Shown: positions 1 through 38,753 of the stretch, piece after piece
How the letters are laid out: every line of letters begins with the position of its first letter
Numbering within the stretch: the first letter of the stretch is position 1
Source: Candidatus Amesbacteria bacterium GW2011_GWA1_47_20
GTDB lineage: Bacteria; Patescibacteriota; Microgenomatia; CAZETR01; Amesbacteraceae
NCBI GenBank assembly: GCA_001002405.1
Contig: LCOA01000001.1
Coordinates: 1-38,753 of the forward strand
Direction: 5' to 3'
DNA length: 38,753 nt
Position numbers and translations under genes: made by a program
Notes under the pieces: generated by a model
The model's database searches: none
The model's input: the letters and a program-made list of their open reading frames with translations, nothing else
Told to the model about the DNA's origin: nothing

Positions 1-1
1 C

Positions 2-121
2 CTACTCATAGGAGAATTGCTTTCCCGCTCTCCTCTGGCCCGTAAAATCGTCCTGGGCACTTTCGCTCTGGCCTTCATTATTTTTCTCTCCCTCTTCGCC
101 CGGGGATATTGGGTAGGTTGA
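2..121 (+). CDS. 3' end of a membrane protein (5'-partial), probably a PIG-V-like/GT-C mannosyltransferase-family protein
   Basis: Frame from base 2 reads LLIGELLSRSPLARKIVLGTFALAFIIFLSLFARGYWVG then TGA at 119-121. A hydrophobic helix ending in FxRGYWV resembles C-termini of bacterial PIG-V-like proteins (recalled). Not in the ORF track. Confidence 0.6.
   Translation, partial: LLIGELLSRSPLARKIVLGTFALAFIIFLSLFARGYWVG
89..121 (+). repeat. Direct repeat copy 1 (33 bp, gene 3' end)
   Basis: tccctcttcgcccggggatattgggtaggttga; 30/33 identical to 1616-1648. Confidence 0.9.
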
Positions 122-123
122 AC

Positions 124-149
124 TGAAAACAAATCGTTAATTGTTTTCA
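124..149. promoter_or_regulatory. Inverted repeat, candidate operator abutting the -35 box
   Basis: TGAAAACAA-N8-TTGTTTTCA with perfect 9-bp arms; another TGAAAAC half-site at 157-163 lies in the promoter spacer. Confidence 0.55.
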
Positions 150-178
150 TTGACAGTGAAAACTATTTATAGTATAGT
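150..178 (+). promoter_or_regulatory. Sigma70-type promoter of the ATPase gene
   Basis: TTGACA (150-155), 17-nt spacer, TATAGT (173-178); ATG follows 9 nt later with no Shine-Dalgarno. Confidence 0.8.
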
Positions 179-187
179 TACATTATT

Positions 188-1453
188 ATGACGAAAGACC
201 TTTTATCTTCAGTATTAAAAGAGCAGTTTGAAGCTTTTCAATCCCGGGACTTAGGCATTGAAAGGGAAGTTTTGGATCAACTCGGTGATATTGTCGCAAC
301 GCCTCAAATTACGGTTATCACTGGTTTACGGAGAGTAGGAAAGTCCACATTGCTCGCACAACTAGCCAGTAAATATCTCGACGGTGAGTATTATTTTGTC
401 AACTTTGAAGACGAGCGGCTTTTGCATTTTCAAGTCCAGGATTTTGATCTAATGTATGAAACATTGATTAGTCTATATGGAGAAAAAAAGACGTTTCTGT
501 TTGATGAAATCCAGAATGTGCCGGAATGGGAACGGTTTGTCCGCCGTCTTCATGACCAAGGGTATAAATTTGTTGTTACCGGTTCGAATGCTTCATTGTT
601 AAGTCAAGAACTGGGTACCCGGTTGACAGGCCGTTCTGTCAGAGTAGAGCTTTTCCCTTTCTCATTCCGGGAGTTTTTACAGTTCCACAAAGTAAAGATC
701 CCCAGCTTAAAGGTTCTAACTACAAAAGAAAGAGGCCGACTTCTTAAACTTTCAGGTGAGTATTTAGCTTCCGGCGGAATTCCGGATGCATTAAAGTATC
801 CCGAGCTCGCAATCCACAAGACGCTTTATGATGACGTGCTATATCGTGACATCGCGGCCCGTTACAAGCTCGATAACGTCAAAAGTTTAAAAGAGTTGAC
901 CTTTTATTTGGTAAGCAATATTTCTACCCTGGTTTCGTTTAATAAACTCAAAGAGCTTCTTAAGTTAGGAAGCGTCAATACTGTCAAAAGTTATATTGAC
1001 CACCTAGAAAACAGTTGGTTGTTTTTTGTGGTTAATAAATATGCGTATTCCGTTAAAGAACAACAGATCGCGGCCAAGAAGATTTACAGCATTGATACGG
1101 GATTATCCCAGTCAGTAGGATTCAGTTTTTCTGAAAATAAGGGGAAACTTATGGAAAACATAGTGTTCTTACAGCTAAAAAGAAAGAATCAAGACATTTA
1201 TTATTACAAAACGACTCAAGATTTTGAAGTAGATTTCTTTTTACCCAGGGAAAGTACGTTAATCCAAGTATCACAGTATTTTAATGCAAAAGATTCAAAA
1301 GAACGGGAATTAAGAGCCCTAGCCGCCGCTTCCGTCGAACAGAAAAAACCCACCAAATTAATCCTTGTGACCGAGGGAGAAAAACAAAATATTGAGCGGG
1401 AGGGCTTTCATATTGAAGTCGTTCCACTCTACGAGTGGTTATTAAAAGTTTAG
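188..1453 (+). CDS. AAA+ superfamily ATPase (AAA_14 plus DUF4143 type)
   Basis: Walker A GLRRVGKS, Walker B FLFDEIQ, TGS, LTGR, GGIP, KIYSIDTGL, ENIV, and a C-terminal EVDF...IQV nuclease-like motif. Confidence 0.9.
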   Translation: MTKDLLSSVLKEQFEAFQSRDLGIEREVLDQLGDIVATPQITVITGLRRVGKSTLLAQLASKYLDGEYYFVNFEDERLLHFQVQDFDLMYETLISLYGEKKTFLFDEIQNVPEWERFVRRLHDQGYKFVVTGSNASLLSQELGTRLTGRSVRVELFPFSFREFLQFHKVKIPSLKVLTTKERGRLLKLSGEYLASGGIPDALKYPELAIHKTLYDDVLYRDIAARYKLDNVKSLKELTFYLVSNISTLVSFNKLKELLKLGSVNTVKSYIDHLENSWLFFVVNKYAYSVKEQQIAAKKIYSIDTGLSQSVGFSFSENKGKLMENIVFLQLKRKNQDIYYYKTTQDFEVDFFLPRESTLIQVSQYFNAKDSKERELRALAAASVEQKKPTKLILVTEGEKQNIEREGFHIEVVPLYEWLLKV

Positions 1454-1487
1454 AATGTGATGAAACACAAAGAAAATATTAATTTAT

Positions 1488-1616
1488 CCCCCTTCGCAGA
1501 AAACCGCGGGCGTAAGCCCGAGGATGAATGCGAAGAAATTTCTGCTTCGGAGGGATTTCGCTCCCGACGAAGCAGCAGGGAGAAGATACCCCGGGCGTCA
1601 GCCCGGGGAGCTTCAT
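1488..1616 (+). mobile_element. Non-autonomous IS200/IS605-type palindromic mini-element (PATE/MITE-like), 129 bp
   Basis: GC-rich insert after TTTAT (1483-1487). Left hairpin CCGCGGGC-GTAA-GCCCGAGG (1504-1523) sits inside CTTCGCA/TGCGAAG. Central stem CTGCTTCG/CGAAGCAG (1542-1575). Right hairpin CCCCGGGC-GTCA-GCCCGGGG (1589-1608) is followed by AGCTTCAT. Removing it restores the frame INLSLFARGYWVS*. Exact ends are uncertain by a few bases. Confidence 0.7.
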
Positions 1617-1648
1617 CCCTCTTCGCCCGAGGATATTGGGTAAGTTAA
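1616..1648 (+). repeat. Direct repeat copy 2: orphan gene 3' end (SLFARGYWVS*)
   Basis: tccctcttcgcccgaggatattgggtaagttaa; three G-to-A differences from 89-121; ends 1 nt before the ATG at 1650. Confidence 0.9.
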
Positions 1649-1649
1649 A

Positions 1650-2441
1650 ATGAAGCCCAAATTATCAATCATAGTTCCAATTTATAAACAAGGGAAAACT
1701 ATCGAGAAAGACTTACGCCGTATCAAACAAGTGCTAAACAAACTTCGATATTCCTCCGAGTTAATAGCGGTAGTCGATGGATATGTAGACGACTCATTCA
1801 AGAACGCCTCCAGAGTACCCGGGGTCAAAGTGGTGGGATACCCAACCAATAAAGGCAAAGGCCACGCCGTACGGTTTGGCATGGCCAAAAGCAGGGGAAA
1901 CATAATCGCCTTTATCGATTCGGGAATGGATATTAATCCCAATGGACTCTCCATGATTTTGGAACATTTTGAGTGGTATAACGCAGACATCATCGTCGGT
2001 TCAAAACGTCACCCGGTCTCTAAAGTTAATTACCCCTGGCAGCGCCGGATCTTGTCCTGGGGATATCAAATGGGCGTTAGAACTTTGTTTGGCTTAAACG
2101 TTAGAGACACCCAAGTTGGTCTAAAGTGCTATCGTCGTGAAGTTCTAGAAAAAGTAATGCCCAGGCTTATAGTCAAAAACTTCGCATTTGACATTGAAAT
2201 ATTAGCAGTGGCTTACCACTTGGGATTCAAAAGGATTTTTGAAGCTCCTGTTGAGATAGAATTAGATTTTGGCAAGAACTCGATTGTTACCAGCTCAAAA
2301 CTTTTTATTTTTGCGTATAACATGGCCGTTGATACCCTAGCCATTTTTTATCGTCTACACATCTTGAGATATTATGACGACGACAGCAAACGTAAATGGA
2401 GATTTGACCCAGAGCTTAATTTCCGGGTCAACACCACCTAA
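1650..2441 (+). CDS. GT2 glycosyltransferase, polyprenol/dolichol-phosphate-sugar synthase (DPG/DPM)-like
   Basis: LSIIVPIY, NKGKGHAV, FIDSGMDI, IVGSKR, DTQVGLKCY, FAFDIEIL. Confidence 0.85.
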   Translation: MKPKLSIIVPIYKQGKTIEKDLRRIKQVLNKLRYSSELIAVVDGYVDDSFKNASRVPGVKVVGYPTNKGKGHAVRFGMAKSRGNIIAFIDSGMDINPNGLSMILEHFEWYNADIIVGSKRHPVSKVNYPWQRRILSWGYQMGVRTLFGLNVRDTQVGLKCYRREVLEKVMPRLIVKNFAFDIEILAVAYHLGFKRIFEAPVEIELDFGKNSIVTSSKLFIFAYNMAVDTLAIFYRLHILRYYDDDSKRKWRFDPELNFRVNTT

Positions 2442-2676
2442 TAGCTCTCGACATATTAAAGTTTCTCCTTCAAAGTGATCACCTCCGTCCTTGTAACTGT
2501 GGGCCAAAATTTCCCATGCCAAGCCTTTCCGTTCCGACCAGTTTTTCCTCAAAAACTCTCTACAGTGATATTACTGGCAAAATACTTCACAGAGATACCA
2601 AATACTTATCCAGCTCCGGTAGCGCGCGTGTCGCCACATATATGCCCCTAAACTTTTATACATTGCCTTTTTAAAC

Positions 2677-2721
2677 TATAATTACAATCATAAATCTAAA
2701 CAAAAACTTACTAGTTATAAT
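2677..2721 (+). promoter_or_regulatory. Two tandem TATAAT -10 boxes
   Basis: TATAAT at 2677-2682 and 2716-2721, each 7 nt before an in-frame codon (ATA at 2690, GTG at 2729). No clear -35. Confidence 0.45.
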
Positions 2722-2728
2722 ATTAACT

Positions 2729-4225
2729 GTGGGGAGTGTGTTATGGAACGGGAGCGTTTTTTTACCTTACGCCAAAAGCATAAATCAAGACATCAGACTT
2801 TTTGGAGCTCACCACAACGATGGAGTTAACAATATTGCTCTCATAAAAAGCCTGCAATATTCTCTCCCTCCCATGGATCCAAATTACTCTGGCAGGGTCA
2901 TTAAGAATTATCACTATTTTATTAATCTGATCTTAGCCGCAATACAAAAGGTTACTCAAATAGATCCCTTTATCTTGTATTTTGGTATTGCCCCGACAGT
3001 CATGATTATTATTCTGTCAATTCTTGTCTACTTTTTCGTTCTGACCCAAGCCGGAAAATTGCCCGCGGTTTTAGCCATCCTATTTGTTAATTTTTTAGGA
3101 AATTACTATTATCTGGGCCCACTTTTAGGATCGGTTAATCTCCATCCTTCCATCGCTTGGATGGATGAATACTCTACTCGCCTGGTAAATTACCAGCTCC
3201 TCTCTTCTTACATTCTGCTCATGGTTTTACTCCTGTTTTTAATCCGTCGTCGGCCGGCTGTTTTAGTCGGACTAATATCCGGACTGCTCATGGGATTCAA
3301 AGTTTACGCCTGGATTCTCTGGGAACTGGGGCTCTTAGCCTTTTCTTGGCGGAACAAATATTTTTTTCGCGCGTTTCTTTGGTCAGTGCTTTTTTCTCTT
3401 CCTGTCGGTTGGCTTTTATATCAACCTGGCGGGCAGGCCACCTTTATTTTTAAGCCGTTATGGATAATCAAATCTATGTATGAAAGCCCGGATAGATTTA
3501 ATCTTGTCGCTTGGGAGCTAGCTCGGCAAACATATTTATCCATTCGTAATTATTTGGGCATTTTTAAGCTCTACTTTCAGGGAGTGGTGGCCTTTTTAAT
3601 TATTAACTTCGGCCCCCGGCTCCTGGGGTTTTTTGCTCCCAAAAATTACCTTCTTAAAATCTTGACTTTTTTGGGAATTATTTTGCCTCTACTTCTAGCC
3701 CAAAGCGGTAGCAGCTGGAACGTCATCCAATTTAGCTATTATTCCGTTTTTTTCCTAAGTCTGCTTTTAGCCATCTCTCTCTCACGCTTTCCCCGACTCG
3801 TAGTTGTCCTATTTATTTTAATTTCCCTCCCCTCGGCGCTTTATATCAACTCCCAATATCTCAACCCACCTTACACAGTAAGTTATTCCCGTGGTTTCGT
3901 TCAAGCTCTCGATACTCTAGCCCGATTGCCTCAGGGAACAGTCTTGTCCCACCCATCATATTCCACCAATGCTGTTGTTTCGGCCTTGTCTAGCAAGCCG
4001 GTGTTCATTGCAGAAAGCATGATTTTAACATCATCCAGTATTGATACTAGACCCCGCCAACAATTCCGGGACAAATTTTTCTCAGGAATGACTTTACAAC
4101 CAAAAGATTTCTTGTCTGAAAATAATATTAGCTATATTATTTCTCCACAATATATTGACATCTCTAAATATATGCTTTTACCAATCTTCCAAAATTCCGA
4201 AGTTATAATATACTCAACACAATGA
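2729..4225 (+). CDS. Multi-pass membrane protein, putative GT-C-fold glycosyltransferase
   Basis: Many hydrophobic segments, an early external loop (HHNDG...NYHYF), GFKVYA, and a soluble C-terminal domain ending FLSENNISYI...FQNSEVIIY. Start codon uncertain. Confidence 0.6.
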   Translation: MGSVLWNGSVFLPYAKSINQDIRLFGAHHNDGVNNIALIKSLQYSLPPMDPNYSGRVIKNYHYFINLILAAIQKVTQIDPFILYFGIAPTVMIIILSILVYFFVLTQAGKLPAVLAILFVNFLGNYYYLGPLLGSVNLHPSIAWMDEYSTRLVNYQLLSSYILLMVLLLFLIRRRPAVLVGLISGLLMGFKVYAWILWELGLLAFSWRNKYFFRAFLWSVLFSLPVGWLLYQPGGQATFIFKPLWIIKSMYESPDRFNLVAWELARQTYLSIRNYLGIFKLYFQGVVAFLIINFGPRLLGFFAPKNYLLKILTFLGIILPLLLAQSGSSWNVIQFSYYSVFFLSLLLAISLSRFPRLVVVLFILISLPSALYINSQYLNPPYTVSYSRGFVQALDTLARLPQGTVLSHPSYSTNAVVSALSSKPVFIAESMILTSSSIDTRPRQQFRDKFFSGMTLQPKDFLSENNISYIISPQYIDISKYMLLPIFQNSEVIIYSTQ

Positions 4226-5322
4226 ATATTTTAATCCTTGATTGGCGCGACCCGAAAAATCCTCGCTCCGGGGGAGCAGAGGTCATAACATTCAAATACG
4301 CAAAACATTGGGCTAGAACTGGTCATTCAGTATGTTGGATATGCAATACTTTTCCAGGATGCTCTCGCAACGAAATGTTATCTGGAGTTAAATTTATTAG
4401 GGTGAGTCCAAACTTAGGATTCACTGTGTTTGAACTAATATTTACGTACCCGCTATTTCTATCCGCAGCGATTCTCAAAGCGTTTCGTCTAATCCATACA
4501 CAGAAGATAGATATGGTTATTGATGAAATTCACGGCCTGCCCTTTTTTACCCCATTTTATTCCAGAGCTAGAAATGTGCTTTTGGTTTGTGAAGTGGCGG
4601 GACCCATTTGGGACAAAATGTTTCCATTCCCAATTAGTTTAATTGGTAAATTCCTAGAAAAAGTTATTTATTACGTTTACCACAATACCGAAACTTGGGC
4701 CATATCACAAAATACCAAGAAAGATATATTTGATTTAAATAAAAACTCCAATATTAAAATTCTCCCCTTAGGAATTGATTTTAAAAAACGACCAAATGTT
4801 AAGAAATTTTCATTTCCCTCAGCTGTTTTCTTGGGTAGATTGGTAAAAATGAAAGGGGTTGAATCGGCGATTGCTGCTGCTGCTGATATAGCGAAGAAAT
4901 TACCTAAATTTCATCTGTATATTATTGGCTTGGCAGGAAATGAATATTTAGATTTTTTAAAAAATCTGGCATTTGACTTAAAAATAAGCAAAAATGTCAC
5001 CTTTTGCGGAAGACTGACCGAAGAGGCCAAATATAAACTGTTAGCCCAGTGCCATTTTTTACTGCACCCATCTTACAAAGAAGGCTTTGGGCTGACAGTC
5101 TTGGAAGCGGGCCTTATGGGGACGCCAACAATAGCGCGTACTGGTAGTAGTTTGGACAATTTGATTACCCACGCTCATAACGGATTAATATTTACAAATA
5201 ATCAAAATATAAGTAATCTTTTTATAAATTATTATTCTCGTCAACAGTATCAAAAACTTCAAAAAGGTGCCACGAAACTTGCAACTAGATATTTATGGAA
5301 CAAAATTTTAACAAAATTATGA
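4222..5322 (+). CDS. GT4 glycosyltransferase
   Basis: WRDPKNPRSGGAE, FLGRLVKMKG, PSYKEGFGLTVLEA (E-x7-E); ATGA overlap with the upstream stop. Confidence 0.9.
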   Translation: MNILILDWRDPKNPRSGGAEVITFKYAKHWARTGHSVCWICNTFPGCSRNEMLSGVKFIRVSPNLGFTVFELIFTYPLFLSAAILKAFRLIHTQKIDMVIDEIHGLPFFTPFYSRARNVLLVCEVAGPIWDKMFPFPISLIGKFLEKVIYYVYHNTETWAISQNTKKDIFDLNKNSNIKILPLGIDFKKRPNVKKFSFPSAVFLGRLVKMKGVESAIAAAADIAKKLPKFHLYIIGLAGNEYLDFLKNLAFDLKISKNVTFCGRLTEEAKYKLLAQCHFLLHPSYKEGFGLTVLEAGLMGTPTIARTGSSLDNLITHAHNGLIFTNNQNISNLFINYYSRQQYQKLQKGATKLATRYLWNKILTKL

Positions 5323-7118
5323 CTAAACCAATATATATTTTAGGAATCCATGACGGCCATTGTGCCACTGCATCTCTTTTAAAAAATGGCGAGATAATAA
5401 GTTCTGTTAGTGAGGAAAGATTTCTAGCGATCAAAAATTATATAGGTTTTCCCTATAAAGCAATTGACTATTTACTTAAATCCGAGGGTATAACAGGAAA
5501 AGATTTGGCCATGGTGGTACTTCCCTTGCGATGGGGGCTGCCGGTATTTAGTGAGAATGTGGTTTTAAACAACGACCCAATATTAAAATTAGCCAACGCT
5601 CTTTATATCCCCCTTGGATCCGTTCGCAGTCTGTGGGGCAGCTTAGAATATCAGTTTCCAATTTTAAACAATCTAGCAAGACCTTTGTACCGGATAGCAT
5701 TTAGATTAATATGCGGAAAGACAATTTCTGAAAAAAAGAAATTCATAGCTAAATATTTAAAAATTGATGTATCCAAAATTAATAATTACGAACATCATGC
5801 GTCGCATGCAGCAGCTGCTTATTACGCTAGTTCATTTAATCATGAGGACGCATTGGTCCTATCTATAGACGGCGAAGGAGATTTACTTTGTGCATCGGTT
5901 AGTACGGTGCGTAATGGAGAATGGGAAAGATTAGCAGAAACTACAGCGAATGCCTCGTTAGGTCTAGTATATCAAGAAGTTACGGGGTATTTGGGGATGA
6001 AGCGAGGAGAGCATGAATATAAAGTAATGGGTTTGGCTCCATATGCAAAAGACTATGGTGTAAGCCCGGTGTTTCGAAAAATAAAAGATTTAATTATTTT
6101 GGATCCCTACAATCCTCTGCGTTTCAAATCCAAGTTTGACGTTCATTATATTTCGAAGTTTTTGCATACCAAAATGAAAGAACAACGTTTTGATTATATT
6201 GCTGGGGCATTTCAAAAATTGACCGAAGACCGGATTTGCGAATGGGTGAAAGCGGCTATTAAACAGACAGGACTGACAACTGTTTGTATCGGAGGCGGAG
6301 TAGCGATGAATGTTAAAGCCAATTTGAAGATTAGTGAGATATCAGAACTTAGGAAATTTTTTCCTTGTCCAAGTGCAGGCGACGAATCGACTCAAATAGG
6401 GGCTTGTTATCTAGGCTATATGGATTATTGTCGCCAAAATAAAATTGTCCCAAATATCAAATCCCTGGGTTCACTCTATTTAGGTCCATCTTTCACTAAT
6501 ACTCAAATAAAAGAGTTTTTAATGAAGAACCATTATTTTTCCAAATACAAAATAAAATATGTTGGCGAAATAGAAAAAGAAATCGCACAACTTCTGGCTA
6601 GCAATAAAATAGTGGCAAATTTAGCAGGAAGAATGGAGTGGGGCGCCCGGGCTTTGGGTAACCGTAGTATATTAGCCAATCCATCCAACATAGATACAGT
6701 GAGAATAATAAATGATCAGATGAAAATGCGGGATTTCTGGATGCCATTTACTCCATCAATTCTCAAAGAACGTGGTAAGAAATATGTTATTAATTTTAAA
6801 AATATTCTTGCACCTTATATGATTATGACCTTTAATTCGACAATAACAGCTCAAAAACAAATCAATGCTGCGATACATCCTTCCGATTTTACTGTGCGGC
6901 CACAATTGGTAGATAAGGACTGGAATCCACGATATCATAAAATTATTTCTGAATTTGAAAAACTTTCGGGTATTGGAGCAGTTTTAAATACGTCGTTTAA
7001 CCTCCATGGTTTACCGATAGTCCTGGGTCCCCAAGAAGCAATACATGCTTTTGAGAATTCTGGACTTGAATATTTAGTGTTAGAAAACTATTTAATTTGC
7101 AAAAACTCTAGTCAATAA
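5319..7118 (+). CDS. O-carbamoyltransferase, NodU/CmcH/TobZ family
   Basis: ILGIHDGH, EERF, EHHASHA, DGEG, EYKVMGLAPY, GGVAMNVKAN, GRMEWGARALGNRSIL, LNTSFN. Start moved to the ATG at 5319 (ATGA overlap). Confidence 0.93.
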   Translation: MTKPIYILGIHDGHCATASLLKNGEIISSVSEERFLAIKNYIGFPYKAIDYLLKSEGITGKDLAMVVLPLRWGLPVFSENVVLNNDPILKLANALYIPLGSVRSLWGSLEYQFPILNNLARPLYRIAFRLICGKTISEKKKFIAKYLKIDVSKINNYEHHASHAAAAYYASSFNHEDALVLSIDGEGDLLCASVSTVRNGEWERLAETTANASLGLVYQEVTGYLGMKRGEHEYKVMGLAPYAKDYGVSPVFRKIKDLIILDPYNPLRFKSKFDVHYISKFLHTKMKEQRFDYIAGAFQKLTEDRICEWVKAAIKQTGLTTVCIGGGVAMNVKANLKISEISELRKFFPCPSAGDESTQIGACYLGYMDYCRQNKIVPNIKSLGSLYLGPSFTNTQIKEFLMKNHYFSKYKIKYVGEIEKEIAQLLASNKIVANLAGRMEWGARALGNRSILANPSNIDTVRIINDQMKMRDFWMPFTPSILKERGKKYVINFKNILAPYMIMTFNSTITAQKQINAAIHPSDFTVRPQLVDKDWNPRYHKIISEFEKLSGIGAVLNTSFNLHGLPIVLGPQEAIHAFENSGLEYLVLENYLICKNSSQ

Positions 7119-8081
7119 TTTTCGGCCGTTTTTTGCTGACACAAAACCCCATATTAGAAGATTGGTTGTAATTAGGGTAAAGGGTAATTCATACATTGCA
7201 ACCCAAGTTTTATGTTTAATCGATTTAAAAATTCCCATTAAAAATGGCAATATAATAGAATTTGCGTAAATTACCCAAATAAATATTTTTAAAAGATCAG
7301 CTGGTTTACTCCAGTCTATCCAAGTCCACTGCCTAGCATCCTTCTGATCAAAATACATATTTGATAAATTTCTCACTCTCTTAAATACCAATCTTCGGAG
7401 AGTGTCAATAAACGGATGGTGCATCCCCGCATTGGGTACATAGGCAAACCGGTCGTGCCCGTTTTTGACATAAATTGCTACAGTGTCAAGTTCCATAAAT
7501 TTTTGTTTATCTTTTACGTATTTATCCAAAAGAGATTTGCGGTGGACACACATTCCCGATGTTAGCATTTTAGTAAGTGTGTATTTACATACCCACCATT
7601 GTTGTTTCTTTTCAATGACTACTTCGTTAAGGGAAGGGGTTAACCAAATAAACAATGGGTCTCTTTGAAGAAAATCCAAAGTAATATATTTGTTGAGAGG
7701 TTTATCATCTGGATAGGCATAATAACCAGTAAAAGAGCTACAAAGAGTTGAATCGGCCTCAAGGGGGTTAATAAGTTTGGTAAACCAGTTCGTTCCACAT
7801 AGATCAATGTCTGCATCCATAAATAAAAAGTATTTTCCCGTTGCTTGGTCAAATCCGATTTTTTTACCTATTCCCAAATCGTGGGTCCCATTTTTCAGAA
7901 TGACAACGGGGTACTTTTTAGCAATTGCGACTGTATTGTCAATAGAATTATCGTCTATTACAAAAACCTCAAGCTTACCTGGATATTTCTGCCTAAATAT
8001 TGAATCCAAGCAGCGTTTAATATTGGGCCCCTCATTAAAGGTGGGAATGGCTATAGAAATTGTTGGACAGCTTTTGGTCAT
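7092..8081 (-). CDS. GT2 glycosyltransferase with C-terminal membrane helices
   Basis: ISIAIPTFNE, IDDNSIDNT, FMDAD; hydrophobic C-terminus. Confidence 0.9.
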   Translation of the reverse strand: MTKSCPTISIAIPTFNEGPNIKRCLDSIFRQKYPGKLEVFVIDDNSIDNTVAIAKKYPVVILKNGTHDLGIGKKIGFDQATGKYFLFMDADIDLCGTNWFTKLINPLEADSTLCSSFTGYYAYPDDKPLNKYITLDFLQRDPLFIWLTPSLNEVVIEKKQQWWVCKYTLTKMLTSGMCVHRKSLLDKYVKDKQKFMELDTVAIYVKNGHDRFAYVPNAGMHHPFIDTLRRLVFKRVRNLSNMYFDQKDARQWTWIDWSKPADLLKIFIWVIYANSIILPFLMGIFKSIKHKTWVAMYELPFTLITTNLLIWGFVSAKNGRKLLTRVFAN

Positions 8082-8084
8082 AGT

Positions 8085-9230
8085 TTAGTTAAACATTTTA
8101 ATGTATAATTTTTTATAGTAAAAACATTTGCTCAAGCTTATTACGCACTCAATATATTTTTTATAGTTATCTGTAATTTCTCCAATAGCTTTTATTAAGC
8201 TTTGGGGATTGCTATAGCCAATTATTATGCCGGCTCCACTTGTTTCTAATTCTTTTGAAAAATCAAAAACATTGGTTGTAACAACAGGTAAACAAACACT
8301 TAAATAGTTTTTTATTTTCCCGGGGTCTCCATAATATGCAACACTTCTTTCTTCTGGTAAATATGGGGCTATCCCAATTGTACATTTGGATAAAATCTTA
8401 TTGGCCCGATCCTCAGGTAACCATCCATGAAAATGGCAAGGAATTGGAGATATTTTAGCGCGGGCGCGAAAATATTGTTCATCTGGACCTGAGCCCACAA
8501 TCTCGATTTTGATACTAGGAAACTTACTGATTATATCCAAAGCGTTATCAAATAATAAATCAAGTCCCTGACTCTTCTTAAGAACTCCTAAAAATCCTAA
8601 TCTAATAGGAAGGGGTTTTCTCTCAGATCTGCGACACAAGTTTGTAGCAATGGGGACCACAAGCGGTTTTTTGTCAGGAAGAATCATCCCAGCGTCTTGA
8701 CGGACTTTTACTAAACGATTATTGAGATAGACGACACAGTCCGAAAATGTCGCAGTTTTGTCTAATTGCCAATAAAGCCATCGCATTAGAACAACTATCG
8801 GGTCGGGATATTTTAAGGGGTAATAATCCCAGATCCAAAAAACAGTAGTACTCACCAATTTAAGCTTTTTTAATATCAAACCAATCCAGGCTGTAAACGC
8901 ATTTACCGAAAGGAAATAATCAATTTTTATATATTTTTTTGTAGAATAAGAAATGGCTGAGAATATTTGGAATAAGTTGAGGACAGATCTTAGAGGAAGA
9001 AGCAAGAAAACTAAACTTCTGGGCACTGGCATATGGTAAAAAGGCTTTTCTTCTACAATTTTTCCTCTGATGTATATTAACAATTTGTTTTTTGGGTTAT
9101 TTACTCCCAAATCATGAAAGCCGATAGAGAACATAAAAACATACTTAAAGTTTTCTAGGAGGAAATCCAACATTTTCCCGGAGTTTTCGTAGGGGGAGTA
9201 ATTCACATATACAATCGATTTATTTTTCAT
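8085..9230 (-). CDS. GT4/GT-B glycosyltransferase
   Basis: FLGVLKKSQGLD, IVGSGP, FHGW, IGIAPY...DPGKIKNYLSVCLPVV (PxK-type variant). Confidence 0.85.
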   Translation of the reverse strand: MKNKSIVYVNYSPYENSGKMLDFLLENFKYVFMFSIGFHDLGVNNPKNKLLIYIRGKIVEEKPFYHMPVPRSLVFLLLPLRSVLNLFQIFSAISYSTKKYIKIDYFLSVNAFTAWIGLILKKLKLVSTTVFWIWDYYPLKYPDPIVVLMRWLYWQLDKTATFSDCVVYLNNRLVKVRQDAGMILPDKKPLVVPIATNLCRRSERKPLPIRLGFLGVLKKSQGLDLLFDNALDIISKFPSIKIEIVGSGPDEQYFRARAKISPIPCHFHGWLPEDRANKILSKCTIGIAPYLPEERSVAYYGDPGKIKNYLSVCLPVVTTNVFDFSKELETSGAGIIIGYSNPQSLIKAIGEITDNYKKYIECVISLSKCFYYKKLYIKMFN

Positions 9231-9847
9231 TTTACTCCTTTAGCTACCATTAATACTCCTCGAGATATAGGAAAAAATCTTCCAAAGTGGCTAGTTTGCA
9301 AGACCTTAAAACCATGCTTTGCTAGAGTAGTTTTAAGAGACTGGTCTGTAAAAAAACGAATGTGAGGACCAGTGGGGTCGAATACCTTTTCAAAGCCAAT
9401 CATATCTACAATTATATTTTTTATAAATCCAAAATAAGGGGTGCTAATTATAATTTTTCCATCTGGCTTTAATATCCTATGCCATTCAGACAATAGGGTT
9501 GAAACGTCATAAACATGTTCAATAACATCTGTAGCTAAAATTGTGTCAAACTCGCTCGTTAAAAAGGGTAATCTCTTTCCACCCTCCGTCTTTACAAACT
9601 TGATATTGGGAAGATTGGTTTTTGCTCTTTTTAACCCTTCTTGTGATAGGTCGGTCCCCACATATTGATTGTTAGGAAAAGATTTAACAATTTCCTGTAG
9701 TAGCCGGCCTGCTCCGCAACCAAAATCCAAAATCTTTCCGTTTACTAGTTTTGGGAAAACCTCTTTTATCTTTGGCCACTTGTACTTAAAGTCATTTAGC
9801 TCATCTTTTTCCTTTTCTTGCCAATATTTTTCATAATAAATACTCAT
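9227..9847 (-). CDS. Class I SAM-dependent methyltransferase
   Basis: ILDFGCGAG, GTDLS, LPF...FD, DVIEHV, ILKPDG, STP. Confidence 0.9.
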   Translation of the reverse strand: MSIYYEKYWQEKEKDELNDFKYKWPKIKEVFPKLVNGKILDFGCGAGRLLQEIVKSFPNNQYVGTDLSQEGLKRAKTNLPNIKFVKTEGGKRLPFLTSEFDTILATDVIEHVYDVSTLLSEWHRILKPDGKIIISTPYFGFIKNIIVDMIGFEKVFDPTGPHIRFFTDQSLKTTLAKHGFKVLQTSHFGRFFPISRGVLMVAKGVK

Positions 9848-9858
9848 AAAGTAGATGT

Positions 9859-9887
9859 ATAATAGTTTAAATATCTATCCATTTCAA
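9859..9887 (-). promoter_or_regulatory. Sigma70-type promoter of the three-gene minus-strand island, overlapping a + strand TATAAT (9858-9863)
   Basis: Minus strand TTGAAA (9887-9882), 17-nt spacer, TATTAT (9864-9859), 11 nt before the ATG at 9847. Confidence 0.55.
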
Positions 9888-9895
9888 CTGCATTT

Positions 9896-10612
9896 ATGTC
9901 AAAAAACGCACCCAAAAATATTTACTGGTTCATAATCAACCTTTCGAGAAGCAATCCCATTTTTCGAAGTATTGTGGATTTTTTTGCATTAATATATTAC
10001 AAAATATTTCGGGCAAACAGGTGTTTTGAGTTTCAAGGAACAACTTATAAATATTTTTATCACTCCTACAATAGAACTGTAGCGGGCGAAAGAATTGTGG
10101 AAATTCCAATAGCCAAAGAACTAGTAGACAAGTACCAAGGCAAGAGCATTTTGGAAGTTGGGAATGTTTTATCACACTATTTCAATGTTGATCACGACAT
10201 TGTGGACAAATACGAAATCGTACCTCGAGTGATAAATGAAGATATAGTGAGTTTTAACCCGCAAAAAAGGTATGACATAATTATTAGTATTTCGACGTTC
10301 GAACATATAGGGCACGATTATGGAGAAGAACAATCTCCGAAAAAGTTTATTGCAGCAGTTAAAAACTTGAAAAAACTATTGGCTCCTGGTGGGCAGCTTT
10401 TTATTACGGTGCCAACCTCATTTAACGAATTTCTCCATAAACTAATAATGACTCACAAAATGCCTTTCACGAACGAATACTATCTGCAGCGTATCTCATA
10501 TTTGAATGATTGGAAACAAGTTCAATTTACCGAGATTCAGTTATGCGATGGTTACGACAGCCATTACGCAAATGCAAACTGCCTCTATATAGGACAATTT
10601 TTCAAAAAATGA
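9896..10612 (+). CDS. SAM-dependent methyltransferase-like protein
   Basis: ILEVGNV (shortened motif I), YDIIISISTFEHIG, LLAPGGQLFITVP. Confidence 0.75.
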   Translation: MSKNAPKNIYWFIINLSRSNPIFRSIVDFFALIYYKIFRANRCFEFQGTTYKYFYHSYNRTVAGERIVEIPIAKELVDKYQGKSILEVGNVLSHYFNVDHDIVDKYEIVPRVINEDIVSFNPQKRYDIIISISTFEHIGHDYGEEQSPKKFIAAVKNLKKLLAPGGQLFITVPTSFNEFLHKLIMTHKMPFTNEYYLQRISYLNDWKQVQFTEIQLCDGYDSHYANANCLYIGQFFKK

Positions 10613-12666
10613 GAGTCACCATTAGTAAGACGACGGCCTTTTGTATTGCGGTCATTTTGACCATATCAGTTGTTTCCCACTGGCAGTGGTTTTTTAAAAA
10701 CTCATATTTCGGTTGGGGTGACGCCAGGTTACTCACCAGATTTAAAGAGTCATGGATAAGTTATGCTAACTTTCCGAATATTTGGTCAATGTATGGAACG
10801 GGTCTGGGTGAAATCGACCTTATTTTCTCTCAATACCCGATTTACATGGTTTTTGGAGCGCTTACCCAATTGGGTTTTGACGCACGCCTAGTATCAAAAT
10901 TAATCTTCTTGGTTCCTGTCGCTCTCATTCCTGCATTAGGTAGTTATTTACTTATTAGAGATATAACAAGATCACACCTATCGAGCATAATTGGGTCAAT
11001 TATTTACTCGTTTAATGTTAATGCACTACTTACTCAGACCGGGAGCCTCTCAATTAGCGCTGCATACGCCCTGGCTCCCGTTTGCTTTTTAATGTTTATC
11101 AAGGCATTAGAGAAAAAAAGTATTAGACTAGGATTAGTAACTGGGTTAATTTTTTTTCTTCAATCAATTTATGAATTTAGAATTTTTTATGTTACCGCCT
11201 TTGTTCTATTTTTCTATCTAATATTCTACTTTGTTGTCAAAAAGGAGAACTATTCAAAAAATCTGATACGCACTCTCTATCATACTGCCTTGCCATTCAT
11301 ATTTCTAGCGTTCGCCACTTCGTATTGGCTCTTTCCCTATTTAATGACTGGATCAATTCAGACCAACCCTGCTTTCTCCAGACCTTTATTTGGAGACAAG
11401 TACGCATCTTTTAAACAATCGATAGCGTTTTTTTCACCTTGGTGGACTGCTGGCCATGGATACGCAAATGGAGTCGTGCAACCAATTCCTGTTTATTTTT
11501 GGACTATTCCCACATTGGCCCTTCTGGGCTTTATATTGAATACCAAGAGCCAAGAGGCGTATTTTTTCCTATTTATTAGTGTTCTGGGGATATTGCTTAC
11601 TAAACAATCAGACAGCCCATTCCCAAATTTATATCTCTGGCTGTTTCAACATTTCCCAGGTTTCAACGCTTTTAGAGAATCCAGTAAGTTTTTTTTAATT
11701 CTTTCGATCGGATATTCAGCATTAATAGCTTTTCTAGTTTCTTTTTTCAGATCGTATAAGATTATATCCTTGTTAATTGCAGCGGGGATTGGCGCGTTAT
11801 TTTTATGGAACATTAAACCTCTAATCACAGGTCAAATAGGCGGTTTATTTATCCCGAAAACTAGACCTCAAGACTTTATCGTTCTTAAGGACTTTCTTCA
11901 TGGTCAAAAGGATTTTTTCCGCACTGCTTGGATTCCAGCAGCAGGTATGTGGGGATATTATAGTGACATCCATCCTAAGATTGATCTTCACACGGTTTAC
12001 TTTGACATCCTAGGTCCAATGATGGCATCCTCACAAGGCCATGTGAGAGCTCCAAACAAAAGCTCGTTAATAGGAGATGTTAATCATCAATTTTTTGACC
12101 TTTTTGTTCAATCTAACTCCAATGAACTACTTGACTCTCTTAATATTAAATACGTTATTGTTCCCCTAGAGGACAAAGCCAATGACGACGATGTCTTTGT
12201 CAACTATGGCCTTCCAGATAGGGAGTATCTTCTTAACTTTTTGGATGGGGTCCCATATCTCTCACGCGTTAGTGCGGGAACCTCGGAAATTGTGGTCTAC
12301 GAAAATTCAAATTTTAAACCCCTGATTTTAATCGGGCCCTCCCCAGTACATTATCAGCGTTTATCGTCGTCAGAATACGTGATCCAGCTTCCCCCCACGG
12401 ATGAGGCTTCTCAATTAGTTTTCACAGACGCTTACCATCCAGCCTGGACGCTCACTGTAAATGACCAAAGCTACGTTTCAGAAAAATTCCAGCAACTATT
12501 TAATAGCTTTTCTCTTCCACCCCATGCTCAACCTGTCACTGCTCGCCTATTTTTCACTCCCCAAAAATACGTTGTCTATGGTTCTACAATTTCTCTTGCT
12601 AGCTTGTTAACTACTCTCTTAGTTCTCCTAATATTGTCAATTAGAGCCAGAGAGAGTAAAATTTAA
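10609..12666 (+). CDS. Large multi-pass GT-C-like membrane protein (AftD/YfhO-like architecture), paralog A
   Basis: WGD in the first loop, many membrane segments, PGFNAFRESSKF, external domain IKYVIVP...VYEN...FTDAYHPAW, and a final membrane helix. Start moved to 10609 (ATGA overlap). Confidence 0.7.
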   Translation: MRVTISKTTAFCIAVILTISVVSHWQWFFKNSYFGWGDARLLTRFKESWISYANFPNIWSMYGTGLGEIDLIFSQYPIYMVFGALTQLGFDARLVSKLIFLVPVALIPALGSYLLIRDITRSHLSSIIGSIIYSFNVNALLTQTGSLSISAAYALAPVCFLMFIKALEKKSIRLGLVTGLIFFLQSIYEFRIFYVTAFVLFFYLIFYFVVKKENYSKNLIRTLYHTALPFIFLAFATSYWLFPYLMTGSIQTNPAFSRPLFGDKYASFKQSIAFFSPWWTAGHGYANGVVQPIPVYFWTIPTLALLGFILNTKSQEAYFFLFISVLGILLTKQSDSPFPNLYLWLFQHFPGFNAFRESSKFFLILSIGYSALIAFLVSFFRSYKIISLLIAAGIGALFLWNIKPLITGQIGGLFIPKTRPQDFIVLKDFLHGQKDFFRTAWIPAAGMWGYYSDIHPKIDLHTVYFDILGPMMASSQGHVRAPNKSSLIGDVNHQFFDLFVQSNSNELLDSLNIKYVIVPLEDKANDDDVFVNYGLPDREYLLNFLDGVPYLSRVSAGTSEIVVYENSNFKPLILIGPSPVHYQRLSSSEYVIQLPPTDEASQLVFTDAYHPAWTLTVNDQSYVSEKFQQLFNSFSLPPHAQPVTARLFFTPQKYVVYGSTISLASLLTTLLVLLILSIRARESKI

Positions 12667-12670
12667 TCCA

Positions 12671-13228
12671 ATGACGGCTAATCAATTTGTGAAACCTACG
12701 TCTCTCCCCGGACTTTTTGTTCTCGAGCGGCCTACATTTACCGACAACCGAGGTTTTTTTCGTGAGGTTTTCCATCTTAATGAACTGGAGGACGTTCTCG
12801 GATATTCCTTCCATCCTGTCCAATGGAATCATTCTCGCTCACTTCCTAATGTCATCCGGGCCTTACATGCCGAGAACTGGAATAAATTGGTCTACCCAGT
12901 ATCTGGTGAAATTTTCATTGCCATTGTCGACATTCGTCCTGATTCTTCTACATTTAAAAAAAGCGAGACTTTTATAATTAACGATACCAATCGTAATGCT
13001 CTATTTATTTCCAAAGGACTTGCGAACTCGATTTGTGTCATCGGTAATACACCGGTTGATTACATTTATCTAGTCGACGCTTATTACGATGGAAAAGATA
13101 CTCGGGCTGTAGCTTGGAATGACCCAGACCTAGCTATCCCTTGGCCTATCAAGAACCCCACTATCTCCGATCGTGATCGCACCAATCCCCGTCTCCGAGA
13201 TCTTTCAACTGCGTCAAAAGAGGTATAA
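12671..13228 (+). CDS. rmlC: dTDP-4-dehydrorhamnose 3,5-epimerase family protein
   Basis: FTDNRGFFRE, VIRALHAE, VDIRPDSSTF, GLANS, WNDPDLAIPWP, ISDRD. Confidence 0.88.
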   Translation: MTANQFVKPTSLPGLFVLERPTFTDNRGFFREVFHLNELEDVLGYSFHPVQWNHSRSLPNVIRALHAENWNKLVYPVSGEIFIAIVDIRPDSSTFKKSETFIINDTNRNALFISKGLANSICVIGNTPVDYIYLVDAYYDGKDTRAVAWNDPDLAIPWPIKNPTISDRDRTNPRLRDLSTASKEV

Positions 13229-13229
13229 T
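13224..13229 (+). promoter_or_regulatory. Candidate internal -10 box
   Basis: TATAAT overlapping the rmlC stop codon, 8 nt before the ATG at 13238. Confidence 0.4.
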
Positions 13230-13237
13230 TCACGATT

Positions 13238-14134
13238 ATGGCGATTGAAAAAAGAATTCTTATTACAGGAAGCACAGGTTTGCTAGGAAAAGGGTTATTA
13301 GCAACTGCTCCCAGAAGTTTTAAAATTTTCCCCTCATATTCCAAGGATCTTCCTTTAGACAAAGAACGTCGTTATCACCGGATAGATATCACCAATATCC
13401 AGCAAGTTGCTGATAATTTTGCCAAAATCAAACCCGAGATAGTTATCCATGCCGCCTCAATTGGTAATGTTGATTACTGCGAAAAAAATCCCAAAGAGGC
13501 TGAAAAAGTAAACGTATTCGGTACCCAAAACGTCATTAGGGCATGTACAAAGCATAACTGCCAACTTATCTTTACCTCTTCTAATGCAGTTTTTAACGGT
13601 CTCAACGCCCCTTATTCCGAGACTGATCCTCCCAACCCTGTAAACTATTACGGACGAACCAAAGTAATCGGTGAGAGATCGGTCTTAAAGGCTAATCCCA
13701 AAAATGTTGTAGTGCGCATGACTTTAATGTATGGTTGGAATAACTCCAACCAACGCTCTAATGCCGTTACTTGGCTTCTAGATAGGCTTCGCCGGGCAGA
13801 GCCTACAAAGCTAGTTAACGATACTTACGTTAATCCCATCTACAATCTCCAGGCGGCGGAAAACATATGGAAAATAATTAAGCTCGGAAAAAGCGGAATT
13901 TTTCACCTAGCAGGTAGAGATCGAGTTAATCGCTATGAATTCGGTCTAATAACTGCCCGAATTTTCGGCTTTGACGACAGGCTATTAGAGCCCGTTTCAA
14001 GTGATTATTTTCCTGGTATAGCCCTTCGAATGCCAGATACAACCTTTGCTACTACAAAAATGATTGAGGGGTTGAGCAGTCGCCCCCTCTCCCTTCAAGC
14101 TGGTTTAGAGTTTATGCAACTGCAATCTCCGTGA
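13238..14134 (+). CDS. rmlD: dTDP-4-dehydrorhamnose reductase-like SDR
   Basis: ILITGSTGLLG, VDYCE, SSNAVFNG, PYSETD, PVNYYGRTK (YxxxK), GIFHLAG. Confidence 0.8.
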   Translation: MAIEKRILITGSTGLLGKGLLATAPRSFKIFPSYSKDLPLDKERRYHRIDITNIQQVADNFAKIKPEIVIHAASIGNVDYCEKNPKEAEKVNVFGTQNVIRACTKHNCQLIFTSSNAVFNGLNAPYSETDPPNPVNYYGRTKVIGERSVLKANPKNVVVRMTLMYGWNNSNQRSNAVTWLLDRLRRAEPTKLVNDTYVNPIYNLQAAENIWKIIKLGKSGIFHLAGRDRVNRYEFGLITARIFGFDDRLLEPVSSDYFPGIALRMPDTTFATTKMIEGLSSRPLSLQAGLEFMQLQSP

Positions 14135-15321
14135 AAGTCCTTTTTGCTCCCATACACTATTTCTACGGTAAAAATTACGGCAGCGAGATGATTTGTGCAG
14201 CAGACATCTTCACTCGCATCTCAAAATTTTTGCCAGGTACACAAGCTGTAGCTCTCACCAAGCTAGATGAACAACCAGACCTGCCCAGTTTGCACTATCG
14301 GTATTCTATCTCCAAGCCGTTCTTTCCCTCCATTTGGGACAATTTTAAACTCATATCCTTTTACACATTGGTTTCTCTCAGACTCATTACTCAACAGCAT
14401 TACACTATTGTCCATCACCTTTTTCCTTTTCGTATCGGTCGCACCTTCAACCCCTTATTTCTCATCCCGGGTCTGAAAATTAAGAAGATAATCGGGCCGG
14501 TTATGGTCTCCGTCGACTACGATAACAAAGATTTAAAAAAAAATTCCTTTTTTGCTACTAATGAAAATCCTGTATTTAATCTCCTGATTAATTTTTTTGA
14601 TCCTTTGTTTGCCCTTTTATCCAAAGCTACTCTATTGCGAGGGGATCATGTTATAGCTCTTAATGAAGTAGCCAAACAAGAACTTATTAAATTTGGAGTT
14701 CCATCCCCCAGAATCACCGTGATTCCCATCGGCATAGATACCCAAAAATTCAGTTTTACTCCATATAACAAGAAAAATAACCACATTTTCCACTTGTTAA
14801 CTCTAGGTTATCTTACTAAACGTAAGGGAACAGAACTATTGCTTAAGTCTCTGGTTAGAATCATTGAGAAATATCCCAAAGTTCACTTGACAATTATTGG
14901 CGATGGACCTCAAAAATCGGAGCTTGAAGACCTAGCCTGTCAATTAGATATTGACTCCCATGTTACCTTTGCCGGTTTTGTGAAATACGCTGATCTGGAA
15001 AAGTATTATCAAAGGTCACACGTTTTAGTAAGCATGAGTCGGGCAGAAAGTTGGGGTCAGGTTTATCTTGACGCAATGGCTTGTGGTTTAGCAATTATTA
15101 CCAGTAAAAACGATGGCTCAAATGAGATTATCAAAGATGGCCAGTTTGGCTACCTAGTTGAACAAGAAGATGTGGCTGGTCTAACAGGCAAGGTAAACTA
15201 TCTCATTTCACATCCCAAACTTGTCGACAGGTTTGGAAAAGCGGCTAGAAGAGAAATTAAAAGAAAGTATGATTGGGATAGAATCGTTATCTCTCAATAC
15301 CTTGGATTATATGAGCGCTAA
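14131..15321 (+). CDS. GT4 glycosyltransferase
   Basis: GIDTQKF, LGYLTKRKG, IIGDGP, SRAESWGQVYLDAMACG; GTGA overlap. Confidence 0.9.
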   Translation: MKVLFAPIHYFYGKNYGSEMICAADIFTRISKFLPGTQAVALTKLDEQPDLPSLHYRYSISKPFFPSIWDNFKLISFYTLVSLRLITQQHYTIVHHLFPFRIGRTFNPLFLIPGLKIKKIIGPVMVSVDYDNKDLKKNSFFATNENPVFNLLINFFDPLFALLSKATLLRGDHVIALNEVAKQELIKFGVPSPRITVIPIGIDTQKFSFTPYNKKNNHIFHLLTLGYLTKRKGTELLLKSLVRIIEKYPKVHLTIIGDGPQKSELEDLACQLDIDSHVTFAGFVKYADLEKYYQRSHVLVSMSRAESWGQVYLDAMACGLAIITSKNDGSNEIIKDGQFGYLVEQEDVAGLTGKVNYLISHPKLVDRFGKAARREIKRKYDWDRIVISQYLGLYER

Positions 15322-16168
15322 TACGATACACGAACTTTATCGAAAAACATCTGTCTTTTTAGATGCTTTGGTGCATAGGGAATATTTATATCTTATCTGG
15401 GGATTATCTCCGACTTTATTCAGAATTTTATGCCGTGTGACAGGATATAAAAACACCCAAATATACGCCATATATCAAAAGTTATATTATGAACACTTTG
15501 CCAGAATAGACGAGAAAAATTTGGTTGTGGGTCATTTTGAGGCGAATGAAAGCTATGACTATGAAAAATATTTGCTTAAACCCTTTTCTGAAAACACTAA
15601 ACACATCATAGCCCTCGATTTTGGTTGTGGACCTGGCAGAATGGTTCGCAGAATGAGTAAGTTTGTTAATCGAGTTGATGGTGTAGATATTTCTGAAAAC
15701 AACATTACAAAAGCAAAAATTTACACTAAAAATATTCGTTCCAAAACTAAGTACTTCGTCAATAATGGTTACGACTTAGCAGGTATTCCTTCGGACACAT
15801 ATGACTTAGTCTACACCACAATAGCACTTCATCATATACCTATCCACAAAACTCGTATGAATCTCATAAGAGAATTTCTTCGTGTTTTAAAGATCGGAGG
15901 ACAGATATCTTTGCAAATGGTTTTTCAGAAAAACCTTAAAAAATTACCTCCAGGGCACTCATTTTCCTGTTGGCGTGAGAATCCTTATGACGCCAATGGC
16001 ACAAACGGGACTTATGACGTAGTAATTACTCCAAAAAGTCTTAAACAAGTGAGAGAAGATTTAAGGTATGTTGGTTTTAAGAATATTTCGTTTAATCTTG
16101 CCCTTCCTCCTGTTTCCAAAGAAGTTGGTCTCTATGATAATTGGATATTTATATACGCCAGGAAGTGA
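15311..16168 (+). CDS. Class I SAM-dependent methyltransferase
   Basis: ALDFGCGPGR, GVDIS, YDLVY, LHHI, RVLKIGG. Start moved to the ATG at 15311. Confidence 0.88.
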   Translation: MSANTIHELYRKTSVFLDALVHREYLYLIWGLSPTLFRILCRVTGYKNTQIYAIYQKLYYEHFARIDEKNLVVGHFEANESYDYEKYLLKPFSENTKHIIALDFGCGPGRMVRRMSKFVNRVDGVDISENNITKAKIYTKNIRSKTKYFVNNGYDLAGIPSDTYDLVYTTIALHHIPIHKTRMNLIREFLRVLKIGGQISLQMVFQKNLKKLPPGHSFSCWRENPYDANGTNGTYDVVITPKSLKQVREDLRYVGFKNISFNLALPPVSKEVGLYDNWIFIYARK

Positions 16169-16175
16169 AACTACA

Positions 16176-16814
16176 TCAACGTTTCTTTAATGCTACACAC
16201 ACATAGTTTCCTCCATCAAAAACGGCAGGAAAAAGTTTAATTAATATTTTAGGGAATATTAACTTTGGAGAGAAAATGGGACTAAGTAGAAAATCGACAG
16301 AAAAGATACTTTTTACTTCAAACCCTTTTTGTATTAATAAATTTTTAAGGACAGATTTTGCAATGGGTTGCTTATGTGACGGCATAGAGAGGTATGCGAT
16401 TACACCCATTAAACAATCAACGTTTGGAGTTTTAATAATCACTACAGAACGCCCTGGTATCCTGTCTAATATTGTTTCCAAGCTCGAGATTTCCAGGTGT
16501 TCGATGAAATCTAGCATTAAATATATATCGAAGATATTTCTAGAAGTATTTATAAAATTCATCGCATCCCCTTTTATTGCTTTGCAACCATTCTTACGTG
16601 CGATTTCAATCAACTCGGAATTAGTATCTACACCCAATACTTCAAGCCCCCGCCTTCTTAAATACTCTCCAACCACTCCGTCCCCGCAGCCCATATCTAG
16701 AACTTTTCGTCCAGCACGGCAATATTTATCTAGATAGTTCAAATATTTCATTCTGCTTTGCCGCTCTTTCTGACTTTCTGCCACTACACCTATGTTTAAG
16801 TACTTGTTTTTCAT
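16176..16814 (-). CDS. Class I SAM-dependent methyltransferase
   Basis: VLDMGCGDG, GVDTN, DFIEHL, KTPN. Start moved to the ATG at 16814, 6 nt after a TATAAT. Confidence 0.88.
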   Translation of the reverse strand: MKNKYLNIGVVAESQKERQSRMKYLNYLDKYCRAGRKVLDMGCGDGVVGEYLRRRGLEVLGVDTNSELIEIARKNGCKAIKGDAMNFINTSRNIFDIYLMLDFIEHLEISSLETILDRIPGRSVVIIKTPNVDCLMGVIAYLSMPSHKQPIAKSVLKNLLIQKGFEVKSIFSVDFLLSPIFSPKLIFPKILIKLFPAVFDGGNYVCVALKKR

Positions 16815-16820
16815 AAGTAA

Positions 16821-16826
16821 ATTATA
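16821..16826 (-). promoter_or_regulatory. -10 box of a probably leaderless transcript
   Basis: Minus strand reads TGTG-TATAAT-TTACTT-ATG. Confidence 0.6.
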
Positions 16827-16871
16827 CACAACTATTGCCTATTCCCACATTGAGAGAGATAATCATTGATT

Positions 16872-17933
16872 ATGAATGCAGTGATCCATCGTGGCCCAAA
16901 TAACTATCAATACGTAACTGATTATCCTACACCAGTTGCTAAGAAGGGAGAAATACTTTTAAAGGTCCACACTTGTGGCTTTTGTGGAACAGATTACAAA
17001 ATTTTTACTAACGGCCATCGTGTAGTCAAACCGCCCCGCATTACAGGACACGAGATAATGGGATCTATCAGCGCAATTGGGTCTGGGACAAAAACTGACC
17101 TAAAAGTGGGGGATAGGGTTGTGGTTGTAACTACCGTAGGATGTACCATATGTGAATACTGTCAAGCTGGTCGAGCAAACATGTGTTACCAAGTAACCAA
17201 GGAGGGCCATTCTATTGGGTATTACACCGATGGAGGATTTGCTGAATATTGTCTGATCCCCCTGGAAGCAGTGTTGCAAAAGGTGCTAATAAAGATTCCA
17301 TCTCACGTTACAGATATTGAGGCAGCCGTTTGTGAGCCCTTATCTTGTGTGATCAATGGTCAAGATAAGCTAAATATTAGTCCCCGGGACACGGTTGTCA
17401 TTATTGGTTGTGGCCCAATTGGAAACTTGCACGCTCTTTTAGCCCAATCTAAAGGGGTGCGTAAGATTATTATGTTAGATTTACTTGAGTCGAAAATACA
17501 TCTTTCTCGTAAAGTTTTACCAAACGCCGTGTTTATTAATTCATCAAAAACTGATCCTAAATCAAAAATCTTCAAACTTACTAAAGGGAACGGGACAAGT
17601 GTGGTTATTGTAGCTGCACCCGATACCGCTGCTCAGCAATTATCAGTGGAAGTAGCCGCCATTTTGGGAAGGGTTTCATTTTTTGCTGGATTACCCAAAG
17701 GCACAGATGGGGGATATATCCCAACCAACCTTGTACATTACAATGAGTTAGAGATCTATGGATCTTACGCTTCTAACCGGAGTCAATTTATCGAGGCGTT
17801 GAAATTAATTTCCAACAGACGCATAAACTTAAAAGGCCTAATCACCCATACGCTCCTCCTAAAAGATATTTCCAAGGCGATTAAACTATTTCAAGCCGGT
17901 AAGACGCTCAAGACGGTGATTAGAATCTCATGA
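16872..17933 (+). CDS. Zn-dependent MDR polyol dehydrogenase (L-iditol/sorbitol dehydrogenase-like)
   Basis: CGFCGTD, GHE, structural-Zn cluster CTICEYCQAGRANMC, DGGFAEY, EPLSC, GCGPIG, ITHT. Confidence 0.9.
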   Translation: MNAVIHRGPNNYQYVTDYPTPVAKKGEILLKVHTCGFCGTDYKIFTNGHRVVKPPRITGHEIMGSISAIGSGTKTDLKVGDRVVVVTTVGCTICEYCQAGRANMCYQVTKEGHSIGYYTDGGFAEYCLIPLEAVLQKVLIKIPSHVTDIEAAVCEPLSCVINGQDKLNISPRDTVVIIGCGPIGNLHALLAQSKGVRKIIMLDLLESKIHLSRKVLPNAVFINSSKTDPKSKIFKLTKGNGTSVVIVAAPDTAAQQLSVEVAAILGRVSFFAGLPKGTDGGYIPTNLVHYNELEIYGSYASNRSQFIEALKLISNRRINLKGLITHTLLLKDISKAIKLFQAGKTLKTVIRIS

Positions 17934-18964
17934 TGCAAAATAATCCCTTCAAGAAAAACACTGCTTATTATCTAACGGAGCCGTTCGTCTTCAGAAAAAG
18001 AGTTGAACCCTTCCACCTTGGTTCCAAAGGACAAGCCGTCCTTAAAACGCTTAAATCCGCTATTTGTGGGTCAGACCTTCAGTACTATTTGGGACAGAAA
18101 GCCAAAGAAAAACTTAAACAGCGTTTACCTGTTATTCCACTTCATGAAGGGGTGTGTCTTAATCTGGCGACAGGAAAAAGGGTTGTTCCCGTTGCTGGGG
18201 ATCTTACCCAAGTTCCTAAGGAATTTAAAGGTCGCGAGAACATATATCCCGGACTTCCTTATATGGGTTCGACAGCTGACGGACTAGCCAGGCACTATTT
18301 AACGTATCCTAAAGAACTGTTAGTTTCTGTTCCAGACAATGTCGGTGATGATTTGGCTTGTTTAGTTGAGCCTCTGTCAATAATTTTCCACTCACTTAAT
18401 ACTGTAATCCCTCAGCACTATCATCGAATAGCCATCGTCGGAGACGGAACAATGAGTTACCTTCTTGCCATGGTGCTCCATAGTTATTATCAACTTCCTA
18501 AACCCCTTCTAACTGTGTACGGAATATGGGACAGTAAATTAGCTAAATTTTCCGAGTTTGCTAACACGATTAACACAGATACCCAAGACGTTGAAGGCCA
18601 AGCAGATATTATATTTGAGGCGGTTGGCGGACCTGAAATGCAACGGACGCTAGATGTGTGCTTAAAGCTTTGCGCTCCTGGATCGCTTATTGGAATTATC
18701 GGTATAAGTGATTCCCGTCCGTCATTAGCTGTAAGTAAACTGGTTAACTGGGGGGTCACAATTAAAGGGCTAACTCGCTCAACATATTTCGACTACAAAC
18801 AGAGCCTAACATATATGGCGGATTACAAGATGCAAAAGTATCTGCAAAAGTTCATCCACCCACGTCAGTTTACTATCAATTCTGCAACAGATCTCAAGGA
18901 AGCATTTGACTTTGCTGTTGAGACCCATGCTCCGGGTCGAATTTTAATTTCGTTTCCCGTGTGA
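17930..18964 (+). CDS. tarJ: Ribulose-5-phosphate reductase / ribitol-5-phosphate dehydrogenase-like MDR
   Basis: AICGSDLQYYLG...LPVIPLHEG, no structural-Zn cysteines, GDG..SY, KLAKFS, FEAVGG, GISD, GLTRS, FTINSATDLKEAF; collinear with Firmicute TarJ as recalled. Substrate unproven. Confidence 0.72.
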   Translation: MMQNNPFKKNTAYYLTEPFVFRKRVEPFHLGSKGQAVLKTLKSAICGSDLQYYLGQKAKEKLKQRLPVIPLHEGVCLNLATGKRVVPVAGDLTQVPKEFKGRENIYPGLPYMGSTADGLARHYLTYPKELLVSVPDNVGDDLACLVEPLSIIFHSLNTVIPQHYHRIAIVGDGTMSYLLAMVLHSYYQLPKPLLTVYGIWDSKLAKFSEFANTINTDTQDVEGQADIIFEAVGGPEMQRTLDVCLKLCAPGSLIGIIGISDSRPSLAVSKLVNWGVTIKGLTRSTYFDYKQSLTYMADYKMQKYLQKFIHPRQFTINSATDLKEAFDFAVETHAPGRILISFPV

Positions 18965-18965
18965 G

Positions 18966-19706
18966 ATGAAAATATTTGCGCATCGCGGAGTCTTCGACAA
19001 ATATTCGGAAAACAGCCTGGCAGCCTTGAAATCCGCCCTAAATTCGCACTTTTCTGTTGAAACCGACCTGCGTCTAACTGTTGATAATGATTTTGCGATT
19101 ATCCACGAAGACAATCTTCAGCGGCTATTTCGAAAGGATGTTCCTGTATCTTCCCAATCCCTTTCTCAGCTTTTAAAAGTTGGTCTCGCTTCGTTTCGAC
19201 AGTATTGTCAACTGTTAAAGAACTACCCCCAGGAGCTTTTTACCGCCGTCCATCTTAAAGCTGATAGTCAAACTCATACTGGATTGGAGTTAGTGTCTCA
19301 ATATTTCACTCAATATAATTTATTTAATCGGGCTTTTGTATTTGATCTGACTATCGAGGCTGCACGTTATCTTCGCAAGATAAATCCCAAAGTTCAAATT
19401 GCCTTCATCATTTCCGAGGAAAAATTCGAACCCACTGTCTATCTTTGGGACGAAGTTAGAGATTTAGATTTTGATATTGTCTGGGCCGCTGAGATTCGTA
19501 ATTTGTACAGTCAAAAATTTATTAATACGGTCAAAAGAACAGGCAGAACCTTTTATGCTGTGTCCCCCGATATTCACAGGGCTCCCGAGATATTGCACCC
19601 CAGAGCGTACGCCGGCTACGATTTTACCTGGAAAGAATTAATCGCCTGGTGTGTGGACGGAATTTGTACAGATTTTCCTTATATGCTAAAAAGGCAACTG
19701 AAATGA
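18966..19706 (+). CDS. Glycerophosphodiester phosphodiesterase (GDPD)-family protein, no signal peptide
   Basis: IFAHRG, ENSL, VETDLRLT.D, IIHED, VDGICTDFP. Confidence 0.88.
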   Translation: MKIFAHRGVFDKYSENSLAALKSALNSHFSVETDLRLTVDNDFAIIHEDNLQRLFRKDVPVSSQSLSQLLKVGLASFRQYCQLLKNYPQELFTAVHLKADSQTHTGLELVSQYFTQYNLFNRAFVFDLTIEAARYLRKINPKVQIAFIISEEKFEPTVYLWDEVRDLDFDIVWAAEIRNLYSQKFINTVKRTGRTFYAVSPDIHRAPEILHPRAYAGYDFTWKELIAWCVDGICTDFPYMLKRQLK

Positions 19707-20431
19707 GAACTATTATTCCTCTTGCTGGGAAAGACGCTAGATTTGAGAAGCTTGGTATCTACAAGCCGCTTATTATGCTTGGAGACAAACCTTTAATCTA
19801 TAGAGTAGTCGCAAGTAATAAATTCCCATTGGAAAAGTTATATTTTGTCGTATTGTTTGAACATGAACATAAATATAACGTCTCTAGGAAACTGAAGAAA
19901 TTCTTTGGAAATTCTACTACTGTTGCAGTCATAGATAAAGTCTGCGAGGGAGCGCCTAATAGTATTCTGGAAGCCAAAGAGATTGTGAGTACCAACGAAG
20001 GAATATTAATCGATCTAGGGGATATCATCAGGGAGCTACCTAATATGGCGATAGACATCTCGTCCCACCGCTATTCAGGAATAATCCCTATAGACAGAAA
20101 TCACGTGAGTAACGTTTGGGGGTACGTGGTTATGAGTGAAGGTGCTGTTGTCCAGCTTAAAGAAAAATCCCTAGAGAAAATAAAAGGAGGAGCCACTATG
20201 GGATTATATTATTTTTCGTCTGGTAACGAATTTATCAGGTATACGACGGAAATGATCTCCCAGAATAAAAGAGTGGAGTATACACACATGTTTTATGTAG
20301 GGCCAGTGTATAATCAATACTTGGCTGCGAAGAAAGATATCGGCGTGTCTCATTCCAAAATTATCCACACTCTTGGCAGTCCAGAGGAAATTAGTTCTTA
20401 TATTGACCACCTAGAGAAAACACCAAAATGA
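19703..20431 (+). CDS. Sugar-phosphate nucleotidyltransferase (BcbE-like), divergent paralog
   Basis: IIPLAGKDARF, YKPLI, WGYV, KEK, MGLYYF, FYVGPVYN, LGSPEE. Start moved to 19703 (ATGA overlap). Confidence 0.8.
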   Translation: MRTIIPLAGKDARFEKLGIYKPLIMLGDKPLIYRVVASNKFPLEKLYFVVLFEHEHKYNVSRKLKKFFGNSTTVAVIDKVCEGAPNSILEAKEIVSTNEGILIDLGDIIRELPNMAIDISSHRYSGIIPIDRNHVSNVWGYVVMSEGAVVQLKEKSLEKIKGGATMGLYYFSSGNEFIRYTTEMISQNKRVEYTHMFYVGPVYNQYLAAKKDIGVSHSKIIHTLGSPEEISSYIDHLEKTPK

Positions 20432-21162
20432 AAATCGTTATTCCCATGGCAGGCAAAGGATCGAGGTTTGCTGATGCTGGTTTTGACGTTCCCAAACCTT
20501 TGATTTCCGTGGCTGGTAAACCCATGTTCCACTGGCCAGTGGAGTCTGTAAAAAAAATGATCCCTATTCAGGATAAGGATTTTATCTTCATCCTGCGAGA
20601 AGAACATGTTAGGGATTATGCTATAGACAAAGCAGTCTCTCAGTATCTCCCAGAGAGCACGATTATTGTTGGCAACGATTTTCATGGAGCGGCTCAAACT
20701 GTTTACTTGGCCAAAAACTACATGGACCCTGAGGAAGAACTGTTGCAGACAGATTGCGACCAATATTTCATCTGTTCCCAATTTGCCGTAGCTAGAAAAC
20801 GCGCAGTCTCGGAAGGATTAGGTGGCATTATACCAGTCAAAGATTCTGATAACTCGGGTTATTCGTACGTGGAACTGGATGAGCAAAATTTTGTTAAGCG
20901 CACCGCCGAGAAAGAGCAAATCTCTCGGCACGCGGCGATAGGTGTTTATTACTTCACTAAAAGCAAATACTTTCTTAACGCAATTTCTCAAATGATGGAT
21001 CAACACTTAACGATTCGAGGAGAATATTATATGTGCCCTGTATACAACTTTGTAATTCCACAAGCCAAACCAGTTCTCATAGAGGCAGATATCTGGATGA
21101 CAATGGGGACTCCAGAAGAAAAAACAAAGTTCGAAAAATATATATCATCAAGAAAAAAGTAG
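20428..21162 (+). CDS. Sugar-phosphate nucleotidyltransferase (BcbE-like)
   Basis: VIPMAGKGSRF, PKPLI, GAAQT, DCD, YSYV, AEKEQIS, IGVYYF, GEYYMCPVYN, MGTPEE. Confidence 0.88.
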   Translation: MKIVIPMAGKGSRFADAGFDVPKPLISVAGKPMFHWPVESVKKMIPIQDKDFIFILREEHVRDYAIDKAVSQYLPESTIIVGNDFHGAAQTVYLAKNYMDPEEELLQTDCDQYFICSQFAVARKRAVSEGLGGIIPVKDSDNSGYSYVELDEQNFVKRTAEKEQISRHAAIGVYYFTKSKYFLNAISQMMDQHLTIRGEYYMCPVYNFVIPQAKPVLIEADIWMTMGTPEEKTKFEKYISSRKK

Positions 21163-21168
21163 TTAACC

Positions 21169-22467
21169 ATGCTAGACGTTTCCTCATCACCCAATATTAA
21201 ACGTGCTAAACATTGGTCAAGTGAATTAAACCAGCTCTACCGCCCCACTGCTAAATTTACCCCCGAGTCTTTTGATATCGTCTACTCAGGGGATAACTTG
21301 AATACCACAAGATTTACCCCAGTTCTTCTTAAAGAATGGTTTAATTTAGTGGCAAAAGATGGCTATCTTTTTGTTGATTACAGGCCTAATTCTTTTTGCG
21401 ACTTTCAGACCCTAGAAGAAAATATGCTTTGGCTGTGGAAGGATAAATACGAAATAATCTATCACGGACTTTTGTACAGAAACGAAGCCCGAAATCTTAC
21501 CCCCACAAAACTAGTCGGCTTTCTTGATAAACAAAAGAATTACTATAAAATAAACTTAGATCCTATTACGCTTCTGCCACCATTGGCCCCAACGATAGAA
21601 ACTCCCGTATCTGATTCTGATTCCATCCGATTCGTTTGTCGAAAGACCCAGTCAACTTGCATTCCAGGGGACGAGATATCTAAGTGGACATTCGGAATTA
21701 TCACTGATGGCAAAAGGAGAGACTGGATGGAAGAAATAATCGCATCCATTAGAGCCCAGCGCATCCCTCAATACGAAATTATCGTTTGCGGTACATACTA
21801 TGATCGAGAAGAACCTGACTTTATCTATATTCCATTTAATCAACGACGAGATAAAAAATGGATTACCAGACAAAAAAACCTGATCTGTGAGAGAGCCAAG
21901 TATGAAAACATCTGCATCTTACATAACCGCCTAGTATTGGATAAAAACTGGTATTCAGGTATGAAAAAATGGGGCAACTGTTTTGAAGTTCTAAATGTTA
22001 AGCAAATCCAACAAAACACTGGTCTTCTGGGCAACCATTGGGAGTACAATTACTTTCTGCTATACAAAAAAAAGTCACGTTTTTTCAATAAAATTATCCT
22101 CCAATTTACAGCCACTTTAGATCCCCGAGATTGGTACGAAAGCATCGTCATGTACGGTCAGTCTATTGTATGCAAAAAACACATTTATCTAGAACACAAA
22201 CAAAACGAGGCTCTATACTGGGATTGGGCAGAAGATCACTCCTTCTCGTTCGAACTGATAAACGCCGGATACATAATGCGTCACAACCCATATAGTTTAA
22301 TGTACAATTTAGACAGTAAAAACTGGTGTAACAACGTTAGGGTTGTTTATTCGCCAGTTTTAAAAATTACTCGGTTTATTGGCCCCAGAGCTAAGCTCGC
22401 ATATCGTTGGCTAATCATCACTCTCCTCCGAATACTCAAACCATATCAACTTCTTACTGATTTATGA
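21169..22467 (+). CDS. Two-domain protein: partial methyltransferase-like N-terminus plus GT-A/GT2-like C-terminus
   Basis: N-terminal ESFDIVYS...LLKEWFNLVAKDGYLFV; C-terminal WTFGIIT, SIRAQ..PQYEIIV, KNLICERAKYENICILH, NE.LYW..AED. Confidence 0.65.
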   Translation: MLDVSSSPNIKRAKHWSSELNQLYRPTAKFTPESFDIVYSGDNLNTTRFTPVLLKEWFNLVAKDGYLFVDYRPNSFCDFQTLEENMLWLWKDKYEIIYHGLLYRNEARNLTPTKLVGFLDKQKNYYKINLDPITLLPPLAPTIETPVSDSDSIRFVCRKTQSTCIPGDEISKWTFGIITDGKRRDWMEEIIASIRAQRIPQYEIIVCGTYYDREEPDFIYIPFNQRRDKKWITRQKNLICERAKYENICILHNRLVLDKNWYSGMKKWGNCFEVLNVKQIQQNTGLLGNHWEYNYFLLYKKKSRFFNKIILQFTATLDPRDWYESIVMYGQSIVCKKHIYLEHKQNEALYWDWAEDHSFSFELINAGYIMRHNPYSLMYNLDSKNWCNNVRVVYSPVLKITRFIGPRAKLAYRWLIITLLRILKPYQLLTDL

Positions 22468-24560
22468 TTGAAAAGCACCGCCATTTACTTACTATTGTTG
22501 TTCTGCTTCTCGTAACCGTCGTTGGTTACTATCCCTGGTTTATTGGTCACTCTGTCTTGACATATGGTGATTGGTGGTTTGCATATCCAGAAGGCCTTAA
22601 AGAGTATTTCAGCTTACCCCAAGCGTGGATATCAAATACTACTCTTGGGGTGGTCAATCTAAGTCTCACCTTCGCACCAAAGATTTTCTTCAATGGTCTA
22701 CTGGCCAACTTTGGCGTTTCTCCCCAACTAAATAATCAACTAACGTACCTCTGGCCCATAATTATATTCTCAACCCTCGGGTTCTTCTGGTTAGGCAGAA
22801 AGGTCATGGGCACTAATTTGGCCGGCTTCTTTTCAGCAATATTTTATAACTTCAACGTTGTCACAATTGCCATAAGAAGCGGTCATCTCACTCTCGCCTC
22901 AGCTCAGGCAGTTGCTCCGTTCTTAATTTTGCTCGTCCTTAAGACACATGAAACTAAAAAGCTGCGTTTTGCTTTACTCTCCGGGATTTTGGCATATATC
23001 GTTAGTTTCAACGAGATTCGAGTATTTTATCTTCTTGCGGGAATTCTCGGCTTAATCTCTCTCTACCACTCATTAATTCTGGAGAAATCGTTCCGAGCTT
23101 TCGTTGTCAACTCACTTCTGACATCAGTAATCCTTTTCATATCTGCTTCATTGAACATATATTGGATATTACCCTTTGTTTTCACTACTCCAGAACCATC
23201 CAGCGGTTTTGATTTTTTGGGACGACAGCTATTTGGCTCACAGAATTACAACCTGCTTAATTCATTGACCTCATGGAACATTTGGTGGACAGGTGGTCGC
23301 CAATCTTCATCAGTTCAACCTATCCCGGCCTATTTTTGGACCATCCCTGTCTTAGCCATGATCGGACTTGTTCTCAATCGACAAAAAAAGTACTCCCTTC
23401 TTTTTGGAATAATCGCTATTATTGGACTTTTTTTTAGCAAACAGTCAGCTCCTCCATTTACTCGAGTGTATGCGTGGTTGTACTATCATCTTCCAGGCTT
23501 TAACGCCTTCCGCGAAGCCAGTAAATTTTATTTTTATATTCATTTAGGTTTTTCAGTATTTATTGGAGGATTAGTTAGCTTAATCTGGTCAGTTAGTCAA
23601 CGACTCAAAAGACATCGCCTTTCTAGTCTCTTGATAATTATGTCAATATTTATCCTTTTTACTTATAATGCTCGGCCCATCGTCACTAAAGAGATAGAGG
23701 CCATTTTTGTCCCTCGGACTATCCCGCTAGAGTACCTTACACTCAAGGAGTTTATCAACTCACAGCCAGAATACTTTAAGACTCTTTCCATACCGACCCA
23801 CTCTCGCTGGCAGCTGTTTACTTCCCTCCATCCAAATTTCAGCTACATTGAGGCATTGAATTCTCAATGGGACTATTTAGTTACGCGTTTTCGTCAGGAG
23901 CGCACTCGTCATACTGAGCAGGATGTCATTTTTAGTACTTTCGATTATCGATTTAGGGGACTGCTTACACTCTCTTCCATCAAGTATGTTATCGTTCCTC
24001 TTCAAGACCTTGTTAACGACGATGACTTCTTTGCTTATTATGGCGACCGTCGGTTATATCTTGACAAACTTAATAGCTTAAGCTTTCTAAAAAAAACCAA
24101 CGTGAATGTTAATGATATCGCGGTTTACGAAAATCCGGATTTCAGACCCAAATTCTATCTATCTGACCAACTTGAGAAACTAGAAAATTTTAGAGAATCA
24201 CATGTAATTCCCGTCTCTTACCTCCGCCTGAGTAGCACACATTACCAATTAACCTTACCCAAACGGGATCAGCCAACCTATCTTAATTTTACTGAAAGAT
24301 TCCATCCCGACTGGAGATTAAAGCCGGATGACTTTAACTGGTTGCTCTCACTGATCTGGCCATCATATTTCCTGTCCGACTCGTACCATTCCGCCAACGG
24401 GGCTAGGTTAAACTCATATTATCTTCCCCCCGGAAGTTCCCAGACCCTTCATCTTTATTTTAAACCTCAAGCATATGTAAATCTCGGATTGATTATCTCT
24501 TCGGTTAGTTTTTTTACAATAGTTGTACTAATAATATATGACCTCAAAAGAAATCTCTAA
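22464..24560 (+). CDS. Large multi-pass GT-C-like membrane protein, paralog B
   Basis: YGD in the first loop; shares VQPIPxYFWTIP, PGFNAFRExSKF, IKYVIVPLxD..NDDD, VYEN and FT...HP.W with 10609-12666. Confidence 0.7.
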   Translation: MIEKHRHLLTIVVLLLVTVVGYYPWFIGHSVLTYGDWWFAYPEGLKEYFSLPQAWISNTTLGVVNLSLTFAPKIFFNGLLANFGVSPQLNNQLTYLWPIIIFSTLGFFWLGRKVMGTNLAGFFSAIFYNFNVVTIAIRSGHLTLASAQAVAPFLILLVLKTHETKKLRFALLSGILAYIVSFNEIRVFYLLAGILGLISLYHSLILEKSFRAFVVNSLLTSVILFISASLNIYWILPFVFTTPEPSSGFDFLGRQLFGSQNYNLLNSLTSWNIWWTGGRQSSSVQPIPAYFWTIPVLAMIGLVLNRQKKYSLLFGIIAIIGLFFSKQSAPPFTRVYAWLYYHLPGFNAFREASKFYFYIHLGFSVFIGGLVSLIWSVSQRLKRHRLSSLLIIMSIFILFTYNARPIVTKEIEAIFVPRTIPLEYLTLKEFINSQPEYFKTLSIPTHSRWQLFTSLHPNFSYIEALNSQWDYLVTRFRQERTRHTEQDVIFSTFDYRFRGLLTLSSIKYVIVPLQDLVNDDDFFAYYGDRRLYLDKLNSLSFLKKTNVNVNDIAVYENPDFRPKFYLSDQLEKLENFRESHVIPVSYLRLSSTHYQLTLPKRDQPTYLNFTERFHPDWRLKPDDFNWLLSLIWPSYFLSDSYHSANGARLNSYYLPPGSSQTLHLYFKPQAYVNLGLIISSVSFFTIVVLIIYDLKRNL

Positions 24561-25359
24561 ACCTCTAGTTTCAACAATCATCTCTACTAAAAACGAGGGT
24601 TTCAACTTGACTCGTTTGATAACCTCAATAAAATCTCAAACATACCCCAATATCGAGATTGTCGTTGTCGACAATCATTCTTCTGACAAGACAGTCAATA
24701 TTGCTCGTAAGTTCGGAGCTAGGGTTTACATCCGTGGGCCCGAGCGCAGTGCACAAAGAAATTATGGCGTAATTAAATCTCAAGGTAAATACGTTTTGAT
24801 TTTGGACGCTGACATGGAATTGACCCCCAATGTAATTGCTCAATGTGTAAAACTTGGTGAAAGCGGCCTTGGTGGAATGATTATTCCCGAAAAATCAGTA
24901 GGAGAGGGCTTTTGGGCTGCAGTCAAATCAGAGGAAAGAAGCTGGTACCTGGGAGATGACTCAATTGAGGCCGAAAGATTTTTCAATAAAGCTATTCTTT
25001 TAGCCGCTGGAGGGTACGATGAGTCTATTACTGGTCCTGAGGACTGGGACTTACCTCTCAGGACTAGAAAACTTGCGCCCCACGGACGAATTAAGAGTTT
25101 TATCATTCATCACGAAGGCAGACAATACTTTTGGAAAATGGTGAAAAAGAAGTATTACTATGGTCTAAGCTTAGCCAACTACGTGAGAAAAAACGATCGT
25201 CACATTTTCTCCTCCCAGCAAATTTACTTTTTACGCCCCAGCGTTATCGGACATACTTACAGGATATTTTTTAACCCCATAGTATATATTGGAGTCTGGA
25301 TCTTATTTTTCGCTCAGACTCTAGCGGGCGTACTGGGTTACTTACGTGGAAAGACATGA
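24538..25359 (+). CDS. GT2 glycosyltransferase
   Basis: VSTIISTKNE, VDNHSSDKT, ERSAQRNYG, ILDADM, GGYDE...PEDWDL. Confidence 0.92.
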   Translation: MTSKEISKPLVSTIISTKNEGFNLTRLITSIKSQTYPNIEIVVVDNHSSDKTVNIARKFGARVYIRGPERSAQRNYGVIKSQGKYVLILDADMELTPNVIAQCVKLGESGLGGMIIPEKSVGEGFWAAVKSEERSWYLGDDSIEAERFFNKAILLAAGGYDESITGPEDWDLPLRTRKLAPHGRIKSFIIHHEGRQYFWKMVKKKYYYGLSLANYVRKNDRHIFSSQQIYFLRPSVIGHTYRIFFNPIVYIGVWILFFAQTLAGVLGYLRGKT

Positions 25360-26066
25360 TTCTCACATCCTTTTTCGGGTCCTTATATCAACGAGCATAC
25401 GCCTTAAACACTGCTAACATCGTCTCCGCTCTGAAATCTACTGGCCCTCACTCTCGGCTCTTGGATGTAGGTTGCTGGGATGGTGCTCAGACTCGTGTAT
25501 GGCATCAGATCGCAGGTGCGAACAAAACTTTCGGTATTGAACCAGTTGCCTCTGCAGCCAAGCAAGCAGCCAGATTGGGCATTCGCACTGCACGTATTTC
25601 AGCTGATCGAAATCGTTGGCCATATAAAAGTGATTTTTTCGACTGCATAGTCTCAAATCAAGTGATTGAGCATCTTTCTCATCTTGACCATTTTCTATCT
25701 GAAGCTTCCCGCGTTCTCAAACCAGGTGGAATTTTGATTACTAGTACTAACAACCTTAGTAGTTGGCATAACATATTCGCGCTGATATTAGGCTGGGCTC
25801 CGTTCGACCTGGCAAATAGTTCCATTCGCATCTTGGGTTTAGGCAATCCCTGGTCAATTCATTACGGGAAGTCCGATATTCGTGGGTCCAGCTGGACACA
25901 CAAATGCGTGTACACCTCTCATTGGCTTAGGGTCTGGCTAGATCTCTATGGTCTCGAAACAATCAAAATTATGGGCGCAGGGTATTATCCCCTCCCGGCC
26001 ACAATTGGAAAGTGGTTTCCTCTTCATAGCGCTTTTATCACTTTAATTTCTCAAAAAAAGCAATAA
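25356..26066 (+). CDS. Class I SAM-dependent methyltransferase
   Basis: LLDVGCWDG, FDCIVSNQVIEHL, RVLKPGG, STNNL. Confidence 0.9.
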   Translation: MILTSFFGSLYQRAYALNTANIVSALKSTGPHSRLLDVGCWDGAQTRVWHQIAGANKTFGIEPVASAAKQAARLGIRTARISADRNRWPYKSDFFDCIVSNQVIEHLSHLDHFLSEASRVLKPGGILITSTNNLSSWHNIFALILGWAPFDLANSSIRILGLGNPWSIHYGKSDIRGSSWTHKCVYTSHWLRVWLDLYGLETIKIMGAGYYPLPATIGKWFPLHSAFITLISQKKQ

Positions 26067-26068
26067 GT

Positions 26069-26758
26069 ATGTATTATTCAGGATCTCGTCGGGGCAATCT
26101 TTATCCTCAAGTTTTCCCCCCTTTGATTGGCCGACTTAAGTACTCAACTAGTTTGCTCGATCCTAATGGTAAGTCTGTCCTGGTGATTGGCGATTCATAT
26201 GGCTGGTACGCCAAATTTGCTTTGGAGTGTGGTGCCAAATTTGTTCATAGTCTTGACATAGCCGCACCTTCCCCTATGCTATCTCGATTATTCAAATCCT
26301 ATTCCCAATATCATCACACAATAGAATCAATTTTAGACTTCAGAAGCACTAAGAAATATGACTTAGCTGTCTTTTTTGAAGTCATAGAACATTTACCTCC
26401 CCAAACAGAAAAATTCGCCTTGCAAGTTATCGCGAAATCGCTGAAATCAAACGGTAAGCTTCTCTTATCAACACCAGTTAAATCACTTCTATCTTATTTT
26501 TCAGATCCGGCGATCTTCCTTGGGCATCGCCATTATTCTCCAAAGCAACTTACTCAACTACTCAACGCCGCTGGTTTTTATCAGATTGACTACACTCGCG
26601 GTGGCTTTGTCTACAGCGCTCTTGATCTACTCTGTCTCTATTTTGTAAAATGGATTTTGCGTCAACCATATCTTTATTTTTCTCCATTTGTAGATAAAGT
26701 TAATTTCGAATATCCCCACCCTCACGGAACTACTCTTTTTGCCATATGTGCAAAGTAA
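26069..26758 (+). CDS. Class I SAM-dependent methyltransferase with atypical motif I
   Basis: VLVIGDSYG, YDL..FEVIEHLP, LKSNG, STP, GHRHYS. Confidence 0.8.
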   Translation: MYYSGSRRGNLYPQVFPPLIGRLKYSTSLLDPNGKSVLVIGDSYGWYAKFALECGAKFVHSLDIAAPSPMLSRLFKSYSQYHHTIESILDFRSTKKYDLAVFFEVIEHLPPQTEKFALQVIAKSLKSNGKLLLSTPVKSLLSYFSDPAIFLGHRHYSPKQLTQLLNAAGFYQIDYTRGGFVYSALDLLCLYFVKWILRQPYLYFSPFVDKVNFEYPHPHGTTLFAICAK

Positions 26759-27828
26759 TAGCTCTTTGCTGGCATTCGGATAACTCTCTCATTAAGTCGG
26801 CAGGCGGGTATACCCGTTTTTGGGAAATTGCCAAAAGAGCAACATCTCCATTAGTGATTATTGATAAATACCCCTCTCTTTACTCGAATCTTAATAACCC
26901 CCATATTACCATTCATACCTATCTCAGCCCGCAGATCTATTCTCGGACAGTATTAAATAAGATACTGGATCGCCTACTCACCCCCTTTTTAATTATAAAG
27001 GTAGTCCTAGGTCTAAAGCTCAACCATCAAATTATTTACGTTCCTTTTAGCGAGTTACCACAGCTGACCATAGCAGCGGTCATTTTAAAATTTCTTATCT
27101 CATCTAAATTAGTTCTCTGTAATCTGAACACGAACATTTATTTTTTGGATCGCCTAGTTAATGTATATCTTCACAAGCTTGCTGACAGAGTCATAACTAT
27201 CAGTCATGAGTTAGCCCGGGCTCTAAAAAGAACCGGAATTTATGCCAGTGGTGTCAACGGCGTAGGTTTTGATCTCTTGCCTTATCGACAGTTTCCTAAA
27301 GCTAAAAAAAGATATGATGCGGTTTTTGTTGGCCGGCACACCCTCGAAAAGGGGATTCTCGATCTTCTAGAAGCTTGGAGTCAACTTTCCCACAGTCCAA
27401 CACTTATTACCGTCGGCGAAATTCCAAATTACCTGGAACCTGAAATCATTCGCAGAGTCAACCAGCTTGGACTTGGAAGGCACGTCATTATTATGGGCAA
27501 GATCAGTGAGCAAGAAAAATTAGGTCTCATGAGCCAAAGTAAAATCTGTGTTTTTCCTTCATATCAAGAAGGATGGGGTATTGTCCCCATGGAGGCTCTC
27601 AGTCTAGGCTTGCCTGTTGTTATCTATAATCTGCCTGTCTACAAAGAGAGCTTGGGGGACTCCCCAGCTCTTAAACTTGTAAATATTGGTAACAAGCCCG
27701 CCCTATCACGACAAATCGCCCACACACTAAAACACTATCGAAAATACTCTCTCCTGGCCGCAAAATGGCGCCCCAGATATAATTGGGAAACTATTGCCCG
27801 AAAAGAATGGGAACTTATATGCAATTAA
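26746..27828 (+). CDS. GT4 glycosyltransferase
   Basis: AGG, FVGRHTLEKG, FPSYQEGWGIVPMEALSLGLPVV. Confidence 0.9.
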   Translation: MCKVIALCWHSDNSLIKSAGGYTRFWEIAKRATSPLVIIDKYPSLYSNLNNPHITIHTYLSPQIYSRTVLNKILDRLLTPFLIIKVVLGLKLNHQIIYVPFSELPQLTIAAVILKFLISSKLVLCNLNTNIYFLDRLVNVYLHKLADRVITISHELARALKRTGIYASGVNGVGFDLLPYRQFPKAKKRYDAVFVGRHTLEKGILDLLEAWSQLSHSPTLITVGEIPNYLEPEIIRRVNQLGLGRHVIIMGKISEQEKLGLMSQSKICVFPSYQEGWGIVPMEALSLGLPVVIYNLPVYKESLGDSPALKLVNIGNKPALSRQIAHTLKHYRKYSLLAAKWRPRYNWETIARKEWELICN

Positions 27829-28760
27829 AAGATATCGTTAAGCCTCGTCTTCGGTTCAGACTCAACACTAATGGTGTACCTAACTTTCTCAATAGGTTTG
27901 ACATAAATCAACAGTACCAAGTAAATATTTGGAATGAAAAAACTTACCAGGTTAATCCAAAAACTCATGTCTTTACTACCATTCAAGAGCACTTCGGTAA
28001 TCGGCTGATTCGCAACCTCAAAATTCCTCATCAGGCGGTGGTTATAGATTTAGGCTGTTTTATAGGCGAAAAACTTTGGCAATTGAAAAATAATCTTAAC
28101 TATCTGGGAGTAGGGGTAGATATTGCCATTTCATCACTTAAGATAGCAAGAAAGATTGATATCTATGGCCACCATTTTTTGGCCGCAGATATGGAGAATC
28201 TTCCTTTCAAAAACAGTTGTGTCGATCTGGTTATGGTTTTTGATGTCATTGAACACCTTAGTCATGCGGAGAAAGGATTTGCCGAAATCGCTCGAGTTCT
28301 CAAGCCGGATGGGAAACTCTTATTACATATTCCCATTAAGGATAATAAGTGGTCTATGTTTTGGTGGAAACAGAAATTATTTCCACAGGCTGCTTTCAAA
28401 GATTACGCCGATGTTGGCCATTCACCAGATCGCATGCTTACTCGCCGCCAGATAAAAATCTACCTGGAAAAATATAATTTAAGAATCGAAAAAGAAATTC
28501 CTTACAATGTCTTCCTTGTCCATTTTTGGGATAGGGAAATTGTTCGTGTCTCTGCTTGGCTTTTTTCATTATTATTCCGCTCAGGGAGGACAAAATCGAA
28601 TGTTACTCGAACTCTGCAAACTGGCTACATTGGTCGAACGCGAGAATTCTATGGTCGATACCTTGTTCCATTACTAGAATTATTTTCTTTTCCCGATTGG
28701 ATCTTTAGCTATATGGGAGTCGGAAACACCTATTTTGTTGTTGCTGCCAAAAGAACATGA
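27819..28760 (+). CDS. Class I SAM-dependent methyltransferase
   Basis: VIDLGCFIG, GVDIA, ADMENLPF, DVIEHL, RVLKPDG. Start moved to the ATG at 27819. Confidence 0.88.
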   Translation: MQLKDIVKPRLRFRLNTNGVPNFLNRFDINQQYQVNIWNEKTYQVNPKTHVFTTIQEHFGNRLIRNLKIPHQAVVIDLGCFIGEKLWQLKNNLNYLGVGVDIAISSLKIARKIDIYGHHFLAADMENLPFKNSCVDLVMVFDVIEHLSHAEKGFAEIARVLKPDGKLLLHIPIKDNKWSMFWWKQKLFPQAAFKDYADVGHSPDRMLTRRQIKIYLEKYNLRIEKEIPYNVFLVHFWDREIVRVSAWLFSLLFRSGRTKSNVTRTLQTGYIGRTREFYGRYLVPLLELFSFPDWIFSYMGVGNTYFVVAAKRT

Positions 28761-29875
28761 AATTGCTGTTTTATTCTCCAGTTGACTTGTGCGCCGGACT
28801 TGGATGTGAACGCTGGCATTGCGACGTTACAAATTCTCTTAAGAATAAATTTGGCCATCAGATAAAAATCATTACTGGAAATCTTGGATACAAACGTTGG
28901 AGTGAAACTTACCTTTTATCTCAACTTCAAAGTATTCCCCATGAGAGGTTAAACTACCCAATAGTTATCTCCTCCTTAATTCCCACCCCCGGGATTTTTT
29001 TTAAGCTGCTTACCGAGTTCAGGCTGGCTGATACAGTCCATTTCATCCATGGATTTATCGGCCAGGACATTCTCATGGCCATCCTCAAAATACTTACACG
29101 AAAAAGAGTTGTTGTTGGACACCATGCTCCAATGTTTCATTTTTCTGCTATCCATAACCTTTACATGAGGTGTGTGTCTCGTTATGTGCTCAAGATATTC
29201 GACGCACATATGGCTCTCAATTGCCAAGACGCCAAGGCGCTGCTAAACTGGGGTATTAAAAATATTCATTTTATTCCCAGCGGCGTTCGGGTTGAAAGAT
29301 TTCTCTCTCTTCCTCGAAAAACTCACTCTCATTTGAATTTCCTATCTGTAGGCCGTTACGACACCCCTCAGAAAGGATTCGACCTATTGTTAGAAGCAAT
29401 TGCCAAGTTTAACCAAAAATATCCTCACAACAAAGCCGTGTTCAGATTTGCCGGAAGTGGTGGAAGCAGAAACCCGATCAATAATTATGCCCAAAAAGCT
29501 GATAATATCATTGATCTTGGTTTTGTAATGTATGAAGATATGCCAAAAATATACTCTTTTTCAGATATCTTTTTGCTTTCTTCTCGCGAAGAGCCTTTTG
29601 GCCTAATACTTGTCGAGGCATGGTCCTCGGGTATACCTGTTTTAGCCACCAAGACTGAAGGTCCCAAGGACATGCTTCTTCCCGGAAAAAATGGATGGTT
29701 TTTTGATGAGATTTCCGTGTCTGGAATACTGACGGGAATAGAAAAAATTTACCGCCTTTGGATAGCCGATAGAAGTAAAATAATCCAACTCGAGAAAAAT
29801 TGCCGTGATACAGGTAAAATATATAGCATAGACATCACCGCTTACAAAATGGATCAAAACCTATTTAACTTATGA
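28757..29875 (+). CDS. GT4 glycosyltransferase
   Basis: IPSGV, SVGRY..QKGFDLL, SSREEPFGLILVEAWSSGIPV. Confidence 0.9.
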   Translation: MKLLFYSPVDLCAGLGCERWHCDVTNSLKNKFGHQIKIITGNLGYKRWSETYLLSQLQSIPHERLNYPIVISSLIPTPGIFFKLLTEFRLADTVHFIHGFIGQDILMAILKILTRKRVVVGHHAPMFHFSAIHNLYMRCVSRYVLKIFDAHMALNCQDAKALLNWGIKNIHFIPSGVRVERFLSLPRKTHSHLNFLSVGRYDTPQKGFDLLLEAIAKFNQKYPHNKAVFRFAGSGGSRNPINNYAQKADNIIDLGFVMYEDMPKIYSFSDIFLLSSREEPFGLILVEAWSSGIPVLATKTEGPKDMLLPGKNGWFFDEISVSGILTGIEKIYRLWIADRSKIIQLEKNCRDTGKIYSIDITAYKMDQNLFNL

Positions 29876-30705
29876 AATATTCGCCAGGCAGCAAAGAAAT
29901 TTATAGCGAAGTTATAGATGGTCTAAGCTATTACCAAACTACTGGTGAGGTATATCATACTCTTCGTTCTAAAGCTAAATTCCACAAGTTTTATCTGCAA
30001 GCAATTACTGGTCGTGCCTTCCCCAAAATTTTAGATATTGGTTGTTTCACCGGAACTGAAATTTTTATGCTTCCTAAACCAGATCCAAAAGCAAAATATC
30101 TAGGTATCGATGTCTCAAGTAAGGCAATTACTATAGCCAAATCCTTGTCACGCAAACGTGGTGAGAAAAACGTCGATTTTCAAATAGTCGATGGAAATAA
30201 ACCCCTTCCGTTTTCCGATAAGTCATTTGATATTATTTACGCATTAGAATTAATTGAACACCTAAAAACCCCCGCCCAATTTTTTGCAGAGGTACGCAGA
30301 GTTCTTAAGGACAATGGCGTGTTCATTGTTTCCACTCCCAATGCAGACACATTCCTCAATAAAATTTCTCGGTGGCTTCCCCCATCCCTGTCTCAAGCCC
30401 TAAATCAAGCCAGGCTACAGGATTTTGCCCGCCATGGCACTAGTTCACCCATTACCCCTATAGTTTGGGATAGAGATGCTCACATTTCGCTGTGGGGGTT
30501 TTCAAAGTGGAGATCAACATTGGTGCAAAGTGGGTTTAAGCTTGACTGTATAGAGGGCTCATCCTTCTACGGCGGCTCGCGATACATTAGTGAGAAACCT
30601 TTTCTCTTGGGGTTAATGATACTTCTCGACTCAGTTATAGATTTATTACCCTTTAAGCCCCATCTACAAATGTGTATGCTCCTCAAGCTAGTCAAAGCAA
30701 AATGA
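29872..30705 (+). CDS. Class I SAM-dependent methyltransferase
   Basis: ILDIGCFTG, GIDVS, LPFSDKSFD, ELIEHL, RVLKDNG, STPN. Confidence 0.9.
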   Translation: MKYSPGSKEIYSEVIDGLSYYQTTGEVYHTLRSKAKFHKFYLQAITGRAFPKILDIGCFTGTEIFMLPKPDPKAKYLGIDVSSKAITIAKSLSRKRGEKNVDFQIVDGNKPLPFSDKSFDIIYALELIEHLKTPAQFFAEVRRVLKDNGVFIVSTPNADTFLNKISRWLPPSLSQALNQARLQDFARHGTSSPITPIVWDRDAHISLWGFSKWRSTLVQSGFKLDCIEGSSFYGGSRYISEKPFLLGLMILLDSVIDLLPFKPHLQMCMLLKLVKAK

Positions 30706-31385
30706 CCACCTCAAATCAAAAAAAGTATTACGAGCACAACTGGAAAAATTTAACCGGATTGCAAATGTCCCCAGAGTTAGCCCATCTTGGCTATTCTTGG
30801 GTCTCCGCTCTCCCCCGTGGTAATTGTCTAGATATTGGATGTGGAGATGGAACAAACGCTCAGAAACTAAATACACTCGGATTCTCAACTGAATGTTGCG
30901 ATATCTCCCTTGCGGCAATTAAAAAGGCTAGAGCCAAAGGACTAAACGCAAGGGTTGTTGACTTAAACAGTCCAAAAATTCCCTTCGCGGCAAACAAATA
31001 TTCCCTTATCTGGTTGTCCGACGTCATCGAGCACGTTTTTTGGCCAGATAATCTGTTACAACTTATCTATCGCCTTCTTCGCCCAGGGGGGTACGTCTTT
31101 ATCACTACTCCTAATGTTTCTTGGTTTATAATTCGTTTACAACTACTATTCGGAAAAACCCTTTACGATATTCATCCTGAACACGTTCGTTGGTTTAACT
31201 ACTCAACTCTTACCCAAACGCTCCTTAAACATGGGTTTGAAATCGTTAATACCTCAGCCTATAATAGGCTTACTCCCTTTCCTTGGTCTCAAAAGATTAA
31301 CCTACTAAAAAAATTGGATGGCACCAGTTCTGTAAATGACTTATTTAGTTACACTCTAGCAGTGTTAGCTCAAAAACCAAGGTGA
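30702..31385 (+). CDS. Class I SAM-dependent methyltransferase
   Basis: CLDIGCGDG, DIS, DVIEHV, LLRPGG, TTPN, EHVRWF. Start moved to 30702 (ATGA overlap). Confidence 0.9.
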   Translation: MTTSNQKKYYEHNWKNLTGLQMSPELAHLGYSWVSALPRGNCLDIGCGDGTNAQKLNTLGFSTECCDISLAAIKKARAKGLNARVVDLNSPKIPFAANKYSLIWLSDVIEHVFWPDNLLQLIYRLLRPGGYVFITTPNVSWFIIRLQLLFGKTLYDIHPEHVRWFNYSTLTQTLLKHGFEIVNTSAYNRLTPFPWSQKINLLKKLDGTSSVNDLFSYTLAVLAQKPR

Positions 31386-32521
31386 TCTATTCTCGACCCC
31401 GCTCACAGAAAATCAGATGGTTTCTTCTCTGGGTCGTTTTACCTATTTCACTATTATCCATAGGCCTAGCCTTATCAGTTGTCCAAACATACAGACAACA
31501 AGTTAGTTTATTAAGTCTCATCCAAAATCACTCATCTAACCTATTGCATGGCGATTTGAACATTCCGCTTTATCAGCATCAGAAAATTGGCGGTGAATTT
31601 ATCGCTTCCGAAAATTATCTAGGTATAGTTTCTGTCAGATTCAAGACGTTTTTGCGTATCAACGATGACTTCCTTCGTTTCCGCATTCGCCAGGCCTCTG
31701 ACAGTGCCTGGTTCTATCAAGCAGCGTATAAGGTAGACCAATTCCAGCCAGACGCCCTTTTCCCCTTCGGTTTCCCAGTTGTAGAGAACTCTCAAGGAAA
31801 AAAGTTTATTTTTGAGATTGAGTCAACTCAAGGCCAGGTTAATAACTCTGTAGCCGTCAGTTCGCAATTTCCCTCATTTGTATCAATCTACAAATTCCCT
31901 AGGCGGGCAGTCTTGGGTGACCTCGATCAAATTGAATTCACCTCATGGAAGCGTACGTTTCCACCGACTTACAACAAAACTAAGTTCTCGTTAATTGAAA
32001 TATACACTTTTCTTACGAAAAAGCTCCCCAATCTTTCTTCCGATACTAGGTTCAACAGCACCCTTCTTAAAAATTCAATTGTCAGTTTTTTCACAAAAAA
32101 AATTGCCAACCTAGCTGCAACTACAGATTTTACTTGGGCAACTATTTTTCATCTTCTCCCGTTTTTTCTCTATATGACCTGGCTATGGACCAGCACAAAG
32201 AATATTCGATGGCCAGTTGTCTTTTCTATTTCTCCAATCGCTCTCATTATCTTGGAGTCATTAACTATAACATCCTACCAAGACCTGATTACCCTCGAGG
32301 TGTCTTTAGTATGGATATTGACCGTCTACTATTATCGATTCTCTTCTTCTGCGTCCTATTTCATCGGTTTTGCGATGCTGATTCTATCCCCAATTTTTCT
32401 TTATTCTAACAACCAATTATTAGCGGAAAAGTATGCCGTTTGGTCATTCATTCTGTTTGCTATAGCCATTTCTCAGAACCTATTAGAATATAGACGTTCA
32501 TTGCTTAGTGCACACGACTAA
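31382..32521 (+). CDS. Membrane protein of unknown function (N-terminal anchor, external beta-rich domain, several C-terminal helices)
   Basis: Hydrophobicity pattern; GEFIASENYLGIVSVRF...FPFGFPVVENS domain; GTGA overlap. Confidence 0.75.
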   Translation: MIYSRPRSQKIRWFLLWVVLPISLLSIGLALSVVQTYRQQVSLLSLIQNHSSNLLHGDLNIPLYQHQKIGGEFIASENYLGIVSVRFKTFLRINDDFLRFRIRQASDSAWFYQAAYKVDQFQPDALFPFGFPVVENSQGKKFIFEIESTQGQVNNSVAVSSQFPSFVSIYKFPRRAVLGDLDQIEFTSWKRTFPPTYNKTKFSLIEIYTFLTKKLPNLSSDTRFNSTLLKNSIVSFFTKKIANLAATTDFTWATIFHLLPFFLYMTWLWTSTKNIRWPVVFSISPIALIILESLTITSYQDLITLEVSLVWILTVYYYRFSSSASYFIGFAMLILSPIFLYSNNQLLAEKYAVWSFILFAIAISQNLLEYRRSLLSAHD

Positions 32522-33202
32522 GTATCTTATTGGCAAGATATCAAAGGGGATACCTCGGATTTTTTTTATCAGCCAACCTTCACACAAATCTTCTTTAAAC
32601 CGTTTTAAATTATATGCTCTTAAGTGCCATTCTTCTGTCATATCATTAGGAATATTAGGAAAGAAATGGCTAAACAAGTAAAACTTAATTAAAATTCTTT
32701 TTAACAAATTGATTAACGGTTCATTTGGAAAAGTTATCACCAATAATCCTTTTGGCTTTAATACTCGGCGTAGCTCTCGTAGCATTTTCTTAGGATCTAT
32801 TACGTGCTCGATTACCTCCGAGCACTCAACTTTGTCGAAAAACGCATCGGGAATGGGTATTTTTTCTAAATCACCATTTATAAAAGAGAAATTTGTTTTC
32901 CGACCAAGAGCTAGTCTGGCTCTACGGATTGCTTCATTAGAAATGTCCATTAGTGTAATCTCGCCGTTATTAAAATATTTCTCGATATACCCTTCGCCGC
33001 ACCCAGCAGCCAATATTTTATCCGAGTCTTTTAAGGGGGAAAGATGATGTAAAATCTGACTGACGCGAACTCTTTCAACAAAACGGATAATCGGATTGGG
33101 ATGACTATAAACACGTTCGTTGTTATACTTTATAAACATATTCTCATTCCAACTCTTAAATTTCTCTTTGCCGATATTGGGATAAATTGGAAATTTTGGC
33201 AT
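32498..33202 (-). CDS. Class I SAM-dependent methyltransferase
   Basis: ILAAGCGEG, MDIS, GDLEKIP, SEVIEHV, RVLKPKG, TFPNE. Confidence 0.88.
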   Translation of the reverse strand: MPKFPIYPNIGKEKFKSWNENMFIKYNNERVYSHPNPIIRFVERVRVSQILHHLSPLKDSDKILAAGCGEGYIEKYFNNGEITLMDISNEAIRRARLALGRKTNFSFINGDLEKIPIPDAFFDKVECSEVIEHVIDPKKMLRELRRVLKPKGLLVITFPNEPLINLLKRILIKFYLFSHFFPNIPNDMTEEWHLRAYNLKRFKEDLCEGWLIKKIRGIPFDILPIRYLVVCTKQ

Positions 33203-33212
33203 AATAGGAACA

Positions 33213-33218
33213 ATTGTA
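33213..33218 (-). promoter_or_regulatory. Candidate -10 box
   Basis: Minus strand TACAAT, 10 nt before the ATG at 33202. Confidence 0.45.
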
Positions 33219-33225
33219 CATCCAT

Positions 33226-34506
33226 ATGCTGTTTTTAGTAATTGCCAGTGCAGTTCAAGTATTTATACTTTCTAATGTCCAATTTACGCCTTGGCCTGAA
33301 ATGCTTCTCTGGCCGTGGTTAATTAACCAGGGTTGGGTGCCTTTCACTGACCTTATTCTTGCCCATACCCCCTTACTTTATTTGTCATTATCTTTATGGT
33401 ATCGCCTAGTAGGTCCAGGACTTATTGCCCTTAAAATATTTACGTGGATTTATATTTTGATTACAGCAACCGCCCTGTGGATAATCACCATCAAGCAATC
33501 TGGAAAGAAATCCGCAGCCATTTCCCTTCTCTTATACTTCATGATGCAGACAATCTATCAAGGGAATGGAGTGTGGTTCGATCTAGCACTAGCCCCCATG
33601 TCTCTTTTAATCTACTACTTTTTAACATCTCAGCGGGTAGGAATGGCAGGTATTTTGTTTAGCGTATCTTTTTTCATCAAACAGACTAGTTTTTGGTTGA
33701 TTTTTCCAATTATTTGGCAACTCTTAACCACGCGATCTGTCCAGCGATTTCTAACCGCAGCCGTAGTTACATCAGTGATAATTCTTTCTATGTTTGCATT
33801 AATTGGGATTCTTGATGATTTTTATCTCTGGACCATTCGCGTTGGGGTTTTTAGCTTATCTCGTTCTCAATGGCAGTCCCAATGGCCAACACTATCCCAA
33901 GCTATAGTGTTTCTTTTCTTGCCTTTTGTTGTCTCCGTTTTTGACTATAAACTTGCCCCATGGATTATTTTCGCCAGTTTGGGAGTATTTCCTCGTTGGG
34001 AACTCTTTCATTTTCAACCTGCCCTTCCGTTCTTGGTTTTGGGATTGGTTCAAATTTCAATTAAAAATCGAAAGTTCTTTTCAGTTCTCCTCGTTCTGAT
34101 AAGTCTCCTATATTTTAGAGTTTTAATCCGCGACTGGGGGAAACCTGACAGATTTTTCGATCCCGATACTCTCCAGGCCGTACAGTTTATCCAAGCTCAG
34201 ACAAAACCTTCTGACAACTTGTATGTTTTTAATTATTGGGACCATATTTATTTTTTATCAAATCGGTTACCAGCCACTCGACCATACGTGCCTAGCTTTC
34301 CGGTTTTCTTAAACATTTCTGGTATTCAGCTAGAAATGGTTAAAGATCTTGAAGCTAACCGCCCCCCATTTGTCGTTTACCACCCGCTTGAGAAATCTGG
34401 CTATGGTTCGTACAATCCCCGGCCTCTCTGGGATTATTTGAACAAAGACTACCAGGTCTATCAAAAAATCTCCGATCAATTATGGATACTCAAAAGAAAC
34501 GAATAA
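33226..34506 (+). CDS. GT-C glycosyltransferase (PMT/ArnT-like membrane protein)
   Basis: FTPWPEM, G.VPFTD...HTPLL, many membrane segments, KQT, FPR..LFHFQPALP, soluble tail YFLSNRLP. Start is ATG 33226 or TTG 33214. Confidence 0.72.
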   Translation: MLFLVIASAVQVFILSNVQFTPWPEMLLWPWLINQGWVPFTDLILAHTPLLYLSLSLWYRLVGPGLIALKIFTWIYILITATALWIITIKQSGKKSAAISLLLYFMMQTIYQGNGVWFDLALAPMSLLIYYFLTSQRVGMAGILFSVSFFIKQTSFWLIFPIIWQLLTTRSVQRFLTAAVVTSVIILSMFALIGILDDFYLWTIRVGVFSLSRSQWQSQWPTLSQAIVFLFLPFVVSVFDYKLAPWIIFASLGVFPRWELFHFQPALPFLVLGLVQISIKNRKFFSVLLVLISLLYFRVLIRDWGKPDRFFDPDTLQAVQFIQAQTKPSDNLYVFNYWDHIYFLSNRLPATRPYVPSFPVFLNISGIQLEMVKDLEANRPPFVVYHPLEKSGYGSYNPRPLWDYLNKDYQVYQKISDQLWILKRNE

Positions 34507-34538
34507 AGTTGTAGAATAAACTAGAAAGCCTCTAAGCT

Positions 34539-35804
34539 ATGAGACGTTTCATTAACCAGGCACTTCAAACTTCTACCTTCCGCCAGTCAGTTGTTACTGT
34601 TTTTTCCACTTTCGCCACCGCTGGCCTGGGCGCTGTTTTTTATTTATTTTTAGCTCGGTTAGTCGGCGCTCATGAATACGGTCTATTTTCTGTGGTTATT
34701 TCATTTCTCACAATAGTTGCTACAATTGCCGACCTTGGGATGAATCAAGGTTTGATCAGGTTCGTAGCTGAAAACAGTCAGAGTAATCAGTATCAACCAT
34801 ACGCCAAAATCGCACTCCTATCCAAATTACTTATTAGTTCAATAATATTGGTAGGATTTGTGTTTTTGGCCCAACCCATTACAGGTTATTTACTGCACCA
34901 GCAGGAAGTTTACCCGCTTTTACCTCTGGCTGGTTTAGGAGCCGTGTTTATTTTACTTTTTAGTTTCTCTACTTCAGTCTTGCAGGGTTTGCAAAAGTTT
35001 GTCCTTTGGGGAGGGTTGCAAGTAGCCGCAAATTTTTTCCGTTTAGTTCTATTTGGAACCCTATTCTTGATATTAAAAATTAACGCCTATTGGGGTTTAA
35101 TCTTATTTGGTTCGGCCCCCTTCTTGGGTTTTGTTGTATCTTGGTTCTGGTTACCTTTGTCCATCTTTCAATCAAAATTTACTCCACGTCAATTTTGTAA
35201 CTTTTGGAATTTCAATAAATGGACGGCCGCTTTTGTCACAACGTCGGTTTTAGCTAGTCGCCTAGATATCCTACTCAGCGCCCGTTTTCTTAGTCTTTCC
35301 GAAACAGGCGTTTATTCTTTAGCCACCACTATGGTAGCTTTCCTACCCCAGCTTTCCGGTGCTATCGGGGCTGTCACCGCTCCCAAATTTGCCTCCTTTT
35401 CCGATTCCTCTCATTCCCAGAAATATTTGGCCAAAGCCGCGCTTTTTTCCTTCGGTACAAGTTTGGCTGTAGCTTTAGCTATGATTCCGGCGGCATTGGT
35501 TGTCGTGTGGTTTATCGGCCGGGATTTCTCGGCTTCCTTTACTCCCTTTCTCATTCTTTTAGCGTCACTGGCAATTTTTACATCTCTCAACCCCGTTCGG
35601 GACAGCATTATGTATTTTTATAAACGTCCTCAATTTTTCTTCTGGGCCAATCTTGCCCAAGCGGCAATAATTGTAGCCGTTGGACTGTTACTTATTCCCC
35701 GTTTCGGGGTCGTCGGTACAGCGTTGGCAGTGTTAATAAGCCACATTTTTTTTGCTGTAGCCAGTTTTATGGAATATGAGAATTGTCGCGCACACCATAG
35801 TTAG
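34539..35804 (+). CDS. wzx: Oligosaccharide flippase (Wzx/MOP superfamily)
   Basis: About 12 hydrophobic helices; LARLVG..EYG, DLG, LQGLQKF, RLDILL, GVYS, LIPRFG..GTA. Confidence 0.88.
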   Translation: MRRFINQALQTSTFRQSVVTVFSTFATAGLGAVFYLFLARLVGAHEYGLFSVVISFLTIVATIADLGMNQGLIRFVAENSQSNQYQPYAKIALLSKLLISSIILVGFVFLAQPITGYLLHQQEVYPLLPLAGLGAVFILLFSFSTSVLQGLQKFVLWGGLQVAANFFRLVLFGTLFLILKINAYWGLILFGSAPFLGFVVSWFWLPLSIFQSKFTPRQFCNFWNFNKWTAAFVTTSVLASRLDILLSARFLSLSETGVYSLATTMVAFLPQLSGAIGAVTAPKFASFSDSSHSQKYLAKAALFSFGTSLAVALAMIPAALVVVWFIGRDFSASFTPFLILLASLAIFTSLNPVRDSIMYFYKRPQFFFWANLAQAAIIVAVGLLLIPRFGVVGTALAVLISHIFFAVASFMEYENCRAHHS

Positions 35805-36618
35805 AAACGAAAGTCGTTGGGTTTGGTATGCCATTAAATCCGTTCTCGATTATGTGGATGAAGTGATGGTCTGGGATACGGGTTCTACAGACAACACCGC
35901 TCGGATCATTAAGTCCATCGGTAATCCAAAAATTTCATTCCGACAGATCGACATAACTTCTGACGAAACAGCTCTTTCACACGCCCGGCAACAGATGTTA
36001 AATCAGACAAATTCCGACTGGCTAATGATTTTGGATGGTGATGAGGTTTGGTTAGAGGAGTCGATCAAAAAGATTCAAGGCTTCATCAATAATGAAGGGC
36101 AAAATTTCGACTCTATTGTAGTTCCAACTTTAAATTGTGTTGGCGATATCTACCACATTATGCCTCCAAGTGCCGGCCAGTACCATATCGCAGGTCATGT
36201 TGGTCATTATAATTTGCGCTTTATCAATCTGAAAAGGATTTCCGGAGTCCACGTTGCCAATCCGCCGGGACAGCTGCAAAGTTATTTCGACAAACACGGG
36301 ACCAGAATTCAAGATCGGGATCCTAATCATATAGCCTTTATTGATGCTCCCTATCTTCATATGACTCACTTACGGCGTTCGGGTTCCCGAGAAAAAGAGA
36401 TGGAGGTTTTTTGGCGTCAACCAAAATTGAAAACAGAATTAGGCATCCGACTGGCTAGCTCTTTTTCGTTTCCCAAGTGTTTTTATTTTCCCCGTCCTGA
36501 AATTGTTTCTTCTCCATGGGAGAGAAGAAATCTCCTCTATACTCTCAATGCTGCCTGGCAAACCCCACTAAAATATATTAAGCGCCGAATATTTAAACAG
36601 GCACCATACAGTCCATAG
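35776..36618 (+). CDS. GT2 glycosyltransferase
   Basis: IVRNE, WDTGSTDNT, ILDGDEVW. Confidence 0.88.
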   Translation: MRIVAHTIVRNESRWVWYAIKSVLDYVDEVMVWDTGSTDNTARIIKSIGNPKISFRQIDITSDETALSHARQQMLNQTNSDWLMILDGDEVWLEESIKKIQGFINNEGQNFDSIVVPTLNCVGDIYHIMPPSAGQYHIAGHVGHYNLRFINLKRISGVHVANPPGQLQSYFDKHGTRIQDRDPNHIAFIDAPYLHMTHLRRSGSREKEMEVFWRQPKLKTELGIRLASSFSFPKCFYFPRPEIVSSPWERRNLLYTLNAAWQTPLKYIKRRIFKQAPYSP

Positions 36619-37263
36619 GCCGTCTTTCCAGTTAATTTTTTTTCCCTCGGAGTAACTTCTCCCAGAATAACTTATTCCCACTTCGTAAATCCGCACGCCC
36701 ATTTTGGCGGTCTTGATTGTAAACTCCGGCTCGAAACCAAACCGCTTTTCTTGCAGACCCAGTTTCTTAGCCACGTCGCGCGTAAAAGCTTTGTAGCACG
36801 TTTCCATATCTGTCAGATTCAAGTTCGTAATAGTGTTGGCTAATAGAGTGATGAATTTATTTCCTACAAAATGCCAAAAATACAACACCCGGTGCGGCTG
36901 ATTGCCCACAAACCTGGACCCAAACACTACATCAGCTTTTCCCGCCATAATCGGGCCTAGAACTTGTGGGTACTCATTCGGATCGTACTCCAAATCTGCA
37001 TCCTGAATGATAAACGTGTCGCCCTTGGCGATCTTTAGCGCGTCTCTAATCGCCGTTCCTTTTCCCTCATTTTTAGCTTTGTTAATTATTTTTATTTTTT
37101 TGTTTTGCGCTTTGCACTTGGCAATTTGAGTTTTTGTACCATCCGTCGATCCATCATTTACGACAATAATCTCTCTAACCAATTTATTAACCAATACTCG
37201 TTTGAGTACCCGGCTAATAGTTTTATCTTCGTTATACGCTGGTATAATGACAGTTAATCTCAT
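36568..37263 (-). CDS. GT2, polyprenol-phosphate glycosyltransferase (DPM1-like)
   Basis: VIIPAYNE, NDGSTDGT, GKG.A, IQDADLEYDP, TDMETCYK, RFGFEPE, GKKINWKDG. Confidence 0.92.
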   Translation of the reverse strand: MRLTVIIPAYNEDKTISRVLKRVLVNKLVREIIVVNDGSTDGTKTQIAKCKAQNKKIKIINKAKNEGKGTAIRDALKIAKGDTFIIQDADLEYDPNEYPQVLGPIMAGKADVVFGSRFVGNQPHRVLYFWHFVGNKFITLLANTITNLNLTDMETCYKAFTRDVAKKLGLQEKRFGFEPEFTIKTAKMGVRIYEVGISYSGRSYSEGKKINWKDGLWTVWCLFKYSALNIF

Positions 37264-37273
37264 TATCGCTGGA

Positions 37274-37282
37274 ATTTTAGCA
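37274..37282 (-). promoter_or_regulatory. Extended -10 promoter (TGn-TAAAAT)
   Basis: Minus strand TGCTAAAAT, 10 nt before the ATG at 37263; overlaps the first base of the divergent gene's ATG. Confidence 0.6.
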
Positions 37283-38142
37283 TGCGAGTCGTCTTTTTGT
37301 GTAAAAATTACGGATTGGTTAATAGGGGAGTGGAGACTTATGTTTCCGAGTTGTCATCCCGACTTAAACATTTGGGCATCGACGTTAATATCTATCCTCA
37401 TAGCGGTTATTTATCTAAAGCGGATATCGTTATATCTACCAACGGCAGATGGGACGCTATCAAGGCTAAAGTATGGTGCTTGGTGCACAATTCTAAATTA
37501 ATTATATCCGGTCAATCGGGACTAGGTTGGGACGACAAATTGAACTTGTGGCTCTTCCCGGACATCTTCGTAGGTTTATCAGATTATCAATGCCAATGGG
37601 CCAAAAGTATTAACCCGTTTGTAAAAGTGACTAAGATTCCCAACGGAGTAGACTTGCAAAAGTTCAACCCCAGAGCAAAGCCTCTCAAATTGAATTTATC
37701 CAAGCCGATTATCTTAAATGTGGGTGTGGTCACCAAAGATAAACGCCAATACCTGCTCAAACAAGCAATCCGGGGGTACTCATTATTATTGGTCGGAAAG
37801 GGCGGGGATATGGAATTTAGCCATCAAACTATGCCCTTTGTCTACACAGCTTGTGATTTGTTTTCTTACCCCACCTCTCCTTGGGAATCTTTTGGCATTG
37901 CCATGCTCGAGGCCATGGCTAGTGGTTTGCCGGTAGTAGCCACCGACGATCCTATCAGGAGAGAAATAGTTGGTAATGCAGGTCTATTTGTTGACCCCAC
38001 GGACTCTGCTGCTTACGCCCGGGTTTTAGAAAAGGCATTGAATACCAACTGGGGGGATAAACCCCGCCACCAGGCCGCCAAGTTTTCTTGGGACAAAATT
38101 GTCGCTCTTTATGATCTCTGTTTCCATAATTGCCTTAAATAA
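37282..38142 (+). CDS. GT4 glycosyltransferase, short (286 aa)
   Basis: RGVE, IPNGVD..KF, ESFGIAMLEAMASGLPVV, KFSWD. Confidence 0.88.
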   Translation: MRVVFLCKNYGLVNRGVETYVSELSSRLKHLGIDVNIYPHSGYLSKADIVISTNGRWDAIKAKVWCLVHNSKLIISGQSGLGWDDKLNLWLFPDIFVGLSDYQCQWAKSINPFVKVTKIPNGVDLQKFNPRAKPLKLNLSKPIILNVGVVTKDKRQYLLKQAIRGYSLLLVGKGGDMEFSHQTMPFVYTACDLFSYPTSPWESFGIAMLEAMASGLPVVATDDPIRREIVGNAGLFVDPTDSAAYARVLEKALNTNWGDKPRHQAAKFSWDKIVALYDLCFHNCLK

Positions 38143-38752
38143 AGAAGCTATCCTGCCTCAATGCCTGGACAGCGCCCGGCAAGTGTCTGACGACGTGGTT
38201 ATTGTCACTAATGCCGACCATAAGTTTATAAATTTCGCCGACCAAAAAAACTTCGCCGCATCGAAGTGCAAAAACGATTGGGTTCTATCTTTGGACGCCG
38301 ATGAAGAACTGTCTTCGGAACTTATTTCCGAACTAAAATCTCTGGATCTTAAATTTTCTGCATACAAAATTCCCAGATTAAACATCATCTTTGGCAAGCC
38401 CATCTTGCATACCAACTGGGAGCCTTCTGCTGATACCCACGTCTGGTTATACAACAAGACTCTCGGCCAATGGGCCAACCCAGTTCATGAGGAGGTTATA
38501 ACCACTGGTTTCGTGGGCACACTCCGGGGTCATAAAATTCACCATAGCTATCAGACTGTAGAAGAATTCCTGGATAAACTGAACGATTATACTTCCCACG
38601 AGACCAAAAGGTCTAATCCATTTTTTGATTTTCTCCGTCGCTACGTCTGGCACTTAGGATTTTTGGATGGTTGGCATGGATTGTTCTTAAGTTACCTCAT
38701 GTTTACTTACCACCTAGTCGTATGGGTAAAGAAAAATTCCTCCTCATCTTAG
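38111..38752 (+). CDS. GT2 glycosyltransferase (beta-1,4-glucosyltransferase/WaaE-like), short
   Basis: FADQKNFA, WVLSLDADE, PR.N, VHE, H.SY, K.N.YT, GFLDG.HG; TAG at 38750-38752. Start moved to the ATG at 38111. Confidence 0.88.
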   Translation: MISVSIIALNKEAILPQCLDSARQVSDDVVIVTNADHKFINFADQKNFAASKCKNDWVLSLDADEELSSELISELKSLDLKFSAYKIPRLNIIFGKPILHTNWEPSADTHVWLYNKTLGQWANPVHEEVITTGFVGTLRGHKIHHSYQTVEEFLDKLNDYTSHETKRSNPFFDFLRRYVWHLGFLDGWHGLFLSYLMFTYHLVVWVKKNSSSS

Positions 38753-38753
38753 T

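Follow-up and report, generated by a model that had tools for sequence, protein, structure and literature searches.

How single defence or addiction genes spread without a transposase or an integrase is poorly understood, and one end of a contig from Candidatus Amesbacteria bacterium GW2011_GWA1_47_20, a small-genome groundwater bacterium (genome 692 kb), poses that question in compact form. Near the start of the window that we analysed (a stretch of 38,753 nt of contig LCOA01000001.1, here C1), a lone ATPase-nuclease gene stands between two copies of the 33-nt end of the gene upstream of it. How did this gene enter the locus, and what does the duplicated gene end record? The scar hints at a possible route. 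Papers given by PMC number are cited from excerpts of their text.

Results

A single-gene cassette between two ancestral neighbours

All features described here lie on the forward strand. The window opens inside a PIG-V-like membrane mannosyltransferase gene (1..121), truncated by the contig start, whose frame reads ...FIIFLSLFARGYWVG followed by the stop codon; the orthologue in the relative G003 matches PF04188 (E 1.5e-9), and the N-terminal part of the Amesbacteria bacterium's own PIG-V-like gene is found on C2 at 3-674 of the minus strand (PF04188, E 6e-7). The last 33 nt of this gene (repeat copy 1, 89..121, ending GGT TGA) recur as an orphan (repeat copy 2, 1616..1648, ending AGT TAA). 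The TAA of copy 2 (1646-1648) ends 1 nt upstream of the ATG at 1650 of a family-2 glycosyltransferase (GT2) gene (1650..2441; PF00535, E 2.5e-17), as the first-pass annotation had noted, and the orphan copy carries the translation-start region of that gene. GT2 is the ancestral downstream neighbour, with orthologues in 30 relatives. Since the 33-nt gene end stands on each side, both the end of the upstream gene and the translation-start region of GT2 have been kept. Comparison with relatives bears out that the segment was truly inserted at the end of a gene and left both flanking genes intact: in G003 and G002, which belong to the same genus, and at the related locus L073, a gene end encoding RGYWV plus Ser or Ala and the stop directly abuts the GT2 start. 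A PIG-V-type end (RGYWV-like) lies next to GT2 in 8 of 29 relatives' loci and abuts it directly in the three closest, and the neighbouring junction in relatives holds other cargo, so that both comparisons proposed at the outset, for an empty site and for different cargo, gave a positive answer.

The two repeat copies are identical at 30 of 33 positions, and the three G-to-A changes reported from first inspection are all present: CGG/CGA (silent, Arg), GGT/AGT (Gly/Ser) and TGA/TAA; copy 1 always has the G and copy 2 the A. A repeat search lengthens the match to 89-127 versus 1616-1654 (35/39); we regard the additional 122-127 as microhomology outside the duplication, because these bases belong to the cassette, whose conserved left end is also found elsewhere in L046 and L073. 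A leftward extension of copy 2 ('CTTCAT') was rejected, being the conserved 3' end of the miniature element described below. The suggested search for further copies of the motif, a BLAST of 1454-1649 against the 692-kb genome, places the gene-end sequence at these two positions only, the second with E=2.3e-7. Copy 2 had been proposed as the ancestral end; the comparison with the nearest relative, L073, is mixed and does not bear this out, as copy 2 retains AGT-TAA and copy 1 retains CGG. Each copy is thus possibly a hybrid, since each retains different L073-like codons. The final Ser shared by copy 2 and G003 is a coincidence, the codons being AGT and TCA.

Between the copies lies a 1.37-kb cassette (122-1487) that has one gene and moves horizontally. 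It comprises a left end with promoter (122..187, with the conserved end motif ACTGAAAAC), the ATPase-nuclease gene (188..1453) and a right flank (1454..1487), with MKHKENINLS encoded at 1460-1489 and TTTAT at 1483-1487. The encoded 421-aa protein combines an AAA_14 domain (PF13173, E 4.3e-39, residues 40-164) with DUF4143 (PF13635, E 3.2e-21, residues 220-356), and the PADLOC model PDLC04787 of family PDC-S01 covers residues 23-420 (E 1.6e-107); NCBIfam gave no match for this ATPase or for a 498-aa membrane protein. Among 32 relatives, G46, G51 and K52 of Walker A, D106/E107 of Walker B and the acidic residues D303 and E323 never vary, and E347 and D349 hardly do. A table row in PMC3424549 lists DUF4143 as a member of the PD-(D/E)XK nucleases. 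Judged by its domains, the protein is a candidate anti-phage ATPase-nuclease of the PDC-S01 / COG1373 group.

The cassette is self-contained, as first described. A sigma-70-like promoter matches at 11 of 12 positions (TTGACA at 150-155, a 17-nt spacer, TATAGT at 173-178), its -35 box is overlapped by the palindrome GTTTTCA-TTGACAG-TGAAAAC (143-163), and the ATPase mRNA would be nearly leaderless, because the ATG lies 9 nt past the -10 box. Palindrome and end motif travel with the gene: they stand upstream of all five orthologues found, which occupy other sites (L045-L048, L073), and loose contig ends at 139 (runs X5 and X8) place the promoter in other contexts. Two orthologues sit between GT1 and PIG-V (L073, 88% aa identity; L046, 79%), the others elsewhere (L045, 79%; L047, 58%; L048, 54%, at the rpsJ end), and a related-locus search with the ATPase protein alone returned one locus, L073. 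The ATPase is more conserved than its surroundings, with 88% identity to L073 versus 72-83% for the neighbours, and 79% versus 52-55% for GT2 when G026 and G008 are compared. The right flank may hold a further trace of transfer. Positions 1460-1489 match the GT2 start of the relative L030 at 21 of 30 nt, beginning at its ATG (P=0.008 against shuffles; none of 500 random 30-mers of the window scores as high), and on the strength of these 21 matches the segment may represent the first ten codons of a relative's GT2, imported with the cassette.

A miniature transposon at the right edge

The insert totals about 1.5 kb with the ATPase-nuclease as its sole gene. The description of a single cassette of about 1.4 kb therefore holds for the 1.37-kb one-gene unit but not for the insert as a whole, which also contains a 129-nt miniature transposon (1488..1616). 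This separate, conserved element had escaped the first-pass annotation. It is GC-rich, folds into three or four hairpins (z-score -7.85), and sits directly 3' of TTTAT, so that it separates the first base of repeat copy 2 from the second. Of 401 genomes of the class, 54 have copies that are 77-92% identical; this genome holds one copy only. In 22 aligned copies the ends are sharp, the flanks beyond them are unrelated and the 3' end ...GCTTCAT is conserved; in the TTTAT landing motif of the same copies, T3 and T5 are invariant and T2 and A4 at least 90% conserved. Compensatory changes are seen in 12 of 32 predicted pairs. We conclude that a hairpin-rich miniature transposon landed after TTTAT at the right edge, later than the cassette.

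An Rfam scan of 1-3000 at E<=1 gave no match, which places the structured segment outside the catalogued RNA families. Riboswitch, small-RNA and retron readings of 1483-1616 were rejected, as the element occurs in both orientations beside unrelated housekeeping neighbours and no reverse transcriptase lies near. The flanks of the element copy in G003 have no DNA match in this genome, so an empty site for this copy was not obtained. The genome encodes four Y1-type transposase-like genes (PF01797-type; on C26, C7, C30 and C34), and none of 15 element loci examined has such a gene beside the element. We take 1488-1616 to resemble IS200/IS605-type miniature elements and Rickettsia palindromic elements in its small size, hairpins near the ends, landing directly after a short fixed motif (TTTAT), lack of coding capacity, length divisible by three and reading frame that stays open through the element.

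The scar recurs around other cassettes

Gene-end repeats bracket 24 of 118 distinct DUF4143 genes sampled in this bacterial class (9/32, 5/29, one of which repeats an own-genome locus, and 11/58). In the own-genome control, 320 ORFs of 250 aa or longer could be tested and 3 have such flanking repeats, namely two DUF4143 genes and a neighbour of one of these; for other long genes of the genome the count is 1/318. A dozen small cassettes in this genome share the scar. Cassettes here with non-ATPase cargo encode MNT/HepT (two loci), NYN, AbiEii, RNase H and EamA, a BrnT/BrnA pair in the sister genome G002 has the same scar, and the repeats of neighbouring gene ends that flank these cassettes measure 22-67 nt. 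The presence of this scar around toxin-antitoxin cassettes means that the ATPase is not required to explain it. The cassette family is bracketed elsewhere by unrelated gene ends (rpsJ, a response regulator and others); across loci the repeats range from 20 to 183 nt, and the nine for which they were printed have no common motif.

Repeat copies differ with codon periodicity

The first description had also suggested that the differences between the copies point to a homologous donor rather than to random decay. This locus cannot tell the models apart, with only three differences (silent, Gly/Ser and stop-to-stop), but the idea gains support from 17 repeat pairs with 79 differences in all. Tested without any assumption about reading frame, the pooled differences are 3-periodic (T=53 versus a null of 42.6 +/- 2.6, P=0.0003). 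Free decay of the orphan combined with change in the attached copy at 0.3 times that rate fits poorly (P=0.009), whereas a model in which half of the differences fall in the constrained attached copy (r=1) was not rejected (P=0.2). With automatically chosen frames, which are uncertain for some loci (L160, L115, L163, L187, L193), 34 codon differences are synonymous and 28 non-synonymous, against a random expectation of 21.6% synonymous. Single cases include the double changes CGA/AGG (Arg) and TTG/CTC (Leu) as well as stop-to-stop changes, and in L062 three diverged in-frame copies of one gene end surround two cassettes that share 27% aa identity. Because the pooled differences are codon-periodic, the copies resemble two alleles of a functional gene end more than a fresh duplicate that has decayed. 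The test is simple, runs on any genome collection and separates a 'duplicated target' from a 'captured allele'.

Discussion

The reading that we favour, with a probability of roughly 55%, is an insertion-duplication by a single crossover (Campbell-type) with incoming DNA from a relative. The crossover would have joined the resident gene end to the homologous gene end on the incoming DNA, with no part for a transposase or integrase. The incoming DNA would have been a short, circularised fragment of a relative already holding the cassette at the same junction, the proposed circle consisting of the last 33 nt of the donor PIG-V, the cassette and some 10 initial codons of the donor GT2, and the two repeats would be the donor and the resident allele, possibly as hybrids. 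This host-recombination route would likewise account for the scar around toxin-antitoxin cassettes, and selfish or defence cargo would be kept on because it is hard to lose or useful. Two points weigh on it: a homology of 33 nt is close to the lower limit for RecA-type recombination, and the scenario begins with a cassette-bearing donor, whose own 'primary' insertion it leaves unexplained. A laboratory precedent is reported for E. coli, where a non-replicating molecule with one homologous end gave integrants by recircularisation and single crossover in 56 of 60 cases; sequencing of 14 clones showed the homologous locus duplicated over 109-950 bp (PMC3240628). Among Logan contigs from four runs (X1, X5, X8 and X10), assemblies that drop rare forms, no circular, cassette-free (~121 to ~1649) or element-free (1487 to 1617) joint is present; the single joint listed (168 to 1007) was set aside, as its contig has eight differences and looks like another organism's paralogue.

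A true long target-site duplication is a possible but distinctly weaker candidate. Nicks or breaks 33 nt apart on opposite strands, perhaps made by the cassette's own PD-(D/E)XK nuclease or arising at a replication fork, would have let a linear cassette be joined and the gaps filled, leaving identical copies that then drifted. The same picture has been drawn for the 'insertion with long target duplication' of restriction-modification genes. Repeats of 20 to 183 nt without a shared motif agree with this, as do changes relative to L073 in both copies here and microhomology at the junctions (ACTGAA versus AATGAA here, TATTAAA in L073), and the cargo, like the restriction systems to whose properties, for example double-strand breakage, Furuta et al. 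link the scar (PMC2853133), carries a predicted nuclease domain. Fully identical repeats (L118, L140, L164 and the L059 core) fit recent duplication, but crossover with a near-identical donor explains them equally well. Moreover, codon-periodic, mostly synonymous differences would be unexpected if the orphan decayed freely, the same scar surrounds cassettes without a DNA nuclease (MNT/HepT, BrnT/BrnA, EamA), and L062 would need two independent staggered cuts in the same 50 nt. A third reading, in essence that of the first description, is an att-flanked element without an integrase of its own, inserted at a specific site by a tyrosine or serine recombinase that has been lost or is encoded at another place in the genome, with an attP carrying a replacement gene end. 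In its favour, elements that integrate into the ends of tRNA and protein genes also leave direct repeats at a gene 3' end and keep the coding sense. The genome does have two tyrosine recombinases and one large serine recombinase, the latter beside a tRNA-flanked element on C22. We nevertheless consider this route improbable, since a profile search of the genome contigs finds PF00589 only on C9 and C12, PF00239 on C22 and no recombinase on C1, in keeping with the remark that no integrase was in view; moreover, the repeats of different loci have unequal lengths and no common core, close orthologous cassettes occupy another junction without a long repeat (L073, L046), and unrelated kinds of cargo use unrelated gene ends. 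The suggestion of an integrative element aimed at the FxRGYWV-coding motif has to be abandoned on the same grounds, with the cassette family at rpsJ and response-regulator ends and orthologues at the other junction. An integron cassette was rejected as well: copy 1 contains GTTGAAC, which we take to fit the integron core-site motif, but an integron integrase is absent, the only two tyrosine recombinases lie on other contigs, and the repeats measure 33 nt instead of 7.

That the locus is an assembly artefact, a contig fusing two copies of the miniature element so that 1-1545 and the sequence from 1528 onward are not neighbours, is very unlikely in our judgement. Logan contigs without differences cover the left side (1-1545 in X1, 1-317 in X5, 93-249 in X8) and the right side (1528-2400 in X1, 1574-1950 in X5), but no single independent contig bridges 1546-1573 within the element. 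In 4/4 runs the 1521-1600 bin reaches 4-40 times the surrounding depth, which we ascribe to repetition of the element across the community, and the window begins at a contig end inside the PIG-V gene. Against a fusion, the flanking contigs are equal in depth in three runs (33.1 versus 32.7, 4.3 versus 3.9 and 3.0 versus 2.8-4.4), the genome holds one element copy and one PIG-V gene body, the variable stem of the element pairs correctly across the break (CTGC with GCAG), and the bracketed layout is found at 24 other loci without the element; furthermore, copy 1 is joined to at least 120 nt of PIG-V 3' sequence, extended about 200 nt further by a 1748-nt contig, whereas copy 2 comprises just 33 nt. 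A remnant of a tandem duplication, in which two PIG-V-like genes once surrounded the ATPase and a deletion left copy 2, is the least credible account. Locus L157 does have diverged gene fragments of about 60 codons flanking such a cassette, but tandem full-length PIG-V genes, named in advance as the arrangement that would overturn an insertion, occur at none of 29 relatives' loci, the gene end abuts GT2 in the closest of these, and copy 2 is preceded by the miniature element and the cassette flank instead of further PIG-V sequence.

Extending the single-crossover reading beyond this locus, we offer as a tentative and rather doubtful proposal that PDC-S01 and the small toxin-antitoxin modules of candidate-phyla bacteria are mobile cassettes that work without a recombinase and use a captured host gene end as their 'attachment site'. 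Such a cassette would loop out across its flanking repeats, be transferred to a relative and re-enter by a single crossover at the gene end there, and working alleles would keep refreshing the repeat, which would give rise to codon-periodic differences. If true, the abundance of PDC-S01 may owe much to its mode of spreading and not to defence.

Sister genomes show the empty site, the adjacent junction holds other cargo, and a dozen small cassettes of the same genome are scarred alike, which makes the locus a clean natural example against which known systems can be set. PDC-S01 (AAA_14 plus DUF4143; COG1373), to which the protein matches over its full length, is reported to join an ATPase to a PD-(D/E)XK domain, to rank fourth in frequency among candidate defence systems and to be among the commonest candidate defence genes of prokaryotes (PMC12988326). 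Movement of the gene is not covered in the excerpts of that paper, and flanking duplications of DUF4143, COG1373 or PDC-S01 genes are not described in the titles and opening abstract lines of the papers that literature searches on this family listed. Integrative elements flanked by att sites differ from the present case in that no integrase lies in or beside the insert and nine loci share no repeat core. Campbell-type insertion-duplication (Amarir-Bouhram et al. 2011, PMC3240628), in the text excerpted, likewise duplicates a short homologous segment without a dedicated recombinase; that case is a laboratory event with a conjugated plasmid and duplications of 109-950 bp, while the scars seen here are natural and span 20-183 nt (33 nt at this locus). 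In homology-facilitated illegitimate recombination and the Rhs and T6SS effector-immunity arrays with 'orphan 3' ends' (Kirchberger et al. 2017, PMC5361080), a conserved gene stretch similarly anchors the entry of a selfish or conflict module. There, according to the excerpts, displaced gene ends come to lie downstream and successive events build arrays, for which L062 and L072 may be compared; the old module is displaced and kept, unlike at this locus, which shows duplication of a short gene end without any displacement. Classical homology-facilitated illegitimate recombination gives deletions, not duplications (PMC3240628).

A further close parallel is insertion with long target duplication, reportedly recognised for restriction-modification gene units by Nobusato and colleagues in 2000. 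In both cases relatives lack a small nuclease-bearing unit without a mobility gene, and the direct repeat on its two sides, tens of bases long, occurs once at their empty site. In both, too, the repeat often overlaps the 3' end of a neighbouring gene (a 46-bp example among restriction-modification units overlaps 15 bp of the HI0105 end), and such repeats are far commoner than around average genes (PMC2853133, excerpts). Held against the definition of Furuta et al. (2010), the insert here is absent and the repeat single-copy in the aligned relatives (G003, G002, L073), the duplication of 33 nt narrowly exceeds the threshold of >30 bp, and the insert of about 1.5 kb (<20 kb) has no mobility-related gene, but its cargo is not a restriction and modification gene pair. 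Three features set the present case apart: the cargo is a single ATPase-nuclease gene (PDC-S01) without a methyltransferase; the host is a small-genome candidate-phyla bacterium in which toxin-antitoxin cassettes share the scar; and the repeats differ codon-periodically, pointing to two alleles, an analysis that the excerpts of PMC2853133 do not contain. Because its cargo is a single ATPase-nuclease gene, the locus works like the long-target-duplication class without being a member as defined, and PDC-S01 would be a new cargo for this known kind of insertion. Should the allele result hold, what has for 25 years been known as 'long target duplication' around restriction-modification genes would be re-read as ordinary homologous recombination with very short captured flanks.

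Insertion at a duplicated gene end

The window comprises positions 1-38,753 of contig C1 in an Amesbacteria genome (692 kb in 37 contigs, 92% complete), and it opens on the 3' end of a PIG-V-like gene (1-121; ...FIIFLSLFARGYWVG*). The first-pass annotation reported that the last 33 nt of this gene recur downstream, and sequence comparison bears this out: the bases at 89-121 (copy 1) reappear at 1616-1648 (copy 2) with three differences (CGG/CGA, GGT/AGT and TGA/TAA), and a search of the whole genome places the repeat at these two positions only. Contig C2 begins with the N-terminal part of the gene (C2:3-674), and about 125 codons are unassembled between the C2 and C1 pieces; PF04188, the PIG-V mannosyltransferase family, is matched by the C2 part and by the orthologue in G003, a genome of the same genus.

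We located the orthologue of the downstream GT2 gene (1650..2441) in 29 relatives and read the sequence upstream of it. The upstream gene end was RGYWV-like in eight of them, and in two same-genus genomes (G003 and G002) and the public contig L073, whose ATPase is 88% identical to that of the window, it directly abuts the GT2 start codon. Because the gene end occupies this position in relatives, the segment between the copies is an insertion, and the empty site that had been anticipated was thus found. Copy 2 had also been proposed as the ancestral gene end. The comparison does not bear this out: L073 shares AGT-TAA with copy 2 and CGG with copy 1, and neither copy is simply the ancestral one.

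A misjoin in the assembly is unlikely, since both junctions are bridged in contigs of more than one run and depth is equal on both sides. Logan contigs of four runs from four studies were compared with 1-2400. Contigs identical to the window cross the left junction in X1 (1-1545; possibly the source sample), X5 (1-317) and X8 (93-249), and the right junction is crossed in X1 (1528-2400) and X5 (1574-1950). None of the listed contigs from these runs crosses 1546-1573, which lies inside a miniature element repeated community-wide; depth within that element is 4-40 times that of the flanks, and equal depth on both sides was seen in three runs. Overall, the observation of a repeat around an insertion with an empty site is confirmed, and there is good support for the insertion, for its cargo and for its being composite.

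A self-contained ATPase cassette and a miniature mobile element

The cassette (122-1487) encodes a 421-aa ORF (188..1453) with AAA_14 and DUF4143 domains, the latter listed, with function unknown, among PD-(D/E)XK nuclease families (PMC3424549). The ORF matches the PADLOC candidate defence family PDC-S01 (E 1.6e-107), described as the fourth most common, untested, candidate defence system (PMC12988326). Its promoter is near consensus (TTGACA, 17-nt spacer, TATAGT, with 9 nt between the last box and the ATG), and a palindrome spans the -35 box, around which the half-site TGAAAAC occurs three times within 122-163 (124-130, inverted at 143-149, and 157-163). This arrangement suggests a putative operator through which the cassette may regulate itself; the motif is conserved in five of five orthologues.

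The first-pass annotation described a single-gene insert. The cassette is indeed present, but a second element at 1488-1616 was overlooked, and the insert is composite. The 162 nt from the ATPase stop to copy 2 fold far better than shuffled sequence (z = -7.85), and no Rfam family matches this segment or the element itself. Of 401 genomes of the class searched, 54 contain copies 77-92% identical, mostly one or two each, and an alignment of 22 copies gives sharp conservation limits, starting with TTTAT and ending in ...GCTTCAT. The element is GC-rich and has conserved junction sequences, and its stems covary (compensatory changes in 12 of 32 predicted pairs) and are capped by GTAA/GTGA-type four-base loops (window 1483-1616; loci L077-L104). 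Variants with extra or shortened hairpins were seen at L082, L092 and L094. Either orientation is seen among the copies, whose neighbours are unrelated housekeeping genes (obg, pth, mraZ, hisS, trmD, ftsH, pilC/pilin and nadD), and a DUF4143 gene adjoins the element at one of 15 loci examined. From the sharp ends, both orientations and unrelated neighbours, we conclude that a miniature mobile element of 129 nt occupies 1488-1616, having inserted behind TTTAT at 1483-1487; before then, the 34-nt right flank of the cassette joined copy 2 directly.

Four Y1-type (IS200-like, PF01797) transposase-like genes in the genome (C26:5514-5744, C7:18957-19196, C30:5849-6088 and C34:2930-3178) are candidate movers of the miniature element. 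The C34 gene adjoins a bracketed DUF4143 cassette; by its coordinates it overlaps the convergent gene from whose end the repeat at that locus derives.

Mobility and a neighbouring hot spot

Five orthologues of the cassette have the same palindrome-bearing promoter and left-end motif, ACTGAAAAC, but occupy other sites: two (L073 and L046) between GT1 and PIG-V genes, on the opposite side of the PIG-V gene, one (L048) at the rpsJ end, where the repeat measures 41 nt, and two (L045 and L047) in other contexts. The cassette thus moves. Conservation is higher for the ATPase than for the genes around it. Relative to L073, the ATPase is 88% identical and GT2, GT1 and PIG-V 72-83%; relative to two other relatives' genomes (G026 and G008), the ATPase is 79% and GT2 52-55% identical. 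The L073 record (CAYIWX010000056.1) is titled Saccharibacteria. Given identities of 72-88% between its genes and the genes of our Amesbacteria window, one of these names is probably in error.

Different cassettes recur at the GT1/PIG-V junction, a hot spot that is unoccupied in G003. L073 and L046 have the orthologous ATPase there, our genome has a different AAA_14+DUF4143 gene (C2:620-1945, minus strand), the sixth and a distantly related one, and G002 has a BrnT/BrnA toxin-antitoxin pair (L074, G002:C1, 3991-4642) bracketed by 28-nt copies of the GT1 end (27/28 identical). The PIG-V gene of our genome has an AAA_14+DUF4143 cassette on either side.

Distribution of the scar

Such direct repeats of a neighbouring gene end are general and enriched around DUF4143 genes. 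Among 331 ORFs of at least 250 aa in this genome, 11 lie at contig edges, and three of the 320 tested were bracketed, namely two DUF4143 genes plus a gene adjacent to one of them. This test left out the window's ATPase gene (contig edge) and the C14 DUF4143 gene (over-long ORF call), both also bracketed. In relatives, 9 of 32 DUF4143 genes were bracketed (repeat at least 20 nt, flanks 300 nt), and with 400-nt flanks and at least 78% identity so were 5 of 29 further loci, one repeating an own-genome locus, and 11 of 58 in a second set; over all samples, 24 of 118 distinct DUF4143 genes carry the scar. The repeats are usually 3' ends, from an upstream co-directional or downstream convergent gene. 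No description of this scar around DUF4143 genes was found in the portions of the literature on the gene family that were searched.

Nor is the scar confined to the ATPase. Six other intervals in the genome are flanked by 22-67-nt repeats of neighbouring gene ends: an MNT/HepT pair (C5:2620-3330), two further such pairs (C14:34794-36593), an NYN-domain gene (C29:2227-2943), an AbiEii gene (C19:7319-8300), an RNase H gene (C14:18256-18844) and an EamA transporter (C7:308-1736; 66/67 identical). Contig C1 itself lacks recombinases of the tyrosine and serine types as well as Y1 transposases. A conventional integrative element does occur in the genome, as an ORF between two tRNA 3'-half copies beside a large serine recombinase (534-aa ORF; C22:5168-7976).

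Two alleles or a duplicated target

The copies could be one duplicated sequence, a true long target duplication that has since drifted, or two alleles of a working gene end, brought together by a single crossover with a relative's gene. Read in the frame of the target gene, differences are often silent: three of three in each of the L068 and C29 pairs, two of two codons in L003, TTG/CTC Leu and ACG/ACC Thr in C5, and five silent codons (including CGA/AGG Arg) versus one Asn/Gln in L127, with stop-to-stop changes in the window (TGA/TAA) and in L059 (TAG/TGA). With automatic frames (longest outward ORF), 24 pairs gave 34 synonymous, 28 non-synonymous and two stop/sense codon differences against a random expectation of 21.6% synonymous, at least three frames being mis-chosen and every such error counting against two alleles. 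A frame-free periodicity test on the 17 pairs with at least two differences (79 in total), using the summed largest phase count, returned 53 versus 42.6 +/- 2.6 under random placement (P = 0.0003). Tested against a mixture of free drift in the orphan copy and change at a lower or equal relative rate in the attached one, the statistic gave P = 0.009 at a rate of 0.3, 0.03 at 0.5 and 0.2 at 1. Taken as moderate, not decisive evidence, these patterns suggest that both copies diverged under coding constraint, i.e. in two genomes.

Other loci may be read in the same way. At L062 (1335-4135), a single gene end is present in three in-frame, diverged versions, which bracket a pair of unlike DUF4143 cassettes whose ATPases share 27% aa identity, and at L157 the flanks of the cassette (about 560-760 and 2340-2540) are diverged homologous parts, of some 60 codons each, of the 3' part of the neighbouring gene (...AWVWVDCE...LVNEELVKSGN), of which BLAST reports a repeat of only 25 nt. 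Both fit the two-allele reading. A tandem array at L072 (1360-3511) likewise has three copies of one gene end around two different DUF4143 cassettes. Within the window, the stretch 1460-1489 (MKHKENINLS) agrees at 21 of 30 nt with the opening ten codons of a relative's GT2, counted from its ATG (P = 0.008); a donor fragment spanning the PIG-V end into GT2 would carry such sequence, and the match is consistent with two alleles. Of the site-specific element with a replacement gene end that the first-pass annotation envisaged, one part survives: a homologous gene end was probably brought in, but not by an element aimed at this motif.

Relation to known systems

The closest published description is the 'insertion with long target duplication' of restriction-modification units, which in that account are small, nuclease-bearing and devoid of a mobility gene, with flanking repeats, tens to hundreds of bases long, of which the empty site has one copy and which in some cases extend into a gene 3' end; the mechanism is left open there (PMC2853133). 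Recircularisation followed by a single crossover could provide one: when E. coli received a non-replicating molecule bearing a single homologous end, 56 of 60 integrants are reported to have arisen in this way, and the 14 clones that were sequenced had 109-950 bp duplications of the homologous locus (PMC3240628). At T6SS and Rhs loci, conflict modules have been proposed to enter by homology anchoring and to leave orphan gene ends (PMC5361080). The locus offers a testable argument that the scar arises by recombination with captured alleles, and it represents a new cargo and a new host for this known but unexplained scar.

Follow-up and report, generated by a model that had tools for sequence, protein, structure and literature searches.

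A conserved gene cassette with two nucleotidyltransferase-fold proteins and a private-subfamily phosphodiesterase, probably for an activated sugar-alcohol or keto-sugar unit of surface glycans

Several described systems prepare activated polyols or sugars for glycans and resemble, in part, the gene cassette analyzed here. The TarI/TarJ (and Bcs1) system produces CDP-ribitol, and the cassette is similar to it in having a reductase (MDR2) specifically related to TarJ, a nucleotidyltransferase (NT) in the same operon and a location within a glycan locus; unlike it, the cassette contains no IspD/TarI cytidylyltransferase or TagF/LicD transferase, adds a second medium-chain dehydrogenase (MDR), a GDPD-family phosphodiesterase and an atypical second NT, and can dispense with the TarJ-like gene in its related versions. 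In the pathways to CDP-6-D-glucitol and to CDP-D-mannitol (C. jejuni HS5.18/HS5.17 and pneumococcal Mnp1/Mnp2), as presented in the available part of the source, nucleotidylation of a ketose phosphate and its reduction, by a cytidylyltransferase of PF01128 and an SDR of PF01370, give the NDP-alditol used for the capsule (PMC10918830). Related cassettes adjoin a phosphoglucose/phosphomannose isomerase (PGI/PMI) gene, which would supply fructose 6-phosphate. Unlike these pathways, the cassette itself combines PF00483-type NTs with MDR dehydrogenases and a GDPD, neither PF01128 nor PF01370 being represented among its five genes. The phage NDP-arabinofuranose route, according to the accessible portion of its description, starts from ribulose 5-phosphate and involves arabinose-5-phosphate isomerase, a kinase, a HAD phosphatase and a nucleotidyltransferase; it has to bring the phosphate to a position open to activation by a short NT (PMC13326640). 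Relatives of the cassette NT family occur as fusions with HAD or with RpiB domains, and fusions to DHBP synthase are Atlas leads only; a kinase places and a phosphatase removes the phosphate in the phage route, whereas the cassette has an NT1/GDPD pair and neither of these two enzymes.

Known GDPD enzymes hydrolyze glycerophosphodiesters. GlpQ and UgpQ share with the cassette GDPD the fold and the catalytic His/Arg/Glu/Asp/His set, whereas the latter belongs to a private subfamily and is found beside, or fused to, an NT of the D type defined below. In H. influenzae, GlpQ frees choline, which is then attached to LOS through the Lic1 cytidylyltransferase pathway, and this offers a precedent for a GDPD that feeds glycan decoration. 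BcbE may be an NT of the kind found in the cassette, whose two NTs had earlier been labelled BcbE-like. The Pasteurella multocida type B capsule has a BcbE/BcbG-dependent fructose branch, a ketofuranose side chain that requires genes of the capsule locus; the part of that report available to us names no donor, GDPD or MDR for this branch (PMC13552107).

The window, by which we mean the whole stretch of 38,753 nucleotides that was analyzed, comes from Candidatus Amesbacteria bacterium GW2011_GWA1_47_20, whose genome is very small (0.69 Mb) and which probably belongs to the Candidate Phyla Radiation. The five cassette genes are located at the front of a 16-gene co-directional glycan operon (Table 1). 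Open reading frames and junctions read from the sequence bear out the tight linkage claimed in an earlier note on this DNA, with ATGA overlaps at MDR1/MDR2 (17930-17933), GDPD/NT1 (19703-19706) and NT1/NT2 (20428-20431), a single nucleotide separating MDR2 (to 18964) from GDPD (from 18966), and a 6-nt gap from NT2 to the next gene, which starts at 21169. It is probable that the cassette makes an activated sugar-alcohol or keto-sugar unit for a surface glycan through a combination of enzymes not described before; in line with the earlier note, no description of a pathway with this gene set was found in the literature.

Table 1. Genes of the cassette and the gene that follows it in the operon
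Feature	Coordinates	Strand	Basis and status
MDR1, Zn-dependent medium-chain dehydrogenase, polyol/threonine-dehydrogenase type	16872-17933	+	Pfam ADH_N, ADH_zinc_N; core member
MDR2, TarJ-like reductase (ribulose-5-phosphate reductase type, putative)	17930-18964	+	TarJ profile match; feeder, not in all versions
GDPD, cytoplasmic phosphodiesterase, small private subfamily	18966-19706	+	PF03009; core member
NT1, nucleotidyltransferase-fold protein, D-type, loop AGKDARF	19703-20431	+	alignments, fold, motif census, fusions; core member
NT2, short sugar-phosphate nucleotidyltransferase of canonical type with the loop AGKGSRF	20428-21162	+	PF00483; core member
432-aa next operon gene, methyltransferase-like N-part and GT2-like C-part	21169-22467	+	structure neighbours of the C-part, a lead

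Profile searches for the partners of a classical ribitol-phosphate pathway confirmed that the window encodes neither IspD/TarI nor TagF/LicD, and the same was found for the genome, which is 91.8% complete and whose missing ~8% might hold these families: nothing exceeded the cut-off for IspD/TarI (PF01128), and TagF (PF04464) and LicD (PF04991) had no matches. The sole PF01128 match in the whole genome was NT2 itself (19.3 bits, under the cut-off of 27). A tarI partner with a ribitol-phosphate transferase elsewhere in the genome, which the earlier note had regarded as evidence against its proposal, was therefore not found within these limits.

Four loci were compared with their context, including this one, a locus in another small genome (G621) and two metagenome contigs (L086 and L087). 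In G621, all five genes are present on one strand with 37-47% identity and with NT1 and GDPD in swapped order; such co-occurrence across genomes, proposed earlier as a check, supports a functional unit. L086 and L087 contain MDR1, NT1, GDPD and NT2 (38-48% identity), and in both of them PGI/PMI adjoins MDR1 in place of the TarJ-like reductase, MDR2 not being found at a threshold of 1e-6. Since these contigs keep four genes without MDR2, the conserved core consists of MDR1, NT1, GDPD and NT2, a horizontally scattered cassette that is found also in unrelated microbes, and MDR2 is a lineage-specific feeder whose place is taken by PGI/PMI in other versions. This weakens the logic by which the earlier note favored a scheme using all five genes. 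The MDR2 and GDPD-subfamily profiles match the same two of 401 class-level genomes, and six contigs are apparently common to the two match lists. The order NT1-(x)-GDPD-NT2 is seen in three of the four loci, and an NT2-like gene directly follows GDPD in the genome G399. The genes between core members are variable: L086 has NUDIX and 2H genes, the 2H gene (with both HxT motifs) lying between NT1 and GDPD, L087 has a Cof-type HAD gene at that position, and the locus described here has none. As these accessory genes differ, one fixed pathway is not evident; gene order and fusions show coupling rather than the order of reactions.

The surroundings of the cassettes bear on the suggestion that they serve catabolism or salvage, for instance of glycerophosphodiesters and polyols, and are merely located in glycan loci. 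GDPD and polyol dehydrogenases are indeed classic catabolic families, and salvage dependence, typical of organisms with very small genomes, would be in keeping with such a role. However, in our locus translational overlaps tie the genes to a glycan operon, the G621 set has GT2 genes on its flanks and sugar-nucleotide-modifying genes within its 20-kb locus, and the L086 and L087 cassettes are surrounded by sugar-nucleotide-modifying genes and methyltransferases. Two nucleotidyltransferase-fold genes would also be out of place in catabolism, and the cassette includes neither a transporter nor a kinase, all of which makes this explanation highly improbable. A theme of ketose phosphates, which counts in favor of the relay discussed below, is seen in neighbouring genes (PGI/PMI, GatZ-like, PMI cupin, transaldolase/FSA and transketolase) and in fusions (RpiB, with further RpiB and DHBP-synthase fusions as Atlas leads).

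MDR1 matches Pfam ADH_N (6.3e-26) and ADH_zinc_N (3.8e-15), whereas its NCBIfam matches all fall far under the cut-off. Its catalytic residues C38/H60/E61/E155 and structural C91/C94/C97/C105 are invariant across four orthologs, the other three being 47-48% identical to it (G621, L086 and L087). The beta-2 strand ends in an acidic residue in all four, and the enzyme is probably NAD-linked. When its profile was compared with solved chains, 31 of them matched at E<=1e-30 and none was an outlier (threonine dehydrogenase 9.7e-50, ketose reductase 2.8e-41, galactitol-1-phosphate dehydrogenase 1.3e-35, iditol dehydrogenase 2.7e-31). Thus, of the previous label "iditol-DH-like MDR", the family assignment stands, while iditol is too specific, threonine, sorbitol, xylitol and ketose dehydrogenases matching about equally. 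For MDR2, Pfam MDR matches are weak and under the cut-off; the closest solved relative of the single sequence is TarJ (6xh9, 1.1e-21), and the family profile reaches 2.4e-53 with the same chain (184 bits, full length) versus 5.1e-24 with the next one, which upholds the TarJ-like assignment made earlier. In each of 22 family members the catalytic Zn ligands C46, H72 and E73 are kept, and MDR2 is, by sequence, TarJ-like and putatively of the ribulose-5-phosphate reductase type.

As a tentative reading, to which we give somewhat less than an even chance, the cassette would turn a ketose phosphate into an NDP-activated polyol or ketose for the glycan of its locus via a relay of NT1, GDPD and NT2; we infer its substrates, step order and chemistry. 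NT2 is a canonical enzyme: it matches PF00483 with 50.6 bits (cut-off 21.2) and the solved chain 4evw at 1.1e-12, its loop and its catalytic K, D and EK align with the canonical family, and its orthologs in G621, L086 and L087 (42-44% identity) form one clade with it (SH-aLRT 100). NT1 has no Pfam match at E<=1e-3 and matches NCBIfam Arch_glmU at 2.9e-11; its model (pLDDT 94.1) resembles 4evw (TM 0.79) and RmlA (TM 0.73-0.77). In the alignment, NT1 lacks the canonical GxGxR phosphate loop, its own AGKDARF corresponding to AGKNPQF, AGKDPRY and AGKDPKF in the orthologs: the second glycine is gone, the arginine is not conserved, and AGK[D/N] is kept in all four, where NT2 keeps AG[KR]G.RF. Both proteins retain K21, D107 and E154-K155. 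The earlier description as two nucleotidyltransferases therefore holds for the fold of both, and "two ordinary nucleotidyltransferases" is inaccurate because NT1 has no canonical GxGxR. In a motif census of the best 150 library representatives, 23 were D-type only and 105 G-type only, and the five GDPD fusions among these 150 were all D-type with the NT domain N-terminal. In a quick tree, D-type rows fall outside an 80-row canonical clade and NT1 forms a clade of its own. Capsule-related names among relatives, for instance "capsular biosynthesis protein", come from automatic annotation only.

The altered loop counts against the relay, as NT1 could instead be a non-catalytic or regulatory subunit. 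This is part of a simpler alternative, in which MDR2 would reduce ribulose 5-phosphate and NT2 would make NDP-ribitol independently of TarI with NT1 as its non-catalytic or regulatory partner, with MDR1 perhaps supplying another alditol phosphate and GDPD doing no more than hydrolyzing a side product or supplying or recycling polyol phosphate. The specific TarJ likeness of MDR2, the canonical nature of NT2 and the degenerate NT1 loop suit this scheme, as do NT-NT tandems of the wider family in which a degenerate N-domain is fused to a canonical partner. Moreover, a PF01370-type SDR gene overlaps the end of NT2 in L087 and resembles the cytidylyltransferase/reductase pairs of CDP-glucitol and CDP-mannitol synthesis, as given in the accessible part of PMC10918830. 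On the other hand, separate D-type clades have the loop Asp conserved, a sign of function more than of decay; NT1-type domains are fused to GDPD, and not to NT2-type domains, in five of the best 150 representatives; the GDPD subfamily is private and tied to the cassette; neither TagF nor LicD, which would transfer an alditol phosphate, was detected in the 91.8%-complete genome; and MDR2 is missing in two of the four loci. On balance, we regard this alternative as unlikely, if still a serious one.

The NT1-type/GDPD fusion proteins lend independent support to the earlier idea that one transferase works with the GDPD, and they count in favor of the relay reading. The cassette GDPD matches PF03009 with 59.4 bits (cut-off 23.6) and is cytoplasmic, as had been stated, because its N-terminus is not hydrophobic and the catalytic HR occupies residues 6-7. 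Its subfamily is closed, with 22 relatives at 36-63% identity before the next GDPD falls to 26%, and the catalytic set H6, R7, E32, D34 and H47 is invariant. The model (pLDDT 96.3) has TM 0.7-0.8 to solved GDPDs, with which identity is only 12-20%. Its private subfamily and the fusions with NT domains point to a substrate other than glycerophosphodiesters. More distant GDPD relatives occur in G348 and G399 with no detectable NT1, which counts against an NT1/GDPD relay, as does the plain hydrolytic or recycling role that GDPD may have. A further possibility is that GDPD, with NT1 as donor-binding module, is a polyol-phosphate transferase that replaces TagF/LicD and passes the unit from NDP-polyol made by NT2 to a sugar acceptor with NMP leaving. 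The lack of both transferases in the 91.8%-complete genome, the fusions, the intact GDPD catalytic residues and the retention by NT1 of the sugar-phosphate-binding E154-K155 and K21 without an NTP loop are compatible with it. However, to our knowledge no enzyme of the GDPD fold acts as a synthetic transferase, NT1 and GDPD are both soluble without a membrane segment, and the phosphoesterases between them in L086 and L087 (2H and HAD) better suit small-molecule intermediates; we consider this improbable.

According to the preferred relay, the input here would be D-ribulose 5-phosphate, for the supply of which a ribulose-phosphate 3-epimerase is present in the genome; MDR2 would reduce it to ribitol 5-phosphate, on which MDR1 would then act. 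NT1 and GDPD would operate as one unit, NT1 making a nucleotide-linked phosphodiester or NDP ester and GDPD cleaving or transesterifying that product to leave a new phosphate monoester on the sugar or polyol, and NT2 would make the final NDP-activated donor, so that neither a kinase nor an IspD-type cytidylyltransferase would be required. In a narrower form of this relay, which we regard as rather doubtful, nucleotidylation and then phosphodiester cleavage would install or shift a phosphate with no kinase, possibly via a cyclic phosphate, so that a ketofuranose would carry it at its anomeric hydroxyl, with NDP-ketofuranose as the product. The cyclic-phosphodiesterase-type 2H gene of L086 fits such an intermediate, and the product, if real, would be the kind of donor so far undefined for fructofuranose-type branches of bacterial capsules.

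The route of the earlier note runs as follows: ribitol 5-phosphate formed by MDR2 would be oxidized by MDR1 to L-ribulose 1-phosphate, NT1 would convert this to an NDP-1-ketose, GDPD would lead through a 1,2-cyclic phosphate to a ketofuranose 2-phosphate, and NT2 would yield the NDP-ketofuranose. It draws on the NT1-GDPD coupling, the position of the L086 2H gene with both HxT motifs, an apparently NAD-linked MDR1 suited to oxidation beside a TarJ-like reductase, the ketose-phosphate theme of the surroundings, and the fact that the available parts of PMC13552107 and PMC11924219 name no donor for the fructofuranose branch. However, the loop with which ordinary sugar-phosphate nucleotidyltransferases handle NTP is missing from NT1, and since MDR2 is absent in L086 and L087, two of the four loci, a carbonyl walk by two dehydrogenases is not general. 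We consider this route very unlikely.

A candidate user of the cassette product is the 432-aa gene downstream of NT2, which elsewhere is not kept beside the cassette: tblastn found it in none of L084, L086 and L087, and it matched no Pfam or NCBIfam family. For its residues ~170-430, the Atlas structure neighbours are GT2 proteins (TM 0.43-0.48), which we take as a lead only.

The cassette singled out in the earlier note comprises genes for two medium-chain dehydrogenases (MDR1 and MDR2), a phosphodiesterase (GDPD), and two nucleotidyltransferase-fold proteins (NT1 and NT2). Its description as five tightly linked genes agrees with the ORF coordinates and with the junctions read from the sequence, which from MDR1 to NT2 are ATGA overlaps except for a 1-nt gap between MDR2 and GDPD; a 6-nt gap then separates NT2 from the next gene. 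The co-directional block contains 16 tightly packed ORFs and ends at 32521, and a promoter and terminator scan of 15500-33500 gave no excess over shuffles (48 vs. 46.3 and 12 vs. 14.1). The window is the entire contig C1 of a source genome of 692,671 bp (37 contigs, rated 91.8% complete). The gene following NT2 (21169-22467) encodes a 432-aa protein without a Pfam match. In its Atlas neighbours, an N-part resembling methyltransferases is joined to a C-part resembling GT2; several such clusters are viral.

Coordinates of the cassette genes, of a second module in other loci, and of annotated genes elsewhere on the contig
Feature	Position	Strand	Basis or remark
MDR1	16872-17933	+	ORF
MDR2	17930-18964	+	ORF
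GDPD	18966-19706	+	ORF
NT1	19703-20431	+	ORF
NT2	20428-21162	+	ORF
Second module	L087 13006-17003; L174 (G348) 4339-7748; L086 14099-15274	n/a	near GDPD subfamily
O-carbamoyltransferase	5295-7118	n/a	contig annotation
RmlC and RmlD	12671-14134	n/a	contig annotation
Wzx-like flippase	34539-35804	n/a	contig annotation

Comparison with other genomes indicates that the cassette is real and conserved. The expectation that the five genes stay together elsewhere is borne out by a small genome, G621, in which all five lie on one strand (order MDR1-MDR2-NT1-GDPD-NT2, 37-47% identity) within a glycan locus flanked by GT2 genes. The same check gave a mixed answer in two metagenome contigs, L086 (GC 0.50) and L087 (GC 0.47), where MDR1, NT1, GDPD, and NT2 are kept at 38-48% identity but MDR2 was not found at 1e-6; both carry a gene for a bifunctional phosphoglucose/phosphomannose isomerase (PGI/PMI) upstream of MDR1. 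L086 additionally encodes a NUDIX protein with an intact box and, between NT1 and GDPD, a phosphoesterase of the 2H type in which both HxT motifs are present. Where L086 has the 2H gene, L087 encodes a Cof-type HAD, and the L087 gene at the position of the NUDIX was tested and is not one. The conserved core is thus MDR1, NT1, GDPD, and NT2, with MDR2 probably one of several feeders outside it.

The distribution of the cassette is sparse. MDR2 was detected in 1 of 401 genomes in the phylum sample (the source genome alone), in 2 of 401 in the class sample (the source genome and G621), and in none of 3 same-genus and 26 same-family genomes. The GDPD profile matched the same two class-sample genomes, 1 of 28 genomes in the order, and three of the 401 phylum-sample genomes, of which two gave distant matches. 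Six contigs of identical size in the MDR2 and GDPD match lists (283521, 172088, 3228, 6500, 4112, and 14506) point to further co-occurrence of the two genes, and several long GDPD-bearing contigs are not matched by any contig on the MDR2 side. A scan of the genome collection with the MDR2 alignment, whose patterns were too general, was uninformative on co-occurrence (all 80 loci among the matches listed were ≤31% identical). Three same-genus genomes (G472, G504, and G611) gave DNA matches to 9000-28900 of 50-116 bp at most, or none, which indicates that the central 20 kb differs between species of the genus and that the locus is accessory.

The GDPD scores over the Pfam cut-off, retains H6, R7, E32, D34, and H47, and is modelled as a GDPD barrel. 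A secreted enzyme was ruled out by the absence of a signal or membrane segment, and a housekeeping enzyme by the closed nature of its family, in which 22 relatives at 36-63% identity are followed by the next GDPD at only 26%. A metagenome scan with the GDPD alignment returned three close relatives (L085, L086, and L087) among the 80 loci listed, the other 77 being generic GDPDs, while viral contigs queried with this alignment and with the fusion protein P0217 yielded no relatives.

The two proteins initially taken together as nucleotidyltransferases are not equivalent. NT2 can be classified from its sequence as a canonical short PF00483 enzyme, with the loop AG[KR]G.RF in all its orthologs; NT1 shares its fold but has no Pfam match and lacks the GxGxR loop, which is replaced by AGK[D/N]xx[F/Y] in 4/4 orthologs, the arginine not being conserved. 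K21, D107, and E154-K155 are kept in both types. A full HMMER search gave 1749 matches at E≤1e-3, but just 7 at E≤1e-30. Among the best 150 representatives, 23 had only the loop with aspartate (D-type), 105 only the canonical loop (G-type), and 22 another loop or both. In five of these representatives (P0215, P0217, P0224, P0226, and P0255), a D-type NT at the N-terminus (30-35% identical to NT1) is fused to a C-terminal GDPD (24-34% identical to that of the window); JGI named two of these fusions 'glycerophosphoryl diester phosphodiesterase/dTDP-glucose pyrophosphorylase'. In a quick ML tree (IQ-TREE), the cassette NT1s formed one clade (SH-aLRT 99) and the NT2s another (100), an 80-row canonical clade (98) contained no D-type row, and the NT-GDPD fusions fell in two additional D-type clades. 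Tandem NT-NT fusions of ~500 aa also occur (library proteins P0220, P0222, P0232, P0234, P0240, and P0259), with a degenerate N-domain loop (e.g., LAGRSSFF and ISSTSRFF) and a canonical C-domain AGRGxRF.

The main rival explanation is a simple TarI-independent NDP-ribitol route, in which NT1 would be a silent partner and the GDPD a hydrolase. Taken together, the conservation of the Asp, the occurrence of fusions, and the private nature of the GDPD favour a functional NT1, yet one without ordinary NTP chemistry, and an NT1 and GDPD that operate as a pair. Prediction of an NT1-GDPD complex gave no answer (score 0.00) and weighs neither for nor against binding. On the side of the ribitol route, the reading of MDR2 as TarJ-like was upheld: its family profile (22 members) matched S. 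aureus ribulose-5-phosphate reductase at 2.4e-53 and the next chain at 5.1e-24, which makes MDR2 specifically TarJ-like. In a separate check over the whole 91.8%-complete genome, neither a tarI partner nor a ribitol-phosphate transferase was detectable elsewhere: NT2 was the sole match to PF01128 (IspD/TarI), below the cut-off, and TagF and LicD had no match.

MDR1 has the features of a standard Zn-MDR, its catalytic and structural zinc ligands being invariant across four orthologs, and an acidic residue closing beta-2 suggests NAD as the cofactor. The label 'iditol-DH-like' proved too narrow, since threonine, sorbitol, xylitol, ketose, and galactitol-1-P dehydrogenases score alike among solved enzymes; the reading as a specific iditol dehydrogenase was rejected, as no class stands out.

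As to substrates, the genome encodes ribulose-phosphate 3-epimerase, and therefore ribulose 5-P is available; RpiB was not found in it, and a different contig carries an RmlA-like gene. PGI/PMI, GatZ/KbaZ-like proteins, PMI-type cupins, transaldolase/FSA, and split transketolase are encoded in the vicinity of the cassette or of loci distantly related to it, and NT2 and NT1 relatives are fused to RpiB, HAD, or SnoaL domains; DHBP-synthase fusions occurred among Atlas neighbours alone and are leads only. The neighbour and fusion families listed all handle ketose or pentulose phosphates. A second module, made up of a GatZ/KbaZ-like protein (54% identical in L086 and G348), a PMI-type cupin, and an NTP_transf_3 protein of 530-550 aa, recurs near the GDPD subfamily. 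In G399 (locus L173, 1030-9148), a distant GDPD has an NT2-like gene immediately after it, then genes for an AAA_28 P-loop protein and transaldolase/FSA, and further on a nonulosonic-acid set (CMP-sugar synthetase-like, PseB-like, NeuC-like, and NeuB). By hhalign, no relation emerged between the NT1 profile and the uncharacterised proteins encoded beside the distant GDPDs of G348 and G399.

We infer for the cassette, in all its chemistry, a relay to an NDP donor. A feeder (MDR2 here, PGI/PMI elsewhere) would provide a ketose or alditol phosphate, MDR1 would set its oxidation state, and NT1 would join the product to a nucleotide; the GDPD would then cleave or transesterify the resulting phosphodiester to a new phosphomonoester, which NT2 would activate as NDP donor for downstream transferases. 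In 3/4 loci the genes run NT1-x-GDPD-NT2, and in 5/5 fusions the NT domain precedes the GDPD; both orders are consistent with this sequence of steps, without proving it. In one variant, NT1 would nucleotidylate a hydroxyl and the GDPD free the nucleoside, amounting to kinase-free phosphorylation; in the other, put forward in the earlier note, NT1 would form an NDP ester that the GDPD cyclises, with which the 2H enzyme of L086 is consistent. The original interpretation is partly supported: the genes are kept as a unit and NT1 probably pairs with the GDPD, but MDR2 falls outside the core, which weakens the proposed carbonyl walk by two MDRs leading through a cyclic phosphate to an NDP-ketofuranose.

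NDP-alditol and unusual-sugar routes set what bacterial surfaces can consist of, and those known either combine an IspD-type cytidylyltransferase with a reductase or place a kinase and a phosphatase ahead of the transferase. NDP-alditol routes use a PF01128 cytidylyltransferase and an SDR (PMC10918830), whereas the cassette has no IspD-type enzyme; the phage NDP-arabinose route combines isomerase, kinase, HAD phosphatase, and NT steps (PMC13326640), whereas the cassette has no kinase. BcbE and BcbG are necessary for the P. multocida type B capsule to have its fructose branch (PMC13552107), and HS1.08 is said to be needed for fructose activation and transfer in C. jejuni HS:1 (PMC11924219, PMC7901785); the available portions of these three papers do not name the fructose donor. 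The components of the cassette come from known families and its purpose, a glycan precursor, is of a known kind. The literature search found no paper in which a glycan pathway combines a GDPD with nucleotidyltransferases and, in line with the initial view that no such pathway had been described, no description of the gene combination, the D-type NT clade, or the NT-GDPD fusion. In this conserved cassette, the pairing of an altered NT with a phosphodiesterase, which some organisms carry as one fused protein, points to an alternative chemical route and to an as yet unassigned function of an entire clade of 'NDP-sugar pyrophosphorylase-like' proteins.

Nearly the entire contig (1-38753, 5.6% of the 0.69-Mb genome) is devoted to glycan biosynthesis, with 10 ORFs carrying SAM-methyltransferase domains, 6 GT2 genes, and 6 GT4/GT1 genes, a gene content that suggests a heavily methylated glycan. 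That so small a genome devotes almost the whole of a 38.7-kb contig to such a glycan bears on how episymbiont-like bacteria appear to hosts. Two paralogous polytopic membrane proteins of ~700 aa (10510-12666 and 22464-24560; 32% identity, E 2e-111) have roughly 8-10 hydrophobic segments and a weak MmpA-like NCBIfam as their sole family match. An AAA_14/DUF4143 ATPase gene (188-1453) lies at the contig start, upstream of the glycan genes.
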